A stretch of DNA of 64,000 bases. Origin: an uncultured Bacilli bacterium. Its GTDB lineage: Bacteria > Bacillota_I > Bacilli_A > RF39 > UBA660. A model generated the notes under the pieces. That model had not been told where the DNA came from. It saw only the letters and a program-made list of their open reading frames with translations, and made no database searches. The position numbers and the translations under genes were made by a program. Below, piece by piece: positions 1 to 64,000 of the stretch (positions within the stretch are counted from its first letter, which is position 1; every line of letters begins with the position of its first letter). The stretch is taken from NCBI GenBank assembly GCA_910579535.1, contig CAJTUR010000001.1, forward strand, positions 26,587 through 90,586. The letters run 5' to 3'.

Positions 1-1004
1 TGTAATTCTGAAGTTGGATTAAATTCAAAATTGCTAACTGTTAAAGTATTATTCATTGTATTATCCTCACTTTTTTCTACATAATCGTCTAATATTTCAA
101 CTGGTGTTGCTAATGGCGTTGTCTCTTGATTAAATATATCTATTTTTTCTTCTTCAGCGGAAACATTCATATTAGCTTCTTCGTCTTCTAGAAAATTAAA
201 AAATTTATTAGGCATTTTTTCAGGAGGTTCTGGTATGACAAAAGTGGTTTTGTGTTCTTCTTGTTTTCCACCTTCTGGAATTAAAAAACTAGCAACGTCA
301 TGTGGTTCACGTGTTCTATTAATATCTTCAGCATTATTCATAATGTTTTCAATATCTGGGTTGATGTTTACTAAAGGAATAATATCGTCTTCCATTACTT
401 CTCCACTTTTTATTTTTTTCAATTCAATTTCTAAATCTCTAACATTTAGTCGTTCATTAATAATTTTCTGAAGCCATTTTTTCTGATCATCTTTAGTTAA
501 AGATATTAAAGATCTAGCATGACGTTCAGATATCTGTTCATTAATTAATGCTTCTTGAACTTCTTCATCAAGTTCTAATAATTTTAATTTATCCGCAATG
601 GCTATTTGAGAAACTCCCATTTTGCTTGAGAGTTGTTCTTGTGTCAAATATCCTCTATCTAAAAGATTTTTTAAAGATTTAGCTTCTTCGATCACTGAAA
701 GATTCTTTCTTTGAATATTTTCTGAAAGAGCGACTTCAGCTGTTTGTTCTTCATTCATTTCTGATAAAATAACTGGAACCGTTTGGAGTCCTGCTTGCAT
801 CGCCGCTTTATAACGTCTTTCTCCCGCAATAATCTCATATTTGTCATTTTGTTTTCTTACAATTAGGGGTTGAATAATCCCAAATTGCTTGATAGATTCC
901 GCAAGTTCGCTTAAACCTTCCTCTTCAAAATTTACTCTTGGTTGATAGCGATTTGGAATTATATCTTTTACTGATACTTCTAGGATGTTTTTATCCATAT
1001 TCAT
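1..1004 (-). CDS. parB: ParB/Noc-family chromosome partitioning protein; 3' end runs off the window start, long acidic C-terminal extension
   Basis: Minus-strand translation from ATG at 1004 (RBS aaagggg 9 nt upstream): MNMDKNILEVSVKDIIPNRYQPRVNFEEEGLSELAESIKQFGIIQPLIVRK..IIAGERRYKAAMQAGLQTVPVI, then an HTH region. No stop inside the window, so it is absent from the ORF track. Position directly downstream of rsmG matches noc/parB synteny. Confidence 0.8.
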   Translation of the reverse strand, partial: MNMDKNILEVSVKDIIPNRYQPRVNFEEEGLSELAESIKQFGIIQPLIVRKQNDKYEIIAGERRYKAAMQAGLQTVPVILSEMNEEQTAEVALSENIQRKNLSVIEEAKSLKNLLDRGYLTQEQLSSKMGVSQIAIADKLKLLELDEEVQEALINEQISERHARSLISLTKDDQKKWLQKIINERLNVRDLEIELKKIKSGEVMEDDIIPLVNINPDIENIMNNAEDINRTREPHDVASFLIPEGGKQEEHKTTFVIPEPPEKMPNKFFNFLEDEEANMNVSAEEEKIDIFNQETTPLATPVEILDDYVEKSEDNTMNNTLTVSNFEFNPTSEL

Positions 1005-1039
1005 ACTTTTCAGCCCCTTTATCTTATTTCTAATATAAC

Positions 1040-1762
1040 CTATTTAGAATTATTTTTCAATGTTTTTTTTAGAATTTTATCATAAGATCTAGGGTAGGTG
1101 AGTGGAGTCTTTTCCTTATGTTTAATAATTAAGATAGTTCTTTGGCTCATTTCAACAGGTAAAAGATACTTTTCAATTGATTCAATTTGACCTCCTAAAA
1201 TTTCTATTGTTTCTTTGGAGTTTTCTAATTCAGTTGTTATGTTTGCTTTAAGAGGAAGAAATAGACCTCCTATTTTTAAAGCTGGAAGAGAAAGTTCTGA
1301 TAGGATTCTTAAATCCGCTACTGCGCGCGATGTGACTAAATCAAAAGTTTCTAAATTATTTTTTACATAGACTTCTGCACGAGCATGTATTAATTCTACG
1401 TTTTTTAAATCAAGTTTTTTAACTAGTTCTTCTAGAAATTTAATTTTTTTATTATTGGAGTCTAATAAAATAAAATGAGTTTCTGGATTTAACAAAGCTA
1501 AAACACATCCTGGAAAGCCAGCACCTGTTCCTATATCTAATATCCTTTGTTTTGGCTTAATGTAAGGATTTAATACAAGAGAATCGTAAAAATGTTTTAA
1601 ATATATCTCTTTTTTTTCTTTTATAGCGGTTAAGTTCGTATGTTCATTGTATTTTATTAAAAAATCAGCGTAAACGTCTAATTGTTTCTGTTGGTTTTCA
1701 TTTATTTCAATTTCTATTTTTTTTAATTCTTCTACCAATTCTTCTTTATTCATTTTTACCAT
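1040..1762 (-). CDS. rsmG: 16S rRNA (guanine527-N7)-methyltransferase RsmG (GidB)
   Basis: 240-aa ORF with a SAM-binding DIGTGAGFPG motif; downstream of mnmG as in the conserved oriC operon. Confidence 0.9.
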   Translation of the reverse strand: MVKMNKEELVEELKKIEIEINENQQKQLDVYADFLIKYNEHTNLTAIKEKKEIYLKHFYDSLVLNPYIKPKQRILDIGTGAGFPGCVLALLNPETHFILLDSNNKKIKFLEELVKKLDLKNVELIHARAEVYVKNNLETFDLVTSRAVADLRILSELSLPALKIGGLFLPLKANITTELENSKETIEILGGQIESIEKYLLPVEMSQRTILIIKHKEKTPLTYPRSYDKILKKTLKNNSK

Positions 1763-3611
1763 ATTCTTTCTTTAAATAAATCGCTAATATAGAAAGATCA
1801 CTTGGATTGACCCCACTAATTCTTGAAGCCTGGGCTAAGGTTAAGGGTCGAACGATTTCTAATTTTTGACGAGCTTCACTGGCTAAATTTTTTACATTTT
1901 GGTAATCGATATCTTTAGGTATTTGTTTTTCTTCTAATTTCAACATTTTTTCTATTTCTTTTTCTGTTTTTTTTATGTAACCTTCATATTTTATTTCTAT
2001 ACTTACAATTTCCTTTATATCATTAGAAAAGGGAAAGGTAAGAAAATGAGACAAAAAGTCTATCGTTATTTCAGGACGTTTTAATAAATCAAATAAAGTG
2101 GGTTTATTTAAAGGTATGGAGAAATGATGTGATTCAAATTCCTTTTTGACGTCTTCATTTATTTCTAATTTTGTTTCTTTTAAAAAATCATTTAACGCTT
2201 TTATTTCTTTTTCTACTTTTTGATAAGTGACCCACATTTCTTCGGTAATGGTTCCTAAGTGATAGCCATATTTTCTTAAACGAAGTAAGGCGTTATCATG
2301 TCGAAGAATTAATCGATATTCTGCTCTAGAGGTCAACATACGGTAGGGTTCTTTGGTTCCTTTTGTGACTAAGTCGTCAATTAGAACGCCAAGATAAGAT
2401 TCATTTCTTTTTAATATTAGGGGTTCTTGTCCTCTTAATTTTTGTACCGCGTTGATTCCCGCTAATAAACCTTGCCCAGCTGCTTCTTCATAACCACTGG
2501 TTCCATTTATTTGTCCTGCTGTAAAAAGATTTTCAATGATTTTCGTTTCTAAAGAAGGTTTTAATTCAAGTGGATCAATGGCGTCGTATTCTATTGCATA
2601 GGCGTACTTAGTGATTTTAGCGTTTTCTAAACCTCTTAAACTATGAACCATTTTCTCTTGTATCTCCTCAGGCATACTGGTTGAAAAACCTTGTAAATAC
2701 CATTCATCATAAGAAAGACTTTCTGGTTCTAAAAAAAGTTGATGTCTTTCTTTATCATTGAAACGTACGATTTTATCTTCAATGGATGGACAATATCTTG
2801 GACCTATACCTGTGACGTAACCCCCATACATACTGGATTTGTCTAAATTATCTAAAATAAGCTTATGAGTGGTTTCATTTGTATAAAGGAGATAACATTT
2901 TTGTTGTTCTTTGGGATTATAAATAGGGGCTAAGTCATGAGAAAAAGAATAGGGAAGTTCATCTCCATGTTCTTCTTGCATTTTTGAAAAATCAATGGAA
3001 CTGGCTTTAATTCTCGGTGGAGTACCTGTTTTTAATCTTTGTATGGTAAAACCTAATCGTTTTAAATTGTTACTTAAAAAGTTACTTCTCGCTTCACCAT
3101 GAGGACCACCTTCTATGTTTTTATCACCTCTTAAAATATTACTTTTTAAGTAGGTTCCTGTTGTTAATATTAAAGTTTCACCTTCTATTTTTTCCTGATT
3201 AGATAAAACAATACCTTTTATTTTATTTTCTTCTGTTAAGAGATCTTCTACCATTCCTTCTTTGATTTCAAGGTTAGGTGTATTTTGTAAAGCATTTAGC
3301 ATGTTTTTAGGATACGTTATTTTATCTGCTTGACAGCGAAGGCATCTTACTGCTGGACCTTTTTTGCTGTTTAGCATTTTCATTTGAAAATGAGATTGAT
3401 CTGCAATTCTCCCCATTAGTCCCCCTAAAGCATCAATGTCTCTTACAATGACACCTTTAGCGGTTCCACCAATCGAAGGGTTACATGGCATGTCCGCAAT
3501 ATTGTTTATATTCATGGTAATTAAAAGCGTTTTTTTCCCCATGAAGGCGGTTATGTGTGCGGCTTCACATCCAGCATGTCCTCCTCCAACCACTATACAA
3601 TCGTATTTCAT
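1746..3611 (-). CDS. mnmG: tRNA uridine 5-carboxymethylaminomethyl modification enzyme MnmG (GidA)
   Basis: 621-aa ORF with an N-terminal FAD motif (DCIVVGGGHAGCEAA); conserved position. Confidence 0.95.
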   Translation of the reverse strand: MKYDCIVVGGGHAGCEAAHITAFMGKKTLLITMNINNIADMPCNPSIGGTAKGVIVRDIDALGGLMGRIADQSHFQMKMLNSKKGPAVRCLRCQADKITYPKNMLNALQNTPNLEIKEGMVEDLLTEENKIKGIVLSNQEKIEGETLILTTGTYLKSNILRGDKNIEGGPHGEARSNFLSNNLKRLGFTIQRLKTGTPPRIKASSIDFSKMQEEHGDELPYSFSHDLAPIYNPKEQQKCYLLYTNETTHKLILDNLDKSSMYGGYVTGIGPRYCPSIEDKIVRFNDKERHQLFLEPESLSYDEWYLQGFSTSMPEEIQEKMVHSLRGLENAKITKYAYAIEYDAIDPLELKPSLETKIIENLFTAGQINGTSGYEEAAGQGLLAGINAVQKLRGQEPLILKRNESYLGVLIDDLVTKGTKEPYRMLTSRAEYRLILRHDNALLRLRKYGYHLGTITEEMWVTYQKVEKEIKALNDFLKETKLEINEDVKKEFESHHFSIPLNKPTLFDLLKRPEITIDFLSHFLTFPFSNDIKEIVSIEIKYEGYIKKTEKEIEKMLKLEEKQIPKDIDYQNVKNLASEARQKLEIVRPLTLAQASRISGVNPSDLSILAIYLKKEYGKNE

Positions 3612-4135
3612 TTTTCTTCACCTATTTCTTTTTCATAATAAATATAAGTTCCAGGGTAATCGTCATAATTAAAGGTCCCTTTTTCTATATAATTTAATTT
3701 TTTAAAAAAGTGATTCATTTTTAAATTCCTTTTTTCGGTATCCGCTTTTAAGACTTTAATCTTTTCTTTTTTAGCTTTTTGTTCGGCAAATTGAAAGAGG
3801 CTACTCGCAAAACCTTGATTTTGACAAGATTTTTTAATAGCCAAACGATGAAGAATAAAAGCCTCTTTTTTACTATTTTCAATTAGGTCATCGTATTCTC
3901 TTGTATCTTTTTCAATAACAATAAATCCCTTAATTTTATCTTTTTCTTTATAAACAAATAAGTTTCCTTTTTCAATATCATTTGGGATTTTACATTCTGG
4001 ATAATTCTCTTCACTCCATTGAGGGTTATTGTTTTCATCCATTTCTAATTTTGATTCATCGATAATGGCTAGGATTTCTCTTATATCGTTTTTTTGGGCT
4101 TTTTCAATCATTTTTATTCCTACTTTCCTAAGCAA
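3608..4135 (-). CDS. GNAT-family N-acetyltransferase (alternative start at 4111)
   Basis: 175-aa ORF; HRLAIKKSCQNQGFASSLF matches the acetyl-CoA binding motif A of GNATs; sits between mnmE and mnmG. Confidence 0.7.
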   Translation of the reverse strand: MLRKVGIKMIEKAQKNDIREILAIIDESKLEMDENNNPQWSEENYPECKIPNDIEKGNLFVYKEKDKIKGFIVIEKDTREYDDLIENSKKEAFILHRLAIKKSCQNQGFASSLFQFAEQKAKKEKIKVLKADTEKRNLKMNHFFKKLNYIEKGTFNYDDYPGTYIYYEKEIGEEK

Positions 4136-5469
4136 AAATTTTTAAAGAGTTTATCAATTAATTCATCTTCATAACATTCTCCAATGAGCTTTCCTAGATT
4201 ATCAAAAGCATTTCTTAAATGAATTTCTATCATATCGATTGGAATACTCTTTTCGATGTCTAGTAATGCTTCTTCAATTTGCTTAAGGGATTTTGATACT
4301 AGGTCTATTTGTCGGGCATTAGATAAATAAGTTAAGTCTTTTAAAGCAATTTGATCTAATTGATACATTTCTATTATTTTTTCTTTCAAAGCTTCCATTC
4401 CATCTAAAGTCATGGTGTTTCCAAATACGACGGTTTTACCTTTAGGAAGGTTTATGTGCGATTCTAAATCGTTTTTATTAATAAATAAGATATGTGTTTT
4501 TTCTTTTACTTTTTCTAATAATGCTAAATCGTCGTCATTCAATTTTTCATTATTATTTAAAACTAAAATTACTAAATCTGATTTTTCAAGCATTTCTTTA
4601 CTTTTATCTATTCCGATTTTTTCGACGTAATCATTTGCTTCTCTAATTCCAGCGGTGTCAATTAAATTAATTTCAATCCCATTTAAATTCATTTTTCCTT
4701 CAATCACATCTCTAGTTGTGCCTGATATATCAGTAACAATGGCTTTTTCTTCATTTAATAAAGCATTTAAAATACTACTTTTTCCTACATTAGGTCTTCC
4801 TACTAAAGCTACATCGATTCCATTACGAATGATTTCTCCAATGCTAGCGTTTTTTAATAAAATTTCTAAATCATTTTTTATTTTATCTAATTCTTTATTT
4901 AAGTAGTCTTGTGTGACTTCTATCGCATCTTCATATTCTGGGTAATCAATGTTTACAGCTATATTTGCTATAAGATTTAAAAGTGTTTCTCTTATTTTTT
5001 TTACTATTGTACCCAATCTTCCGTTGACACCATTTAACGCTAATGTACGCTGCTTGTCACTCTTTGACATAATTAAATCGCTGACGGATTCAGCTTCAAT
5101 TAGATCAATTCGCCCATTTAAAAAAGCTCTTTTAGTAAATTCTCCAGGCTCAGCTAAGCGTGCTCCATTTTTTAATAGTAATTCTAAAACTTTATTGGTT
5201 GTTGCTATGCCTCCATGACAATTTATTTCAACAATATCTTCAGTAGTATACGTTTTTGGAGCTAACATGACGCTTATTAATACTTCATCTATTAAGTTTT
5301 CATTTTCTTTTATAAAACCATAATGGATGGTATGTGAGTCAACTTTCATTAAATCTGGCCCATTAAACAGTTTATTGGTAATCGAGAGTGCTTCTTTTCC
5401 ACTTAATCGGACGATGGAAATGGCTCCTGTTCCAACTGATGTGGATATTGCCGCTATGGTCTCCTCCAT
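4120..5469 (-). CDS. mnmE: tRNA modification GTPase MnmE (TrmE); start taken at the internal Met (MEETIAAISTSVG); the longest ORF extends to 5502
   Basis: GTPase motifs GRPNVGKSS and DTAGIR; C-terminal CLGK typical of MnmE. Confidence 0.9.
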   Translation of the reverse strand: MEETIAAISTSVGTGAISIVRLSGKEALSITNKLFNGPDLMKVDSHTIHYGFIKENENLIDEVLISVMLAPKTYTTEDIVEINCHGGIATTNKVLELLLKNGARLAEPGEFTKRAFLNGRIDLIEAESVSDLIMSKSDKQRTLALNGVNGRLGTIVKKIRETLLNLIANIAVNIDYPEYEDAIEVTQDYLNKELDKIKNDLEILLKNASIGEIIRNGIDVALVGRPNVGKSSILNALLNEEKAIVTDISGTTRDVIEGKMNLNGIEINLIDTAGIREANDYVEKIGIDKSKEMLEKSDLVILVLNNNEKLNDDDLALLEKVKEKTHILFINKNDLESHINLPKGKTVVFGNTMTLDGMEALKEKIIEMYQLDQIALKDLTYLSNARQIDLVSKSLKQIEEALLDIEKSIPIDMIEIHLRNAFDNLGKLIGECYEDELIDKLFKNFCLGK

Positions 5470-5688
5470 TTTTATCACTTCTTTTCTCGTGTATTGTATC
5501 AAATTGAGGCTTTTTAGTCTATCCTTTTTCTTTTATGAAAGAAAAAAACAATTTTAACACTGTTTTTTAGATTTTTAAACTTAACATTTTTTTTAATTCA
5601 TTTTAGTTTTTCCATTAAATTTAAAAAATTCAAGATATAGGCTCATTTCTTCGTTCATTTCAGTTCTCCTCTAACTATAAAAACCTAC

Positions 5689-6297
5689 TTACTCAGTAGG
5701 TTTGATAATGACATGACGATTAGGTTCTTCTCCTTCGCTTAACGTTTTAATTCCCTTAAAGTTTGTTAAGGCATTATGAATAATTCTTCTTTCAAAGGAA
5801 TTCATATTTTCTAATGATGCTTCTACTTTGGTACTTCTCACTTCTCGAGCAGTCTTTTTCGCTAATCTTTCTAAATTTTCAGTTCTTTTTAATTTATAAT
5901 TTTCTATATCTAAATTTAGTTTAATAAAGCAATTGTATTCTTGATTGATTTTTTGTTTTGCTAATATTTCTAAAGCTTTTAAAGTTTCACCATTTTTTCC
6001 AATTAATAAGCCACTTTTATCTGTATACATATTTATGTTAATTGTTTTATCGCGAATGTTCGATTCAAAATTCACATCGATTCCTAAATTTGTGATTACT
6101 TGAAAAAGAAACTTTTTTAGTAATTCTACTACATGTACTCGTGTGGTGGCTTTAATACTATAACTTGTTGATTTAAAAAGACTTCCTTTTTCTTCAGTAA
6201 TGTTATAAATTATTTCTTCTTCATTCGCATTTAATGCTTTCATTGCTTTTAAAATCGCTTCTTGTTTTGATTTAGCTTCTAAGACTACTTCATTCAT
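5689..6297 (-). CDS. jag: Jag/KhpB RNA-binding protein (KH + R3H domains)
   Basis: 202 aa; GIDV..IDKT KH-like and C-terminal R3H region; conserved position after yidC. Confidence 0.8.
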   Translation of the reverse strand: MNEVVLEAKSKQEAILKAMKALNANEEEIIYNITEEKGSLFKSTSYSIKATTRVHVVELLKKFLFQVITNLGIDVNFESNIRDKTININMYTDKSGLLIGKNGETLKALEILAKQKINQEYNCFIKLNLDIENYKLKRTENLERLAKKTAREVRSTKVEASLENMNSFERRIIHNALTNFKGIKTLSEGEEPNRHVIIKPTE

Positions 6298-6299
6298 TT

Positions 6300-7301
6300 T
6301 TATTTACCTCTTTTCTTATTTTCCTTTTTATCTTTACTTTTTACTGGTTTAATTAAATTGGATTTTTTCTCATTTATTTTTTTAAAGATAAAATTTTGAA
6401 GAACAACAAACCCATTGGTAACCACCCAATATAGAGCTATTGCTGTAGGTAAACTAAATGACGCAATGGAAATCATAACAATCATAAAGATTAAAGTAAA
6501 TCGCATCTGACTTTCTATTGCGCTGTTGACGCTTTGATTTTTCATTGAATTTTTAAATGAAAAATAAGTTGTTCCTACTATCAAGATAATTAATAGTATA
6601 TAAACGTATTTTCCTTGACTAATTCCTACCCAAGGTGTCATGCCTAGTTTCATACCCAGTAAACTGTCTTCAAAAATAGCTGGAACACGATTAATAGCTT
6701 GAAGAAAGGCAAAGAATAGGGGTAATTGAATAAAAGCAAGTAAACATCCAGATACAGGATTGATTTTATATTTTTTATAGATCAACATGGTTTCTTGACT
6801 TTTCATCATCATGGCATCTGAGTCTGTACGTCCCATATATTTCTTTTCAATTTTTTGAATTTCAGGAGCAGCTTTTTTCATATTCTCTGATTGATCCATT
6901 GTTTTTTTAGAAAATGGTAAAAGAATTAATCGAATACCCATTCCTATTAACATAACAGAAATACCAAAGTTTTTTATTAATATTCCTAATTTTAAGATGA
7001 TATACGCTAAGGGTTTTACAAATAGAGATTCCCATAAACTTTTGTATTTTATATCACTAGGTTTAAATGCTTCACAGGAAGGAAGGTCTTCAAGTTTTAT
7101 TGTTAACTGATCATTGTATTTTTCATAGACTTCATAAAGTTTTTGTTCTCTTGGTTTACAAAGAATATTATTTTGAAGACTTTGACCTGTTTCTTCAAAA
7201 GTAACAATATTCTTATCCTCTTTTAAGTAAGTTTTATTTCCACAGCCTGTTGTTAATAATAAAATACTGATTGTTAATACCGCTATTTTTTTTATTTTCA
7301 T
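6300..7301 (-). CDS. yidC: Membrane protein insertase YidC/OxaA/SpoIIIJ (lipoprotein type)
   Basis: 333 aa; lipobox LLTTGC; multi-pass hydrophobic core; conserved position between rnpA and jag. Confidence 0.85.
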   Translation of the reverse strand: MKIKKIAVLTISILLLTTGCGNKTYLKEDKNIVTFEETGQSLQNNILCKPREQKLYEVYEKYNDQLTIKLEDLPSCEAFKPSDIKYKSLWESLFVKPLAYIILKLGILIKNFGISVMLIGMGIRLILLPFSKKTMDQSENMKKAAPEIQKIEKKYMGRTDSDAMMMKSQETMLIYKKYKINPVSGCLLAFIQLPLFFAFLQAINRVPAIFEDSLLGMKLGMTPWVGISQGKYVYILLIILIVGTTYFSFKNSMKNQSVNSAIESQMRFTLIFMIVMISIASFSLPTAIALYWVVTNGFVVLQNFIFKKINEKKSNLIKPVKSKDKKENKKRGK

Positions 7302-7609
7302 TTTATCTCCTCTATTAATTGTATTAGATTGATTTTCATTTCTTGAAAATTAATTTCTAAACAATTTCTTTTTATCATTATAATATAATCTCTTCCTTTT
7401 GGAAAGGTTTCTTTTATATTATCAATTAAAGCTCTTACTTGTCTTTTTAATTTATTTCTGACTACTGCGTTACCTACTTTTTTACTAATCGCCAGGCCAA
7501 ATTTTATTTCACTGTCTTTTCTTTTCCTTATATATATAGTGTAGTAATTATTTTTAAAAAATCGGGCGTTATTTATGATAGAATTAAAGTCTTTTTTTTC
7601 TTTGACCAT
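7298..7609 (-). CDS. rnpA: RNase P protein component RnpA (start at internal ATG 7609; the longest ORF begins at 7663)
   Basis: Contains the FGLAISKKVGNAVVRNKLKRQVR RnpA signature; an N-terminal length comparable to B. subtilis RnpA favours the internal start. Confidence 0.8.
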   Translation of the reverse strand: MVKEKKDFNSIINNARFFKNNYYTIYIRKRKDSEIKFGLAISKKVGNAVVRNKLKRQVRALIDNIKETFPKGRDYIIMIKRNCLEINFQEMKINLIQLIEEIK

Positions 7610-7673
7610 TTCATATTTTTTTATAAAAATTCCTTCTTTCTTGATAGAAGCAAAAAAAACCACATATTGTGGC

Positions 7674-7799
7674 TTATTTGGTAATTAAATTTTTACGACC
7701 TTTTTTTCTTCTATTTTTTAATATTTTTGTTTCTTTACGAGCAAAAAAGCCATGTTTCTTTGCTTTTCTTCTTTTATTTGGTGTATAAGTACTAAACAT
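7674..7799 (-). CDS. rpmH: 50S ribosomal protein L34
   Basis: 41-aa ORF, MFSTYTPNKRRKAKKHGFFARKETKILKNRRKKGRKNLITK; below the ORF-track size cutoff; classical rpmH-rnpA arrangement. Confidence 0.85.
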   Translation of the reverse strand: MFSTYTPNKRRKAKKHGFFARKETKILKNRRKKGRKNLITK

Positions 7800-8464
7800 T
7801 TTTCTTCCTCCTTTAAATTTAAAAGCTTCCTTATTATAATATTAATATTTAAAAAAAGTCAAGAATTATTCTTTTCTTTCTAAATAGTTCTGATTTGTTT
7901 ATAAAATAAATTAGCAAACTTTTTTTAAAAAAGCTAGTTTTAATTGAGGGAAAAATTGTGTTTAAAATTGTTTTATAACAATAATGATTTATTTGATTCC
8001 ATTTAAGAAAAAGTGTTAAAAAATGAAGAAGTCTATGAAAAAATTAATTTATGAATATTAACTTATCAGAAGAAATTGATAAATTAAACCATTTTTTGTA
8101 TGATCAGAAAAAGAAAATTGAGGAATTTTATTGCAAATCATTTAGAGGGTGTGCTAATTATACTTGGAAAGTACTTTGTATACTGCAACAAATGAAAATG
8201 AAATTTTAGAGATTATACAAAATAAAACTGCTGCTTCTTATCACTATTTTTCTTTTTTGTTGATTTTGATATTAAACCTTTTCTTGACCAACAGCATTCC
8301 CTTAATAAAATTGTTAAGCCTTAATCTAACTATAGAAGAGAGTCCCTCTCTTTTTTTTATTTAAGTTATTAACCTCTACTTGTTTTTATTTTCTTTTTTT
8401 ACAATATAAATTTAAGAATTGTTTATTTTTTGTTAATAACTTTACTTGTTTTTTATACTTATAA

Positions 8465-8615
8465 ATCACTTTATTCACATTATTAACATCTCTGTTGATA
8501 ATTGTTATGCACATTGTTGATAAAAATTGTCGTATTTTTGTTAATAATGTTGATAAATGTCGTAAACTTAGTTAAAATAAGGTCAAATTATTGTTTATAA
8601 CTTGTTAATAAGTTG
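8465..8615. promoter_or_regulatory. oriC DnaA-box cluster upstream of dnaA
   Basis: At least seven 9-mers within 1 mismatch of TTATCCACA/TGTGGATAA: TTATTCACA at 8471, TGTTGATAA three times, TGTTAATAA twice, TGTTTATAA; in an AT-rich untranslated 0.9-kb rpmH-dnaA spacer. Confidence 0.6.
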
Positions 8616-8709
8616 TGTCTAATTGTTTTAATCTTTTCATTTAAATCAAATTGAGCTACAATGAAATTGGTTAGATGGTACAGAATGCGGGGTGAGGATT
8701 TTGGACGTC

Positions 8710-10092
8710 ATGGTTGATAACTTATGGAATAACTTCCTAGAAAATATGAAACTCGAAGTTAATTCGGCTTCTTATAACACTTGGTTTAAAGATTTAAAAT
8801 TATTAAAAATTGAACAGAACAATATGATTGTCCAAGTCCCTACAGATTTTCATAAAAAGTGGTTAAAAGACAATTATTATAGTCTAATTGAAGAAGTTCT
8901 CTCTAAACTTTCTGGGATTTCATACGATATTCAGTTTCTTTTGGAAGAAGAAATAGAAGAACTCATGGCCAAACCTGAACCTGTACCTATTGAAACGGTA
9001 GAACCTGAAGTTATTACAAAAGAAACGATTAATACTGAAGAAGTTTGGAATAGTAATTTAAAATCAGAATTAAACTTTGATAATTATATTGTAGGTGACA
9101 CCAATCGACTTGCTAAAATGGCTGGAATGGCTGTAGCGGAAGAACCGGGTAAAATACATAACCCTTTATTTATTTATGGTAAAAGTGGTCTTGGAAAAAC
9201 ACATCTCATGCACGCTATAGGGAATTTTATTACTGAACACACAAACAAAAGGGTTTTATATACAACCAGTGACATGTTTATGAATGACTATATTGGCATT
9301 GCTAATCAATCTAAGGGACAAAATACGATTGATTATGCTAATAACTTTAAAAAGAAATATCGAAATGTTGATGTCTTAATTATTGATGATATTCAATATT
9401 TAGTAGGAGCCGAAAAAACACAAGAGGAATTCTTTTATACCTTTAATGAACTTCATCGTTCCAATAAACAATTAATTATTAGTTCTGATCGAAGTCCTAA
9501 TGATTTAAAACTTCTGGAAGAAAGACTTAGAAGTCGGTTTATGTGGGGACTTCCTGTTAACATTTCACCGCCAGATTTTGATCTTCGTTGTCGAATTGTT
9601 AAACAGAAAATTTCGGGATTTAATATTGAAGCTAAAATCAATGAAGATGTTATTGAATTTATTGCCAACAGTTGTCCTAATGATGTTCGTTTTTTAACTG
9701 GAACTATTAATCGATTGATGGCTTATACAGCCATGATTGTTCCAAAAGTGATTGACCTTGAATTTGCTAATGAAGCTTTAAATGATTATGTTAATAAAAA
9801 CATTTACTCAGACAATACGATTGAAAATATTCAAAAAGTGGTGGCGGATTTTTATCATATTACAGTCGAGAATCTGAAAGGAAAAAGAAGAACTCAAAAT
9901 ATTGCGAATGCACGGCTTGTTGCTATGTATCTTTGTCAAATGTTAACAGAAGAAACGACTTCGAGAATTGGGTTAGAATTTGGCGGTAAAAACCATGCGA
10001 CAGTCATCCATGCTCGTAATAAAATAAGTAATTCTTTAAAAGTGGATAAAAAATTGGAGTTGGAGATTAATGAAATAAAAAGTAAATTGTGA
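8710..10092 (+). CDS. dnaA: Chromosomal replication initiator DnaA (ATG at 8710 preferred; the ORF track uses GTG at 8692)
   Basis: Walker A GKSGLGKTHL, AAA+ box, C-terminal DNA-binding domain; RBS GGTGAGGA upstream of 8710. Confidence 0.95.
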   Translation: MVDNLWNNFLENMKLEVNSASYNTWFKDLKLLKIEQNNMIVQVPTDFHKKWLKDNYYSLIEEVLSKLSGISYDIQFLLEEEIEELMAKPEPVPIETVEPEVITKETINTEEVWNSNLKSELNFDNYIVGDTNRLAKMAGMAVAEEPGKIHNPLFIYGKSGLGKTHLMHAIGNFITEHTNKRVLYTTSDMFMNDYIGIANQSKGQNTIDYANNFKKKYRNVDVLIIDDIQYLVGAEKTQEEFFYTFNELHRSNKQLIISSDRSPNDLKLLEERLRSRFMWGLPVNISPPDFDLRCRIVKQKISGFNIEAKINEDVIEFIANSCPNDVRFLTGTINRLMAYTAMIVPKVIDLEFANEALNDYVNKNIYSDNTIENIQKVVADFYHITVENLKGKRRTQNIANARLVAMYLCQMLTEETTSRIGLEFGGKNHATVIHARNKISNSLKVDKKLELEINEIKSKL

Positions 10093-10211
10093 AAATGTGA
10101 ATAATTATTCACAAGTTATTCTTGTCTCCATGCTAGAATATAAAAGAAAAAAAAGGGTTATAAACATTATCAACAGTATAATAATAAAAAAATAAGAAAG
10201 AAGGAACCAAA
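10093..10211. promoter_or_regulatory. dnaA-dnaN intergenic DnaA boxes and AT-rich DNA-unwinding-element candidate
   Basis: TTATTCACA (inverted GTGAATAAT) and TTATCAACA near-consensus boxes followed by a run of over 30 A/T. Confidence 0.5.
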
Positions 10212-11330
10212 ATGAAATTTACAATTGATAAAAATATTATATTAGAAAATTTAAACCATGTTATTAAAGCTATCTCAACTAAAAATGTTATCCCCGTTTT
10301 AAATGGTATTAAATTTGAGTTAACAAGTGAAGGATTATCCTTAACTGCAAGTGATAGTGACTTAACGATTAATTCTTTTATTCCACAAAAAGAAATTAAA
10401 AATGTGGAAAGTGAAGGAACTATTGTTATTCAAAGTAAGTTTATTTTAGACATAATAAGAAAATTGCCTAGTGATATCATCAATTTTGAAGTTATTGATC
10501 GTTTGAAAATTAGAATTTATACTGATTTTGCTCAATATCATTTAAATTGTTTAGATGCGAATGATTATCCTAACCTTAGAATGGATGAACATAAAGACCC
10601 TATTTTATTAAAAGGAGAGATATTAAAATCTTTAATTAATCAAACGGTTTTTGCCATTTCAACACAAGAGTTAAGACCCTTATTGACTGGAGTAAACGTT
10701 ACAATTGCTGGGAATTTATTAGTGTTTATTGCAACGGATTCTTATCGTTTAGCTAAAAAGACCATTGAACTTTCTCATCCTATTGATACTGATATTAACA
10801 TTGTTATTCCAGGAAAAAATATTTTAGAACTTGAAAAAATTCTTACTGATGATGAAATGGTGGAAATGCATATTTTTAATAATAAGGTCTTATTTAAATA
10901 TAAGAATATTAAATTTCAAACTAATTTATTGTCAGGACAATATCCGAATACTTCTAATCTTATTCCTAGTGAATTTGGTATGGAAGTAAAGTTGAATAAA
11001 GATGATTTTGGTTCTAGTGTTGATCGTGCAGCATTATTGATTCAAGGAAAAGATAAAAATATTATAAGAATGAGTATTGCTAAACAAGAAATGACGATTA
11101 CTTCTTATGCCAGTGAAAGTGGAAAACTTGAAGAAAAACTTCAAATTGATACTGATGAAGGGGCAATGATTGATATTTCTTTTAGTGCTAAATATATGTT
11201 AGAAGCTTTAAAAACAATAAAGGACGATAAAATTGTTTTGTTATTAACTAATGATATTAAGCCTATTATTGTAAAATCTGTAGAGGATGAGTCCCTTATT
11301 CAACTTATTTTACCTATTAAAACTTTTTAA
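10212..11330 (+). CDS. dnaN: DNA polymerase III beta sliding clamp
   Basis: 372 aa with the typical three-domain beta clamp; conserved position. Confidence 0.95.
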   Translation: MKFTIDKNIILENLNHVIKAISTKNVIPVLNGIKFELTSEGLSLTASDSDLTINSFIPQKEIKNVESEGTIVIQSKFILDIIRKLPSDIINFEVIDRLKIRIYTDFAQYHLNCLDANDYPNLRMDEHKDPILLKGEILKSLINQTVFAISTQELRPLLTGVNVTIAGNLLVFIATDSYRLAKKTIELSHPIDTDINIVIPGKNILELEKILTDDEMVEMHIFNNKVLFKYKNIKFQTNLLSGQYPNTSNLIPSEFGMEVKLNKDDFGSSVDRAALLIQGKDKNIIRMSIAKQEMTITSYASESGKLEEKLQIDTDEGAMIDISFSAKYMLEALKTIKDDKIVLLLTNDIKPIIVKSVEDESLIQLILPIKTF

Positions 11331-11425
11331 AAAATGAACTTTTTGTTCGTTTTTTTCTTTTTCGACATTTTTCTTTCTTTTTATTCGATAGGATAGGACG
11401 CAATTATTTATGAGGAGAGGATTAT

Positions 11426-11872
11426 ATGGAAAATTATAAAATTAATGATAAAACGATGGCTTTGTATTCTTTAAATGCAAAAACAAGAGTATATGAAGAA
11501 GAAAAGTGTTTTGAGGTTGAGGAAACGGCGAATCATATTATGGAAAATAGCTGTTCTTATTATGGGAGTAGTTTAGAAGGAAGAAAAAAAGGGTCTACTT
11601 CTTTAATTGGAGCAAAGTATAAAGTTCCAGTTATAGTGGAAGAAAGTAAAAATATTATCTTTTTTCCTACAGACTCATCTAAAAAGAAAAATTGTACGTG
11701 GATTCGGTTTAATAAAATAGATACGTATTATTATCATCAAGGACGATTGGTTCTTTGTTTTAAAAATGGAGATAAATTAGTATTGGATCATTCTTTACCT
11801 GTTATTGAAAATCAAATTTTACGTTCTACTCGATTAGAAGCACTTATAAGAGAAAGAAAAAATGGTGAATAA
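11426..11872 (+). CDS. ComK-family protein (competence transcription factor family)
   Basis: SCSYYGSSLEGRKKGSTSL and KVPVIVEESKNIIFFPTDSSKKKNCTWI align with B. subtilis ComK SCRFFGSSYAGRKAGTYEV and KPPIMVDPSNQIFLFPTLSSTRPQCGWI; it sits in the dnaN-recF slot. Confidence 0.7.
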   Translation: MENYKINDKTMALYSLNAKTRVYEEEKCFEVEETANHIMENSCSYYGSSLEGRKKGSTSLIGAKYKVPVIVEESKNIIFFPTDSSKKKNCTWIRFNKIDTYYYHQGRLVLCFKNGDKLVLDHSLPVIENQILRSTRLEALIRERKNGE

Positions 11873-11980
11873 GTATGAAAAAATCTTTTAAATAGGTTAA
11901 TAAGTATGGTATAATTTAGTTAGGTATAGGAGTACATATTACCTATTATTTTTATTATATGGGCATAAAAGAGGTAAAAT

Positions 11981-13075
11981 ATGCAAATTCAAGAATTAAA
12001 ATTGCTTAATTTCCGTAATTACGATCGAGTTCAGGTTTCTTTTGATTCGCATTTAAATATTATTTATGGAAAAAATGGGAGTGGAAAAACCAATTTAGTA
12101 GAATCTATTTATTTTCTAGCTTTAACTAGATCGTTTAAACAATCTAATGATAGAGTTTTGATTCGAAGTCATACCAATTTAACTAAAGTAGAGGGGGTTA
12201 TCTATAATCAATATCAAACTACTTATAAAGTCATTTTATCCGATGAGGGCAAGACTGTAAAAATTGACAATAATAAAATTTCTAAAATTAGTGATTATAT
12301 ATCAAAAATTAATGTTGTTTTGTTTAGTCCAAATGATTTAAAAATGATTAAGGATACACCAAGTGTACGACGTAAATATTTAAATATTTTGGTTTCACAA
12401 TTAGATGTTTCTTATTTAAAAGAGTTAAATCAGTATAATAAATTACTTAAGGTGAGGAATGCTTATTTAAAAAAAATGTATTTAAATGGAAATGCACTTA
12501 TGATTTACTTAGATGTTGTTACTGAAAAACTAGTAGAAGTTGGATTAAGTATTTATGAGATACGAAAGAAATGTCTTTTTGAAATTAATTCTTTTATTGG
12601 GGAAATCTATAAAGATATAGCCTTAAATGATGAATTAAAAGTAAAGTATGTTAGTGATTATGAAAATAAAACAAGAGAGGAAATTCTTGATTATTATAAG
12701 AAAACTAAGAGTAAAGATATTAGTTTTGGTAAAACCAATTTTGGTATTCATCATGATGATTTTCTTTTTCTTTTAAACGATTATGATATAAAGGATTATG
12801 GAAGTCAAGGACAACAAAAAAATGCTGTAATCGCTTGGAAATTTAGTGAAATGATGCTGTTTAAACAATTAAAATCGATTTTGCCTATTTTGATTTTAGA
12901 TGATTTATTAAGTGAGTTAGATAAGGAAAAGATTAAAAATATTCTTTCGTTTATTGATGATAAAATTCAGACTTTTATTACTACTACTGAGATTGAAAAA
13001 ATAGAATCTTTACTTATAGATAAAACCTATAAAAAAATAAATGTGTCAAATGGACAACTGGAGGAGGTATTATAA
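11981..13075 (+). CDS. recF: DNA replication and repair protein RecF
   Basis: Walker [13 protein letters not shown]-like signature; conserved position. Confidence 0.95.
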
Positions 13076-14997
13076 TGAAAGAAAATGAAGTGCATTATAA
13101 TGATGATGATATTCAAGTTCTAGAAGGGTTAGAAGCTGTACGTAAAAGACCAGGCATGTATATAGGAACCACAAGTGAAAAAGGATTGCATCATTTAGTT
13201 TGGGAAATAGTTGATAATGCGATAGATGAAGCTCTTGCGGGGTATTGTGATGATATTGAAGTTGTTATTGGTAAAGGAAATACGATTACTGTTAAAGATG
13301 ATGGTAGAGGTATGCCTACAGGAATTAACAAAAAGACAGGGTTATCAACAGTAGAAACTATTTTTACAGTGCTGCACGCTGGTGGTAAGTTTGGTGGTGG
13401 TGGCTACAAAGTAAGTGGAGGATTACATGGTGTTGGAGCGAGTGTTGTTAATGCATTATCTTCTTGGCTTGAAGTTACCGTTTATCATGATGGGAAAATT
13501 TTTTATCAAAAGTATCAAGATGGTGGAAAGCCTGTTGAACCTTTAAAAGAAATTGGTGTGTGCGAAGAAAATCGTACTGGTACAACTGTAACATTCAAAG
13601 CAGATCCAGAAATTTTTACGGAGACAACTATTTATAATTATGATGTTCTTGCTAAACGATTACAAGAATTGGCTTTTTTAAATAAAGGGATAAGAATTAT
13701 TCTTTTTGATGAAAGAGAAGAAGAGAAACATCATGAATTTTTATATAATGGGGGAATTATAGAATATGTCCAGATGCTTAATAAGAATAAAGACCCCATT
13801 CATAAAGACGTCATTTATTTTGAAGGAACAGAAGATGGAATAGAACTTGAAGTGGCCATGCAATATAACGATTCTTATAATGCCAGTGTTTATAGCTTTA
13901 CAAATAATATTAATACATATGAAGGTGGAACTCACGAAGATGGTGTAAAAAGAGCTTTAACTCGTATTATTAACAATTATGCTAAAAATAATAAAATTTT
14001 AAAAGAAAATGATGAAGCATTAACAGGAGAGGATGTAAGAGAAGGTTTAACAATGATTATTTCTTGTAAACATCCTGATCCTCAATTTGAAGGACAAACA
14101 AAGACAAAACTAGGAAATGCTGAAGTTCGTAAGATTGCTGATGATGTATTTAGTGAGGGCTTTGAACGATTCTTAATGGAAAATCCTAACGAGGCACGAC
14201 TTATTGTGGATAAAGCTTCTACAGCTGCTAGAGCAAGATTAGCAGCGAAAAAGGCTAGAGAGTTTACAAGGAGAAAAAGTGGTTTAGATACGTTTAACAC
14301 ACTTGGTAAACTTACAGATTGTACGAGTAAAGATGCGAGTGTGTCAGAAATATTTATTGTCGAAGGAAATAGTGCAGGTGGTAATGCGAAAGATGCACGT
14401 ATTCCTAAAACTCAAGCGATTCTTCCATTAAGAGGAAAGATACTCAATGTAGAGAAAGCAAGACTAGATCGAGCTCTTTCTAATGAAGAAATACGAACGA
14501 TGATTACCGCTTTTGGTACGGGTATTGGGGATGATTTTGATATTAGTAAACTTCGTTATCATAAAATTATTATTATGACTGATGCCGATGTTGACGGATC
14601 ACATATTCAAATCTTGTTATTAACATTATTCTATCGTTTTTTTAGACCCATTGTGGAACAAGGGTATGTTTATGTTGCTAATCCTCCATTATTTAAGGTT
14701 ACTTATGGAAAGAATATTAAGTATGTTCTTACGGAAGAGGAATTAAATGAATATCGAGCTACGTTGCCAGTAAACTCTAAGCCAATGATTAATCGTTTTA
14801 AAGGACTTGGAGAAATGGATGCTGTGGATTTAAGAGAAACGACTATGCATAGCGATAATCGTATTCTAAGAAAAGTTACCGTGGAGGATGCAATGGCAGC
14901 CGATAAGATTATTACCGATTTTATGGGTGATGAAGTTTTTCCAAGAAAAATGTTTATTGAAGAGCATGGCCATGAATATACGGATTTAGATGTTTAG
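13075..14997 (+). CDS. gyrB: DNA gyrase subunit B
   Basis: 640 aa; GHKL ATPase, [21 protein letters not shown] motifs. Confidence 0.97.
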
Positions 14998-15010
14998 GAG
15001 GTGAGCAAAA

Positions 15011-17476
15011 ATGGAAAAAATAATTGATAGTAGTATAATTAAAGAGTTTACAGAGTCTTTTGGACGTTATTCGATGAGTGTTATAATTGCTCGTGCTATT
15101 CCGGATTTAAGGGATGGTTTAAAACCTGTTCATCGCCGTATTTTATATTCCATGTATGAATCAAATTATACGCCTGATAAGCCACATAAGAAGTGTGCAA
15201 GAATTGTTGGTGATGTTATGGGTAAATATCATCCTCATGGCGATTCTTCTATTTATGAGGCATTAGTTGGCATGGCACAGGATTTTACGTTCCGACATAT
15301 GTTAGTGGATGGACATGGTAATTTTGGTAATATGGATGGTGATGATGCCGCAGCTATGCGTTATACTGAAGCAAGACTTTCTAAGATTGCTTTAGAAATG
15401 GTTCGAGATTTGAATAAAGAAACGGTTAATTTGGTGCCGAATTTTGATGAAACGGAAGAAGAACCTACGATTTTACCAAGTCGTTTCCCTAATATTTTAG
15501 TGAATGGAACGATGGGTATTGCTGTTGGAATGGCTACTAATATTCCGCCACATAATTTAGGGGAAGTTATTGATGGCTGTGTTGCTTATATTGATAATCA
15601 TGATATTGATACAATGGGACTTATGAACTTTATTAAAGGTCCTGACTTTCCAACAGGAGCTTCTATTTTAGGAAATAGTGGTATCCGAAAAGCTTATGAA
15701 ACAGGAAAAGGTACTATTACTATACGAGGTACGGCAAGTATTGAAGATGTTAACGGAAAGACTCGTATTGTGGTTACAGAGTTACCTTATAAGGTAAATA
15801 AAGCGGAGTTTCAAACGAGAATTGGAGAATTAGTTCGTGATAAAATAATTGATGGAATTAGTGAACTTCATGAGGAATCGAATCTAGAGAACCCTGTTCG
15901 CGTGGTAATTTATTTGAAAAAAGATGCCAACGCTAATGTTATTCTTAATAATTTGTATAAGTATACACAATTACAAACAACGTATGGTATTAATTTATTA
16001 ATGATCGATCAAAATAGTCCTAAGGTCTTGCCTTTAAAGGATATAATTGTAAAATATATTGATTATCAAAAGGAGATAATTATTAGAAGAACGCAATTTG
16101 ATTTAAAGAAGGCTTTGGATCGCGTTCATATTTTAGAGGGTTTAAAGATTGCGCTTGATCATTTAGATGAAGTAATTAAGACGATTCGAGAATCTAAAAC
16201 CGATGTGGTTGCAAAAGAGCAATTAATGTCTAAGTTTGGATTAGATGAAATTCAGGCTAATGCGATTTTAGAAATGAAATTACGTCGTTTAACAGGTCTA
16301 GAACGTGAGAAAATTGAAAATGAATATGCTGAATTAATGAAACTTATTGATGAGTTACGTGCGATTTTAGCGAGTGAAGAAAAAGTACTTGCTGTAATAC
16401 GTGAAGAATTATTGGAAATTAAAGAAAAGTATGCGGATGAACGTCGTACGAATATTGATATGTCAGCGATTGAGTTTATTGAAGATGAGTCCTTGATTCC
16501 TGAGGAAGATATAATTATAGCACTTACTCACAATGGTTATATTAAGCGTACTACAAGTGATACATTTAAACTACAAAATCGTGGTGGAGTAGGTGTTAAA
16601 GGGATGAATACTCACGAAGAAGATTTTGTTGAACATATTGTCAGCTTATGCACTCATGATTATATTTTATTCTTTACAAATAAGGGTAAGGTTTATCGTT
16701 TAAAAGGGTATGAAATACCTGAATTTAGTAGACAATCTAAAGGGTTACCAGTTATTAACTTGCTTCAAATCGAAAAAGATGAAAAGATAAATTCAATATT
16801 AAGTATTGAAAGAGAAGATCAAGCTAAATATTTACTATTTGCGACTAAACAAGGAATTGTTAAACGTACTGCTATTGCTGAGTTTGATAATATTCGTAAC
16901 AATGGTAAGATTTGCATTAGTTTAAGAGAAACAGATGAACTTATTTCAGTACAAAAAACTACTGGAGAAGATTCTATTTTGCTTGGTTCTAGTGATGGGC
17001 GAATGGTTAAATTTATCGAAGATGAAGTACGTGTTATGGGAAGAACCGCTAGTGGTGTTCGTGGTATTACTTTAAATGGTAGTGAATGTATTGGTGCTGA
17101 AAAAGCAATGGAAAATGATTCATTAATTATTGTTACTAAAAAAGGTTATGGAAAACAAACCAATATTTGTGATTATAGACAAACTAAACGCGGAAGTAAG
17201 GGTGTTAAAGCCTTAAATGTTACAGAAAAGAACGGAGATTTAGCTGCATTTAAACTTGCTAAAGAAAATCACGATTTAGTCATTGTTACAAATACAGGCA
17301 TGATTATTAGAGTACCTTTAGATCAAATCAATGTTTTAGGTCGTGTTACTCAAGGTGTTCGACTTATAAACCTTAAGGATAATCAAGAAGTATCTAATAT
17401 TAGCTTAGTTGAAAAGAATAACGAAGAAAATATTGAAACTTCAGAAAACGAAGCAAGTGGTAATGCCAAAGAATAG
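15011..17476 (+). CDS. gyrA: DNA gyrase subunit A
   Basis: 821 aa; active-site AAMRYTE tyrosine, QRDR HPHGDSS. Confidence 0.97.
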
Positions 17477-17498
17477 AGATGTTTCACGTGAAACATCT
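17477..17498. repeat. Perfect 22-bp palindrome AGATGTTTCACGTGAAACATCT plus T-run (copy 1); also acts as the gyrA terminator
   Basis: Self-complementary sequence with a central CACGTG, followed by T8. Confidence 0.8.
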
Positions 17499-17693
17499 TT
17501 TTTTTAATTTAAAATGTTTTATAAATAATGTGAGTTTGATTAAGTCTTTTTTATATTTTTTAAATAACCTATTTATAGAAATAGTATGTAGTTATATCTT
17601 CTATATTTTATAAGTTGAATAAATATTTTTTTGAAATTGATGCAAGGTATGATAAATCTGTTAGTTAACTATTATTGAATTGAAGGTGTTTAA

Positions 17694-18023
17694 ATGTATA
17701 AAGAAATATGGGACAGTTTAATTAGAAAATATGGCGAAGATTTTTATTGGGGATGGTGGAATAGTGAAATGTATATGGAAGAACTTAATAACGAATTATG
17801 TGAGAAACATCCCTTGTACAATAATATAGAATGTTTTGTAGGAAAGTCTTTTGCAGATGACGATGCTTTATATTTAACGAAAAATGGGCATGCTGTAATT
17901 GTTCATTTGGGATGGCCAAACAAAAAAAAGATGTGTCTGGAATTTTCCTACTTATACAGAATTTCCAAATTTAGAAAGTGCAATACTGCACATAGAAAAA
18001 GAATTTGTAAAATTGAAAAATAA
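17694..18023 (+). CDS. Hypothetical small protein (109 aa) bracketed by palindrome copies 1 and 2
   Basis: Intact ORF, Trp/Tyr-rich, no recognisable family; accessory-looking. Confidence 0.4.
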   Translation: MYKEIWDSLIRKYGEDFYWGWWNSEMYMEELNNELCEKHPLYNNIECFVGKSFADDDALYLTKNGHAVIVHLGWPNKKKMCLEFSYLYRISKFRKCNTAHRKRICKIEK

Positions 18024-18027
18024 AAAA

Positions 18028-18051
18028 TAGATGTTTCACGTGAAACATCTA
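18028..18051. repeat. Perfect 24-bp palindrome TAGATGTTTCACGTGAAACATCTA (copy 2)
   Basis: Identical core to copy 1, 552 bp downstream. Confidence 0.8.
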
Positions 18052-18074
18052 TTTATAATGCTTATGATTGCCTT

Positions 18075-18540
18075 TAACATCGTATCCAACTATTTTCAAC
18101 TTTAATATCAATTTCACAAGACACGAATAGATAGTCATTATACTTTAATTCTTCTTCACATATAAATTCTAATTGAAAAATTACTGGATTATCGAAAAAG
18201 TTACATTTTACGTAATACTCATCATTTTCATTTGATACCTTTTCTAATATTTTAATTGGTACTTTTTCTAAATATTAACTATTAGTCTTTTGTATATTCG
18301 TTATAATCTGATTCTGTGCATTTTTCTAAGTATTTTTCTAAAAAATATATGATGTTAGTATTTAATATTTCATCTTTATCAAATTTGTCTTTACTGTTTC
18401 TGTGTACAAATGAAGCATTGAATTGTTTTCCATTAAATTCAAAAATTGTATCTGATTATCCTGTTATATCATCTTTAGCATAATACTTTATAAATTTTAT
18501 TTTATTATAATATTGATAATGGTTATTGATTTTAAATCTC
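18075..18540 (-). pseudogene. Decayed gene of unknown function (frameshifted with internal stops)
   Basis: Minus-strand translation gives protein-like segments (KFIKYYAKDDITG, stop, SDTIFEFNGKQFNASFVHRNSKDKFDKDEILNTNIIYFLEKYLEKCTESDYNEYTKD, then a frame switch, then YLEKVPIKILEKVSNENDEYYVKCNFFDNPVIFQLEFICEEELKYNDYLFVSCEIDIKVENSWIRC) interrupted by stops and one frameshift; no intact ORF over 60 aa. Confidence 0.4.
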
Positions 18541-18596
18541 TCCTTTTTTCATTGATGAAATACTAATTTAAATTCTATAATTTTAAATTATATTTC

Positions 18597-18616
18597 AATG
18601 TTTCACGTGAAACATT
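18597..18616. repeat. Perfect 20-bp palindrome AATGTTTCACGTGAAACATT (copy 3), immediately upstream of the SRP RNA
   Basis: Same 18-bp core ATGTTTCACGTGAAACAT, 568 bp after copy 2. Confidence 0.8.
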
Positions 18617-18644
18617 TGCTATTTTTTTATATTATTGATATTAT

Positions 18645-18722
18645 TTGTTTGTGCAACGAATATATTGTAAACTGGTCAGGATCGGAAGATAGCAGCCACG
18701 TCAGTCCCTATTCGTGTGCACT
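18645..18722 (+). ncRNA. ffs: Small (4.5S-type) signal recognition particle RNA
   Basis: GGTCAGGATCGGAAGATAGCAGCCACG matches the universally conserved SRP RNA domain IV (E. coli GGUCAGGUCCGGAAGGAAGCAGCCAAGG); closing helix TGTGCAACGAATA/TATTCGTGTGCAC; followed by T8; lies upstream of tadA-dnaX as scr does in Bacillus. Confidence 0.6.
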
Positions 18723-18741
18723 TTTTTTTATAGGTGATTTT

Positions 18742-19161
18742 ATGAATGATTTAGATATTGTAGATACATTATTAAATTTAGCCAGAAAAGCTTCATTAAA
18801 AGGCGAAATTCCAGTTTCGGCAATTATAATATGTAATGATAAGATAATATCTAAAAAATTTAATTTGAAAGAAAAGAAAAAAGATAGTATGGCCCACGCT
18901 GAAATCCTAGCTATAAAAGAAGCTACTAAAAAATTAAAACGTTGGAATTTAAATGATTGTAGTCTTTATGTTACATTAAAACCGTGTGCTATGTGTGAAG
19001 AAGTGATTAAACAAAGTCGAATTAAAACCGTTTATTATCTGTTAGATAAGTTGGATTATAAGCATGATTTTACTGGTACGTCTTTTGAAAAAATGAATTT
19101 GAAAGAGTACAAAGATAGTTATCAACAATTATTGTCAGCTTTTTTTAAAAATATGCGATAG
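18742..19161 (+). CDS. tadA: tRNA-specific adenosine deaminase TadA (start at internal ATG 18742; the track ORF from 18598 reads through the SRP RNA)
   Basis: HAEILAI and PCAMC zinc-binding CDA motifs; RBS AGGTGA 5 nt upstream of 18742. Confidence 0.85.
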   Translation: MNDLDIVDTLLNLARKASLKGEIPVSAIIICNDKIISKKFNLKEKKKDSMAHAEILAIKEATKKLKRWNLNDCSLYVTLKPCAMCEEVIKQSRIKTVYYLLDKLDYKHDFTGTSFEKMNLKEYKDSYQQLLSAFFKNMR

Positions 19162-19206
19162 TAATTGTTTTTTTTATGTTATAATACAATTCAGTGAGGG
19201 AAGCTT

Positions 19207-20889
19207 ATGGAAAACGATTACAAAGTACTCTATAGAAAATATCGACCTTTTTCTTTTGATGAAGTTATTGGCCAAACGTATTCTATTAAAATGCTAAAAA
19301 ATGCTGTAGTTAGTAATAAAATTTCTCATGCTTATATTTTTACAGGACCAAGAGGAACAGGAAAAACAAGTACTGCGAAGATTTTTGCTCGAACTATTAA
19401 TTGTGAAAATCCAAATTCAGGCATTCCTTGTGGAAAATGTCATAGTTGTCTTAATGTCAATAATAGTGCTGATATTATAGAAATTGATGCTGCTTCTAAT
19501 AATGGCGTAGATGAAGTAAGAGAACTTATTAACAATGTTAAAGTCGCTCCTTCTTTTAGCAAATATAAAGTTTATATTATTGATGAAGTTCATATGCTTT
19601 CTAAAAGTGCATTTAATGCTTTGTTATTGACTTTAGAAGAACCCCCTAGTCATGTTGTATTTATTTTGGCTACAACGAATATAGAAAGTGTTCCAATTAC
19701 TATTTTGTCTCGATGTCAAAGATTTGATTTTAAAAAGATTAGTTTTGAAGAATTGGTTTCCCATTTAAACTGGGTTGCTTCCAAAGAAAAAATTTCAATA
19801 ACTGAAGAAGCGATTGAGGAGATTGCCTATTTATCTGAAGGCGGTTGTCGTGATGCTTTAAGTATATTGAACCAGTTATCAACAAGTAACGATGAAATAA
19901 ATTTAGAGGTTGTATTGACAAACTATGGGTCTGTTTCATTTGTTCAAATTAAGAATATTATTTCTTATTTTTTAACAGAAAATTATTCTTCATTAAAAAA
20001 TGCGTTTGATGATTTAAAACTTTCATCTATAGATTATAAATTTTTTTTAAAGAAGATGATAGATCAACTTTTTTTACAAGCTATTGATTTAAATGAAAAA
20101 GGGCACAAAGAAGAATTTTTAAAGATAAAGAGTGTTATTTTTGATTTAAATGCTCTTATTAATCAAATAAATATTACAATTGATCCTTTTTTACTCATAT
20201 TTTTAGTTTTTGTGAAGTATATGACTCTTGATAAAAATGAAACGTTAAAAAGAGAAGAATCTTTAGAAAATTTAAGTGAAAAAGAAGATTTAAAAGAGAT
20301 ACCTGAAGTTAAAGAAGTTGAATCACAAAAAGAAGGGGTTGTAGAAGTTTCAAACGAAAAAATTCTAGAAGAAAAAGAGGAAATCATTGAAAAAAAAGAA
20401 GTGGATTTTGATTATATAAAGAATTTAAAGGAAATACGTATTAATAACTGTTTTGCTCAAGCAGATAAAAAGTTACTAACGTCATTTAAAGAAAAATGGC
20501 AAATTTTTAATGAAAATATTGTGGATACACATGAAATAAAAGCAGTGATTATGGACACAGAGGTCGTTTTAGCTTCAGAAAACATAAATATTGTTACGCA
20601 TATGCAAGCTTCTATGGTAGAATTATTTAATAGAGAACTTGAAAAAATTGAATCTGAATATCAAAAGATGGAAAAATTATCAATTAAATTTATGGCGTGT
20701 TCAAAAGAAGAATGGGATAAGTTGAAAAAGGAATATGTTAAACGACTAAAAGAAAATCATCCTTATGAAATGATTGAAGAGCCTATTTATCAACACAGTT
20801 CAGTTCATTCTATAACGCCTTCAAAAGAAGATAAAGATTTGAAAGAAGTTTTTGCCATTTTTGATGAAGAGAAGCTAGAAGTTCAATAA
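19207..20889 (+). CDS. dnaX: DNA polymerase III subunits gamma/tau
   Basis: 560 aa; Walker A GPRGTGKTS, zinc module CGKCHSC, SRC motif. Confidence 0.95.
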   Translation: MENDYKVLYRKYRPFSFDEVIGQTYSIKMLKNAVVSNKISHAYIFTGPRGTGKTSTAKIFARTINCENPNSGIPCGKCHSCLNVNNSADIIEIDAASNNGVDEVRELINNVKVAPSFSKYKVYIIDEVHMLSKSAFNALLLTLEEPPSHVVFILATTNIESVPITILSRCQRFDFKKISFEELVSHLNWVASKEKISITEEAIEEIAYLSEGGCRDALSILNQLSTSNDEINLEVVLTNYGSVSFVQIKNIISYFLTENYSSLKNAFDDLKLSSIDYKFFLKKMIDQLFLQAIDLNEKGHKEEFLKIKSVIFDLNALINQINITIDPFLLIFLVFVKYMTLDKNETLKREESLENLSEKEDLKEIPEVKEVESQKEGVVEVSNEKILEEKEEIIEKKEVDFDYIKNLKEIRINNCFAQADKKLLTSFKEKWQIFNENIVDTHEIKAVIMDTEVVLASENINIVTHMQASMVELFNRELEKIESEYQKMEKLSIKFMACSKEEWDKLKKEYVKRLKENHPYEMIEEPIYQHSSVHSITPSKEDKDLKEVFAIFDEEKLEVQ

Positions 20890-20907
20890 AGAAAAGAGGA
20901 AAAAAAT

Positions 20908-21204
20908 ATGAATATGCAAAATTTGATGGCTCAAGCTCAAAAAATGCAACGCGATTTACAAAAGAAAAAGGAAGAAATTGATAAAACAACTTTTACTGGG
21001 AAATCTGAAATGGTTGAAGTTATTTATAATGGTAAAAAGGAAATGGTTTCTATTAAAATTCTAAATAGAGAATTGACTTCGGAAGATTTAGAAATATTAG
21101 AAGACATGATTGTTCTTGCTTCAAAAGATGCAATTAGTAAAATTGATAAAGAGATGGAGGAAAAATTAGGTTCTCTTGGATCAGGTCTAGGTGGATTATT
21201 TTAA
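20908..21204 (+). CDS. ybaB: Nucleoid-associated protein YbaB/EbfC
   Basis: 98 aa; conserved dnaX-ybaB-recR arrangement. Confidence 0.85.
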   Translation: MNMQNLMAQAQKMQRDLQKKKEEIDKTTFTGKSEMVEVIYNGKKEMVSIKILNRELTSEDLEILEDMIVLASKDAISKIDKEMEEKLGSLGSGLGGLF

Positions 21205-21205
21205 G

Positions 21206-21808
21206 ATGGTTTATCCTAAAAAATTAGAGACTATACTTGAGTATTATAAAAAATTGCCTGGTATAGGAGAAAAAAATGCTGAACGTTTGGCTTTAGCAAC
21301 GCTTGATTTTACAACTGAACAAATTTCAGAATTTAGCGATGCTTTGATTGAAGCAAAAGAACATCTTCGTCCTTGTAAAATTTGTGGGCACCTGACTGAT
21401 CAGGAAATTTGTTCAATCTGTAGTGATGATGGTCGTAATAAAAACATTATTTGTGTTTTAGAAGACTATAAAAGTGTTTTTGCTTTTGAAAAGGCTGGAA
21501 ATTTTAAAGGTGTTTATCATGTCCTTAATGGTCTTATTTCTCCTACAGATGGCATTAGTTATGAAGATATTAATTTGAATAGCTTGTCAATGCGTGTTGA
21601 TACTTTAGATAATCCAGAATTAATCTTAGCCTTAAAATCAAGTATTGAAGGGGAAACCACAACTCTGTTTATCAAAAAAATCTTTGAAGATAAAGATGTT
21701 TTAATTTCTAGATTATCCTATGGTATTCCTATGGGAGCAGATATTGATTATATGGATGTGGTTACTTTAGATAAAGCCTTAGATGATCGTAAGAAAATTT
21801 CAGACTAA
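21206..21808 (+). CDS. recR: Recombination protein RecR (ATG 21206; the track uses GTG 21191)
   Basis: HhH LPGIGEKNAERLA, C4 zinc finger CKICGHLTDQEICSIC, Toprim. Confidence 0.9.
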   Translation: MVYPKKLETILEYYKKLPGIGEKNAERLALATLDFTTEQISEFSDALIEAKEHLRPCKICGHLTDQEICSICSDDGRNKNIICVLEDYKSVFAFEKAGNFKGVYHVLNGLISPTDGISYEDINLNSLSMRVDTLDNPELILALKSSIEGETTTLFIKKIFEDKDVLISRLSYGIPMGADIDYMDVVTLDKALDDRKKISD

Positions 21809-21851
21809 TAATTTTCTAGTTTGTCCATATACATTAATAAAGGTGATTTGG

Positions 21852-22040
21852 ATGATAAAGAAATTTATTTCATTAGTAAAAAAAGTAATTTTTTCATTTT
21901 TGTTGTTGTATGGATTGAATTTATGTATTAATTCTTTAAATATAGTCATTCCTATTAATGTTTTTACTTTAGGAACGGTGACATTTTTAGGGGTTCCAGG
22001 TCTCGTTTCCTTAATTACATTATTTTTTATGACAAAATGA
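21852..22040 (+). CDS. bofA: BofA-like small membrane protein (pro-sigmaK processing inhibitor family); internal start MIKKFISL
   Basis: LNIVIPINVFTLGTVTFLGVPGLVSLI resembles B. subtilis BofA LGIHVPINLVTTAISGILGIPGIAALV; position after recR matches B. subtilis (recR-yaaL-bofA). Confidence 0.6.
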   Translation: MIKKFISLVKKVIFSFLLLYGLNLCINSLNIVIPINVFTLGTVTFLGVPGLVSLITLFFMTK

Positions 22041-22059
22041 TTTTTGGTAGGGTGGTATT

Positions 22060-22881
22060 TTGATAAAAAATGATGCTATACTTTCACTTGTAAAAAAATA
22101 TAATGAGAATAAAATGTCTCATATCTTTTTGATTGAAACAAATGATAAGGAACAAACTTTAAAGGATTTACTTGAGTTAATAAAAATTCTTAATTGTGAA
22201 AAAGAGTACGTAGAAAATTGTGTTAAATGCAATTTATGTCATTTAATTACTCAAAGCTCTTTGCCTTCTTTAAAAATCATTTCTCCTGATGGACAAAATA
22301 TAAGAAAAGAACAAATGGAAGAACTTAAGACTACTTTTTCAAGTCAACCTTATTTTTCTAAATATAACGTTTATGTTATTAATGATGCTGAAAAATTTAA
22401 TGCTTCGAGTGCAAATACTATGTTGAAGTTTATTGAAGAGCCAGAAAAAAATATTATTGGTTTTTTAATTACTAATAATAAAGAGAATGTCATTAATACC
22501 ATTAAAAGTCGTTGTGAAATTGTTAAGGCCCATTATTCAGAAAATAAAAAGGAAGTTGATCAACGCCTTTATGATTTAGCGGTACAATATTTAAAAAGAA
22601 TTGAGATTATAAAAGAAGAAAGTATTCTTTACAATCAAGATTTACTAAATGAAAAATTAGAAAAAGAAGATTTTCTTGTTTTTTTTGAAATACTTTTGTC
22701 CTTCTATTTAAAACTTTTAAATCAAAAGGAAGTTCCAAAGGATTTGATTGAACTTAGAGATCAAGAGATAAAAGAAATTTTAAGAAAAATTCAATTAATT
22801 ACTGAAATTATTGAAAAGTTAAATTATAATGTAAATATGAATTTATTACTGGATGATTTTGTTTTGAGGATGGAGGCGTAA
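22060..22881 (+). CDS. holB: DNA polymerase III delta-prime subunit
   Basis: 273 aa; degenerate AAA+ clamp-loader fold, SRC-type motif; synteny. Confidence 0.8.
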   Translation: MIKNDAILSLVKKYNENKMSHIFLIETNDKEQTLKDLLELIKILNCEKEYVENCVKCNLCHLITQSSLPSLKIISPDGQNIRKEQMEELKTTFSSQPYFSKYNVYVINDAEKFNASSANTMLKFIEEPEKNIIGFLITNNKENVINTIKSRCEIVKAHYSENKKEVDQRLYDLAVQYLKRIEIIKEESILYNQDLLNEKLEKEDFLVFFEILLSFYLKLLNQKEVPKDLIELRDQEIKEILRKIQLITEIIEKLNYNVNMNLLLDDFVLRMEA

Positions 22882-22883
22882 TA

Positions 22884-23669
22884 GTGGCGATTTATGGGGT
22901 TAAATTTGGGGATAGTGGCAAAGAATATTATTTTGAGGGTCAAAATTTAAAAATTCATAATAATGTTTGCGTTATTGTAGAAACTGAAAAAGGTTTGCAA
23001 TATGGTAAAGTAATAAGAAAAGTTAAAGAAACAGATATTAAAAGCGAAGAAGTATTAAAAAAAATTCTTCGTTTAACGACAAAAGAAGATTATAAACAGC
23101 ATCTGATCAATTTAAAAGAGGCGGAGGTTGCTTTAAAGAATGCTCAACAAATTGCTAATGATTTGCGTTTAGGTATGCATTTTTTATCTTCAAGTTTTAC
23201 TTTTGATCGAAAACAACTTTTATTTAATTTTACCGCGGATGAAAGAGTGGATTTTAGAGAATTAACTCGAAAGTTAGCGGCACTTTATAAAACTCGTATT
23301 GAACTACGTCAGATTGGAGCTAGGGATAAGGCGTGTAGTGTAGGAGGAATAGGTCAATGTGGAAGAGAACTTTGTTGTTCTACGTTTTTACAATCTTTAG
23401 AATCTGTATCCATGACTATGGCTAAAAATCAAAATTTAGCGTTGAATCCAACAAAGATAAATGGTTCTTGTGGAAGACTTTTGTGTTGTTTGGCTTATGA
23501 GGATAGCGAGTATCAAAGATGCGGAAAAGGATTACCCAGTGTAGGTGACCATGTGGTTATGGATAAAATAAATGGTAAAGTTATTAGTGTGGACGTTTTA
23601 AATCGTAAAATAAAAGTATTTTGTGAGAATGAACTAAAAGAAGTGGATTTAAATAATGAAAGTCATTAA
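22884..23669 (+). CDS. ricT: PSP1-domain protein RicT/YaaT (stage 0 sporulation, RNase Y regulator)
   Basis: 261 aa; Cys cluster CSVGGIGQCGRELCC..CGRLLCC typical of RicT; synteny after holB. Confidence 0.8.
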   Translation: MAIYGVKFGDSGKEYYFEGQNLKIHNNVCVIVETEKGLQYGKVIRKVKETDIKSEEVLKKILRLTTKEDYKQHLINLKEAEVALKNAQQIANDLRLGMHFLSSSFTFDRKQLLFNFTADERVDFRELTRKLAALYKTRIELRQIGARDKACSVGGIGQCGRELCCSTFLQSLESVSMTMAKNQNLALNPTKINGSCGRLLCCLAYEDSEYQRCGKGLPSVGDHVVMDKINGKVISVDVLNRKIKVFCENELKEVDLNNESH

Positions 23670-24363
23670 TGATTTATATGATTATGAGGGATTTAAAATT
23701 GTACAAGATCAGGAAAGTTTTAAATTCTCTTTGGATTCGATATTGCTGGCTGAATACATCATACTTAAAGATTCTAAATTGAAAGTTCTTGATTTGTGTA
23801 CAGGAAATGCGGCGATTCCTCTTATTTTATCCTATTATTATTCTAATGAAATCGTGGGATTTGAAATACAAAAAAGTAGTTTTGATTTGGCTTTAGAAAG
23901 TATTAAAATAAATGGTAAGGAACAACAAGTTCGAATTATTAATGATGATGTTCGTAATTTGAAAAATTATTATTCAGCTCAATCTTTTGAAGTGGTTTTG
24001 GCTAATCCGCCTTATTTTAAACTTAATAAACAATCCTTGATTAATCAAAATGATTGTAAAGCTCTTGCACGTCATGAAATTTCTTTATGCTTAGAAGATT
24101 TGTTTAAAATTTCTAAATATATTTTAAAGGAAAAAGGTGAACTTTATTTGGTTCATTTACCAGACCGTTTAGAAGAAATTTTATTCTTTTGTGAAAAATA
24201 TAAAATTCGAGCTAAAAAGATTCATTTTATTTTTTCTAAAGGGAAAGCTAAAGCTCAGATGGTTCTTATTAAATGTGTAAAAGGGGGAAATAATAAGTTA
24301 GATGTACATAGTATAGAAGCTATTAATTTATATAAAAGTTATAAAAATCTATTTAGGATGTGA
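23656..24363 (+). CDS. tRNA (adenine37-N6)-methyltransferase-like class I SAM MTase (YabB/TrmN6 family)
   Basis: DLCTGNAAI SAM motif and NPPY (LANPPYF) N6-adenine MTase catalytic motif. Confidence 0.75.
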   Translation: MKVINDLYDYEGFKIVQDQESFKFSLDSILLAEYIILKDSKLKVLDLCTGNAAIPLILSYYYSNEIVGFEIQKSSFDLALESIKINGKEQQVRIINDDVRNLKNYYSAQSFEVVLANPPYFKLNKQSLINQNDCKALARHEISLCLEDLFKISKYILKEKGELYLVHLPDRLEEILFFCEKYKIRAKKIHFIFSKGKAKAQMVLIKCVKGGNNKLDVHSIEAINLYKSYKNLFRM

Positions 24364-24368
24364 TTTTG

Positions 24369-24920
24369 TTGAAATTAATTGTTGGTTTAGGAAATCCAGG
24401 AAAAGAATATGAAAATACTAGACATAATGTGGGATTTATGGTAATAGATTCTTTTTTTGGTGAGAATGATTTTCAAAAAAAATTTGATGGTTTAGTAAAA
24501 ATAGTCTCGATAGGAAAAGAAAAAGTTTTAGTGTTGAAACCACAGACTTTTATGAATTTGTCGGGAAATTCCATCATTAAAGCTGTTAAATATTATGATA
24601 TTGCTTTAGATGATTTATTGGTTATTCAAGATGATATGGATTTGGATTTTGGAACGTTTAAAATTAAGAAGAATAGTTCTTCTGGAGGACATAATGGGAT
24701 TAAATCGATTATTGGTGCTTTAGGTAGTGAAAGTTTTGCGAGGTTAAAGATAGGTATTTCACATGATATTCATCACGATACCATCCATTATGTTTTAGGA
24801 AAGTTTTCTAAAAGTGAATTGCAACTATTAGAAAAAAATATGGTAGAGCTTCATAAAATAATAGAAACGTTTATTAATAAATCTGTTGATGCTGCCATGC
24901 AACTGGCGAATTCTAGGTGA
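24369..24920 (+). CDS. pth: Peptidyl-tRNA hydrolase (TTG start giving MKLIVGLGNPG; the track starts at 24360)
   Basis: LIVGLGNPG and HNGIKS motifs. Confidence 0.9.
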   Translation: MKLIVGLGNPGKEYENTRHNVGFMVIDSFFGENDFQKKFDGLVKIVSIGKEKVLVLKPQTFMNLSGNSIIKAVKYYDIALDDLLVIQDDMDLDFGTFKIKKNSSSGGHNGIKSIIGALGSESFARLKIGISHDIHHDTIHYVLGKFSKSELQLLEKNMVELHKIIETFINKSVDAAMQLANSR

Positions 24921-24925
24921 AGGCT

Positions 24926-27900
24926 ATGAAATGGTTGGAAGAAAAGTTTAGTGTTAAACGAAATGTGCATATACAAGGATTAACAAAAGAGTTAAATGTT
25001 TTATATTTGAATTCATTGTTTAATAAGACTCAGAAAAATTTATTAGTTGTTACTAACTCATTGTATGAGTGTAATCAGTTGTATTCTCTACTCAGAACGT
25101 ATAGTGATAAAGTTCTGCTTTTTCCAATGGATGAATTTATGCAAAGTGTAGCTTTAGCTGTTTCTCCAGATTTAAAAGTAAAAAGGTTAGAAACTTTAGA
25201 GAAAATTAATGATGGACCGTCAATAGTGGTTACTAATTTAATGGGGTATTTGAAGTTTTTGCCAAGTTTAGAGATGGCGAGTCAAAATAAACTTCAATTA
25301 AAATGTGAAATGGAAATTTCACGTGATGAAATTGTTCGTTCTTTAGAGCATTTTGGATATAGTAGAGATTCTTTGGTTACTTCTACAGGTAATTATGCGG
25401 TTCGTGGCTTTATTATTGATATTTTTCCTACTTTTTTTAATCATCCTATACGAATTGAGTTTTTTGGTAACGCTATTGAGTCGATTCGTTATTTTGATGA
25501 AGATACGCAAAGGTCTTTAGATAATATCACAGAGGTTACATTATCCCCTTTTGATGAAGTTTTAAGTGGCGATAATAGTTCTTTGTTTCAGTATTTAAAT
25601 GAGCCTTTAGTTATTTTTTATGATTATCAACAAATAATGGCTGGATATGAAAAACTTACTAATGATATTTTGGAATATCAAAAAAGTGATGAAAGTCATC
25701 AAAAGCAATATATGTTTCTTTTTGAAGAGATAAAAATGAATGATCGAATTTATATTGATACGATCGAAAATGAAAGAAAAGATGCTTTAGAAGTCATTAC
25801 TTATGAAACTAAAGAAATTGATAATTTTCATTCGAATTTTAAATTGTTAGAAGAGAAAGTGAATCATTGGATTCAAAATAAGAAGACTGTTCTCTTTTGC
25901 TTGTCAAGAGAAAATCAGGTAAGGGAAATACAAGAACTTTTTGTTAATAGTCATTTAGTTAAAAGTGAAACTTTAAGTAATGGTATTAATATTTTAAATA
26001 AGAAATTAAATAAAGGATTTATTATAGATGATTATGTTGTTCTTACAGAGTATGATATTGAAGAGATTAGAGAAGAAAGTAAGCATTATCAAAATTTGCT
26101 TAAAATTGGTAAACGAGTTCATTCGTTAGATAATTTAGAAATTGGTGATTATGTCGTTCATAGAACTCATGGGATAGGTATTTATAATGGCGTTGTGACC
26201 TTAAATCAGAAAGATTTGAAGAAGGATTTTATTCAGATTAATTATTTAGGGGATGATAAGGTTTATATTCCTGTAGAGAAAATTTCTAATATTTATAAAT
26301 ATACGGAAAAAGAAGGTTTAAAACCGAAGATTAATAAATTAAATAGTACCGCTTGGGAGTTAAAGAAAAGGCAGGTCCAAAAAAAGATAAAAGATATTTC
26401 TCAAGAACTTATGAGACTCTATGCTATTCGTAGTAGTACTAAAGGGGAGGCTTATATCGATTATCCCATGGAAGACTTGTTTGCGATGGAGTTTCCTTAT
26501 GAAGAGACGAAAGACCAATTAAAAGCAATACAAGATATTCAAAATGATTTAAGGAGTCCTGTACCGATGGATCGACTTCTTTGTGGGGATGTTGGGTTTG
26601 GAAAAACAGAAGTGTCTTTTCGAGCTATTTTTAAAACAGTAGTAAATAACCATCAAGTGATGTATTTATGTCCAACAACTATTTTATCGAAGCAGCAATA
26701 CCTTTCAGCTAAAAGTAGATTTGGTAATTATCCTATTGAAATTGCTTTATTAAATCGTTTTACGTCTAAAAAAGATTCCAAGCGCATTTTGGAAGATTTT
26801 AATAAAGGAAAAATTGATATTTTGTTTGGAACGCATCGTCTGTTAAGTGAGGATGTGGTTCCTAAGCGTTTAGGCTTACTTGTTGTTGATGAAGAACAAC
26901 GCTTTGGTGTTACGCATAAAGAAAAAATAAAAAAGCTTAAAAATAATGTTAATGTCCTTACTTTATCAGCGACTCCTATTCCAAGAACGCTTAAGATGGC
27001 AATGAGTGGACTTAGGGATTTATCGGTTATTGATACGGCTCCTGTTAATCGTTATCCTATTCAGACTTATGTGGTTAGTGAACAGGAAATATTGGTAAAA
27101 GATGCTATTTATAAAGAGCTATCAAGAAAAGGTCAAATTTTTATTTTATATAATAAAGTGGCTAGTATAACTGATTTTGCTGATAAAATAAAAGCTTTGG
27201 TTCCTGAGGCAAGAGTTAGTTTTGCTCACGGACAAATGAGCAAAAATGAATTAGACGCGATTATGGAAGCGTTTGTGGGATTTGAATTTGACATTTTAGT
27301 TTGTACGACCATTATAGAAACAGGAATTGATATTCAAAATGCTAATACTTTGATTATTTATGATGCTGACCATTTTGGACTTAGTCAGCTTTATCAGATA
27401 AGGGGACGAGTGGGTAGAAGTGACCGAATTGCCTATGCGTATTTGTTATATAATAAAAGTAAAGTTTTAAATGATATTGCGGTGAAAAGACTTCAAGCGA
27501 TTAAGGATTTTACGGAACTTGGAAGTGGATATCGAATTGCCATGCGAGATTTGTCTTTAAGAGGTGCTGGGGATCTTTTAGGAAGTGAGCAAGCGGGTTT
27601 TGTTGATGCTATTGGTTTATCTTTGTATATGAAAATGATTGAAGAGGAGATAAAAAGACTTAATGGTGAAGAAGTGACGGAAGAAGATACAGATAGTAAA
27701 GCTCTTATAAATGTTAGTACGCATATTAGTGATGAGTATGCAAGTGATATGGATATTAAAATTGAAATTCACAAATTAATTAATGAGATTGATTCTAAGT
27801 CGTCTTTAGAAAGAATTAAAACGCTATTAGAAGACCGTTTTGGAAAAATAAGCGTAGAAATGGAAATTTATATGTATGAGGAATGGTTTGAAAAAATAGC

Positions 27901-28153
27901 GAAGCATTTAGAAATTAGCACTGTTAGTCAAAGTGAGAGAAAGATTGATATTGAAATACCTGAAAAGTATTCAACTCATGTAAAAGGTGATAAACTTTTT
28001 TTAGAAGCTTTTAATATCAGTCCGAATTTTAATTTTAAATATGTTAATAAAAAAATAGTTATTTCTTACTTGATTAAACCAAATTCTAAACATTTTTTAT
28101 ATTATGTTGTCCCTTTATTAGAACTCCTGTACGAAGATGTGAAAGATTTATAA
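24926..28153 (+). CDS. mfd: Transcription-repair coupling factor Mfd (ATG 24926; the track uses GTG 24917)
   Basis: About 1075 aa; UvrB-like N-terminus, RNAP-interaction domain, superfamily-2 helicase motifs GDVGFGKTEV and DEEQRFG, TRG motif. Confidence 0.95.
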   Translation: MKWLEEKFSVKRNVHIQGLTKELNVLYLNSLFNKTQKNLLVVTNSLYECNQLYSLLRTYSDKVLLFPMDEFMQSVALAVSPDLKVKRLETLEKINDGPSIVVTNLMGYLKFLPSLEMASQNKLQLKCEMEISRDEIVRSLEHFGYSRDSLVTSTGNYAVRGFIIDIFPTFFNHPIRIEFFGNAIESIRYFDEDTQRSLDNITEVTLSPFDEVLSGDNSSLFQYLNEPLVIFYDYQQIMAGYEKLTNDILEYQKSDESHQKQYMFLFEEIKMNDRIYIDTIENERKDALEVITYETKEIDNFHSNFKLLEEKVNHWIQNKKTVLFCLSRENQVREIQELFVNSHLVKSETLSNGINILNKKLNKGFIIDDYVVLTEYDIEEIREESKHYQNLLKIGKRVHSLDNLEIGDYVVHRTHGIGIYNGVVTLNQKDLKKDFIQINYLGDDKVYIPVEKISNIYKYTEKEGLKPKINKLNSTAWELKKRQVQKKIKDISQELMRLYAIRSSTKGEAYIDYPMEDLFAMEFPYEETKDQLKAIQDIQNDLRSPVPMDRLLCGDVGFGKTEVSFRAIFKTVVNNHQVMYLCPTTILSKQQYLSAKSRFGNYPIEIALLNRFTSKKDSKRILEDFNKGKIDILFGTHRLLSEDVVPKRLGLLVVDEEQRFGVTHKEKIKKLKNNVNVLTLSATPIPRTLKMAMSGLRDLSVIDTAPVNRYPIQTYVVSEQEILVKDAIYKELSRKGQIFILYNKVASITDFADKIKALVPEARVSFAHGQMSKNELDAIMEAFVGFEFDILVCTTIIETGIDIQNANTLIIYDADHFGLSQLYQIRGRVGRSDRIAYAYLLYNKSKVLNDIAVKRLQAIKDFTELGSGYRIAMRDLSLRGAGDLLGSEQAGFVDAIGLSLYMKMIEEEIKRLNGEEVTEEDTDSKALINVSTHISDEYASDMDIKIEIHKLINEIDSKSSLERIKTLLEDRFGKISVEMEIYMYEEWFEKIAKHLEISTVSQSERKIDIEIPEKYSTHVKGDKLFLEAFNISPNFNFKYVNKKIVISYLIKPNSKHFLYYVVPLLELLYEDVKDL

Positions 28154-28224
28154 AAAATTATGTGAACGTTTGCATAATTTTTTTTTAAGAAAACATACTA
28201 AATTTTGTAAGGAGCTGTTAACGA

Positions 28225-28740
28225 ATGAAGTCAACTGGTGTGATACGAAGAATTGATGAACTCGGACGTATTGTTTTACCAAAAGAAATAAGAAGAAATT
28301 TAGGGATTAGAGAAGGGGAAAATTTAGAAATTTTTGTTGAAGAAGATAAAATGATTTTAAAGAAGTTTTCTAAAATAAAAGATTATGAAGAAATTATTAA
28401 AAGTATTGGAGAAATTGTAGCGAATATTTATGATCATAAAATTATTGTAACTGATAGAGAAAAAGTAATATATAGTAATATAGAAAATATAGAAAGTGTC
28501 AGTCTTGATAAAAATTTGATAAATTTTATTCAAAATCGTGAAAGTGTTTTAAAAAATAGTTTGCAAGCTTATCATTTTAATGAGGAATTAAAAGGGTATT
28601 ATTTTATTATGCCAATTATTACATCAACGGATTGCTTGGGCTTAGTTTTAATTTATAGTGAAAAAGAACTTAAAGAAGAAAATATTAATTTATTAAAATT
28701 AGTCACTGTTTTGATAAGTAGTAAGATTGATATTGCTTGA
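28225..28740 (+). CDS. spoVT: Stage V sporulation regulator SpoVT (AbrB-type N-domain + GAF-like C-domain)
   Basis: N-terminal swapped-hairpin motif RRIDELGRIVLPKEIRRNLGIREGE; 171 aa; position after mfd as in B. subtilis. Confidence 0.8.
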   Translation: MKSTGVIRRIDELGRIVLPKEIRRNLGIREGENLEIFVEEDKMILKKFSKIKDYEEIIKSIGEIVANIYDHKIIVTDREKVIYSNIENIESVSLDKNLINFIQNRESVLKNSLQAYHFNEELKGYYFIMPIITSTDCLGLVLIYSEKELKEENINLLKLVTVLISSKIDIA

Positions 28741-28759
28741 AAATAAAAATGAATTATGA

Positions 28760-28972
28760 TAAGATACCTTTAATTAACGAAGAAGGAAAGAGTACTGTTT
28801 TGGACTTTTGTAGAGAATTTGCGTTTGGTGAAAGCAAATAAAGAAAAAAGTAGGAAGATGGGTCTGGAGTTAAATCGATTAATTCTCGTTACGAAGGAAA
28901 GTGCGTGTTAAAATCACGAATTAAGGTGGTACCACGGGTAAATTGCTCGTCCTTAATTTGTGATTTTTTTTG
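28760..28972 (+). promoter_or_regulatory. T-box riboswitch leader (antiterminator/terminator)
   Basis: Canonical T-box sequence AATTAAGGTGGTACCACGG at 28919-28937; mutually exclusive terminator AAATCACGAATTAAGG / CCTTAATTTGTGATTTT followed by T8; AGAGA-like element in stem I; RBS GGGAG then ATG 28984. Confidence 0.75.
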
Positions 28973-28983
28973 TTTAAAGGGAG

Positions 28984-30091
28984 ATGAAAGTTATGAATTT
29001 AAGTGAAATTAATCAAAGAATCAGTGATAGAAGCGATTGTTTTTATTGGCAAACTGATAGAAAAATAAGTGCTCAAGAAGCATCTATGATATGGAAAGAT
29101 AGACATTCAGCTATAATTAATGAAGAATTATTAGATAAAGTCAATTTAGAATTAAAGGGTGATCGAGTCATTTCAATTGATTTTGATGAAAAGATTCAGA
29201 TGAGTTCCAGCAATGTTAATTCAATAAGAGTTGGAGTTTTAGAAAGTGGAAAAGAAGTCATTATAAGGTGCCATCCTAAAGGAGTTAAAAATGGGTATTT
29301 TTATGTTGAAAGTTTAGCTTCTCAAATTGCATTAGAAAATGGACTTCCTTCATATAAAACTTATTGTATTCATGAATTAGAAAATGAGAATGATATTTCT
29401 TATCAAGTTATAGAGAAGTTAAGTGGAGATACCGTTCAATTTTGTTTAAAAGAACACCCTGAAAAAGAAGAACGACTTGTTATGGAAATGGGTAAAACAA
29501 TGGCAAGACTTCATAAAATAAAAATTAATGGATTTGGTCCTTTTGATAATGAACAAGCTAAAAATGGTAAACTTGTAGGAAAATATGAATCATTAAAATG
29601 CTGGATTAGAAGAAAATCTTGAAAGATTAGTAAAATATAATATTTTAAGTAAAGATATGGCTGATAAAATGAAAGCATTATTTGATGATAATGAATTACT
29701 TAATTCAGATGTATCAGTTTTAATTCATAATGATTTTGCTGATTGGAATTTGTTAACTGATGGTAATTCAATTACAGGTATTATAGATTGGGATGAATGT
29801 GTTGCCGGAAATCCTATAGAGGAAATCGCTTGTTGGTCAACATTTTTTGAACCAGAAAGAATAAAACCATTTTTAAAAGGTTATTTTAGTGACATTCCAA
29901 TATATGACCATTTTGATGAGATGTTTCAATTAATGAGATTAAGGTATACTATTTCAAAAATGGCATTAAGAATTAAAAGATATACTTATGAACAAACACC
30001 TTTTTTAGAAAGTATGATTGAAAAAGGTAAAAAGCATTTGGATGAGTTAATAGAAATATTTCAATTAAATGATTGTAATAAAAAAATATAA
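28984..30091 (+). pseudogene. Phosphotransferase-family (APH/choline-kinase fold) gene split by a frameshift near 29597-29620
   Basis: ORFs 28984-29622 and 29657-30091 are N- and C-halves of one kinase-fold protein (Brenner motif IHNDFADWN, IDWDE). The downstream reading frame is already open from 29597 and reads ..AGLEENLERLVKYNILSKDMADKM.., so a 1-nt indel in a short A-run joins the two halves. Confidence 0.6.
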
Positions 30092-30136
30092 TTTAAATAA
30101 AAAAGGTTTACAAATATAATAGTAGGAGGATTGCTT

Positions 30137-30870
30137 GTGAATAAAGTTGCTATGATTACTGGTGCTAGGAGAGGCTTAGGTCTTGCAGTTGCTAAAAAAT
30201 TTGCGGGGGGGGGTATAATATTGTTTTAAATGATAGAGAAGAGTACGAAGAATTACTAGAAATACAAAAAGAATTGGAAGAAAAGTATTCCGTTTCTTGT
30301 TTCGTGTGTTTTGGAGATGTTGCTAATGAAGATGACGTCATGAAAATGTTAGAAAATGTAAAGAGTGCGTTTGGTAGACTTGATGTTTTAGTAAATAATT
30401 CGGGAATTGTCTATGATATGGAACTAGATGAGCGACCTACAAGCATTTTTGAGGAAACCATGCATAATAATGTAACAGGAACCTATTTGATGAGTAAGTA
30501 TTTTGGGCATTTTATGTTTGAAAGTGAGAAAACAACAAGAATTATAAATGTTGCAAGTACAAATGGAATGGATTGTAATTTTCCAACAAGTATTGATTAT
30601 GATGCTTCTAAGGCAGCAATTATTTCTCTAACAAAAAACTTTGCTCTTGAATATGCACCAAGAATTCTTGTGAATGCAGTGGCTCCTGGATGGATTAAGA
30701 CAGAAATGAATTCTGATTTACCTGAAGATTTAGTTTTGGAAGAAGCCTCTAAAATATATTTGAAAAGATTTGCTGAACCGAGTGAAATAGCGAGTTTAAT
30801 TTATTATTTAGGTAGTGATGAAAATACTTTTGTAAATAATGAAATTATTAAAATTGATGGTGGTTATTAA
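30137..30870 (+). pseudogene. Short-chain dehydrogenase/reductase (FabG-like) frameshifted at a 9-G homopolymer (30195-30203)
   Basis: GTG 30137 gives MNKVAMITGARRGLGLAVAKKFAGGG (Rossmann TGxxxGxG), then a frame change in GGGGGGGGG continuing into ORF 30274-30870 (NNSG, catalytic YDASKAA). One extra G would restore a single roughly 245-aa SDR. Confidence 0.65.
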
Positions 30871-31006
30871 AAAGACTAAAAATAGAATATTTTTATAAAA
30901 TAATACAGAATCTTCTATTGAATTTTTAGTAATGTAAAAGAAAAATGAATTTTTAATTGATAAATGAATTTAAAAAATAGAGTATAAATTAGAAAAGAGG
31001 TAAGAA

Positions 31007-32521
31007 ATGAAAGAAAAATATTATATTACAACAGCGATAGCGTATACATCAAGTAAACCTCATATTGGAAATACGTATGAAGTTGTTTTAGCAGATGCTA
31101 TTGCAAGATATAAAAGATTAAAGGGGTATGATGTTTATTTTCAAACTGGAACAGATGAACACGGAGAAAAAATTGAGAAAAAAGCAAAAGAGGCAGGCAT
31201 TACCCCTCAAGAGTATGTCGATAAAGTAGCAAGAGAGATAAAAAGTATTTGGGATTGTATGAATACTTCTTATGATAAATTTGTGCGTACTACTGATAAG
31301 AACCATGAACGAGTAGTTCAAAAGATTTTTAAAAAAATGTTTGATAAAGGAGATATTTATTTAGATTCGTATGAAGGGCCTTATTGTGTTCCTTGTGAAT
31401 CTTTTTGGACAGAAAGCCAACTGGTTGATGGTAAGTGTCCTGATTGTGACAGAGAAGTGGAATTAAAAAAAGAAGAAGCTTATTTTTTTAAGTTAAGTAA
31501 GTATCAAAAAAGGTTGATGGAGTATATCGAAAGTCATCCAGAATTTATACAACCTGAAGCGCGAAAAAATGAGATGATAAATAATTTTCTGAAACCTGGC
31601 TTGCAAGATTTATGTGTTTCTAGAACGTCCTTTGATTGGGGGATACCTGTTTCCCATAATCCGAAGCATAATGTTTATGTTTGGCTTGATGCTCTCACGA
31701 ATTATATTACGAATATTGGTTACGATATAGATGAGTCAAGTCCGGAATTTAATAAATGGTGGCCAGCTGATTTGCATTTAATTGGAAAAGATATTATTCG
31801 TTTTCATACGATTTATTGGCCTTGCTTTTTAATGAGTTTGAATTTACCTTTACCTAAACAAGTTTTTGGTCATCCGTTTCTTATTATGAGTGATGGCAAG
31901 ATGAGTAAATCCAAAGGAAATGTTATTTATGCGGATGATTTAGTTAATGAATTTGGCGCAGATGCGATTCGTTATTATATGCTTCATGAGATTCCATTTG
32001 CAAGTGATGGTGTTTTTTCAAGAGAACTATTAATCGAAAGAATTAATGGTGATTTAGTAAACATTTTAGGTAATTTAGTGAATCGAACATTAGCGATGAG
32101 TAAAAAGTATTTTTCTAATCATTTAGAGAATAAGGGAGTAGGAACTTCTTATGATGTGCAACTTCTATCAATGGTTAATGCTTTGGAAATGAGAGTGGAA
32201 GAGAAAATGAATACTCTAGAAATTGGAAGTTCTATTGACGAAATCTTTGAAGTTCTTAGAAGGTGTAATAAATACATTGATGAAACCACGCCTTGGGTTA
32301 TAGCTAAAGATGAGAGTAGGAAAGCGTGTTTGGAAACTGTTCTTTATAACTTAGTTGAAGCAATACGAGTTTGTGCTTTATTTTTAGAACCGTTTTTACC
32401 AAACACAAGTGAAGAGATTATTAAACAAATAAATATAAAGGATAAGAATAGGCAGTTTAATAAAGAAAACGTTTATGATTTAAATGAAGCTAAAATTTTA
32501 TTTCAAAGAATTGAAGTTTAA
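31007..32521 (+). CDS. metG: Methionyl-tRNA synthetase (short form without the C-terminal tRNA-binding domain)
   Basis: HIGN (HIGH) and KMSKS motifs, zinc knuckle CVPC..CPDC. Confidence 0.95.
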   Translation: MKEKYYITTAIAYTSSKPHIGNTYEVVLADAIARYKRLKGYDVYFQTGTDEHGEKIEKKAKEAGITPQEYVDKVAREIKSIWDCMNTSYDKFVRTTDKNHERVVQKIFKKMFDKGDIYLDSYEGPYCVPCESFWTESQLVDGKCPDCDREVELKKEEAYFFKLSKYQKRLMEYIESHPEFIQPEARKNEMINNFLKPGLQDLCVSRTSFDWGIPVSHNPKHNVYVWLDALTNYITNIGYDIDESSPEFNKWWPADLHLIGKDIIRFHTIYWPCFLMSLNLPLPKQVFGHPFLIMSDGKMSKSKGNVIYADDLVNEFGADAIRYYMLHEIPFASDGVFSRELLIERINGDLVNILGNLVNRTLAMSKKYFSNHLENKGVGTSYDVQLLSMVNALEMRVEEKMNTLEIGSSIDEIFEVLRRCNKYIDETTPWVIAKDESRKACLETVLYNLVEAIRVCALFLEPFLPNTSEEIIKQINIKDKNRQFNKENVYDLNEAKILFQRIEV

Positions 32522-32575
32522 ATTATTTATTGACTTGATTTTTTAGAAGAAATAAAATAATTTTTGGGGGTTTTT

Positions 32576-33487
32576 ATGGTTAAATTTGATTTTAAAAGAG
32601 ATTTGCTTCATGCTAAAAATGTCATTTTAAAGAATGATGAGCAAGCGTGTATTTATAAAAAATATTGTAGAATTCCTATTAAAGGGACAGAAAATGTGAA
32701 AGAGCTTTTTAAAAAAATGTTTGATTTTAATACTATTTTAATCGTCACAGGAAGTGGGGATCAAATTTTGGAAGCCATTCTTTTAGGGGCGTCTAGAGTT
32801 CAAGCATTTGATATTAATAAATTAGCAAAATATGGTTGTGTTCTTAAAATAGCTTCTATTAAAGCTTTAGAATACGATGAATTTGTTGATTTTTATTCTA
32901 GTCAATTCTATAATTCTTATTATAAAAAAATTAGAAAATTTTTGACTGGACATTATTTAAGATTTTGGGATATTTTGTTTCAATCTTTTTCACCTTTTCA
33001 AATTTTCTTTTCCCTTTTTGATTCGGTGAATCATGATGGAGAGATTATAGATAATAATTTTTCCATCTATTCAAGGAATGAGTATGAACTTATAAAAAAA
33101 AGAATTCCGCATGTTTCTATTCATTTTACAGACTTAGATTTAATGCATATTAAACAGGAGGTGAATGATTCATTTGATTTTATTTATCTTTCCAATATTT
33201 ATCAGTATTTATCCTCTACACCTAAAAATTTTAGCGAATTTATAAAGCAAAATTTATGGTGTTTATTAAGAAATAATGGAGAACTAATTTTTAATTATTA
33301 TTATGGTGCGGCAGGTGAATTACGAAAAAATTTTTTTCCAGCAAGTGCTTATTCTTATATGAGTTCTGTTAAAAATGAATGTGATGCATTTAATCATTAT
33401 TTTGATGTTCAAAAATATGAAGTCTTGCCTTCTGGGTATGGTCAATCTTATTTTACAAAAGATTTGGTTTTGTCATTAAAAAAGTGA
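32576..33487 (+). CDS. Hypothetical protein with Rossmann-like VTGSGDQ motif (possible SAM-dependent or DUF3419-like)
   Basis: ATG 32576 with a GGGGG RBS (the track starts at TTG 32564); no confident family. Confidence 0.5.
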   Translation: MVKFDFKRDLLHAKNVILKNDEQACIYKKYCRIPIKGTENVKELFKKMFDFNTILIVTGSGDQILEAILLGASRVQAFDINKLAKYGCVLKIASIKALEYDEFVDFYSSQFYNSYYKKIRKFLTGHYLRFWDILFQSFSPFQIFFSLFDSVNHDGEIIDNNFSIYSRNEYELIKKRIPHVSIHFTDLDLMHIKQEVNDSFDFIYLSNIYQYLSSTPKNFSEFIKQNLWCLLRNNGELIFNYYYGAAGELRKNFFPASAYSYMSSVKNECDAFNHYFDVQKYEVLPSGYGQSYFTKDLVLSLKK

Positions 33488-33536
33488 TTTTACATCTTTT
33501 TAAGTTTTTGTTATAGTATTTTTGGAAGTGAATTTT

Positions 33537-34283
33537 ATGTTTTGTGATACGCATTGTCATTTATTTAAAGAATATTATGAAAATATAGAAGAAATTTTGC
33601 AAAGTGCGAAAGATAATATGGTTAATCGTTATATAGTAGCTGGATGTGATTCAAAAACAAATAGAGAAGTTTTGAATCTTTTAAAAGTTAAAGAAATATA
33701 TGGTTGTTTGGGGATTCATCCTGAAGAAGTGTGTCGCTATACAGAGGAAGATTTAGAGTTTATTGAAGAAAATTTAAATCAAAAAAAAATAATTGCGATT
33801 GGAGAAATAGGCTTAGATTATCATTATGATAAGGAAACTAAGCAAAAACAGATGGAGTTATTTGAGCGTCAATTGAAACTGGCTGAACTTTCACAAAAAC
33901 CTGTTGTGATCCATTCTAGAGAAGCAACCAATGATACGATTGAAATTTTGAAAAAATATAATGTTAGAGGGGTTATTCATTCTTTTAGTGGAAGTTTAGA
34001 AGTAGCGAATATTTATATTAAAATGGGTTTTTTATTGGGAATTAATGGTGTCATTACTTTTAAAAACAGTCATTTAAAGGAGGTCATAGAAAAACTTGAC
34101 TTATCTTCAATTATACTTGAAACCGATAGTCCTTATTTGACTCCTACTCCTTTTAGAGGAAAACCAAACGATCCTAGTAAAGTTAAAACGATAGCTGAAT
34201 ATATTTGTAATTTAAAACATATAAGTATGGAAGAACTAGCAAATATTACCAATCAAAATATAAAGCGTCTTTTTGACATTTAA
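33537..34283 (+). CDS. tatD: TatD-family metal-dependent DNase/hydrolase
   Basis: MFCDTHCHL start motif and the conserved His/Asp ligands; follows metG as yabD does in B. subtilis. Confidence 0.9.
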   Translation: MFCDTHCHLFKEYYENIEEILQSAKDNMVNRYIVAGCDSKTNREVLNLLKVKEIYGCLGIHPEEVCRYTEEDLEFIEENLNQKKIIAIGEIGLDYHYDKETKQKQMELFERQLKLAELSQKPVVIHSREATNDTIEILKKYNVRGVIHSFSGSLEVANIYIKMGFLLGINGVITFKNSHLKEVIEKLDLSSIILETDSPYLTPTPFRGKPNDPSKVKTIAEYICNLKHISMEELANITNQNIKRLFDI

Positions 34284-34324
34284 TAGGGCTTTTGATAAAA
34301 TAAGGTATAAATTGAGGTGATCAA

Positions 34325-34870
34325 GTGATTCATAATACTCTCAAAATTTGTTTTAAATTATTACAAACGGGGTTACTGGTATTACTTGTAATTATTGTTG
34401 AGTCAAGTACTAATATCAAAGAAACAAAAGTACTAAATGATAATTATAATAAGAGTATTGATTTATCAACAATGGCTTTAAAATTAAAAGAAGATATTAA
34501 GAATGACTTGTATAGTGCTAAGGATACTTTTACAGGTGATTTAACTGGTTACGTGGCAACGTGTCCTTTATGTAGTGGTAAGCTTGCTTGTTTACCTAAT
34601 TACTATGTTTTAGATGGAACTGATACTTATCAAGATATTAGTTATGGAGAAGTCAGAATTGTTGCGTCAAGTAAAAATTTACCATGTGGAAGTATCATTC
34701 GTTTTAATAAACCTAGTGTATCACAGGATCCTATCTTAGCGATTGTTTTAGATCGAGGCGTTTTAAATAATGATATCGATTTGTTAACGCCTGAACTTAG
34801 TTATGCTTTATCTTACGTAGGAAGAAGTAGCATTACTTATGATGTTTTAAGAAGTGGATGGCAAAAATGA
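34325..34870 (+). CDS. 3D-domain protein (YabE/YuiC-like cell-wall-binding)
   Basis: N-terminal TM segment; C-terminal 3D-domain-like Asp pattern (GEVRIVASS..GSIIRF..LDRG..DIDL); synteny with yabE. Confidence 0.6.
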   Translation: MIHNTLKICFKLLQTGLLVLLVIIVESSTNIKETKVLNDNYNKSIDLSTMALKLKEDIKNDLYSAKDTFTGDLTGYVATCPLCSGKLACLPNYYVLDGTDTYQDISYGEVRIVASSKNLPCGSIIRFNKPSVSQDPILAIVLDRGVLNNDIDLLTPELSYALSYVGRSSITYDVLRSGWQK

Positions 34871-35640
34871 TTGAAGCAAAGAAAAAATTTGGTCAAAATT
34901 TTTTGAAAAATAAGGACATTTTACAAAAAATAAGTGATTCTATTGAAGTTTCTGAAAGCGATTTAATTATTGAAATTGGTCCTGGTATGGGTGCTTTAAC
35001 AAATTTTTTAGCTCAAAAAGGGTGTTCTTTATTGTGTTATGAAATAGACCAACGTATGAAAGATTATTTAAATTCCTATGTCTGTGATAAAGTTCAAATT
35101 CTTTATGGTGATTTTTTAAAGCGAAATGTTAAAGCGGATATTGAAAAAATTCCTTATAGACAAGTTTATGTTGTTTCTAATATTCCTTATTATATTACCA
35201 CGCCTATTTTACTTAAATTGATGGATTTAGATTGTTTCACTTCTATTGTTTTACTTGTTCAAAAAGAGTATGGTGAAAGAGTTGTAGCGAAAGAGAAAAG
35301 TAAAAACTATAATGCTTTAACTTTATTAGTAGATTATGGTTACAATAGTGAAATTATTATGGATGTAGACAAAAGAAATTTTACACCTGTTCCTAAGGTA
35401 GACAGTGTGGTTTTGAAATTAAATAAAAAAACACCTCTAGGTGTTGATAAAGAAAAATATATTTCTTTTATTAAAATGTGTTTTAAAAATAAAAGAAAAA
35501 CTTTAAAAAATAATTTGTCTTTGGAGGCATTTATTAAAATTAAGGAAAAACTAAGAAGTTTGGGTTATAGTGAAAATGTACGGGCTGAAGAAATCCGTCG
35601 GGAAGATTATAAGGAATTGTTTTTATTTTTGATAAAATGA
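34858..35640 (+). CDS. rsmA: 16S rRNA (adenine1518/1519-N6)-dimethyltransferase RsmA/KsgA
   Basis: FGQNFL start motif, SAM-binding EIGPGMGALT, catalytic NIPY. Confidence 0.9.
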   Translation: MAKMIEAKKKFGQNFLKNKDILQKISDSIEVSESDLIIEIGPGMGALTNFLAQKGCSLLCYEIDQRMKDYLNSYVCDKVQILYGDFLKRNVKADIEKIPYRQVYVVSNIPYYITTPILLKLMDLDCFTSIVLLVQKEYGERVVAKEKSKNYNALTLLVDYGYNSEIIMDVDKRNFTPVPKVDSVVLKLNKKTPLGVDKEKYISFIKMCFKNKRKTLKNNLSLEAFIKIKEKLRSLGYSENVRAEEIRREDYKELFLFLIK

Positions 35641-35662
35641 TTTAATGATTTTTTTATGGAGT

Positions 35663-35690
35663 AGGCTTTCATGCCTTTTTTATTTTTTAT
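35663..35690 (+). terminator. Weak intrinsic terminator after rsmA
   Basis: AGGCTTTCATGCCT hairpin followed by a T-run. Confidence 0.4.
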
Positions 35691-35843
35691 CGAAATTAGA
35701 CGAACGAAAATGCTTGAAAAAAATTTTGATTTTTGTTAAGTTTGTTTTTAATGAATTTTAGTCTGTATCATTAATAGGAGGGAAAAAGAGAAATTTTGGA
35801 ATGAAATGTTTTTTTTAGAATATAAATTATATAGGTGAAGGAG

Positions 35844-36620
35844 ATGCAAATAAAAAAGGGAGACTTGGTTACTCGAAATAGTTATCAACATGATACGCTT
35901 TTTAAGGTCATGAATATTAAGGGAAATATCTGTTATCTAAAAGGTATAGATGTTCGTCTTTATGCCGATAGTGAAGTAGATGATTTGGTTCTGGTTAGTG
36001 AAGAAGAACAAGGAAACTTACGAATTGAAGTTGATGAGGAAGAGGATGACTTGGATCGAAGTGAGTTTTTTTATTTACCTGGAAAGGTTTTGCATATTGA
36101 TGGAGACAGTGAGTATTTAACTCGTTGTTTGAATTATTATAAAAAACATAATGTTTTAGCTATAGGAAAAAAAATCATGGAAGTGGAAATTGCTTCAAAA
36201 GTCCGTGGATTGTTAGAAGATTTTAAACCTGATTTAGTTATTATTACAGGTCATGATGCTTATTATAAAAAGAAGGGTAATGCTAGTGATTTAAGAAATT
36301 ATAAAAATACAGAAAATTTTGTTAAAGCAGTAAGAGAATGTCGTAAATATGAAAAAAGTCATGAAAAATTAGTGATTATTGCGGGTGCTTGTCAGAGTAA
36401 TTATGAAGAGTTAATTAAAGCAGGTGCTAATTTTGCTTCAAGTCCTAAAAGAGTAAATATTCACTGTTTGGATCCAGCAATTATTGCAACTCATCTTGCT
36501 TTAACGGAAAGGAATAAAGAAGTGGATTTGATTGCTTTGCTTGAAAAGACAAAATATGGTAGTGATGGGGTTGGTGGGTTGTTTTCAAAAGGGCTTATGT
36601 ATGTTGGATACCCTAGATAA
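35844..36620 (+). CDS. yabG: Sporulation-specific protease YabG
   Basis: About 258 aa, homologous over its length to the YabG peptidase family; position after rsmA as in B. subtilis (ksgA-yabG-veg). Confidence 0.75.
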   Translation: MQIKKGDLVTRNSYQHDTLFKVMNIKGNICYLKGIDVRLYADSEVDDLVLVSEEEQGNLRIEVDEEEDDLDRSEFFYLPGKVLHIDGDSEYLTRCLNYYKKHNVLAIGKKIMEVEIASKVRGLLEDFKPDLVIITGHDAYYKKKGNASDLRNYKNTENFVKAVRECRKYEKSHEKLVIIAGACQSNYEELIKAGANFASSPKRVNIHCLDPAIIATHLALTERNKEVDLIALLEKTKYGSDGVGGLFSKGLMYVGYPR

Positions 36621-36630
36621 GGAGAAAAGA

Positions 36631-36843
36631 ATGAATATTAATATAATAAAAGAGGAAGTTAGAAAACATTTGAATAAATCTGTTGAGATAGCAGTACATG
36701 GTATGAGAAATAAAAGTTATATTGTGAAAGGAACGATTACACATGTTTATCCAAGTATTTTTATAGTAAACGAGGAACAGGTTGAAAAGAGTTTTAGTTA
36801 TTCGGATTTAGCAACAGGTGAAATAAATATCAAGTATTTGTAA
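36631..36843 (+). CDS. veg: Veg protein (biofilm/sporulation-associated small DNA-binding protein); the track ORF from 36532 has a spurious N-extension
   Basis: MNINIIKEEVRKHLNKSVEI..HVYPSIFIVN..SFSYSDL aligns with B. subtilis Veg (ETYPSVFVIQLD..SYSYADIL); RBS AAGGAGAA. Confidence 0.8.
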   Translation: MNINIIKEEVRKHLNKSVEIAVHGMRNKSYIVKGTITHVYPSIFIVNEEQVEKSFSYSDLATGEINIKYL

Positions 36844-36920
36844 AAAGCTCTTGATAAACTTACAAATATGTCATAAAATGGTATTAAGTTACTAGAGAAC
36901 TTTAGAAGGAGAATCATAAT

Positions 36921-37184
36921 ATGGAAATTACATCAGTAACCGTTCGTAAATTTGAAAAAGATGGAAACAGAATGAAAGGAATCGCAACAGTAGTGATTGA
37001 TAATTCATTTGCTATTCATGATATTAGAATTATTGAAGGTGATAATGGCTTATTTATAGCTATGCCTAGTAGAAAAACAGCTACTGGGGAATATAAAGAT
37101 ATTGCACATCCAATTAATACAGATGTTCGTAATATGTTTCAAGATGTTATTTTAGAAGAATTTAAAAAAGAAACAGCTGAATAA
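36921..37184 (+). CDS. spoVG: Septation protein SpoVG
   Basis: MEITSVTVRKFEKDGNRMKGIATVVIDNSFAIHDIRIIEGDNGLFIAMPSRK is the hallmark SpoVG sequence. Confidence 0.9.
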   Translation: MEITSVTVRKFEKDGNRMKGIATVVIDNSFAIHDIRIIEGDNGLFIAMPSRKTATGEYKDIAHPINTDVRNMFQDVILEEFKKETAE

Positions 37185-37275
37185 GTTTAAATTTTAGATA
37201 GCAAAAAATTGTTATCTTTTTTTTGGCATAATTATTTTAATTCATCATATTCTTTATTAGGAAGGAATATAGAAT

Positions 37276-37566
37276 ATGGATAAAGAAATGGATACAATAA
37301 TTTTAGGTGGTCATGAAATCAAAATTAGTGATCGAAGAGAAATCTTTTTAACTGGTATTAAAAAAATTTCTAGTTTTGATAATGAAGAGTTTTTATTAGA
37401 AAGTAATATGGGGATTATTTTAATTAAAGGGAGTGGCTTAGAAATTCTTAGATTGGATACTCATGATGGAAATGTGAAAATAAAGGGAAAAATAAATAGT
37501 TTTACGTATCTAGATAGTGATAAAAAAGAAGATAAAGAAAGTTTTTTTAATAAATTATTTAAATAA
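37276..37566 (+). CDS. yabP: Sporulation protein YabP
   Basis: 96 aa; ESFDNEEFLLESNMGIILIKGSGLEI and C-terminal SFFNKLFK match YabP; followed by yabQ with a 1-nt overlap. Confidence 0.75.
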   Translation: MDKEMDTIILGGHEIKISDRREIFLTGIKKISSFDNEEFLLESNMGIILIKGSGLEILRLDTHDGNVKIKGKINSFTYLDSDKKEDKESFFNKLFK

Positions 37567-37871
37567 TGAATTATAAAATTCAGTTAATTTCCTTTTTATT
37601 TTCTTTTTTGTTTGGTGTATTTTTGTATTTAACTAGTTTATTAAATTATAAATTTATAAAAAAACACTCCATTTTTATAAAATATTTGGTTACTTTTGTT
37701 TATGTTGTCGATGTAGCTCTTTTATATGTTTTATTAATGTATAAAGTTAATTATGGTGTGATTCATATTTATTTTTTATTAGTGATGGGCATTGGTTTTC
37801 TTCTTTCTTGTTTTTATTATAAACGAATTTATAGACTGGGTAAAATCATGCTTCAAAAATTTAAAAAATAG
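37566..37871 (+). CDS. yabQ: Spore cortex biosynthesis membrane protein YabQ
   Basis: 101-aa multi-pass membrane protein directly after yabP. Confidence 0.6.
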   Translation: MNYKIQLISFLFSFLFGVFLYLTSLLNYKFIKKHSIFIKYLVTFVYVVDVALLYVLLMYKVNYGVIHIYFLLVMGIGFLLSCFYYKRIYRLGKIMLQKFKK

Positions 37872-38029
37872 TTAATTTATGGTTTAGTTGTATCTGTAAA
37901 AAGAAAGGTTTTGTATTTTTATTTAAAATCAATTTGTCAAAATTTATGTAAATTGTGTCATTTAAAAGAATATAAATTGAAAGTTTTTTAAAGAAATGGT
38001 ATAATTCATGAGAATAGTAGGAGGATGTC

Positions 38030-38332
38030 ATGGATAAAAAGATTACTAAAAAAACCAAAAGACGTTTAACTTTTTTGGCTAGTGTCATTCTTCTTTTAGT
38101 AGGGGTAATTATATCAAGTGTGTTTAACGATTTATGTCAAATTATTGATAACAGAAATGAAGTGGCGGTTTTAAGTGAGAAATATAATCAGTTACTAAGA
38201 GAAGAGGAGTCACTACAGTCTGAAATTACAAAATTACAAGATAGTAATTATGTTGCAAGATACGCTAGAGAGAAGTATTTATATTCTTACCCAAATGAGG
38301 TGATTATTAAACTTCCTGATAGTAAGGATTAG
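38030..38332 (+). CDS. divIC: Septum formation initiator family protein (DivIC/FtsB)
   Basis: N-terminal TM helix then coiled coil (LREEESLQSEITKLQD) and the YARE..L tail typical of FtsB/DivIC; yabP-yabQ-divIC synteny. Confidence 0.65.
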   Translation: MDKKITKKTKRRLTFLASVILLLVGVIISSVFNDLCQIIDNRNEVAVLSEKYNQLLREEESLQSEITKLQDSNYVARYAREKYLYSYPNEVIIKLPDSKD

Positions 38333-38356
38333 ATATTTTAAAGAGAGTTTTGTGTT

Positions 38357-39082
38357 ATGAGGTATTTTATAAAGTTTTGTTATGATGGAAGTTCATTTTA
38401 CGGTTTTCAAAGACAGAAAGATAAAGTGACAGTACAGGGAGAATTAGAAAAAGCTTTAAGCATTATAAGTAAGAAAAAAGTATGTATTAAAGGCGCTGGA
38501 AGAACAGATGTTGGTGTTCATGCTTTAGGACAATGTGCTCATTTTGATTTGCAAGTTTCTATACCTGTAGAACGTTTAAAAAAAGCAATTAATCGAATCG
38601 TTGCTCCTTATATTTTAATATTAGAGTGTAAAAATGTGGGTATGGATTTTCATGCTCGTTTTTCAGTAAAAAGTAAAAAGTACATCTATAAAATTAATAT
38701 CGGAAGCTTTATACCTTTTAAATATCGTTATTATTATTTTTATGAAAATACTTTAAATTTAAATAAATTAAGAGAGTGCGCTGATTTATTTATAGGAAAA
38801 CATAATTTTCATAATTTTGTTTCTGGTGATCGAGAACATTTTAATGGTAGTATAGAAGATATTGAAATTCATGTTAATCATGATGAGGTCGCTATTGTTT
38901 TTAAAGGAAGAAGTTTTTATCGATATATGGTTAGAAACTTAGTGGGAGCAATGCTTGATTATAATGAAGGTAAATGCGATCTTTTTTTAATAAAGAAAAT
39001 GTTAGAAGAGGATCATTTTAACTATCAATTAAGATGTGCCCCGGCTAGAGGGCTTTATTTAGAAGGCGTGTATTATGAATAA
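38357..39082 (+). CDS. truA: tRNA pseudouridine38-40 synthase TruA
   Basis: YDGSSFYGFQRQ and catalytic GAGRTDVGVHALGQCAHFD motifs. Confidence 0.9.
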   Translation: MRYFIKFCYDGSSFYGFQRQKDKVTVQGELEKALSIISKKKVCIKGAGRTDVGVHALGQCAHFDLQVSIPVERLKKAINRIVAPYILILECKNVGMDFHARFSVKSKKYIYKINIGSFIPFKYRYYYFYENTLNLNKLRECADLFIGKHNFHNFVSGDREHFNGSIEDIEIHVNHDEVAIVFKGRSFYRYMVRNLVGAMLDYNEGKCDLFLIKKMLEEDHFNYQLRCAPARGLYLEGVYYE

Positions 39083-39231
39083 AGATTGGATATTTGATTT
39101 ATAGTTGTTTGGTGGAAAGAATCGACTTTGGAATAAAAGAATTATGAATTATTAGTAAAATAGAAGAGATATTTTTTTTTGATACGCATAGTATTTGATG
39201 GATACAATTTGTCTTAAAGGAGAAAAAATTT

Positions 39232-40974
39232 ATGGAAAATACTATGACTCTAGAGGAGAGAATGGTTCGTGGGCAAGCTTTGTTCATAGGAAGAGTTTAT
39301 TTTTGTACCAATGGAAGATATTTAGTAAAAGAATTTGATGAAAAAATGGGTGAAGTATTTCAAAATTTGAAATTTGATTCTTATGAAAGTCAGTTTTTAA
39401 AAGATTCAGCGTTGTTTACTCCTACTGTTTACTTGTATGCGTTGAAAGGTCATCATTTAAGTTTTGTTGATTTTAAAGAAAATATTAAAAGTTACCGAAG
39501 AGCTTTACTTCTTGAATTGACGCATAATTTTTTTATGAAAAAAGATAAAAATGGAGAGGTCTTGTCTTGTGGATTACAAATTACGATAAATAAAAATCAA
39601 GAATTTGAAAAATATTTAGATTTAAGTCAAGTTGAATCATTTTTAAAAAAGTATCATTATTTTTGTGTGCCTCTTTTTAATACGCATTTTCCTTCTGAAT
39701 TTTTTGGGATGGGGGCCAATCAAGGGTTTATTGAATGGTTTCAATTTAGTGTTTTAAAAAATGAGGAAGAGTTAAAGTATCCAAATTTAGCAAGTGTTTT
39801 TTTTAATATTCAAAAAAATTTAGATTTTAAAGAAGAAGAGACGCTTAAAATTATGAAACGATTTGCTAATGGGAATTATGATTTTATTTTTAAACAATTA
39901 AATTTATCTAAAGAAGTGGGGATTTTATTTATTCGTTTTTTAGATTATTTTTATATAAAAGAATATGAATATGAAATTATACAGAGATATTTAGATGATA
40001 AAAAAGAAGAGCAGCGTTTGTTGGATTTAGAGCAAGGTACTAGTGTGGAACCACAATTAAAAGATATTCAATTTTTTTGTGAAAAGGTTGAAAAACAGTT
40101 TAATGACACATTTAAGAATAGATATGGAACAATTGTTAGTAAAAATGATTTTCAATTGATTTTTAATTCTATACTTTCTAAAAATAAGAATTCACTGATT
40201 CGAGATTTTTTAAATGACCTAATTAATCAAAGTTTTAAGAAAAAAGACAAGAATAAAAAATTAGAATTTAAGGACATTTCTTTAGTGAAATTATTTCAAT
40301 GTTTAGACTGGAAAGAATTTTTAATATCTATAAGTAATCAATTTGGAATGATAAAAGATGTTTTTGGAACTCAAAATGAGCAAAATGAGTTGTATAAGAT
40401 TAAAAGAATACGTCAAACAAAATTTAAAGGCTCTAAAAAATTGATAAATATGAGTTTAATTCTTTCTTATCTTGTATTTAATTTATTTATTTGTGATGAA
40501 GTAAATGAAATGAAAAATAAATATCTTGATTCAGAAACAGCAAATTTAGATGATTTCGTTTTGGAAAATATGGAAAAAAATTATCGAAAAGAAAAAGTTT
40601 CTACCTCTTTAATGGAGTTGATTACTCAGGGGAATGATTTAAATGGCTCCTATTCTTTTGATGAACTGATTTTGAAAAAAGGACAAAAGGTTTATAAGAC
40701 GAGTTATGATACAGAGCCTGTATTTTTAAATTATGATTATCAGAATGTTATTTGCGACTCTGTTAGACTTATAAAGGATGGGAAGACTATTTATAAAGGA
40801 ACAATAGAGGATATTGATGCGTTTATTGTTGCTAATCAAGAAATAAATGGAAGAATAAGGCTTAGAATGGTTACTTATGTTACGCATGATTTTATTGCTT
40901 GGTTGGATTTGGAGACGTTTCAAAATGATTGTTCTTTCTTTAATGAATCTAAACTTATCTTAAAAAAAGAGTAA
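39232..40974 (+). CDS. Hypothetical 580-aa protein, no recognisable domain
   Basis: Intact ORF with a strong RBS AAAGGAGAAAAAA; inserted between truA and the rplM promoter, where Bacillus has nothing. Confidence 0.5.
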   Translation: MENTMTLEERMVRGQALFIGRVYFCTNGRYLVKEFDEKMGEVFQNLKFDSYESQFLKDSALFTPTVYLYALKGHHLSFVDFKENIKSYRRALLLELTHNFFMKKDKNGEVLSCGLQITINKNQEFEKYLDLSQVESFLKKYHYFCVPLFNTHFPSEFFGMGANQGFIEWFQFSVLKNEEELKYPNLASVFFNIQKNLDFKEEETLKIMKRFANGNYDFIFKQLNLSKEVGILFIRFLDYFYIKEYEYEIIQRYLDDKKEEQRLLDLEQGTSVEPQLKDIQFFCEKVEKQFNDTFKNRYGTIVSKNDFQLIFNSILSKNKNSLIRDFLNDLINQSFKKKDKNKKLEFKDISLVKLFQCLDWKEFLISISNQFGMIKDVFGTQNEQNELYKIKRIRQTKFKGSKKLINMSLILSYLVFNLFICDEVNEMKNKYLDSETANLDDFVLENMEKNYRKEKVSTSLMELITQGNDLNGSYSFDELILKKGQKVYKTSYDTEPVFLNYDYQNVICDSVRLIKDGKTIYKGTIEDIDAFIVANQEINGRIRLRMVTYVTHDFIAWLDLETFQNDCSFFNESKLILKKE

Positions 40975-41011
40975 ATATGTCAAATTTGAACTAAAATAAT
41001 GCTTAAATTGG

Positions 41012-41040
41012 CTATTTTTGTTTGACTTTTAGTCAATTTT
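41012..41040 (+). promoter_or_regulatory. SigmaA-type promoter of rplM-rpsI (TTGACT, 17 nt, TATAAT) with a structured L13-leader-like 5' UTR downstream
   Basis: Consensus -35/-10 hexamers with 17-bp spacing; about 95-nt leader before rplM. Confidence 0.5.
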
Positions 41041-41135
41041 TCCCTATAATTTAGATTGGTACATTTTATTTGTTATGAAGCACCAAGCTGTGGGAAAGTT
41101 TAGTGTGATGAATAGCTTATGAAAGGAAAAGATTC

Positions 41136-41567
41136 ATGAAAACATTCATGCAAAGAAAAGAAGATATTGAACGTAAGTGGTATGTTATTGATGCTGAAGG
41201 AAAGAATTTAGGTCGAATTGCTACTAAAGCTGCAACTGTTTTAAGAGGTAAACATAAAGTTACTTATACACCACATGTTGATTGTGGAGATTATGTAATT
41301 GTTATTAATGCTTCTAAGGTTAATTTAACAGGAAATAAGTTAAACGATAAGATGTATTATAATCATAGTGGATACCCAGGAGGTCTTAGAGAAAGAAATG
41401 CTAAGACAATGATTGAGAGTTATCCAGAAGAAATGTTGGAAAGAGCAATTAAAGGAATGCTTCCTCATGGAAGACTTGGAAGAGCCATGGGTAAGAAGTT
41501 GTTTGTTTATAAAGATACTAATCATAAACATGAAGCTCAAAAACCAATAGAAATGAAAGTTGATTAG
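41136..41567 (+). CDS. rplM: 50S ribosomal protein L13
   Basis: [30 protein letters not shown] is near-identical in pattern to E. coli L13. Confidence 0.95.
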
Positions 41568-41576
41568 GAGGGTATT

Positions 41577-41999
41577 ATGGCTACAAAAAAACAATGTTGG
41601 TCTGCAACAGGACGTAGAAAACGTTCTAGTGCACAAGTAAGATTAACAAGTGGTACAGGAATTATTACTGTTAATGGCGTAGATGTTAATGAATATATGC
41701 CTTATCAAACACTTGTTATGGATTTAAAACAACCTTTAACTATGACAAACAATGAAAATAAATTTGATGTTGAAGTTACAGTTAAGGGCGGTGGCTTTTC
41801 AGGACAGACTGGAGCTATTCGTTTAGGTATTACTAGAGCTTTAGTCCTATTTGATGCTAATTCTGATCAATCAAGCGATGATTCTTATCGTAAAATCTTA
41901 AAAACAGCTGGATTTGTTACTAGAGATCCAAGAGTTAAAGAACGTAAAAAACCAGGTCTTAAAAAAGCACGTAGAGCACCACAATTTAGTAAACGTTAA
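41577..41999 (+). CDS. rpsI: 30S ribosomal protein S9
   Basis: [14 protein letters not shown] and C-terminal [12 protein letters not shown]. Confidence 0.95.
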
Positions 42000-42014
42000 T
42001 CTATTTTCTTTAAA

Positions 42015-42040
42015 CCTCATAATTTCTTTATGGGGTTTTT
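42015..42040 (+). terminator. Intrinsic terminator of rplM-rpsI
   Basis: CCTCATAA/TTATGGGG hairpin followed by T5. Confidence 0.6.
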
Positions 42041-42175
42041 ATTTGTAATAATCTTTAATAAATTTAAGAAATAAAAAATGATTAATTCTTAGAAATGGTT
42101 TTTTTTGAAGAATGTTTTAGATGAAGTGACCTAAATTTTATTTTTTCATAAAATATTTTGAGGAGGAAATCTAAA

Positions 42176-42220
42176 ATGGCAAAAAAAATTGTAATTGATC
42201 CAGGACATGGAGGATACTGA
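42176..42220 (+). pseudogene. 5' fragment (13 codons + stop) of a CwlC-like sporulation N-acetylmuramoyl-L-alanine amidase, cut by element insertion (attL side)
   Basis: RBS GAGGAGG then MAKKIVIDPGHGG-Y-stop. B. subtilis CwlC begins MVKIFIDPGHGGSDPGA. The reading frame resumes at 53408 with TDPGTIANGITEKD.. Confidence 0.6.
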
Positions 42221-42269
42221 AAAATCCAAAAATAAAAGAATGGCTATAAAGTAAGTAAATACAAGGAAA

Positions 42270-42300
42270 TTAAGGTACTTTGGTAGGAAAGTATCTTTTT
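42270..42300 (+). repeat. 31-bp direct repeat copy A (TTAAGGTACTTTGGTAGGAAAGTATCTTTTT), terminator-like hairpin
   Basis: Copy B at 42680-42710 differs by 1 nt; the two flank the tRNA. Confidence 0.8.
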
Positions 42301-42339
42301 TATAGAAAATAATAAAAAAATATTGTATAATACGAATAT

Positions 42340-42410
42340 GGGGATATAGTTTAATGGTAGAATAGTAATCTCCAAAATTAAAGATGTGGGTTCGATTCCC
42401 ATTATCTCCA
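42340..42410 (+). tRNA. tRNA-Trp (anticodon CCA) carried on the element
   Basis: Cloverleaf folds; GGGGATA/TATCTCC acceptor, GTTTAATGGTAGAAT D-arm, anticodon loop CTCCAAA, TGGGTTCGATTCCCA T-arm. Closely parallels B. subtilis tRNA-Trp (GTTTAACGGTAGAAC..CTCCAAA..TGGGTTCGATTCC); one G:A mismatch at the top of the anticodon stem; no encoded CCA end. Confidence 0.8.
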
Positions 42411-42679
42411 TTTTTATTAAACTAGCAATTCTCGATTCCTTGGTGTCTATAGCAACACTAGTTTTGCCTATGAGTATTTCCATTATAATTGTTATGATAA
42501 ATCTTATCATAAAGCTATTAGTTGAAAAGAAAGAGGGTACTATGATAACAATAAAAGGTGTAAACTGCAGTGTTTATGTAGGTAACCTATATGTTGGTTG
42601 TTATTGTAAAGGATAGAGTTTTGTATAGATTTGCAGTTGAGGTGTGAATCCTCTTACCTACACCATTTTTGGGTATTAA

Positions 42680-42710
42680 TTAAGGTACTTTGATAGGAAA
42701 GTATCTTTTT
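42680..42710 (+). repeat. 31-bp direct repeat copy B (TTAAGGTACTTTGATAGGAAAGTATCTTTTT)
   Basis: See copy A. Confidence 0.8.
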
Positions 42711-42744
42711 TGATGGTATAATATTTAATGATTTGGTGAAAAAT

Positions 42745-43746
42745 ATGTATTTAGATGAAGATAAAATAAAAGATTATAATTTTTTGATGTTATGTAATAA
42801 CTATATCGTTAGTATTTTGGAACGAGCTGATTTAAAAAAATGGTCTGAAGAGAAGATAGATTTCAAAGATAAGGATAAAAAGAAACTTGATTCAAATAAG
42901 TATGATATTTTCTATTTTAGAAATCATGGATATGCTACAGTAATAAATAAAAGTCTATATAAGCATATAATTTTTTCATTAATTTCTGATTATAATATCT
43001 ATGTTAAAGATGCAATTGATTGTTGTTTAAAAGGTCATTTTAGTGTAGCATATACTCTTTTAAGGAAACCATTTAAGGATGATTTGTTTATGATAGAATT
43101 ATTTTATGTTTCTGGCTATAGAATAATTTCTAAGTTTGCAAATAGTTCTATAGAAAATTTTAGAATTGAGAGTTATTCTGAAAATGAAAAGAAAAAAGTA
43201 TTAAGAAAGGTTTGTAAAAAGATAAATTTTTTTACTGCTAAAAAATTATACGACTTACGATATTCATCTAACTCATATGAAGGGTTAGAAAAATTTTGGA
43301 ATAAAGCTATACACATAGTAACGAGTAGAAAAAATTATAAAACTGAAGATGCTAATTTCAATATGATATTTTATGATGATAATGTTGTAGCTGAGCAGAT
43401 TACCTATATCTACAAAGTATTATGTTCTATTCAATTATATTTTATTGTTCTCATCTCAAACATTTTGTTAGAAGAACAATTAATAACTGAAAATGAGTAT
43501 AATTTTAATATTAACAATTTGTTTTATGCTTTTTGCATTACTTTAGACAATTATAATTTAACATCTGAACAAAAAGATTCTTTAATATATGTATGCAAAT
43601 ATTGTGGTTGCCAAAATATATTTAATCATGAACAATTTATGAATAATTATAATAAAGGAATTTTTAAGAGAAAATGCGGTAAGTGCAATAAGACTTATGA
43701 AATAAGAAAATTTGATTTCTATGATTTTAAGGATAAAGTTAATTGA
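42745..43746 (+). CDS. Hypothetical protein with a C-terminal Cys4 zinc-ribbon (CKYCGC..CGKC)
   Basis: ATG 42745 with a GGTGA RBS (the track starts at TTG 42733); no family recognised. Confidence 0.5.
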   Translation: MYLDEDKIKDYNFLMLCNNYIVSILERADLKKWSEEKIDFKDKDKKKLDSNKYDIFYFRNHGYATVINKSLYKHIIFSLISDYNIYVKDAIDCCLKGHFSVAYTLLRKPFKDDLFMIELFYVSGYRIISKFANSSIENFRIESYSENEKKKVLRKVCKKINFFTAKKLYDLRYSSNSYEGLEKFWNKAIHIVTSRKNYKTEDANFNMIFYDDNVVAEQITYIYKVLCSIQLYFIVLISNILLEEQLITENEYNFNINNLFYAFCITLDNYNLTSEQKDSLIYVCKYCGCQNIFNHEQFMNNYNKGIFKRKCGKCNKTYEIRKFDFYDFKDKVN

Positions 43747-43756
43747 AAACTATTAG

Positions 43757-43786
43757 GAGATACTTGAAGAAAGTATCTTTTATTAT
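43757..43786 (+). terminator. Hairpin AGATACTTgaagaAAGTATCT + T4 (terminator and possible oriT-type inverted repeat upstream of the relaxase gene)
   Basis: Perfect 8-bp stem; shares the AAAGTATCTTTT arm with the 31-bp repeats. Confidence 0.5.
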
Positions 43787-43816
43787 GCAAATTTAAGAAA
43801 GCGAGGAATGATATGT

Positions 43817-45097
43817 ATGAATTATGGAATATTTAGAAGTCAACCAATAATGACTATAAATGATTTAGCACAAATAGGATCACACAATAAACGAGATAAA
43901 AAAGCCTATAAAAGTAATCCAAATATTAAATTAGAATTAACTAAAAATAATATAGAATTAGTACCCTTATCAGAAAAGTATGTTAAGGGTTTTAAATTGC
44001 TTGTAAAAGATTATGAAAAAGAACACAATGAACGAATGAAAACTGAACGACCTGAAAGAAAAAAGACCTTTAATGAAATGTTAAATAAATCTAAAAGTGT
44101 TGTAGCTGATGAACTCATGTTTACTGCAACCCATAAATTCTTTGATAATATGAGTAATGATGAAATAATGAGATGGGCTGATACTTGTATGGATTTTGTT
44201 TACAACGATTTAGGTTATAAGAAAGAACAGATATTACACGCAACAATACACATGGATGAACTAACACCTCATATTCATTGTGTAGTTGTACCACTTGTTA
44301 AAAAGTTAGATAAAAGAACAAATATTGAAAGATTAACTATTTCTAAAAAGCAATATATTAGAGATAATATTCATTTATCAGAATTACAAGATATTTATAA
44401 TTTAAGATTAAGAGAAAATGGTTTCGAACTAGAACGAGGTATTAAGGGTAGTAATAGAAAACATGAAAAAGTAAAAGAGTTTAAGAAAACAACTAGATAT
44501 TATGAAGATAAGGTAACCACTATCAATAAAAGTCTTGATAATGCTATGAATGAATTTGAAGAAAAAATGAAAACTACTAAAAATACTTTAATAGATAAAG
44601 AATATGTAAAAGTACGAAAAGATACTTTTGATAGTATGAAAAATGTAATAAAAGAAACTAAAAAGATTATGGAATTTCAACCCAAAATGGAGCAATTATT
44701 TAATGAGGTAAATACTTTTAGCAAAAGTCATCAAACATTAGAAAAAGAAAATGCAAATTTACAACGAGAAGTAAAAGCACTTACTACTAGAAATCAAAAC
44801 TTAACGAAAGAGAATAACCATCTTAAAGACTATTTAAAAGCCATTTTGGAGGCAATAAAGCACTTTTTTAGGGAATTACTACAAATTGGTAATGAACCTA
44901 CAAAAGAAGTCACTACAACTGAAATAAAAGACTATTTTGATAACAACGACTTTGATATGAATGATGTTGTTGAAATATCAAGAGGAACTACCAAAGAAGA
45001 TGAATTATTTGATTATGTAAAAGCACCTAGTTATTTAAAAACTAATAAAAAAGCTTATAACAATAAAGACAAGGAGGATTATGAGTTATCTTTATAG
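43817..45097 (+). CDS. MobV-family relaxase (Mob/Pre plasmid recombination enzyme)
   Basis: N-terminal MNYGIFRSQPI..HNKRD (compare MobM MSYMVARMQKM..HNER) and the metal-binding HATIHMDELTPHIHCVVVP (MobM SVHLDESTPHMHMGVVP); long coiled-coil C-half. Confidence 0.8.
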   Translation: MNYGIFRSQPIMTINDLAQIGSHNKRDKKAYKSNPNIKLELTKNNIELVPLSEKYVKGFKLLVKDYEKEHNERMKTERPERKKTFNEMLNKSKSVVADELMFTATHKFFDNMSNDEIMRWADTCMDFVYNDLGYKKEQILHATIHMDELTPHIHCVVVPLVKKLDKRTNIERLTISKKQYIRDNIHLSELQDIYNLRLRENGFELERGIKGSNRKHEKVKEFKKTTRYYEDKVTTINKSLDNAMNEFEEKMKTTKNTLIDKEYVKVRKDTFDSMKNVIKETKKIMEFQPKMEQLFNEVNTFSKSHQTLEKENANLQREVKALTTRNQNLTKENNHLKDYLKAILEAIKHFFRELLQIGNEPTKEVTTTEIKDYFDNNDFDMNDVVEISRGTTKEDELFDYVKAPSYLKTNKKAYNNKDKEDYELSL

Positions 45098-45398
45098 CAA
45101 AACTTACAAAATCCGAAATTTGACAAGATAGTGTAAATGTGATAAAATTTAGTTGATTTTTGAAAAGGAGAGATTGTTATGTTAAAAATTAATAATATAG
45201 TTAGACAACATCATCATAATAATCTGCACTTGTTAATACGACATTAAAATTTGATCGTAGGCACAAGTGCTATTTGTGGTGCTTGTTGCCTGTATTAAAT
45301 ATAGAAATGAACTATACAGGTAAATAAAATCTGTATAGTTTTTATTTTAGGTAATTAGCATCACTTAAAAAATATTATATGAAAGAGAGATGCTAATT

Positions 45399-46874
45399 AT
45401 GGAAAGAAATATTATGATAGCTGGAAGCTATCCAACGATTATCACTAGTGGAGGAAATCCAAGAGTGAATAAAGATTTAATTGATAATATATTTTTAAGA
45501 AAATATGTATCTTTATTAGGAGAGTTATTAAAAGTAAAAGGAAATTTAAGTGATATTAAAATTGCATATATTGGTGGATATTCAAAAGAAGATAACATTA
45601 GTAGAGCAAAGCTATATATTAGTGCATATAACTATTATTTAAATTGTTTAGGATATGAATCATTAAGCAAAACCAATTTAACAGTAATTGATACTGATAA
45701 CATTGATGAGGTATCAGAAAATATTGAACAATGTGATTTATTATTTTTAGGAATTGGTGCTGATAGTAAATTTGCTAGTATTCTTTATGCATTAGAATCA
45801 AAAGGAATTAAATTTAATGAATTAATAAATAATAAAAATATACTAATTTCTTCAATTTGCTCAGGGAGTGTAATGTCAGCAGAAAGAATATATGGAGGAA
45901 AGTATGACAATTATTACTATGGGAAAGATCCATACGAATATCCTTTAAATATTAGGTCACTAAGTATTAATCCTATTACCATGGAAACCGATTTTTGTCC
46001 TAATGATGCTACACTACAAAAAAATGAAATATTTGTTGAAAACTATTTGAAACCAGATAGTAATAAATGTGTATTCTTTGCTTGCAAGCCTAATAGTTTG
46101 TTTTTAATAGGTGAAGATAAAATATATTCATATGGAGAAATGTATTTGTTTGTTGATGGTGAATGTTTACAAATTGAAAATGAACTTGAGAAAGCAGATG
46201 TAACTGAGTTAGTTGCATTGGTTAATGAGTATAATAAAGTAAAGAATAAAAGTAATATACTTAATAATGAGATGTTAACAGTCATTAAAAGTAAAGTTCA
46301 ATCATTAGTAAAAATGAAAATTGAAGTTGAACTAAAATCAGAGAAAGAAAATATTGTTAATGAATTTGTTCAAAAAGAAGTTGTAAAGGATGAACAAAAT
46401 AAAATGCGAGTAAATGAGTGGAAGCAAGCTTTAAAATCAAAATTAAATTATCTATTTAGTGAAGAAAATCTTGGAAATTTTGCAACAGACTTAGAATTAC
46501 AAGAAAGATATAAAAGATTAAATGAAAATATTGTAGAAAGCTATAATGTTGGTAGATCTAAAGATTATTTAGAAGAGTTATATTTGAAAATGAATTTAGT
46601 TAGTTTAATTAAGGTGTCTTATATTGATTATCAAGGTTACTATTCAGATTTTAAAGGTGATTTATACGATTTGCTTTGTGAATATATCTCAGTTAATAAT
46701 AGACTTGTCTATTATTCGATAGATACATGTGGTTGTTTATTTTCTAACAGAGAATTAAAGAAAATATTAAATGTTATAAAAATCGAAAATATAAAAAGAC
46801 CACAACAATTTATAAATTCTACTGAACAACAATTAAAACTTTTTAGAAGGGAGATTAAATATGAAAGAAGTTAG
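45399..46874 (+). CDS. Two-domain protein: N-terminal class I glutamine-amidotransferase-like / peptidase S51-like domain, C-terminal unknown
   Basis: Nucleophile-elbow-like SSICSGSV after a beta-strand DLLFLGIGAD; first gene of a three-gene operon overlapping the next gene by 14 nt; the track start 45390 has no RBS spacing, ATG 45399 preferred. Confidence 0.5.
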   Translation: MERNIMIAGSYPTIITSGGNPRVNKDLIDNIFLRKYVSLLGELLKVKGNLSDIKIAYIGGYSKEDNISRAKLYISAYNYYLNCLGYESLSKTNLTVIDTDNIDEVSENIEQCDLLFLGIGADSKFASILYALESKGIKFNELINNKNILISSICSGSVMSAERIYGGKYDNYYYGKDPYEYPLNIRSLSINPITMETDFCPNDATLQKNEIFVENYLKPDSNKCVFFACKPNSLFLIGEDKIYSYGEMYLFVDGECLQIENELEKADVTELVALVNEYNKVKNKSNILNNEMLTVIKSKVQSLVKMKIEVELKSEKENIVNEFVQKEVVKDEQNKMRVNEWKQALKSKLNYLFSEENLGNFATDLELQERYKRLNENIVESYNVGRSKDYLEELYLKMNLVSLIKVSYIDYQGYYSDFKGDLYDLLCEYISVNNRLVYYSIDTCGCLFSNRELKKILNVIKIENIKRPQQFINSTEQQLKLFRREIKYERS

Positions 46875-47823
46875 ATTAATAGCTCCATCAATGAGTTTAT
46901 CCGAAAACGATAAAGCCAAAATATTAAATGCTGAAAAATATTTCAAAAGTTTAGGATATTCATTAACAGTAGGAAAATACATTTTTGATAAAGATACTTA
47001 TTTTGGATGCTCTAGTATAAAAAATAGAGTTGAAGATTTAATGAATGCATTTTTAGATAAAAATGTGGAAATAATCGTGTGTGCAGATGGAGGCTATAAT
47101 GTAAATCAAATACTTCCATATCTGGATTATAAGATTATCAAACAGAATCCTAAAATAATTATTGGCTATTCTGATATTACAGCATTATTAATTGCAATTA
47201 TGAAGAAAACAAATTTAACTACATACTATGGACCGATGTTAAGTGGTTTTAGTTCTGATAATGAATATACTCTACAATATTTTGAGAAAATATTAAAAAA
47301 TAAGGATTTTATGATTCATTCATCAAAGGTAATATATGACTATAAAAAAGTAAATAATAAAATGGAAAAAGCTACTTTAAAAAATGATGGTATGATACCA
47401 ATCCAAAATGGTGAATCTTTTGGAAAAATTATTGGTGGTAATTTATGCACTATCAACTTATTGCAAGGCACAGAATATATGCCCAATTTAAATGATAGTA
47501 TATTGTTTCTTGAAGATGATGCTGATGATTTTGGAAATGATGTATTTTTATTAGAATTTGATAGAAACTTAGAATCATTATTACAATTACCTAATTGCAA
47601 AATAAAAGGAATTGTTTTTGGCAGATTCCAGTTATGTAGTAATATGACTATTGATAAGTTAAAAACTATCATTAAAAATAAGAAAAAGTTAAAAGATGTT
47701 CCGATTGTATGTGGAGCTGATTTTGGACATACAAATCCAATGTTTACAATTCCAATAGGTGCATATTGTAACTTGCAGATAAAGAATAATGATATAGAAA
47801 TAAAAATAGAAATGGGGAAATGA
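46861..47823 (+). CDS. Peptidase S66 LD-carboxypeptidase / MccF-like (microcin C7 self-immunity peptidase family)
   Basis: IAPSMSL N-terminus, GYSDITALL (nucleophilic Ser in GxSD), later GHT motif (ADFGHTNP), the S66 Ser-His-Glu architecture. Confidence 0.75.
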   Translation: MKEVRLIAPSMSLSENDKAKILNAEKYFKSLGYSLTVGKYIFDKDTYFGCSSIKNRVEDLMNAFLDKNVEIIVCADGGYNVNQILPYLDYKIIKQNPKIIIGYSDITALLIAIMKKTNLTTYYGPMLSGFSSDNEYTLQYFEKILKNKDFMIHSSKVIYDYKKVNNKMEKATLKNDGMIPIQNGESFGKIIGGNLCTINLLQGTEYMPNLNDSILFLEDDADDFGNDVFLLEFDRNLESLLQLPNCKIKGIVFGRFQLCSNMTIDKLKTIIKNKKKLKDVPIVCGADFGHTNPMFTIPIGAYCNLQIKNNDIEIKIEMGK

Positions 47824-47824
47824 T

Positions 47825-49114
47825 ATGAAAATTCAAAATGTAAAAGGTGGCTATGATTTTTTACCTAAAGAACAAAGAATCAGAAATTATATAAATGATA
47901 CATTAAGAAAAATTTTTGAAGAGTATGGATATAATCCAATTGAAACTCCACTACTATGTTACTATGACATTTTAAGTGATAAGTATGATGAGGATAATGA
48001 TATATTAAATGAGATTTATAAATTAAGTGATCAAGGGGAAAGACAATTAGGATTAAGATACGATCTAACTGTACCTTTTGCAAAATTTATTGCATTAAAT
48101 AAAAATAAAATAAATATACCATTTAAACGCTATGAAATAGCAAAGGCTTTTAGAGATGGACCTATTAAGGTTGGAAGGGATAGAGAATTTACGCAATGTG
48201 ATGTTGATGTTGTTGGTTTATCTGGGCAAATGATAGAAGCTGAATTGATGACCTTATTTACTAGAGCATTTAAAGAATTAGGCATTGATATTATTATCAA
48301 ATATAATAGTAGAAATTTGATGAATGGTTTGATTCTAGAATGTGGTGTTGATGAAAATTTAGTTTCGCTAGTTACTACCAATATTGATAAGTTGGAAAAA
48401 ATAAGTAAAGATGAATTTAAAAATAATTTACTTAATATTGGATTAAAAACACAACAAATCGACTTACTTTTAGAGTATTTTAGCTTATCCTTATGTGAAT
48501 TAAATAATAAGTTTGAAACTACCAAAAATGAAAAAATTATTTTGGGATTAGATGAATTAAATCAATTAACAAGTTATTTAGAAGCACTAAATATTAATGA
48601 TTTATGCATATTTGCATCATCATTAGCAAGAGGACAAAATTATTATACAGGTAATGTATTTGAAGTATATGAAAAAAATGGAAAAATAACTTGTAGTATA
48701 GGTGCAGGTGGAAGATATGATAAAATGATTACTAATTTTATTGGTGATGGTAATGAATATCCAACAGTAGGAATAAGTTTTGGCTTATCATCAATTTATG
48801 AATTACTAAAAGATAAAGAAATGTTTGAAAATGAATCTAATGTAGACATTTATATAATTCCGATGGAAACAAATCTTGAAAGTTTAAAATTAGCAAATAA
48901 TTTAAGAGATTTAGGGTACAAAGTTGAAATACAAATGCAGAATAAAAAATTAAAGAAAAGTCTAGACTATGCTAATAGAGAAAATATTCCTTATGTAATT
49001 ATATTAGGAGAAGATGAATTATCTAAAGGAGAGATTGTTATTAAAAGTATGTTGAATAATAATGATATTGAGTTATCATTAAATGATTTAGAAAAAATAA
49101 AACAATTTATTTAA
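47825..49114 (+). CDS. hisS: Histidyl-tRNA synthetase, element-borne second copy (full length with anticodon-binding domain)
   Basis: KGGYDFLP N-terminus, class II motif 2 RYEIAKAFRDGPIKVGRDREFTQCDVDVVG, motif 3 GAGGRYDKM, C-terminal class II anticodon-binding domain; 429 aa. Confidence 0.85.
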   Translation: MKIQNVKGGYDFLPKEQRIRNYINDTLRKIFEEYGYNPIETPLLCYYDILSDKYDEDNDILNEIYKLSDQGERQLGLRYDLTVPFAKFIALNKNKINIPFKRYEIAKAFRDGPIKVGRDREFTQCDVDVVGLSGQMIEAELMTLFTRAFKELGIDIIIKYNSRNLMNGLILECGVDENLVSLVTTNIDKLEKISKDEFKNNLLNIGLKTQQIDLLLEYFSLSLCELNNKFETTKNEKIILGLDELNQLTSYLEALNINDLCIFASSLARGQNYYTGNVFEVYEKNGKITCSIGAGGRYDKMITNFIGDGNEYPTVGISFGLSSIYELLKDKEMFENESNVDIYIIPMETNLESLKLANNLRDLGYKVEIQMQNKKLKKSLDYANRENIPYVIILGEDELSKGEIVIKSMLNNNDIELSLNDLEKIKQFI

Positions 49115-49123
49115 TACTATGGA

Positions 49124-49171
49124 AAGCCGAAATCCAAAAGAAACTTCGTAACTAATGGATTTCGGTTTTAA
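49124..49171 (+). terminator. Terminator of the HisRS operon
   Basis: AAGCCGAAATCC/GGATTTCGGTTT stem followed by T4. Confidence 0.5.
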
Positions 49172-49434
49172 CTAACTTTTAGACAAGTTAGTAACACACT
49201 ACGATATTGGCAAGCCAATAACGATGTGTGCCAAGGGAATTTTCCCTTTGGAAACCCTAGAAGCAACTTATATTGCAAAGTTTCACAATGTAATATAGTT
49301 GCCTTTTTATTTCACTATCGCTACATAAAAAGAAAAAGATTATCGCTGCGTTCATTTGCTAAAGCAAACAAAACGCACCCCACCTTTTTATAAAAAAAAT
49401 AGTCTAATCGCTAATCTTACGAAAAGCGAAAAGA

Positions 49435-49881
49435 CTATTTTTTCTTATTGTATGTTTTCTCTAATAATCTTGCAGTATCTCTTTTGGCTACATATATAGC
49501 TAAGTAAGTTATAAGTTCATAAGTAATCATTACTACAAAGAAGATTATGATTACTATTGAATTATTTGTTAATCCCTTTTTTACATAATCTATAAATTGT
49601 ATTGTTAGATATATTATTCCAAAAACTACTGTTGATATAGTTGTTGAATCATCAAAAGATCGTTGTATCACTCTCGATTCTTCTTTATCAGCATTTAACC
49701 CTCTTACACTCCATCTACCTATTACCATTAACACCAATACCATTAGAAATGGAGTAATAACCCAATACAAATTATAGCCATAATCATTTTTCTGAAATAA
49801 AACTAATACTAAGCTTACTACCATAAAAATATTTAATAATATGATTCCAATATTTCTTATTATAATTTTACTTTTTTGCAT
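49435..49881 (-). CDS. Hypothetical 4-TM membrane protein co-transcribed with the XRE regulator
   Basis: Hydrophobic segments; overlaps the XRE gene by 14 nt. Confidence 0.5.
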   Translation of the reverse strand: MQKSKIIIRNIGIILLNIFMVVSLVLVLFQKNDYGYNLYWVITPFLMVLVLMVIGRWSVRGLNADKEESRVIQRSFDDSTTISTVVFGIIYLTIQFIDYVKKGLTNNSIVIIIFFVVMITYELITYLAIYVAKRDTARLLEKTYNKKK

Positions 49882-50371
49882 TTTTGTTTCTCTCCTTTAC
49901 TTTTAAACTTTGAATCAAAATAATAATTTCTTTAGAAGTATTGATTTGATATTCAGTATCTTCTATTGTATGTAGCAGTAATTCTCTTTCGCTTTCCAAT
50001 ATGTTTTTATTTTCTAAATTTTCTCTACAAGCATTAACAAGCTTTGTTGAATTTTCAATACTACCTAAAACATTGATTTCAGCCTCATTTAATTCATCTA
50101 ACTTCATTTTTTCATAATAAGCTTTGATAAATGGATTTAAAGAACTAACTTCCATGCCTAAACCTATTTTATACATCATCTCGTTATAATTAACATTTAT
50201 AAACTTACTTATCTTTCTTAATGTTTTAGGATTAGGTACTTCTCTTTCTCCTGATTCAATTTTAGATAATTCAGCATTACTAATGTTTGCTTCTTTAGCA
50301 AGTTGTCTTTGTGAGTAACCTGCTTTTTCTCGTGCTTCAGCGATTATTTCGCCGATTTTTTTTTCTTGCAT
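49868..50371 (-). CDS. XRE-family HTH transcriptional regulator (CI/ImmR-like), start at ATG 50371
   Basis: HTH GYSQRQLAKEANISNAELSKIESGER; RBS GAGGTG 7 nt upstream of 50371. Confidence 0.75.
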   Translation of the reverse strand: MQEKKIGEIIAEAREKAGYSQRQLAKEANISNAELSKIESGEREVPNPKTLRKISKFINVNYNEMMYKIGLGMEVSSLNPFIKAYYEKMKLDELNEAEINVLGSIENSTKLVNACRENLENKNILESERELLLHTIEDTEYQINTSKEIIILIQSLKVKERNKNAKK

Positions 50372-50386
50372 TGTAATACACCTCAC

Positions 50387-50549
50387 AAATACATAATAGC
50401 ATATATGTTAACTAAAATCAACAAAATAAATAAAATTGTTTCTAAAAGTGTTGACAATATAGTAATTATCATGTAGTATAGTATGTGTTTCCAAACATTA
50501 ACATTAAATCAAAAATGTTAACAAGTAAGAGAAAGGAGGAAAACTATGA
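50387..50549. promoter_or_regulatory. Divergent promoter/operator region with repeated ATGTTAAC half-sites
   Basis: TTGACA, 17 nt, TAGTAT promoter toward 50550; ATGTTAAC / GTTAATG / ATGTTAAC motifs at about 50405, 50498 and 50516. Confidence 0.4.
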
Positions 50550-50813
50550 ATGAATAAAAGACATCAAGGAATTCCAACAAAGATTTTAAAAGATAAGAGA
50601 ATCAAGCCTGAGGGGAAGTTAATATATTCTTATATATATTCTAAAGGGCAAGATAGGATTATCACAGATCTAAATGTTGGAGAATTACAACAAGTAGTGA
50701 AGATAAATAATCAAGGACTTAGAAAAAACCTTGAAAGATTGGAACAATCAAAGTATCTAATCTATAAAGAATATGATGTAGGAATGTACACAATAAATCT
50801 ACTAGGTTGTTAA
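50550..50813 (+). CDS. Small winged-helix DNA-binding protein (paralogous to 51027 and 57731 proteins)
   Basis: Shared pattern K(x)L..(x)KL(I/L)YSY..S..(I/T)..(L)..L..S...(I)...L..L...(Y)(L/I) with the other two. Confidence 0.5.
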   Translation: MNKRHQGIPTKILKDKRIKPEGKLIYSYIYSKGQDRIITDLNVGELQQVVKINNQGLRKNLERLEQSKYLIYKEYDVGMYTINLLGC

Positions 50814-51026
50814 ATAACTCCTAGTAGATATGGTACAGTAAGATATAAGGCTTATGTTAGTACCTTTTCTATAAAGATAGAATAAACTTCATTTAATCCG
50901 AGAGACAGGATTTAAAATAAAGTCTTAGGGATAACTTTGCCTATTTTATAGGTAAAAGAAAAGCCTATTATTATCATTTTAAATTTAAGGAGAATAATTA
51001 TTTTAAAGTTAGATTGTGAATTTATC

Positions 51027-51482
51027 ATGACTCCACGAATATTATTTAGAGATAAGAAATTATCAAGAACTGAAAATGATGTTTTAAGTCTTATCATATC
51101 ACTTGCCTTAAATAAAGAGTATTGTTATGCTACGAATGATTATCTAAAAGAGTATATAAATTCATCTGATAGAACGATAAATTATTCATTGTCTAAATTA
51201 AAGAAACTTTGCTATATTATAGTAAAACATGAAAGTAGCAAAAGAAGAATATATCTTAATACAGAAAAGATACCAACAAAAGTTGCAGATGAGGGTGCAG
51301 AAAATTGCAGTAATGAGAGTGCAAACAGTTGCACCCATAATATAAATAATAATAAATATAAAAAGAATAAAAGAAATGAAATTATTCCTGAATGGATGAA
51401 ACATCCAGAAATGTGTGTTTCTATTCCATTAAGTGAAGAAGAACAAAAAGAAATGGATGAACTAATGAAAGATTATAAATGA
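51027..51482 (+). CDS. Winged-helix (HTH_36 / replisome-organiser-like) DNA-binding protein
   Basis: N-terminal wHTH region similar to 57731-58024; acidic C-terminus. Confidence 0.5.
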   Translation: MTPRILFRDKKLSRTENDVLSLIISLALNKEYCYATNDYLKEYINSSDRTINYSLSKLKKLCYIIVKHESSKRRIYLNTEKIPTKVADEGAENCSNESANSCTHNINNNKYKKNKRNEIIPEWMKHPEMCVSIPLSEEEQKEMDELMKDYK

Positions 51483-51752
51483 GAGGAGAGATGTGTATGA
51501 TTGGAGGATTTAGTTTATAGAATATGAAAAAAGGGGGAAGTAAGAAAATGGAGGTAGTATATAATGTAAAATATAAATTTAAGACAAATGAAAATCGAAC
51601 TAAGGATGAAATAAAAAGTATATTTAATAACAAATTATTAAATGTCATAATGATTTTAGAAAATCATGAGTTAGCATTTAAAGAATCCTAAATATGAGAT
51701 ATAATATACTTGTATTTACAAATATTTATAGCTGTTCTCATACGTTGGAGGA

Positions 51753-53360
51753 ATGGCTATGATAGAAAAGGTAGGTGTATATTGTAGATTATCTGATGAA
51801 GATAGAGATAAGTTAAATAAAAATGATGATAGTGATAGTATAGTAAATCAAAGAAGTATGTGTTTAAAATATGCTAATCAAAATGGATGGAATGTTGTAG
51901 ATATTTATTCAGATGATGACTTTTCAGGAGCAGGAACTTATAGACCTGACTTTGAAAGGCTTATCAAAGATTGCGAAAGTGGAAAAATAAATTTAGTTTT
52001 ATGTAAAAGTCAATCAAGATTTTCAAGAGATATGGAAGTTATTGAAAGATATTTGCACAATAAGTTTATTGAGTGGGGAGTAAGATTTGTAAGTATTGTT
52101 GATAATGCTGATACAAGTATTGAATCTAACAAGAAATCAAGACAAATAAATGGACTTATCAATGAATGGTATTTAGATGATTTATCAACAAATATTAAAA
52201 AGTCTTTAAAGAATAAACGAGAAGATGGCTTATTTATGGGAAGTTTTGCTCCTTATGGTTATGATAGAAGTGAAGAAGATAAACACAAATTAGTTGTTGA
52301 TCCTGTGGCTGCTGAAGTTGTTAAAAAGATATTTCAAATGTATGCAGAGGGAAATGGCTATCATAAAATATGTGAATATCTAAATAACAATAATATTCCA
52401 CCAAGATCGGTATATAAGAAACAAAAAGGTAGTAAGTTTGTATGTTCTAATTGTGATTATAAAAATGTAAGATGGAATCCTGATACAATAGCTCAAATGC
52501 TTAGAAATGAATTTTATATTGGTAATCTAGTACAAGGTAAAATAACTTCTATGGGGTATAAAGTTCATAAGTTTAAGAAAGTTGCAGAAAAAGATTGGTG
52601 CAGAATAGAAAATTCACACGAGCCAATTATTGATATGGAAACTTGGAACAAAGTACAAAAGATACTTGGTACACATTTAAGTCCTACTAAAACTGGAGAG
52701 ATACACTATTTAAGTAGAAAAGTTTATTGTATGGAATGCGATAAGGTTTTTATGAGAAATGTGTATAGTGTAAAAGGAGAAAAGACAGGAAAAAGAGCAT
52801 ATTTACAATGCAAAGGTGCTAAAAAATATCACACTTGCGATAATAACAAAGCAATTAGAATGGATGAATTAGAAACTATACTACTTAATGCAATTAATGA
52901 TTTACTAGATAATTACTACGATCAAAATAATTTACAAGAACTCTATAACAAAAGAAATCAACAAGACACAAGTAATTGTGAAATAATAAAAGTTTTAGAA
53001 AAAGAAAAGTATAACCTCAATAAAAAGATAGATGATAATAAAACCTTTTATAGAAATCTTTATGAAGATAAGGTAAAAGGAACTATTACAGAAGATATGT
53101 TTAGTATAATGTCTAGCGATTATTTAAGAGAGATAGAATCGATGACAAAAAGAGTTGAAACGATTGATAACGAGATAAATAACCTACAAGTTGTTAAAGA
53201 AGAACGAAAACAAGCTGATGAAATACTAAAGAAATATAAGCATATTAAAGAATTAAATAAAGTAATAGTTGATGAATTTATTGATAAGGTTTATGTTGGT
53301 GTTTATGATAAAGAAACGAAAACACGAGATATTGAAATAGAATGGAACTTAGAATTTTAA
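51753..53360 (+). CDS. Large serine recombinase (integrase/excisionase for the element)
   Basis: N-terminal resolvase catalytic domain VGVYCRLSDEDRD..SRFSRD, recombinase domain, zinc-ribbon CSNCDYK..CMECD, C-terminal coiled coil; 535 aa; adjacent to the right junction. Confidence 0.9.
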   Translation: MAMIEKVGVYCRLSDEDRDKLNKNDDSDSIVNQRSMCLKYANQNGWNVVDIYSDDDFSGAGTYRPDFERLIKDCESGKINLVLCKSQSRFSRDMEVIERYLHNKFIEWGVRFVSIVDNADTSIESNKKSRQINGLINEWYLDDLSTNIKKSLKNKREDGLFMGSFAPYGYDRSEEDKHKLVVDPVAAEVVKKIFQMYAEGNGYHKICEYLNNNNIPPRSVYKKQKGSKFVCSNCDYKNVRWNPDTIAQMLRNEFYIGNLVQGKITSMGYKVHKFKKVAEKDWCRIENSHEPIIDMETWNKVQKILGTHLSPTKTGEIHYLSRKVYCMECDKVFMRNVYSVKGEKTGKRAYLQCKGAKKYHTCDNNKAIRMDELETILLNAINDLLDNYYDQNNLQELYNKRNQQDTSNCEIIKVLEKEKYNLNKKIDDNKTFYRNLYEDKVKGTITEDMFSIMSSDYLREIESMTKRVETIDNEINNLQVVKEERKQADEILKKYKHIKELNKVIVDEFIDKVYVGVYDKETKTRDIEIEWNLEF

Positions 53361-53407
53361 GATAAAAGATGATAATTTGGACTTTTCCGATTCCTGCACA
53401 TGGAGGA

Positions 53408-53668
53408 ACTGATCCTGGAACTATTGCGAATGGAATAACAGAGAAAGATTATACTTTAAAAATAAGTCAATATATGCATGAAAGGTTAAATGATTTGGGT
53501 ATTGAAAATCGTATGACTCGTACAAATGATGAAACCTTGTCTCCAAGTGTGAGACCAGATAGAGCACAAAGTTTTTTTGGAAAGGGTAATGATGTGATTT
53601 TAGTATCTAATCACATAAATGCAGGAGGTGGCGACACATATTTTGTGATTAAAAGTAATTGTGTATAA
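53408..53668 (+). pseudogene. 3' continuation (attR side) of the CwlC-like amidase, itself truncated after about 99 aa of the catalytic domain
   Basis: TDPGTIANGITEKDYTLKIS..MTRTNDE..VILVSNHINAGGGDTYF matches the Amidase_3 catalytic domain (CwlC SDPGATGNGLQEKTLTLQIA..FLSIHVNSGGGTGFESY); stops at 53668 with the C-terminal half missing. ORF-track 53369 start MIIWTFPIPAHGG is element-derived read-through. Confidence 0.6.
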
Positions 53669-54183
53669 TTGTTCATAAGCTTCCTGAAATTATACAACTA
53701 TAGACAAAAGTAAATTAAAAAGGTAGATTTTAGAGTTGAAAAATACAATAATACTATAAAAACTAAATATCTTAACAAATAAATACGATGTTCATGTAAA
53801 AGTATAGGATTTTTTATGATTATGATCATAAAGATTATAATCATAAGTTAAAAGATAAAATTTATATTAATTTGTCACGAAAAATGCTATTTGAGTGTAC
53901 ATACCAAAGCAATCGATGTTAATATGATTCAATCGGGGTCAGAGGGAAATTATTTTACACTGTTTGACTATAATTGAAATAAAAAATATTTGTGTAGCAT
54001 TATATACAACATGCGCAGAATGTGGTATATTAAAGCAAATCGTGTCGTTTGGTATTGCTGACAAGATATCATACACCAATCTAGAGTAGCTTTTTACTCA
54101 TAGCAGATAGATGTTTTTCGATAATATAGTATTTTTAGTGTGAAAGTTAAGACACAGATTATAATGGAGAGGAGATTTTAAAA

Positions 54184-56127
54184 TTGAAGAATAATATTTT
54201 TGAAAATATGGAATTCCTCGGGTCACTTTCAAAAAAGTTTGATGGACAAGAACAGATTATGGAATCTCTCCATTTAGCAGCGAAGCAACTAGAACTTTCC
54301 GGTATTGCAAAATATGCTAATTTAGCTACTGCCATGTCATCTAAGCAGATTGGAGCTATTGGTTCTGCCTATCTTAGCGGTGCATTTCAATTTGAAAAAA
54401 AATTAGCTCAAAAATTACATGATATTTATGCCCCGCTAGAAAAGGCGTTTGACAATATTGCCACAGTTGAAAATCTGTTAGGCATGCACTTTAAAGAACT
54501 TGTGCAACCATCATTTTATTTGCCAGATATAAGTGGAATCCTTGCTACAGTGAATAGTTGTTCATCGGCATTATCAAGGTCGGCATCAGTACTAGATACA
54601 TCTTGGGTGCAACAAGTGAATCCATGGCTAACGGATGTTTCGCGTTTTAATACTATGGATACTAGTGCACTTATAGGCATGAATACAGAATTTTCAAAGC
54701 TTATTAAATTAGAACAAGAAACATCTGGTCTTGCATTAATTGCTGAGAGTTTTTCAAAAATTACGAGTGCGTCAGCTCAATTGGCTTCTATAGAAAATTT
54801 GCTTTCTGGTCTTGCAGAACAATGGCGTGATGTAATTGTTCCGCTCCGATTTTTAGATGATTATGGTAACTTTGCGTTACGACAATATACTTTGATTCAA
54901 AAAGCAGCCAGTGAAAATGATGATAAGTCAGTTGAATGGCGTTTAGATTTGTTAGATGCCACTTCCAAATTTGTTGATAGACAAATTACATGGGCAAGTG
55001 ACTTTTCAGTGGACATTCAAGAGGATATTGATTCCAAGAATTTACCTGTTATTGAAAATGAATTAGATATTGCATTAATTCCTCAGTACATTGGATATTC
55101 TAAACGTGATGCTAAGGTAGTTGAGAAAGCTCTTGTAGAATCAGATATTTCAATCATTACAGAAAAAGGTAAGTTAATTGTCAACAAGGCTCGACTAATT
55201 AAAAAAATTTGCAAAGTAAATAATAGAGAATTGCTTTTTGAAAATACAGATTTTTATGTTGGAAGTTATATAACACTCGCAGGGACTTTCTGCAGGAATA
55301 CAGATTCTCTTAAAAGTGTAGTAGATGCTTTATATCATTTGTTATTTTCTCAAAAAGAAGTACTTTCTGTATTTATAGATTTAGATGATTTTGAATGCAT
55401 AGAACTAATCAGTAATCTGAAAGATAAGGAACTATATCCAGAGCAATCTAAGGAAATATCAGATTTACAAAATAGAGTGTATGATTACTTTCTCAACTTG
55501 GAAGATGCTATTATTGAAAAAATTGAAATTGATTCATCGTTTGGTCAGTCAACAGTTTCAGCTACTACAATGTTGTCCGAAGATAACTGGACTGAAGAAA
55601 CAGTGAGTAAAAATATCTTAAAAGCATTACTCAAGGTACAAGGTAACAAAACTTTTTATGGAAAAAAAGAGGATGAATTAAACGATTGCATTAGAGATAC
55701 TCTTAGCATGGTCTATGAGATGAAAGATCAATCCAGACAAGGAGTCTCTCCTAGTGGAAAAGATGCTGGTGAAGTGGATTTACAAATATGTAGAGATGGA
55801 TTTCCTATTGCTATAATAGAAGGTTTAAAAGTTAATTCTTTAGATCGGAACTACATACAGAACCATATTGACAAAGTTCTTACATGTTATGACCCCTTTG
55901 GTTGTCCATATAGTTATGTAGTAATTTATGTAACAGTTAAGAAGTTTGAAGATTTTTGGGTAAACTGTCTAAACTATATACGAGATGAATATAGTTTTCC
56001 CTATACAATAAAAAAAGAAATCCAAGAACTAAATCATATGTATTCATCTTCGAGACATGCTAAAATAGTGTTATTACGTGATGGCAGAGAAGTATCAGTT
56101 CATTTTTATGCATTATCAGTACAGTAA
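54184..56127 (+). CDS. Hypothetical 647-aa protein, GC-richer than the genome, C-terminal PD-(D/E)xK-like nuclease motif
   Basis: TTG start with GGAGAGGAG RBS; Ala/Ser/Leu-rich helical N-region; GEVDLQICRDGFPIAIIEGLKV resembles a D...ExK nuclease core; first gene of the second island. Confidence 0.5.
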   Translation: MKNNIFENMEFLGSLSKKFDGQEQIMESLHLAAKQLELSGIAKYANLATAMSSKQIGAIGSAYLSGAFQFEKKLAQKLHDIYAPLEKAFDNIATVENLLGMHFKELVQPSFYLPDISGILATVNSCSSALSRSASVLDTSWVQQVNPWLTDVSRFNTMDTSALIGMNTEFSKLIKLEQETSGLALIAESFSKITSASAQLASIENLLSGLAEQWRDVIVPLRFLDDYGNFALRQYTLIQKAASENDDKSVEWRLDLLDATSKFVDRQITWASDFSVDIQEDIDSKNLPVIENELDIALIPQYIGYSKRDAKVVEKALVESDISIITEKGKLIVNKARLIKKICKVNNRELLFENTDFYVGSYITLAGTFCRNTDSLKSVVDALYHLLFSQKEVLSVFIDLDDFECIELISNLKDKELYPEQSKEISDLQNRVYDYFLNLEDAIIEKIEIDSSFGQSTVSATTMLSEDNWTEETVSKNILKALLKVQGNKTFYGKKEDELNDCIRDTLSMVYEMKDQSRQGVSPSGKDAGEVDLQICRDGFPIAIIEGLKVNSLDRNYIQNHIDKVLTCYDPFGCPYSYVVIYVTVKKFEDFWVNCLNYIRDEYSFPYTIKKEIQELNHMYSSSRHAKIVLLRDGREVSVHFYALSVQ

Positions 56128-56225
56128 CTATAGTAAGCTATTACATTTAGAGGTAATATAAACGTTAGGTATGAATATTAGAGTAGTATTTTACAAGCCA
56201 TCATTAATATAATAGCTTAATATTC

Positions 56226-56477
56226 TTGAAATATATATCTGATTCTTTTGAAGAAAGACACAAAGTGCTCGTTGATGAAAGAATTGCCCTAGACGAAGAG
56301 AAAGATAGTTATACTGAGAGGAATATATTTTATGTTCTTAAGAATACTAGATGGAATTATCTAGTAGAATATTCTAAAGATGAAAATGTTGGTGTGATTA
56401 TTGATGATGCTCTCACTCTGATTGAGAAAGACAATTCATCATTTAAGAATGTGAGAAATTTGATAATTTCAATTTAA
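56226..56477 (+). CDS. Hypothetical small protein (TTG start), weak call
   Basis: 83-aa ORF only; no RBS or homology support. Confidence 0.25.
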   Translation: MKYISDSFEERHKVLVDERIALDEEKDSYTERNIFYVLKNTRWNYLVEYSKDENVGVIIDDALTLIEKDNSSFKNVRNLIISI

Positions 56478-56853
56478 GCATCTATGATATAGTGTAAGTA
56501 GTAAATGAAAGGAAAAAACTATTTATGTACTATAATTATAATTTGTTTATGCAAAGTTTAGATAATTTAGTAAACAATTAGAAAAAAGTAACAATGAAAG
56601 TGATAAAAAGATTCTAGATACTTTAAAGAAAACTATTGATGCTTTAAAGTCAGTTTCTGAGCTAAATCAAAATGAAACTCAAGCATTTTTAAATCTATTA
56701 TCATTCTCTGTAGGTAGTTCTGTAGTTTTAACTAATAATCAGCAATAAAGGTATTTGAATTGATACCTTTTTTTGCAGTTAAAATAGCTTTAGAATAGTG
56801 ATTATTTGCACAAAATTTGATATAATAGATATAACAAAAAAGGAGGCAATTCT

Positions 56854-57666
56854 ATGGTTGAAATAACTTATGATAGAGTTCAAGAGGAAAATAATCCCAA
56901 AGTAAAACAATTATATTGGGACATAGCTTTTGGACTTCAAGATGTTGATGGATTAAAGCCATCACAATATATGAAAGATCTATCCGAAGAACATATAAGC
57001 GGGAAAAAGACTTATGAGCAAGTTCAAAATGAAATAACTTCTTATTATAGTAAAAACAAAGATAATCATGAAGATGATGATGAAGAAGAAGCAGATGAAG
57101 TTGCAACTGCTATATATGAAATATTAAGCGATAGATCATTTAGATTTGATTTTCTTACGTTAAAGAATTATCACAAAAGATTGTTTATTAATTTAGATAA
57201 AGAAAAATATAATCCTGGTAATTTTAGAGATTATAATTTTACAAAAGATGAACCAGTATTAAAAGGAGATACAGTTCAATATCAGTCTTATGATTTAATA
57301 GAAGAAACTTTAAAATATGATTTTAATGAAGAAAAAGATATTGATTATTCTAGTTTTAGTGAAGAAGAGTTAATTGATCGAATTACTGAATTTACTTCTC
57401 GAATTTGGCAAGTACATCCATTTCAAGAAGGCAATACTAGAACAACTGCTGTATTTATTCAAAAATATTTAATTAGCATGGGATTTAATATTAATAATGA
57501 GTTATTTAAAGATAATGCTTTATACTTTAGAAATGCTTTAGTAAGAGCTAATTATACTAATTATTCTGTGAGCGTTAAAGAAACAAAAAAGTATTTAATT
57601 ATGTTTTTTGAAAACTTGTTATTAAATAAAAATAATGATTTAAATAACGATGATTTAAAAATTTAA
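56854..57666 (+). CDS. Fic/DOC family protein
   Basis: Fic motif HPFQEGNTRTT (HxFx[DE]GNxR); RBS AAAGGAGG. Confidence 0.75.
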   Translation: MVEITYDRVQEENNPKVKQLYWDIAFGLQDVDGLKPSQYMKDLSEEHISGKKTYEQVQNEITSYYSKNKDNHEDDDEEEADEVATAIYEILSDRSFRFDFLTLKNYHKRLFINLDKEKYNPGNFRDYNFTKDEPVLKGDTVQYQSYDLIEETLKYDFNEEKDIDYSSFSEEELIDRITEFTSRIWQVHPFQEGNTRTTAVFIQKYLISMGFNINNELFKDNALYFRNALVRANYTNYSVSVKETKKYLIMFFENLLLNKNNDLNNDDLKI

Positions 57667-57730
57667 AAATAAATGAAAGTTTGTGTGAATAACATGAACT
57701 TTTTTGTTTGCAAGAAAAGGAGAAAGAACA

Positions 57731-58024
57731 ATGAAAATAAGAACTATAAAGGATAAAGATTATACTGTTATGAGTAACTATCATTTTAAAGATAAAAGGT
57801 TAAGTTTAAGAGCAAAAGGACTTTTATCTATGATGTTATCATTACCAGATGAATGGATATATTCACTTAATGGGCTAAATAGCATATGTACTGAAAGTAG
57901 AACAACTATTAGAAATGTGATTAAAGAATTAAAAGAGTTTCTTTATTTGGATGTAATTGAAAAACGAAGAGAAGATGGAAAAATTTATTATGAATACACT
58001 ATATATGAAAATCCTTTTAAATAA
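57731..58024 (+). CDS. Winged-helix DNA-binding protein (paralogue of 51027 protein); internal start MKIRTIKDKDY
   Basis: RBS AAGGAG 8 nt upstream of 57731; the track ORF starts at 57704. Confidence 0.5.
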   Translation: MKIRTIKDKDYTVMSNYHFKDKRLSLRAKGLLSMMLSLPDEWIYSLNGLNSICTESRTTIRNVIKELKEFLYLDVIEKRREDGKIYYEYTIYENPFK

Positions 58025-58220
58025 TCCATGGCTACGTTTTCTACCACTGGATTTACCGTATACGGTATTTTAGTACACTATAAAGTATTTAGTAAATAAA
58101 ATATTAAATAACAAATAGATAAAATAGATAAAACCAAATTTGAAAATTTGAATTTAAACTGTTTCAAAGTTTGTCAAAATATGATATACTTATTAAGTAA
58201 GGAAAGTAAGGAATAATGAA

Positions 58221-58436
58221 ATGAAAAATAATAATTTATTAGCTTCGGCAAAACTAACATCAAAAGGGCAAATTACTATTCCAAAGATAGTAAGAGACAC
58301 TTTAGCACTTGGAGTAGGAGATTCTGTAATCTTTTATTTGGATGATAAAAAGAATATAAAAATATCTAATAGAAAAGATTGCAAAATTGAGTCTGATATA
58401 AAAAAAGAACAGATAGTTGTTAGGAGCGGTAAATAA
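58221..58436 (+). CDS. AbrB/MazE/SpoVT-domain DNA-binding protein (regulator or antitoxin-like)
   Basis: SKGQITIPKIVRDTLALGVGDSVIFY swapped-hairpin motif; directly precedes hsdM. Confidence 0.6.
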   Translation: MKNNNLLASAKLTSKGQITIPKIVRDTLALGVGDSVIFYLDDKKNIKISNRKDCKIESDIKKEQIVVRSGK

Positions 58437-60535
58437 TGAAAGAAACAATGAATATAAATAAAGAAGTTGCTATGGTATGGAGTATAGCAAATAAACTTAG
58501 AGGAGTATACAAAAGCGATAAATATAAAGATGTAATTATTCCTATGGTTATAATACGTAGATTTGAATGTGCATTAGCAAAAACAAAAAACAAGGTAGTT
58601 GAAGCATACTCAAAAGATAAAACTATACCTGAAAAAATATTATGTAAATTATCGGGGCACTCATTTTATAATACGAGTAAATTTGATTTAAAAGAGTTAT
58701 TAAACGACTCAGACCATATTTCAGCAAATTTTAAATCTTATATAAATGGATTTTCGACAAATGTTAAAACCATTTTATTAAAAGATGGCTTAGATTTTGA
58801 ACCTGATATAGATAAAATGGCAAAAAACAATAGATTATTAGGAATTATAAAAGAATTTAGTAATCTGGATTTAAATCCCGAGACAGTTAACAATCATAAG
58901 ATGGGATATATTTTTGAAGATATTATTAGAAGATTTTCTGAAAATGCTGAAGCTGGTGATCACTTTACTCCAAGAGAAGTAATTAAACTTATGGTAAAAA
59001 TCTTATTATCTGAAAGCTGCGATGATTTAGCTACTCCAGGTAAAACTATTACAGTATTAGATGCTGCTTGTGGAACTGGTGGAATGCTAAGTACAACTAG
59101 AGAATCAATTATGGAATTAAATCCAAATGCGGATGTTCAACTATTTGGGCAAGAAGTTAATCCTGAGTCGTATGGTATTTGTTTAGCTGACATGTTAATT
59201 AAAGGCCAAGATGCAAAAAACATTAGGTTTCAAGATACTATGAAAGCTGATTGTTTTTCTGCAACTCTGAACGATAGAGAACAAAAAATGAGATTTGTTA
59301 TTATGAATCCACCATTTGGTCAACCATGGGGCGGAAAAGATGCAGCAGATGGAGTTGAATCTGCAGTCAAAAAAGAATATGAAAAGGGCTTTAAAGGTAG
59401 GTTTGTCGCTGGACTGCCAGGAACTGGAGATATGCAGTTGTTATTTATGCAACATGCAATTTCTAAATTGGATGATAATGGTCGAGCAGCAATAATAACT
59501 AATGGATCTCCACTGTTTTCTGGAGGAACTTCTTCTGGGGAAAGTCAAATAAGAAGATGGATGATAGAAAATGATTTAATTGAAGCTATTATTGCGCTAC
59601 CGACCGATTTGTTCTACAACACCAATATTGGAATATATGTATTTATATTATCCAAACCTGATATTAAATTATCTAAACGTAAAGGGAAAATTCAGTTAAT
59701 AAATGCTACTGACGAAAATTTTTGGACTCCATTAAGAACATCTTTAGGTAAAAAAAGAAAAGAAATATCTGATAATCGAGATAATAATCAAATAAAGAAA
59801 ATAGTAGATTTATATGCTGAATTTAAAGAGAATAAATATTGTAAAATATTTGATAAAGAAGAATTTTTATATAGGGAATATGCAGTTTATCAACCATTGC
59901 AGAGAAGTTATGCAATAAATGATGAAAGAATAGAAAATTTAAGAAATAATGGATATTTAGATAATTTCTATAATCAAGATAAAATAGATGAATACTTATT
60001 GTTAGATCCAATACCCACAAAGCAAAAGAAAGAGTTAGATAAATACTTATTAAATAAAAATACTTATGAATCTATATTTGAAATATTGGAAAGAAATAAA
60101 TCAAATAAAGTATATAAAAAAGAAAGAGAGTTTAATGATTATATTAAGACCATATTAGATATACCAAAAAATATATTAGAGAAAGTAATAGATGGATTAT
60201 CTATGATGGACAAAACTGCAGAAATACATAAAGATAATAAGGGCAATATAATAATAGATAAACAAACAAAGGATACGGAAATTGTTAAATATACAAAGGA
60301 TATTGATGAATATATGAAAGAGGAAGTATTACCTCATGTACCGGATGCTATGTATTTTTTTGAAGAAGATACAAGTGCAAAGAAACCAATTATTAAGACA
60401 GGTGCAGAAATTCCATTTACTAGATATTTCTATGAATATAAAGAACCTAAAAATTCTGAAAAATTAGAAAGAGAGTTTTTAGAATTAGAGGCATCTTTAA
60501 ATAAAAGAATAGAGGATTTGTTTAAGGAGGTATAA
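58436..60535 (+). CDS. hsdM: Type I restriction-modification system methyltransferase subunit
   Basis: N6-adenine MTase motifs DAACGTGGML (motif I) and NPPFG (motif IV); 699 aa. Confidence 0.9.
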   Translation: MKETMNINKEVAMVWSIANKLRGVYKSDKYKDVIIPMVIIRRFECALAKTKNKVVEAYSKDKTIPEKILCKLSGHSFYNTSKFDLKELLNDSDHISANFKSYINGFSTNVKTILLKDGLDFEPDIDKMAKNNRLLGIIKEFSNLDLNPETVNNHKMGYIFEDIIRRFSENAEAGDHFTPREVIKLMVKILLSESCDDLATPGKTITVLDAACGTGGMLSTTRESIMELNPNADVQLFGQEVNPESYGICLADMLIKGQDAKNIRFQDTMKADCFSATLNDREQKMRFVIMNPPFGQPWGGKDAADGVESAVKKEYEKGFKGRFVAGLPGTGDMQLLFMQHAISKLDDNGRAAIITNGSPLFSGGTSSGESQIRRWMIENDLIEAIIALPTDLFYNTNIGIYVFILSKPDIKLSKRKGKIQLINATDENFWTPLRTSLGKKRKEISDNRDNNQIKKIVDLYAEFKENKYCKIFDKEEFLYREYAVYQPLQRSYAINDERIENLRNNGYLDNFYNQDKIDEYLLLDPIPTKQKKELDKYLLNKNTYESIFEILERNKSNKVYKKEREFNDYIKTILDIPKNILEKVIDGLSMMDKTAEIHKDNKGNIIIDKQTKDTEIVKYTKDIDEYMKEEVLPHVPDAMYFFEEDTSAKKPIIKTGAEIPFTRYFYEYKEPKNSEKLEREFLELEASLNKRIEDLFKEV

Positions 60536-60538
60536 TTC

Positions 60539-61879
60539 ATGACTAAAATTAAGTACAGTGGATCACAATGGATAGGTGCTATACCAATTGAATGGAAAGT
60601 CAATAGGCTTAGATATAATTGTGATTTTAAAACAGGAGGAACTCCTCCTGATAAATATGGTATTAATTTAATAGGAGATGGATATCCTTGGATAACAGCT
60701 CAGGATATGGGAAATGGTTTTGAAATAACAAAATATACTCAATATATTTCTGATGATGCAATTAAGCTATGTAAATATAAATTGTTTCCTGCCGGCTCAA
60801 TTTTACTTGTGTGTATAGCATCAGTTGGAAAGATTGGATACTCTTTGGAAAAAACATATTCTAATCAACAAATAACTTCATTAAAATCTAAAGCTCATTT
60901 GTTTGATAAATATCTTTTATACTTAGTTATATCTTTATCACCCATGATAGAAAAAGATGCTTCAAGTAATGTAGTTTCTATAATAAATACACAATATCTT
61001 AAAAATATTAATTGTTGTTTCCCAATATATAAAGAACAACAATTAATAGCAAATTTTCTTGATGAAAAAGTCAACAAAATTGATAAGATAATAAATGATT
61101 TAAATAAACAAATAGATATAATTAATGATTATCGTAAATCTCTTATTATAGAAACTGTTACAAAGGGATTAAGAAACAAAATAAAACTTAAAGATACAAA
61201 AATAAATTGGATAGGATATATTCCACAACATTGGAATGTTAAAAAAATAAAGCATTCATTTGTTGATAATAATTTTGGTATAAAGGTAGGCCCTTTTGGC
61301 AGTTCATTAACTGATTGTGTAGTTAGCGAATCGGAGGGTGACTATAAAATATATGGACAGGCGAATTTAATAAGAAGGAATTTTTTGTTTGGAGATAACT
61401 ATATAACAAAAAAGGACTTTAATAGATTAAAAAATTATGAGGTTATAGCGGGCGACATAGTTGTATCAATGATGGGTACTATTGGAAAATGTAGAGTTGT
61501 ACCAAATAATATTGAAAGAGGAATAATGGATTCACATTTAATTAAGATAAGACTAGACAAAAAAATAATGAACTCTAAGTACTTTGAATATCAATATGAA
61601 GGAAACAATATATATGAACAACTTTTATATTATAGTAATGGAAGTATTATGAGTGGGCTAAATTCAACTATTATCAAAAATGTATATTTTGTTTATCCAC
61701 CAATAGATGAACAAAATGAAATAGTTAAATATTTAGATAGTAAATGCGCTAAAATAAATAAAATATTAGAAGAAAAAAACAAACAGATTGAGCAAATGCA
61801 ACAATATAAAAAATCAATAATATATGAATATGTAACAGGTAAGAAGAGAGTGAGAGGAGCAGAAGAACTATATGGATAA
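60539..61879 (+). CDS. hsdS: Type I restriction-modification specificity subunit (two target-recognition domains)
   Basis: 446 aa with duplicated TRD and conserved-helix architecture (..KQIDIINDYRKSLI.. and ..KQIEQMQQYKKSII..). Confidence 0.85.
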   Translation: MTKIKYSGSQWIGAIPIEWKVNRLRYNCDFKTGGTPPDKYGINLIGDGYPWITAQDMGNGFEITKYTQYISDDAIKLCKYKLFPAGSILLVCIASVGKIGYSLEKTYSNQQITSLKSKAHLFDKYLLYLVISLSPMIEKDASSNVVSIINTQYLKNINCCFPIYKEQQLIANFLDEKVNKIDKIINDLNKQIDIINDYRKSLIIETVTKGLRNKIKLKDTKINWIGYIPQHWNVKKIKHSFVDNNFGIKVGPFGSSLTDCVVSESEGDYKIYGQANLIRRNFLFGDNYITKKDFNRLKNYEVIAGDIVVSMMGTIGKCRVVPNNIERGIMDSHLIKIRLDKKIMNSKYFEYQYEGNNIYEQLLYYSNGSIMSGLNSTIIKNVYFVYPPIDEQNEIVKYLDSKCAKINKILEEKNKQIEQMQQYKKSIIYEYVTGKKRVRGAEELYG

Positions 61880-64000
61880 TTTCTTTAAAGAAAGAGAAGA
61901 ATATCAAAGATATATAATTAATTATTTGGTTAATAACAATGGATATAAAGAAAGAAAGTTTTCTGAAGGAAAATATAATCCGTTATATGCAATGGATACT
62001 GAATTGCTTCTTCAGTTTTTAGAGACTACTCAATCTGATACAATTGCATATTTGAGAGATTTATATCCAAATGCTGATGAATTAATTATTAAAAAGATTA
62101 ATGAAAGTATTACTAGGAGAGATAGCAGTTTAATTAGCAAATTAAAAAATGGTATATATTTTGATAACACTACACATTTAGATTTAATGTATGATAAACC
62201 AGCAACTTCTATAAATGAAGATTTGATGGAAAAATATAATAGTAATATTTTTTCCATTATGGAAGAAGTTTATCATAAAGATGGAGAAAGAATAGATTTA
62301 GTAATATTTTTAAATGGTATTGCGATTATCACTATTGAATTAAAGAGTAATCAGTCTGGTCAAAATTATGAAGATGCTATTGAACAATATAAAAATGATA
62401 GAGATTATACTACGAGACTATTATCATTTAAAATTGGTGCATTAGTTAATTTTGCAGTGGATACTAAAGAAGCATATATGTGTACTGAATTAAAAGGTAG
62501 GTCATCTTTCTTTTTGCCATTTAATAAAGGAACAGAAGATGGTGGGAAAGGCAATCCACATAATGATAATGGATTAAATGTTTCTTATATGTGGGAAGAT
62601 ATATTAACTAAAGATACTTTATTATATTTAATTAAAAACTTTATATTTGTAGAAAAAGAGGAGAAAGAAGATCCTAATACTGGAAAATTAAAAATAAAAG
62701 AAAGTTTAATTTTTCCTAGATATCATCAATTAGATGCAATAAGAAATTTACTTTCTGACTTTAAAATTAATAGGACTAGAAAAAATTATTTAATTGAGCA
62801 TAGTGCGGGTTCTGGAAAAACTAAAACTATTGCTTGGTTAGCCTACAGATTACAGTGCTTGCATGATGTAAATGAAAAAAATATATTTGATTCTGTACTA
62901 ATTATTACAGATAGAATAGTTGTTGACCAACAACTCCAAGATGCAATTAAATCTTTAGACCATGATCCAAGTTTAATAAAAGTGATGGACGAAGATTGTA
63001 GTTCTGCAGATTTAGGTGATGCTATAAAAAATGGTTATAAAATAATTGTTTCAACTATTCAAAAGTTTAGATACATATTAGATGAAACTAAAAACATTAC
63101 AGATAAAAGTTTTGCAATAATTATTGATGAAGCACACTCATCTACTTCTGGAAAGAATATGTCTGCTGTTACTACTGTTTTATCCGATGAAACAGAAGAA
63201 GACTTAGATTCTATTGAAGATCAAATGGTAGAAGAAATTAGTAAAAGTGGAAAGCAAAATAATATATCAATGATAGCATTTACCGCAACTCCTAAAAAAC
63301 AAACTCTTCAATTATTTGGAACTCCAAATGAAGATGGTAAGACAGCCCCGTTTCATGTATATGGAATGAAGCAGGCTATACAAGAAGAATTTATATTAGA
63401 TGTACTAACTAATTACACAACTTATAAAACTTTCTATGAAGTAACTAAAAAAATTGAAGATAATCCAGAAGTATTTAAAAGTTTTGTAAAAAAGAAACTT
63501 AATCGTATTGTTGATTTAGATCCACATAATATAGGTCAAAAAGTTGAAATAATTATAGAGCATTTTAGAGATTGTATTATGAGAGAACTTGGTGGAAAAG
63601 CTAAAGCAATGGTGGTTACATCTTCTAGAGAAGCAGCAGTACGTTATAAATTAGCATTCGAAAGATACATTGTAGAACATAATTATACAGATATAAAAGC
63701 ATTGGTAGCATTTTCTGGAAAGGTTCCTGTGGATGGAATTGAATATTCTGAGGTTGGTATAAACAAAATACCAGAAAAAGATTTAAAAGCAGAATTTGAT
63801 AAAGATGATTATCAAGTTTTACTAGTTGCCAATAAATATCAAACAGGCTTTGATCAACCAAAATTAGTTGCAATGTATGTTGATAAAAAACTAAAAGGAA
63901 TAGCAGCTGTTCAAACACTATCTAGGTTAAATAGAATATGCCCTCCTTATGATAAAAAGACTTTTATATTAGATTTTAAAAATGATTATGTGGATATAAA
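61872..64000 (+). CDS. hsdR: Type I restriction enzyme R subunit, 3' end beyond the window
   Basis: ATG 61872 overlaps the hsdS stop (ATGGATAA). Open frame to the window end with N-terminal nuclease motif DLVIFLNGIAIITIELK, helicase motif I EHSAGSGKT, DEAH box IIDEAHSS, Q-tip region. Absent from the track because it has no stop. Confidence 0.85.
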   Translation, partial: MDNFFKEREEYQRYIINYLVNNNGYKERKFSEGKYNPLYAMDTELLLQFLETTQSDTIAYLRDLYPNADELIIKKINESITRRDSSLISKLKNGIYFDNTTHLDLMYDKPATSINEDLMEKYNSNIFSIMEEVYHKDGERIDLVIFLNGIAIITIELKSNQSGQNYEDAIEQYKNDRDYTTRLLSFKIGALVNFAVDTKEAYMCTELKGRSSFFLPFNKGTEDGGKGNPHNDNGLNVSYMWEDILTKDTLLYLIKNFIFVEKEEKEDPNTGKLKIKESLIFPRYHQLDAIRNLLSDFKINRTRKNYLIEHSAGSGKTKTIAWLAYRLQCLHDVNEKNIFDSVLIITDRIVVDQQLQDAIKSLDHDPSLIKVMDEDCSSADLGDAIKNGYKIIVSTIQKFRYILDETKNITDKSFAIIIDEAHSSTSGKNMSAVTTVLSDETEEDLDSIEDQMVEEISKSGKQNNISMIAFTATPKKQTLQLFGTPNEDGKTAPFHVYGMKQAIQEEFILDVLTNYTTYKTFYEVTKKIEDNPEVFKSFVKKKLNRIVDLDPHNIGQKVEIIIEHFRDCIMRELGGKAKAMVVTSSREAAVRYKLAFERYIVEHNYTDIKALVAFSGKVPVDGIEYSEVGINKIPEKDLKAEFDKDDYQVLLVANKYQTGFDQPKLVAMYVDKKLKGIAAVQTLSRLNRICPPYDKKTFILDFKNDYVDI

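Follow-up and report, generated by a model that had tools for sequence, protein, structure and literature searches.

Operon organization and its mobile carrier

Why would a small mobile element in a gut bacterium carry an extra histidyl-tRNA synthetase (HisRS) gene together with two peptidase-like genes? The initial annotation of this locus, which lies in a window of 64,000 nt (the whole stretch of DNA analyzed), interpreted the gene group as an immunity island against a HisRS-targeting antibiotic. Its gene identities, operon and mobilizable carriage all stood, whereas the specific immunity function gained no positive support. Here, we document the parts of the operon, their conservation, its histidine avoidance, its regulon and its mobility, and consider it reasonably probable that the operon acts as a response unit for histidine shortage, carried as cargo by an 11.2-kb integrative mobilizable element. 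The element and the operon comprise the following features:

42205..53406, + strand: integrative mobilizable element of ~11.2 kb in a mouse-gut bacterium
42339..42411, + strand: tRNA-Trp (CCA) inside the element (ARAGORN; Rfam tRNA, 66.6 bits)
43808..45097, + strand: MobV/Mob_Pre relaxase of the element (Pfam Mob_Pre, 4.4e-29)
45399..46874, + strand: g1, His-free, 491 aa (494 aa from 45390)
46861..47823, + strand: S66 serine peptidase of the MccF-like branch, triad Ser104, Glu218 and His290
47825..49114, + strand: class II HisRS, His-free, of the PRK12420 ("hisS paralog") type (Pfam, NCBIfam)
49123..49169, + strand: probable operon-distal terminator AAAGCCGAAATCCA..TGGATTTCGGTTTT, inverted repeat I3 with 14-nt arms (93% complementary), then TTTT
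51753..53360, + strand: large serine recombinase of the element (Pfam Resolvase 1.8e-24, Recombinase 4.7e-27, Zn_ribbon_recom 4.8e-9)

The three translationally coupled ORFs, g1, S66 and HisRS, are present where they were first placed. We verified that g1 and S66 overlap by 14 nt, as they also do at L013, L015, L023, L028 and L137, but S66 is separated from HisRS by 1 nt rather than the 2 nt originally given, and 45399 is a likelier start for g1 than 45390, judging from the RBS spacing and from the 491-aa form being the sequence on record. The distal terminator proposed earlier does have a hairpin followed by a T-run, but a simple terminator scan missed it because of its 19-nt loop.

Carriage by an element was borne out by a second genomic context (L002-L004), which shares the window block 42203-53470 at 99.8% identity while the flanks differ, and the junctions were determined base by base in the two contexts. 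The direct repeat ACATGGAGG is found at both ends (42205-42213 and 53398-53406). The insertion point lies in the GHGG codons of an Amidase_3 (cwlD-like) gene, with rplM-rpsI upstream of it; the element displaces the amidase start (MAKKIVIDPGHGG at 42176) and provides a replacement N-terminus (MIIWTFPIPAHGG at 53369). At the identical base, a conspecific strain (L139, 99.93% identity over 8 kb) has a different insert. The tRNA-Trp gene belongs to the block common to the window and L002, and the relaxase scores 111.5 bits against the NCBIfam MobV model (cut-off 100).

Outside the element, the g1-S66-HisRS operon is also present in chromosomal contexts, so that the association of S66 with HisRS recurs elsewhere, and the g1-S66 pair as well as lone g1 genes are chromosomal in other genomes lacking the HisRS. 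The view that the HisRS is an accessory copy was upheld by its strain-variable insertion site and by L030, in which the operon hisS is a pseudogene while g1 and S66 are intact.

A histidine-codon attenuator precedes the operon

The region between the relaxase gene and g1 contains the regulatory context of the operon (promoter, leader and attenuator), which had been overlooked in the initial annotation:

45120..45148, + strand: operon promoter (TTGACA, 17 nt, TG-extended TAAAAT), best sigma-70 match in 44900-49600
45179..45247, + strand: leader peptide ORF MLKINNIVRQHHHNNLHLLIRH, 22 codons and a stop, with RBS GGAGAG upstream
45226..45348, + strand: attenuator RNA, alternative hairpins followed by a terminator
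45226-45233, + strand: attenuator region 1, GCACTTGT, inside the leader ORF
45263-45270, + strand: attenuator region 2, ACAAGTGC
45278-45295, + strand: attenuator region 3, GGTGCTTGT..CCTGTAT
45309-45341, + strand: attenuator terminator, hairpin and T-run, also called by the terminator scan

The promoter matches 11/12 positions in addition to the TG extension, and nine homologous leaders have the extended -10 element at the equivalent position. Of the five His codons in the leader ORF, three are in tandem (45209-45217) and the others lie at 45227-45229 and 45242-45244. The attenuator folds with a z-score of -5.6, and its scaffold consists of four successive competing pairings. An alignment of 76 leaders gave a paired fraction of 97.5% for the 1:2 pairing, 93.8% for the 3:4 anti-terminator (slid registers, 22-50%) and 92.8% for the terminator, which also shows two compensatory pairs. 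Regions 1-3 are near-invariant across the aligned leaders, which accounts for the lack of double-sided covariation in the 1:2 and 3:4 pairings. Comparison of the leader and attenuator with Rfam returned no family at E<=1, the enterobacterial His_leader included.

From folding predictions and likeness to the his and trp attenuators, we infer the direction of the switch as follows. Transcription from the promoter would first meet the 22-codon leader. With ample charged tRNA-His, the ribosome would reach the leader stop codon and cover region 1, allowing regions 2 and 3 to pair and the terminator to form, so that transcription would stop before g1. With little charged tRNA-His, the ribosome would stall at CAU-CAU-CAU, and the resulting 1:2 pairing would leave region 3 available for pairing with the terminator's 5' arm, permitting RNA polymerase readthrough. 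In the full-length leader RNA, folding prediction favors the terminator thermodynamically even with 1:2 formed, so the predicted switch would rely on co-transcriptional kinetics.

The leader defines a histidine-supply regulon

Homologous leaders lie upstream of 9/9 g1 loci examined (the window, L009, L013, L015, L018, L023, L028, L135 and L137) and precede g1, g1-S66, g1-S66-HisRS and stand-alone HisRS loci alike, the last including L019, L020 and L029. Plasmid copies of the PRK12420-type HisRS in Planococcus and Lysinibacillus also have an HHH leader. A metagenome scan found the leader in 104 stretches, followed by HisRS alone, HisG>HisRS, (GNAT-like>)M20 peptidase(>HisRS) or PRTase-like>SLOG>HisRS. 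The leader-linked proteins are poor in histidine (HisRS 0.03%, HisG 0%, SLOG 0%, PRTase-like 0.05%, GNAT-like 0.14%), versus 1.48% for neighboring unclassified genes in these stretches. In addition, a natural codon swap places Cys codons (HC/HCC) in the same scaffold upstream of CysRS and a radical-SAM-like gene. Since the same attenuator stands before hisS, hisG, M20 peptidases and other His-poor cassettes, the His-leader cassettes form a histidine-supply regulon. The immunity interpretation is weakened by this sharing of a His-codon attenuator with nutritional cassettes, although a HisRS inhibitor would trip the same leader switch.

Operon proteins avoid histidine

The operon proteins contain 2 His in 1243 residues, versus a window background of 1.59%: none in g1, none in HisRS and two in S66 (the catalytic His290 and one more). 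All three could therefore be made under histidine shortage. Clusters of g1 (50) and of HisRS (120) likewise keep histidine low, the best 120 HisRS homologs having 0-1 His each, and His290 is the sole conserved His of the g1-linked S66 orthologs. In g1, the avoidance extends to the catalytic His of the S51 family. However, two unrelated window proteins, KsgA and a lipoprotein, also have zero His, and an ordinary Paraclostridium hisS has just 1, so that the absence of histidine from one protein is weak evidence by itself.

Functions of g1, S66 and HisRS

The N-terminal domain of g1 has the S51 fold with a Cys at the nucleophile elbow and without the catalytic His, although the Pfam S51 model run on g1 did not detect it; the C-terminal domain is helical (~220 aa) and without recognizable relatives. 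Given the missing canonical catalytic His, g1 might be a non-hydrolase. Distant g1 genes (38-39% identical) directly follow a gene for a LeuRS editing domain-NUDIX fusion protein, and MccF-type enzymes cleave aminoacyl-adenylate mimics (PMC8323819), which together with the unexplained helical domain could suggest that g1, alone or together with S66, targets the translation apparatus at His-codon stalls rather than nutrients, for instance by hydrolyzing mis-acylated or peptidyl tRNA-His or an aminoacyl-adenylate by-product. However, this neighborhood was seen in just one lineage, no RNA-binding domain was detected, and S51 and S66 enzymes are known solely as small-molecule peptidases, making a role in translation highly improbable.

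S66 matches Pfam Peptidase_S66 (4.6e-36) and Peptidase_S66C (7.3e-25), and its catalytic triad is intact, with Ser104, Glu218 and His290 aligning with the motifs of Lmo1638 and B. anthracis MccF. The MccF-like identity assigned earlier agrees with its PDB matches, which are nearer to MccF (1e-39, 1e-35) than to LdcA (1e-13 to 1e-20), with Lmo1638 and BA_5613 at 1e-70. The S66 family also includes LD-carboxypeptidases, S51 enzymes are dipeptidases, and the three-gene operon occurs in chromosomal contexts as well. Hence g1 and S66 could serve general peptide or cell-wall-peptide recycling (LdcA/YkfA-like plus dipeptidase), the histidine link being a mere regulatory convenience and the element holding a captured chromosomal operon without histidine-specific chemistry. 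The single NCBIfam match of S66, muramoyltetrapeptide carboxypeptidase, points the same way, but it scores only 125 bits versus a cut-off of 378, and LdcA enzymes are the most distant of the S66 structures. Moreover, the His leader precedes g1 at all examined loci, lone g1 included, and it is difficult to account for the purge of histidine from g1, catalytic residue included, unless expression in histidine shortage was selected for. Recycling of this kind thus appears quite unlikely.

The HisRS is a complete class II enzyme, as first annotated (tRNA-synt_His 1.6e-36 plus HGTP_anticodon 1e-12; TIGR00442, 347.5 bits, cut-off 286.75). Compared with 108 relatives (67-76% identical; the three looked up are all stand-alone), it shares 152 near-invariant columns and shows one fixed difference, N204 versus E, outside motifs 1-3. 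By this comparison, it is not a divergent variant and gives no sign of a drug-insensitive target.

These features bear directly on inducible defense against a natural HisRS inhibitor, whereby the toxin would lower charged tRNA-His and leader stalling would turn the operon on, S66 and perhaps g1 would hydrolyze the toxin or its carrier peptide, the extra HisRS would titrate the remainder, and the near-His-free proteins could still be made under the toxin. The attenuator and the His-free composition fit the needs of such a system, LdcA is far more distant from S66 than MccF and MccF-like structures are, and the accessory HisRS copy sits on a mobilizable element, a class that usually carries resistance genes. 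In addition, a B. cereus plasmid carries a PRK12420-type HisRS within a putative biosynthetic cluster, which hints at HisRS-directed natural products, and both S51 enzymes and MccF act on aspartyl-type amide bonds, the bond type of microcin C-like compounds (PMC8323819). However, the same review of Trojan-horse aaRS inhibitors contains 0 occurrences of either HisRS or a histidyl target (PMC8323819). Further points against defense are the single fixed HisRS difference, the occurrence of g1-S66 and g1 alone on chromosomes without HisRS, and the nutritional functions (hisG, M20 peptidases) governed by the same leader. In the alignment with MccF, S66 has Val164 at the position of the Trp that stacks on adenine (B. 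anthracis W180, E. coli W186), in a variable loop that is deleted in the L015 ortholog, and no mccB-like or other producer or export genes were found near the operon. We therefore consider such a defense function unlikely.

In the favored histidine-shortage response, the extra HisRS would raise charging capacity at low histidine, while g1, as an S51-derived Cys hydrolase, and S66, as a carboxypeptidase-type serine hydrolase, would free histidine from a small peptide-like conjugate. Such release by g1 and S66 is probable on the basis of regulon membership and enzyme class. To our knowledge, S51 enzymes are specific for aspartyl substrates and those of MccF are aspartyl or glutamyl adenylates, and we know of no histidine link for either family.

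Comparison with known systems

Judged by gene content, the element resembles Tn4451/Tn4453 (TnpX large serine recombinase and TnpZ Mob/Pre relaxase), with which it shares a terminal large serine recombinase, a MobV/Mob_Pre relaxase, small size, a cargo operon and short terminal direct repeats. Unlike these transposons, it targets the Amidase_3 GHGG motif and supplies a replacement N-terminus, and it has a tRNA-Trp gene and a cargo that is no classical resistance gene. An extra aaRS copy on a mobile element also recalls ileS2/mupA (mupirocin), the second TrpRS (indolmycin) and the second SerRS (albomycin). However, those resistance copies are clearly divergent, drug-insensitive variants, whereas the element HisRS is nearly indistinguishable from its relatives at conserved positions and is a pseudogene in one genome.

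Like MccF, which confers microcin C self-immunity, S66 has a two-domain fold and a Ser-His-Glu triad, but its nearest solved relatives are the uncharacterized Lmo1638 and BA_5613, Val164 takes the place of the stacking Trp, the protein is His-depleted and mcc-like genes are not linked. Compared with peptidase E and cyanophycinase (MEROPS S51), g1 has Cys for the nucleophile Ser, carries Asp, Ser or Asn at the catalytic His position and has the extra helical domain.

The classical His attenuator is hisL of E. coli. In Firmicutes, including Erysipelotrichales, His-leader attenuators are already known (2022, PMC9413887), and the leader described here has the same kinds of elements before hisS-type or his genes, namely an intrinsic terminator preceded by alternative hairpins and by a small ORF with His codons in tandem, the HisRS being of the same PRK12420 paralog type as in the published systems. 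Unlike those leaders as described, it controls the g1-S66 peptidase pair, which was previously unreported in any histidine regulon, lies on a mobile element and has four competing pairings. What is new is the g1 family, the association of g1 with S66 and the carriage of the unit on a mobile element.

Organization of the operon and its predicted upstream attenuator

The three ORFs described in the initial annotation are present in the reported interval, and the 14-nt overlap between the first gene (g1) and the S66 peptidase gene is correct; S66 and HisRS are, however, separated by 1 nt rather than 2 nt, and g1 more probably starts at 45399 than at 45390, as judged from the RBS spacing and from a 491-aa form recorded in the protein collection. 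Pfam matches agree with the assignment of the middle gene to the S66 peptidases, with both the N- and the C-terminal domain of that family (Peptidase_S66, 4.6e-36; Peptidase_S66C, 7.3e-25) and of the third to a complete histidyl-tRNA synthetase (tRNA-synt_His, 1.6e-36, together with the HGTP anticodon-binding domain). The upstream regulatory region had been overlooked. The 290-nt interval between the relaxase gene and g1 contains a promoter, a leader ORF, and complementary segments that end in a terminator, so that the locus reads as follows:

45120-45148, + strand, promoter (TTGACA, 17 nt, TG-TAAAAT), the top promoter match of the region
45179-45247, + strand, leader ORF of 22 codons encoding MLKINNIVRQHHHNNLHLLIRH and a stop, with an RBS upstream, an HHH run and two further His codons
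45226-45295, + strand, attenuator region 1 (GCACTTGT, within the leader ORF), region 2 (ACAAGTGC) and region 3 (GGTGCTTGT(..CCTGTAT))
45309-45341, + strand, intrinsic terminator found by terminator scan, lying before the first structural gene
45399-46874, + strand, g1
46861-47823, + strand, S66 peptidase gene
47825-49114, + strand, HisRS gene

The predicted attenuator consists of four segments able to pair in succession, the fourth being the 5' arm of the terminator. Over 76 non-redundant aligned leaders, the terminator is 92.8% paired with two compensatory pairs, a result reached by 0 of 500 shuffles, and its closing pair switches between AU and GC 4:4 in an eight-sequence alignment. In the same 76 leaders, the 1:2 pairing is 97.5% paired, in regions too conserved for double-sided covariation, and the 3:4 anti-terminator is 93.8% paired, compared with 22-50% in slid registers, likewise without double-sided covariation. 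Alternative structures appear in partial folds, but the full-length minimum-energy fold retains the terminator, and co-transcriptional kinetics must therefore matter. The leader ORF itself is kept in more than 90 leaders. An Rfam search over 41000-54500 at E<=1 returned a tRNA alone, with neither a T-box nor any known His leader, including the enterobacterial His_leader, and no His leader occurs elsewhere in the window.

From the fold predictions we infer for the switch a logic modelled on that of classical attenuators. A ribosome stalled at CAU-CAU-CAU would leave region 1 free to capture region 2, and the region 3 thereby released would block the terminator and permit read-through; a ribosome reaching the leader stop codon would mask region 1, giving the 2:3 pairing and then the terminator form. 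A HisRS inhibitor would trip the same switch, and the initial annotation had proposed the operon as a candidate immunity or resistance island against such a compound. In a refined form of this explanation, the operon would be induced as a defence against a natural HisRS inhibitor not yet described: the ribosome stalled on the His leader would act as the drug sensor, only His-free proteins would still be made, the toxin or its carrier would be broken down by g1 and S66, and the extra HisRS would titrate the remainder.

A leader-controlled regulon

The leader consensus ..HHHxxLHLLIRH and the matching downstream RNA precede four kinds of locus (loci in other genomes, metagenomes or plasmids are numbered here with the prefix L). 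These are the three-gene operon in chromosomal contexts outside the element (L023, L025, L028), together with a decayed operon copy that has a relaxase-gene remnant just upstream (L030); g1-S66 pairs without HisRS (L013, L015, L137); lone g1 genes (L009, L010, L018, L135); and stand-alone HisRS genes of PRK12420-like type (L019, L020, L029). Metagenome contigs scanned with the conserved region 2/3 motif yielded 104 stretches, nearly all with a His-codon leader. Downstream of these leaders lie HisRS alone (23 loci) or a PRTase-like gene followed by SLOG and HisRS (10 complete loci), with other architectures comprising a GNAT-like gene followed by an M20 peptidase and in some cases HisRS, M20 followed by HisRS, HisG followed by HisRS, and a DapF-like gene followed by HisRS.

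The codon identity of the leader fits the regulated genes. His codons stand before HisRS, HisG and His-poor genes, and the few leaders that keep this scaffold but have Cys codons (HC/HCC) instead of HHH lie ahead of CysRS (tRNA-synt_1e, 6e-38) or of a radical-SAM-like gene. This natural exchange of His for Cys codons argues that the codons at the HHH position act as the sensor, and the leaders seem to form a modular family whose scaffold has also been put to use for a second amino acid. The Cys-codon scaffold (..QHCINN.., ..HCC..) was seen at the metagenome loci L113, L057, L065 and L071.

Several further arrangements were observed among the leader-bearing loci. In L043, L108 and L112 (also L070 and L117), a short-form HisG of 195-200 aa that lacks histidine comes next after the leader, with a HisRS of the element type immediately behind it. 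Short HisG normally requires the HisRS paralog HisZ, and thus the adjoining HisRS might double as HisZ. At least 10 loci (L041, L045, L052, L056, L083, L084, L104, L114 and others) carry a His-free pair between leader and hisS, consisting of a PRTase-like protein (206-240 aa; weak PRTase-CE match) and a SLOG cluster 4 protein (182 aa; 4.8e-29). In addition, L013 has two tandem His-rich leader ORFs, MSKKQLNNMVHHCNEHLYHRH (7618-7683) and MLKINLLNRHHHSLYLLIRH (7828-7890), before its g1-S66 pair, and the usual terminator segment is absent from the alignment there.

Histidine avoidance in the operon and its homologs

Histidine is absent from g1 (0 of 494 residues) and from HisRS (0 of 429), and S66 has two in 320 residues, one of them the catalytic His290, against a background of 1.59% in window ORFs of at least 200 aa. 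Two unrelated window proteins, KsgA/RsmA (260 aa, 34858-35640, + strand) and a putative lipoprotein (333 aa, 6300-7301, - strand), also lack histidine, which makes the single-genome count weak evidence; for this reason the Poisson probability (about 6e-7 for 2 His in 1243 residues) was dropped as the main argument. Avoidance conserved across homologous sequences is stronger evidence than this count. Each of the best 120 HisRS homologs (67-100% identical) has 0 or 1 His, 50 g1 clusters (38-94% identical) have 0-3 and mostly 0, and His290 is the sole conserved His in six S66 orthologs linked to g1. Plasmid-borne HisRS of PRK12420 type in Planococcus and Lysinibacillus are nearly His-free too and have HHH leaders. 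In the metagenome cassettes, His content is 0.03% for HisRS, 0% for HisG, 0% for SLOG, 0.05% for PRTase-like and 0.14% for GNAT-like proteins; it reaches 0.96% in M20 peptidases, a family that uses metal-binding His residues, and 1.48% in unclassified neighbour genes.

The mobile element and its insertion site

Window positions 42203-53470 form a block that is 99.8% identical in L002-L004, where the flanks are wholly unlike. In both contexts the insert splits an Amidase_3 gene exactly at the GHGG codons, as read base by base at the junctions (window 42176-42213 and 53369-53668; L002 4340-4400 and 15545-16339), and it is edged by the direct repeat ACATGGAGG (42205-42213 and 53398-53406). The original amidase start is left behind on the left side (MAKKIVIDPGHGG in the window, MSLKVIIDSGHGG in L002), and a new amidase N-terminus, MIIWTFPIPAHGG, is provided by the element at its right end, immediately 3' of the large serine recombinase gene. 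Recombinase and relaxase were both recognized by Pfam and NCBIfam, the relaxase being of the MobV family, and these genes together with the defined ends common to the two insertion contexts identify the 11.2-kb block as an integrative mobilisable element. In L139, which belongs to the same species (99.93% identical over 8 kb), the sequence diverges at the identical base (junction region 8020-8100 of L139) and contains a different insert; the site is thus a hot spot and the element is strain-variable. A contig with sequence identical to the window is CASMAX010000002.1 (GCA_949399815.1), and relatives of the window proteins are labelled 'Bacilli bacterium', Erysipelotrichaceae or Tenericutes MAGs, with one contig from a mouse-gut metagenome.

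The window amidase ORF ends after 99 aa, just beyond its NHINAGGG motif, and is followed by an island with Fic, MazE and type I R-M genes, which suggests a second, nested insertion. Within the element, three further features were recorded:

42339-42411, tRNA-Trp (CCA), 130 nt from the left end
42733-43746, 337-aa protein of no recognized family, bearing C-terminal CxxC pairs
49435-49881, opposite strand, 148-aa His-free membrane protein overlapping an XRE-type regulator

A probable accessory HisRS

The HisRS on the element is very probably an extra copy, given that the element is recent and strain-variable, that it occurs at two different sites with 99.8-100% identity, and that the operon hisS of L030 has decayed: it carries a frameshift, has lost 189 nt by deletion and is truncated at its 3' end, next to g1 and S66 genes that are still intact at 95% nucleotide identity (decayed operon and upstream relaxase remnant, 10002-10430 and 11306-14401). 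A search of genome contigs with HisRS found five close loci, no two of them from one genome. Behind the operon copy in L030 lies a type 2 IleRS (tRNA-synt_1 and DUF5915). The probable accessory status of HisRS, and the co-occurrence of S66 and HisRS in at least four contexts, are as the resistance explanation would have them. However, g1-S66 does not depend on HisRS.

The protein passes TIGR00442 (347.5 bits; cut-off 286.75), and PRK12420 is its best NCBIfam family (495 bits, under the cut-off of 540). A HisZ-like regulatory paralog was rejected on the basis of the TIGR00442 match and the anticodon-binding domain. The element HisRS and 119 homologs have 152 near-invariant columns in common, including motif 2 and motif 3 residues. 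When the 12 closest homologs (84-100% identical; those looked up are operon-linked) were compared with the 108 others (67-76% identical; three looked up are stand-alone), the only consistent column difference was N204 versus E, outside motifs 1-3. Nothing in this comparison points to a drug-insensitive variant, and the lack of a divergent target speaks against the resistance explanation.

A PRK12420-type HisRS with 1 His also occurs on a B. cereus plasmid (L145; NZ_CP085499.1, 95512-106792), where it is clustered in one orientation with genes for sulfopyruvate-decarboxylase-like subunits, DUF6002, a DMT transporter and a ParB-N protein. These genes may form a biosynthetic cluster in which the HisRS confers self-resistance, and this bears on the existence of natural HisRS inhibitors.

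The S66 peptidase and g1

All three members of the S66 catalytic triad, Ser104 (GYSD), Glu218 (LEDD) and His290 (GHT), are present and align with the motifs of Lmo1638, BA_5613 and B. anthracis MccF. The nearest solved structures are Lmo1638 and BA_5613, deposited as 'MccF-like' (1e-70), followed by the B. anthracis and E. coli MccF enzymes (1e-39 and 1e-35), whereas LdcA is far more distant (1e-13 to 1e-20; NCBIfam LdcA model 125 bits, cut-off 378). In E. coli MccF, W186 stacks on the adenine of processed microcin C (PMC8323819), and the equivalent residue in B. anthracis MccF is W180, the W of FINWEEK (wild-type 3gjz; Ala in 3sr3). However, S66 has Val164 at the aligned position and holds no Trp at all, so the nucleotide-stacking residue that the resistance explanation would favour is missing. 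The loop around Val164 is variable from one ortholog to another, and that of L015 has lost it by deletion. A literature search found no described function for Lmo1638 or BA_5613, and nothing relevant on MccF with HisRS or on operons of S51 with S66.

The g1 protein has an S51 fold. Pfam and NCBIfam gave no match at E<=10, including to the S51 model, for g1 either whole or as two halves, and its profile, searched against 1.84 billion representatives, retrieved only about eight full-length clusters (50% identity). The next profile matches were proteins of 240-255 aa (6e-11 to 1e-3); of eight that were scanned, seven belong to Pfam S51. Against PDB sequences the profile returned coiled-coil noise only, and tblastn against PLSDB plasmids gave no match. 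In the joint alignment, the Ser nucleophile of S51 (GvSAGS) is replaced by an invariant Cys in g1 (sICSGS), and the catalytic His of IIPHF by Asp, Ser or Asn after an invariant Glu199, whereas the PDS motif is common to both. On these substitutions, g1 is predicted to be an S51 derivative lacking even the catalytic histidine. The most distant g1 proteins looked up (38-39% identical; L009-L012, L018) stand alone behind a His leader, directly 3' of a 303-aa fusion of a LeuRS editing domain (5e-16) and NUDIX (4e-11).

Functional interpretation and relation to known systems

Collectively, the regulatory context, the conserved His avoidance and the company kept by the leader (hisS, hisG, M20 peptidases) identify the operon as a probable response to a shortage of charged tRNA-His. 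The most economical account of its function is that read-through would supply more HisRS, together with a putative release of histidine from a small peptide-like conjugate by the coupled g1-S66 enzymes. S51 peptidases are specific for aspartyl substrates, and MccF takes aspartyl or glutamyl adenylates as its substrates; to our knowledge, neither family has a known link to histidine. The resistance island of the initial annotation withstood the checks proposed with it, namely on the triad, the recurrence of the pairing and the probable accessory nature of HisRS, but gained no positive support from the target, the Trp position or a dependence on HisRS, and no producer genes were found. We therefore consider it unlikely. 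Were it correct, this would be the first such island known for a Trojan-horse compound directed at HisRS.

As a response to tRNA-His shortage, the locus would represent a complete design for amino-acid starvation, combining a sensor of charged tRNA-His with His-purged, still translatable effectors, and packaged on a mobile element moving between gut Bacilli. Histidine limitation would also give a physiological context to the rare g1 family and to the Lmo1638/BA_5613 branch of S66 enzymes, for which crystal structures exist. In addition, the locus is well suited to asking whether accessory aaRS genes carried by mobile elements have a nutritional role or one in drug resistance.

In comparison with known systems, the regulatory principle is established, as leader-peptide attenuation of his genes and of a hisS paralog is known in Firmicutes, and so are MccF-like S66 enzymes and mobilisable serine-recombinase elements. 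What is new is the g1 family, in which the S51 active site has a Cys and no His; its invariable tie to a His leader at the loci examined and the frequency with which it is coupled to an S66 peptidase; the purge of histidine throughout the regulon; and the carriage of such a unit by an element directed at amidase genes.

Follow-up and report, generated by a model that had tools for sequence, protein, structure and literature searches.

Tn4451/Tn4453-type mobilisable transposons encode a TnpX recombinase and a Mob/Pre relaxase. In staphylococci, SCC and SCC-like cassettes use Ccr large serine recombinases and occur as tandem defence cassettes (PMC11470126). Intervening elements have been described within sporulation genes, namely skin in sigK, SPbeta in spsM, and gin in gerE; of these, gin carries a restriction-modification (R-M) system and is not a prophage (PMC4191935, PMC5499854, PMC5595907).

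We analyzed a 64,000-nt stretch of DNA from an uncultured Bacilli bacterium (hereafter the window), in which two elements split one amidase gene. Element 1 resembles Tn4451/Tn4453 in having a large serine recombinase at one end and a Mob_Pre relaxase, whereas element 2 has no relaxase, and neither element carries a catP-type antibiotic-resistance gene. The locus shares with SCC the small large-serine-recombinase cassettes, their tandem arrangement at one chromosomal site, and their richness in anti-phage systems including type I R-M. SCC, however, enters rlmH at its 3' end, does not destroy the gene, and uses one Ccr type per site, whereas here two or three unrelated recombinase lineages cut separate conserved motifs in one coding sequence and thereby split the gene, and the hosts are uncultured spore-forming gut Bacilli. 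As in skin, SPbeta, and gin, a large serine recombinase gene adjoins the junction, and the insertion lies within a gene with a putative late mother-cell-type promoter in a spore-forming host; carriage of an R-M system is shared with gin. The locus differs in that up to three elements occupy one gene, and in its target, an Amidase_3-LysM hydrolase not mentioned as a target in the cited reports on these elements (PMC4191935, PMC5499854, PMC5595907). Excision at sporulation is a proposal here, and no sporulation-type promoter or directionality factor was found for the recombinases.

A second site-specific insertion in the amidase gene

The pieces of the amidase gene and the two elements lie as follows.

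42129-42155, + strand: sigma-K-type promoter motif (AC-N16-CATAAAATA); the amidase start codon follows 20 nt downstream
42176-42220, + strand: amidase 5' fragment, MAKKIVIDPGHGG then Y*, read from the sequence
42215-53407, + strand: element 1 (11.2 kb), with tRNA-Trp, Mob_Pre relaxase, S66 peptidase, HisRS paralogue, XRE regulator, and large serine recombinase
51753-53360: large serine recombinase gene within element 1
53408-53634, + strand: amidase middle fragment, Amidase_3 positions 5-79 of 174 (Pfam, 1.4e-16), inside ORF 53369-53668
53626-53634, + strand: AGGTGGCGA, the core at attL of element 2, with an identical 9 bp at attR, ~72358-72366 in coordinates extended past the window
53635-64000, + strand: element 2, left 10.4 kb of 18,732 bp, an integrative defence island running past the window end

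The core of site 1, acatggagga (42205-42214), is repeated at 53398-53407, and the 5' fragment of the amidase joins in frame to position 53408 onward. The middle fragment was identical in eight metagenome contigs. An initial annotation, made from the letters of the window alone, had the amidase end at 53668 in the middle of its catalytic domain. The gene is indeed broken inside that domain, the 99-aa product of ORF 53369-53668 aligning to Amidase_3 profile positions 5-79 of 174. The true break, however, lies at 53634/53635, the last base of the core AGGTGGCGA; the C-terminal end of the ORF reads ...HINAGGGD|TYFVIKSNCV*, and its final 11 codons are element DNA.

The same annotation saw no continuation of the amidase in any frame, and tblastn with the 3' part as query likewise found no other amidase 3' part in the window. 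This absence, in a window that stops inside hsdR, would fit a plain deletion or rearrangement that truncated the amidase and left the defence genes as ordinary chromosomal neighbours with no second boundary. The right part of element 2 is read from same-strain contigs reaching past the window (L001, L109, and L110). L001 differed from the window by one mismatch over 10,631 bp, and L109, which includes the right end of element 2, matched L001 over 3,045 bp with no mismatch. A second copy of AGGTGGCGA was found at L110 6331-6339, followed by the in-frame remainder of the amidase. The right junction on L109/L110 rules out loss of the amidase by deletion, and a recombinase-to-amidase junction recurs in dozens of genomes; we regard a deletion with no second boundary as extremely improbable. 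The second cut in the amidase was caused by site-specific insertion of element 2, and the proposal that the same gene was hit twice is thus borne out by a recombinase of the element's own, a repeated core, and an in-frame 3' remainder. Removal of element 2 rebuilds attB as KGNDVILVSNHINAGGGDGAEVIYSLRNSDRL, in frame, so that the amidase ORF is restored. The three amidase pieces joined encode a complete 396-aa protein with an Amidase_3 domain (residues 5-180, profile positions 1-173 of 174) and four LysM domains.

Past the window, element 2 continues from the type I R-M system through a membrane protein, a TrlF/Ppl-like ATPase, and a 174-aa protein to a second large serine recombinase. On L109/L110 this end reads TrlF-like protein (781 aa), 99 aa, 174 aa, 31 aa, recombinase P0303, a 141-aa ORF, the core, and the amidase 3' part. 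P0303 is a 545-aa large serine recombinase with Pfam Resolvase, Recombinase, and Zn_ribbon domains; it is identical over 443 aa to the partial recombinase gene in L001, and its orthologue at the related locus L011 likewise has all three domains. We conclude, with a probability of roughly 85% for this explanation as a whole, that a second integrative element, site-specific and 18.7 kb long, has its attL at 53634/53635. Its recombinase would join attP on a circular form to the DNA encoding the NAGGGDGAEV motif of the Amidase_3-LysM gene. For the window's own strain, no circular form, attP junction, or empty site of element 2 was seen.

Defence cassettes in the amidase gene of related genomes

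Relatives of the element 2 recombinase were followed by the amidase 3' part in 62 of 80 loci, the latter starting within 140 bp in 26. The exact 29-nt attB, built from the left flank of the window and the right flank of the closely related L011 allele, was present in seven contigs of other species that are only ~70% identical overall; none is of the same species as the window. Site 1 is occupied independently of site 2, and all four occupancy states exist in related genomes: both sites are empty at L097, with an intact 403-aa gene, site 1 alone is filled at L099, site 2 alone at L027, and both in the window and at L065. These states bear out the suggestion of a hotspot hit by independent insertions. 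A third recombinase lineage interrupts the LysM region of the gene. The three lineages, which share ~31% and ~39% identity, cut the motifs GHGG, NAGGGDGAEV, and LysM PGDTLY.

Cargo at the related loci was almost wholly defensive: R-M systems of types I, II, IIG, and III, Hachiman (HamB), IetS, a Gabija-like ATPase, and the PADLOC candidates PDC-S51, PDC-S57, and PDC-S73. Judged from these predicted gene contents, the amidase gene is a landing site for defence cassettes in many uncultured gut Bacilli. The amidase would be dispensable in growing cells and thereby offer a safe landing site, with the recombinase lineages using different conserved motifs of it.

The interrupted amidase as a putative mother-cell lysin

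The amidase gene comes after rplM-rpsI, the position of cwlD in Bacillus. CwlC of B. subtilis is a mother-cell lysin that depends on sigma-K and GerE and has no signal peptide. The cwlC gene product has been described as a terminal mother-cell lysin (PMC517825). The amidase here resembles CwlC and CwlD in its N-terminal Amidase_3 domain without a signal peptide, wall-binding repeats, and sigma-K-type promoter motif, and differs in that the repeats are four LysM domains. It was rejected as CwlD itself, scoring 74.6 bits against an NCBIfam cut-off of 221.55, having no N-terminal membrane segment, and carrying the four extra LysM domains.

The sigma-K-type motif matched just twice in the whole window on both strands, once upstream of the amidase, and a CwlJ/SleB-like neighbour carries the same motif. 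Among 25 orthologous amidase upstream regions, 14 have it in this position, compared with 1.1% of 914 upstream regions of other ORFs. NCBIfam matches to YabG (294.7 bits, cut-off 270.4) and YabP (94.9 bits, cut-off 75.4) mark the host as a spore-former. Given the conserved motif and the spore-forming host, the amidase looks like a late mother-cell lysin, and the protein would thus act as a cell-wall hydrolase late in the mother cell.

The same observations bear on whether elements 1 and 2 behave like skin, SPbeta, or gin, intervening elements excised during development. In the mother cell, the two recombinases would then remove both elements and rebuild the amidase, while the spore would keep the interrupted copy and its defence cargo; this is compatible with a second integrative element and adds a regulated excision step. 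In favour are the spore-forming host, the conserved motif before the amidase and on its CwlJ/SleB-like neighbour, the missing signal peptide as in CwlC, and the 3' parts of interrupted amidases, which are open over at least 250 codons in 61 of 62 cases. Known intervening elements, moreover, rely on large serine recombinases, and R-M systems can be part of their content (PMC5595907, PMC4191935). However, a crude pattern scan in sense orientation found no sigma-K- or sigma-E-type motif before the recombinase gene of either element or the 174-aa gene, no recombination directionality factor was found, intact ORFs are also expected from recent insertions, and cells may simply tolerate the lack of a mother-cell lysin. 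Developmental excision is, in our estimate, a tentative proposal with the odds against it.

Cargo of element 2

The genes of element 2 within the window follow the order initially described, from the 647-aa ORF (54184-56127) to hsdR at 61872.

53814-53846, no strand: 14-nt inverted repeat, a possible operator, in the spacer preceding the 647-aa gene
54184-56127, + strand: 647-aa protein, helical N-domain (residues ~1-450) and nuclease-like C-domain (~463-647)
56226-56477, + strand: remnant of a further hsdM gene, 83 aa; Pfam HsdM_N 1.4e-8, profile positions 31-108 of 135
56854-57666, + strand: Fic-domain protein, 270 aa; Pfam Fic 39.1 bits (cut-off 24), PADLOC candidate PDC-S72 (1.2e-84)
57704-58024, + strand: wHTH protein; Pfam HTH_36, PHROG 4707 (1.4e-19), resembling the N-terminal DNA-binding domain of replication initiators
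58221-58436, + strand: AbrB/MazE-type small DNA-binding protein; Pfam MazE_antitoxin 2.6e-10, NCBIfam AbrB domain
58436-60535, + strand: hsdM, type I methyltransferase, 699 aa; Pfam N6_Mtase 1.4e-57, HsdM_N 3.3e-21
60539-61879, + strand: hsdS, 446 aa, two target-recognition domains; Pfam Methylase_S in two stretches
61872-64000, + strand: hsdR, first 709 of 1150 codons; the full protein ends in a YunG domain

The full 1150-aa HsdR has HSDR_N, ResIII, and T1R_D3 domains and matches PADLOC REase_I (4.3e-30). By these domain matches, the type I R-M system is complete, with HsdM, HsdS, and HsdR each present and intact. The overlapping start and stop codons ascribed to its genes hold for abrB/hsdM (one shared base, 58436) and hsdS/hsdR (8 bp), but hsdM and hsdS are 3 bp apart. 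Contrary to the initial claim, the island as a whole is not richer in GC than the host: values for most of its genes fall at 0.21-0.28, compared with a mean of 0.280 over the window. The 647-aa ORF is the sole richer gene (0.330; 0.34-0.37 over its first 900 bp), a value similar to that of gyrA (0.329). In the Fic protein, the motif reads HPFQEGNTRTTA in place of the HxFx(D/E)GNGRxxR of Fic/Doc AMPylases, the G and last R being replaced.

The small conserved backbone of element 2 comprises the recombinase gene, a 171-174-aa gene immediately before it, and the wHTH gene, which is Rep-N-like; the L027 element has a homologue of the wHTH protein at its left end. The cargo consists of the complete type I R-M system (AbrB-like gene, hsdM, hsdS, and hsdR-YunG), Fic, the membrane protein with the TrlF/Ppl-like PHP-ATPase, and the 647-aa protein. 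The hsdM remnant, absent from the initial annotation, shows that this cargo was rearranged in the past. Together with the 141-aa ORF between recombinase and attR, which is missing from L011, and frameshifted recombinases at related loci such as L031, the remnant might indicate that element 2 is a decayed, immobile relic now fixed in the chromosome. Against this, its recombinase is full length with three domains, both junction cores are intact, and at the same site close relatives with 96-98% identity have other cargo, such as the Gabija-like pair of L011, which indicates recent turnover. We consider fixation of a decayed element unlikely.

The 647-aa protein

The 647-aa protein matched no family in Pfam, NCBIfam, PADLOC (E <= 0.01), or PHROGs, in agreement with the description of it as having no recognisable family apart from a C-terminal PD-(D/E)xK-like motif. 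Neither hmmsearch against PDB sequences nor Foldseek against PDB structures gave a match, the latter yielding nothing significant. An AlphaFold2 model of the C-domain (pLDDT 86) places a helix at 34-46, strands at 50-53, 71-75, and 78-88, a helix at 93-106, and a strand at 114-121. The predicted model thus contains the alpha-beta-beta-beta-alpha-beta core of the PD-(D/E)xK fold. E496, D515, Q516, D532, E546, H561, K564, and Y569 are invariant; D532 and E546 are placed as the PD-(D/E)xK motif expects, K, R, N, or V occupies the position of the ExK lysine, and the invariant K564 lies in the following helix rather than at that position. Matches to PD-(D/E)XK/Mrr nucleases in a viral structure library were weak (E 3e-3 to 5e-2, TM 0.3-0.5).

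A profile of the C-domain gave 1,117 matches. In STAND/ROCO proteins the domain recurs as the terminal module, with fusions to LRR-Roc-COR and NACHT proteins, and forms of 297-299 aa are the second gene in two-gene operons after an ATPase-like protein of ~1020 aa. In P2-EC5, ORF555 (an NsnB/AriA-like ATPase) is followed by ORF333, which carries the C-domain. Protein P0125 matches PADLOC LmuA (PDLC03853) at 3e-69, and its last ~270 residues correspond to 376-641 in the 647-aa protein (profile E 1.1e-33). The 647-aa protein itself, however, falls below the LmuA model, and its N-domain is a different, unannotated helical domain. Its gene neighbours are the hsdM remnant and Fic, with no SMC-type LmuB or LmuC partner in the island. 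Assignment as Lamassu LmuA was rejected on the lack of a PADLOC match at E <= 0.01 and of an adjacent LmuB. Full-length homologues sit among toxin-antitoxin, HNH, WYL, NACHT, and FRG genes. The protein has no specific association with R-M or Fic, its homologues occurring in five further neighbourhoods that all differ.

The idea of a defence effector with a PD-(D/E)xK-like C-terminus gains, short of proof, from the occurrence of the C-domain in the LmuA match, the STAND/ROCO fusions, and the ATPase-effector cassette of the P2 prophage; the fold matches are weak. On these relationships, the most likely role of the 647-aa protein is single-gene defence, in which its N-domain would sense or regulate and its C-domain would cut nucleic acid. 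On a less likely reading, the protein may serve the element in maintenance or anti-defence or be phage-derived: no defence-family model matches it, and an N-domain-only homologue lies between an HNH gene and a portal gene on a phage-like contig. The recurrence of the C-domain in STAND/ROCO proteins, the LmuA-matching protein, and ATPase-linked operons, and the company of the full-length homologues, argue against it and for the defence role. Bolder, and in our judgement rather unlikely, is a combined scheme in which a mother-cell-only amidase serves as a multi-slot dock for the three recombinase lineages, several defence cassettes stack within its one ORF, the dying mother cell excises them all and so rebuilds the lysin, the spore inherits the complete arsenal, and the 647-aa protein is a new single-gene anti-phage system. 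If true, this would amount to the skin/sigK rearrangement with several elements, devoted to the carriage of immunity.

The spacer upstream of the 647-aa gene has a GC content of 0.256 and contains 12 promoter-like matches, compared with 5.4 +/- 2.4 expected.

Two insertions split the amidase gene

The amidase gene is first interrupted by element 1, an 11.2-kb insertion at site 1 (coordinates without a contig name are window positions).

42129-42155, sigma-K-type motif, 20 nt before the amidase start
42176 onward, 5' part of the amidase, reading MAKKIVIDPGHGG and then element 1
42215-53407, element 1, with a large serine recombinase (rec1, 51753-53360) at its end and a repeat of the core acatggagga
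42268-42301 and 42678-42711, ~34-bp direct repeats (aattaaggtactttgrtaggaaagtatctttttt)
42339-42411, tRNA-Trp region

The amidase reading resumes at 53408, after element 1. ORF 53369-53668 corresponds to positions 5-79 of the 174-position Amidase_3 profile, and past ...SNHINAGGGD the frame consists of 11 further codons of unrelated DNA. The initial annotation had noted a second truncation here, and this holds: the fragment leaves Amidase_3 after that motif, and tblastn found no other match to the 3' part in the window.

Exact look-ups with window proteins led to mouse-gut metagenome contigs of the same strain that run past the window end. Contig L001 showed 1 difference in 10,631 bases from the window and continued with the rest of hsdR, genes for a 243-aa membrane protein, a 781-aa PHP-ATPase (NCBIfam TrlF family, 6.8e-70, under the cut-off; PADLOC Ppl, 7e-24), and 99-aa and 174-aa proteins, and the start of rec2, the large serine recombinase of element 2. 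Full-length rec2 (P0303, 545 aa) was identical to this partial gene product across 443 residues and was located, by way of its protein cluster, on contigs L109 and L110; L109 had 0 mismatches to L001 in 3,045 bp. At their right end, L109 and L110 contain the recombinase, a 141-aa ORF and the sequence ...tatccgtccccAGGTGGCGAtggtgcggaagtt, followed by an open frame GGDGAEVIYSLRNSDRL... with four LysM domains. The 9-bp core AGGTGGCGA lies at this right junction and the identical 9 bp at 53626-53634; because the core repeats at both junctions, element 2 is 18,732 bp long. The extension past the window thus yielded the 3' remainder of the amidase and a second repeat pair, as expected for the second, independent insertion that had been proposed, and the repeated core with an in-frame remainder excludes a plain deletion of the 3' end. 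The three-piece composite amidase (396 aa) has a full Amidase_3 domain (residues 5-180, profile positions 1-173 of 174) and four LysM domains. We conclude that the second break is real and that it was caused by a second insertion.

The attB rebuilt across element 2 is KGNDVILVSNHINAGGGDGAEVIYSLRNSDRL, and the predicted junctions of element 2 are AATGCAGGAGGTGGCGATGGTGCGGAAGT (attB, the empty target site) and CCGTCCCCAGGTGGCGACACATATTTTGTG (attP, the junction of the circularised element). Large serine recombinases are used in genome engineering, and the analysis provides predicted attB/attP pairs for two new ones.

Element 1 also carries genes for a Mob_Pre relaxase (43808-45097), an unannotated 494-aa protein, an S66 LD-carboxypeptidase (46861-47823), which we take to be MccF-like, and a full-length HisRS paralogue (47825-49114). 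These genes resemble a self-protection set against an antibiotic of the aminoacyl-adenylate type, on an element that can be mobilised. The tRNA-Trp gene lies directly past the left junction, flanked by the two direct repeats.

The amidase gene is a shared landing site

A recombinase search with one genome per species gave 80 loci, all in gut MAGs labelled Bacilli, Tenericutes, Mollicutes or similar. The amidase 3' part was found downstream on the same strand in 62 of the 80, starting at most 140 bp from the recombinase stop in 26 and remaining open for at least 250 codons in 61 of the 62, and the 5' part was also found 6-14 kb upstream in many loci. Sites 1 and 2 are filled independently, and all four occupancy states exist: both empty (L097), site 1 only (L099), site 2 only (L027) and both filled (the window and L065). 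The earlier suggestion of a hotspot is borne out by this adjacency and by the four states. Across a large group of uncultured gut Bacilli, this gene is a conserved landing site for defence cassettes, as tracking of one recombinase family revealed. A 29-nt attB, assembled from the left flank in the window and the right flank in the closely related L011 allele, was matched exactly in seven contigs from other species whose identity elsewhere is only ~70%; the site codes for a catalytic-motif region and shows unusual conservation.

In L081 (12970-17189), the second LysM repeat of the amidase is split by a minimal 3.2-kb element that carries a HAD hydrolase and a recombinase of a third lineage (39% identical to rec2). 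A recombinase of this lineage also sits immediately upstream of a LysM-coding fragment in each of L065, L080 and L086. L031 (6791-13051) has an intact 355-aa amidase gene and, 3.6 kb upstream of it, a rec2-type recombinase broken by a frameshift (108 + 423 aa), which could represent a decayed or displaced element. L011 (CAZSXH010000028.1) is filed under a Muribaculaceae MAG, yet it is probably mis-binned, because its recombinase is 98% identical to that of the window strain and its neighbours are clearly Bacilli-type.

Element 2 belongs to known kinds, namely serine-recombinase integrative cassettes, defence islands and gene-intervening elements. In the literature searched, no case was found of a serine recombinase targeting an amidase or cwlC gene, which does not prove absence; nor was there a precedent for one putative sporulation amidase gene being used at several sites, for the breadth of this use across an uncultured clade, or for the unannotated effector domain described below. 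Small serine recombinases have been reported as defence markers (PMC13552941); they are a different enzyme class from the large enzymes here.

The target is a putative sporulation amidase

The window (28% GC) is a low-GC chromosome segment near the replication origin, with the gene order, by position and size, of dnaA, dnaN, gyrB, gyrA, dnaX and recR, then rplM and rpsI. The host is a spore-former, since YabG and YabP exceed the NCBIfam equivalog cut-offs and SpoVG and YabQ are present too. The amidase has no signal peptide and adjoins a convergent CwlJ/SleB-like Hydrolase_2 gene; its identification as CwlD was rejected, with a score far under the NCBIfam curated cut-off. The motif AC-N16/17-CATAnnnTA, which we take to be the B. 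subtilis sigma-K consensus, was present 40-66 nt before the start in 14 of 25 distinct amidase orthologues, with control rates of 0.55% in random windows, 1.1% in 914 other ORF upstream regions and 0.44% at that position. It occurs only twice in the whole window. On L109, a sigma-K-type motif (5289-5316, minus strand) lies 17 nt upstream of the Hydrolase_2 gene and is the sole match in this 11.8-kb contig.

From these sequence features we infer that the amidase is a late mother-cell hydrolase, dispensable during growth, which would explain why the insertions are tolerated. In B. subtilis, cwlC encodes a terminal mother-cell lysin (PMC517825), and the insertions are reminiscent of skin, SPbeta and gin, serine-recombinase elements that are cut out of mother-cell genes (PMC4191935, PMC5595907). 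Because a pattern search revealed no sporulation-type promoter motif before the recombinases, regulated, sporulation-linked excision is kept as a hypothesis that we consider less likely than not. If excision proved to be tied to sporulation, mobile immunity would be linked to the germ-line/soma split of spore-formers.

The elements carry variable, defence-type cargo

ORF clustering of 18 delimited elements revealed a small backbone, namely small genes at the left end, the recombinase and, immediately before it, a gene of 171-174 aa; the cargo varies from element to element. PADLOC matches in the cargo were type II, IIG and III R-M, Hachiman HamB, IetS, a Gabija-like ATPase and the candidates PDC-S51, PDC-S57 and PDC-S73. 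The L011 element has an OLD-like ATPase and a UvrD-like helicase instead of the window's cargo. The elements at the amidase site are defence cassettes. Defence-family models matched 18 of the 20 large cargo proteins scanned, which makes the sequence enclosed by the two amidase parts a good place to look for candidate immune genes; cargo with no such match, the 647-aa protein for example, is a natural candidate. The behaviour of the elements is similar to that of SCC-like tandem cassettes with Ccr recombinases in staphylococci (PMC11470126), with two differences: here the target is a coding gene, which is split, and several recombinase lineages are at work.

The gene order given for element 2 (the 647-aa ORF at 54184-56127, fic, a winged-helix gene, an AbrB-like gene and hsdM-hsdS-hsdR) was recovered, with an additional 83-aa HsdM_N remnant (56226-56477; profile positions 31-108) from a different hsdM between the 647-aa gene and fic, which indicates that the cargo was rearranged in the past. 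Contrary to the initial description, the island has no raised GC level: its genes have a GC content of 0.21-0.28 versus the window mean of 0.280, and only the 647-aa ORF lies above that range (0.330), not exceeding gyrA. Base composition was therefore dropped as an island marker. Megablast of 53369-58200 against phage genomes gave no match. The type I HsdR (1150 aa; 61872-64000, continuing on L001 at 8733-12185) has a fused C-terminal YunG domain (residues 1032-1147; Pfam, 1.1e-27). In the PADLOC PDC-S72 model (377 positions), the Fic protein aligns to positions 12-269, and the HTH_36 gene that follows has a weak match (E 0.0088) to the C-terminal portion of the SoFic model; together (56854-58024) they may represent a Fic-wHTH fusion in split form.

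The 647-aa protein contains a widespread C-terminal module

Scans of Pfam, NCBIfam, PADLOC and PHROGs assigned no family to the 647-aa protein, in agreement with the initial annotation, and its 31 close homologues, mostly from mouse-gut Lachnospiraceae-type MAGs, are all unnamed. Profile matches among 1.84 billion representatives numbered 1,117 and revealed two modules. The N-domain (~residues 1-450) is all-helical and also stands alone; it has no Pfam or PHROGs family, and N-domain-only homologues likewise had no Pfam match. One of these (459 aa; L103, 908-3309) is encoded between HNH endonuclease and phage portal genes, roughly the usual site of terminase genes.

The C-domain (~residues 463-647) was found in hundreds of proteins: AlbA_2 fusions of 297-299 aa, encoded in two-gene operons after a ~1020-aa ATPase-like protein; the C-termini of LRR-Roc-COR and NACHT giants; P0125, which matches PADLOC LmuA (3e-69); and ORF333 of prophage P2-EC5, beside an NsnB/AriA-like ATPase. 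With 1,117 profile matches, it appears to be a widespread unnamed effector module in several conflict-system architectures. The two-gene operon is conserved in L114 (1936-5894) and L116 (1918-5900), where several of the C-domain proteins have a precomputed AlbA_2 assignment and the upstream partner is 1020-1028 aa long, with a faint HATPase_c_3 match in L114; the L116 operon adjoins another large serine recombinase and a KilA-N gene. The P2-EC5 cassette (L108, AM157364.1, 243-2913), consisting of ORF555 (the ATPase) and ORF333 (weak CARF_PDDEXK match), looks like an uncharacterised two-gene defence system.

The C-domain has the invariant residues E496, D515, Q516, D532, E546, H561, K564 and Y569. 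As to the proposed C-terminal PD-(D/E)xK-like nuclease, the AlphaFold2 model (pLDDT 86) shows an alpha-beta-beta-beta-alpha-beta core. The Foldseek matches to viral nucleases of the PD-(D/E)XK or Mrr type were weak, and nothing significant emerged from the PDB for the full-length or C-domain model. The top PDB matches, tyrosine phosphatases (TM ~0.3), were judged meaningless. Profile searches of PDB sequences found nothing for the 647-aa protein or P0125. Lamassu membership of the 647-aa protein was rejected, with no LmuB and no LmuA model match. On balance, we lean slightly towards a candidate single-gene defence nuclease.

Full-length homologues occur in five neighbourhoods, with no fixed partner:

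1, toxin-antitoxin, HNH, WYL and dynamin island
2, element beside spoVAC
3, beside a helicase gene (L095)
4, NACHT, FRG and TPR island
5, beside an IS66 TnpB gene and cell-envelope genes (L106)

Given these differing contexts, the idea that the protein is tied to R-M or Fic was rejected. A homologue with 71% identity is part of an element that immediately follows spoVAC in L093 and L094 (3156-9745), where its neighbours are a truncated recombinase, an ImmA-like HTH-peptidase and a DUF1016 nuclease; here too, a mobile element may have inserted into a sporulation operon.
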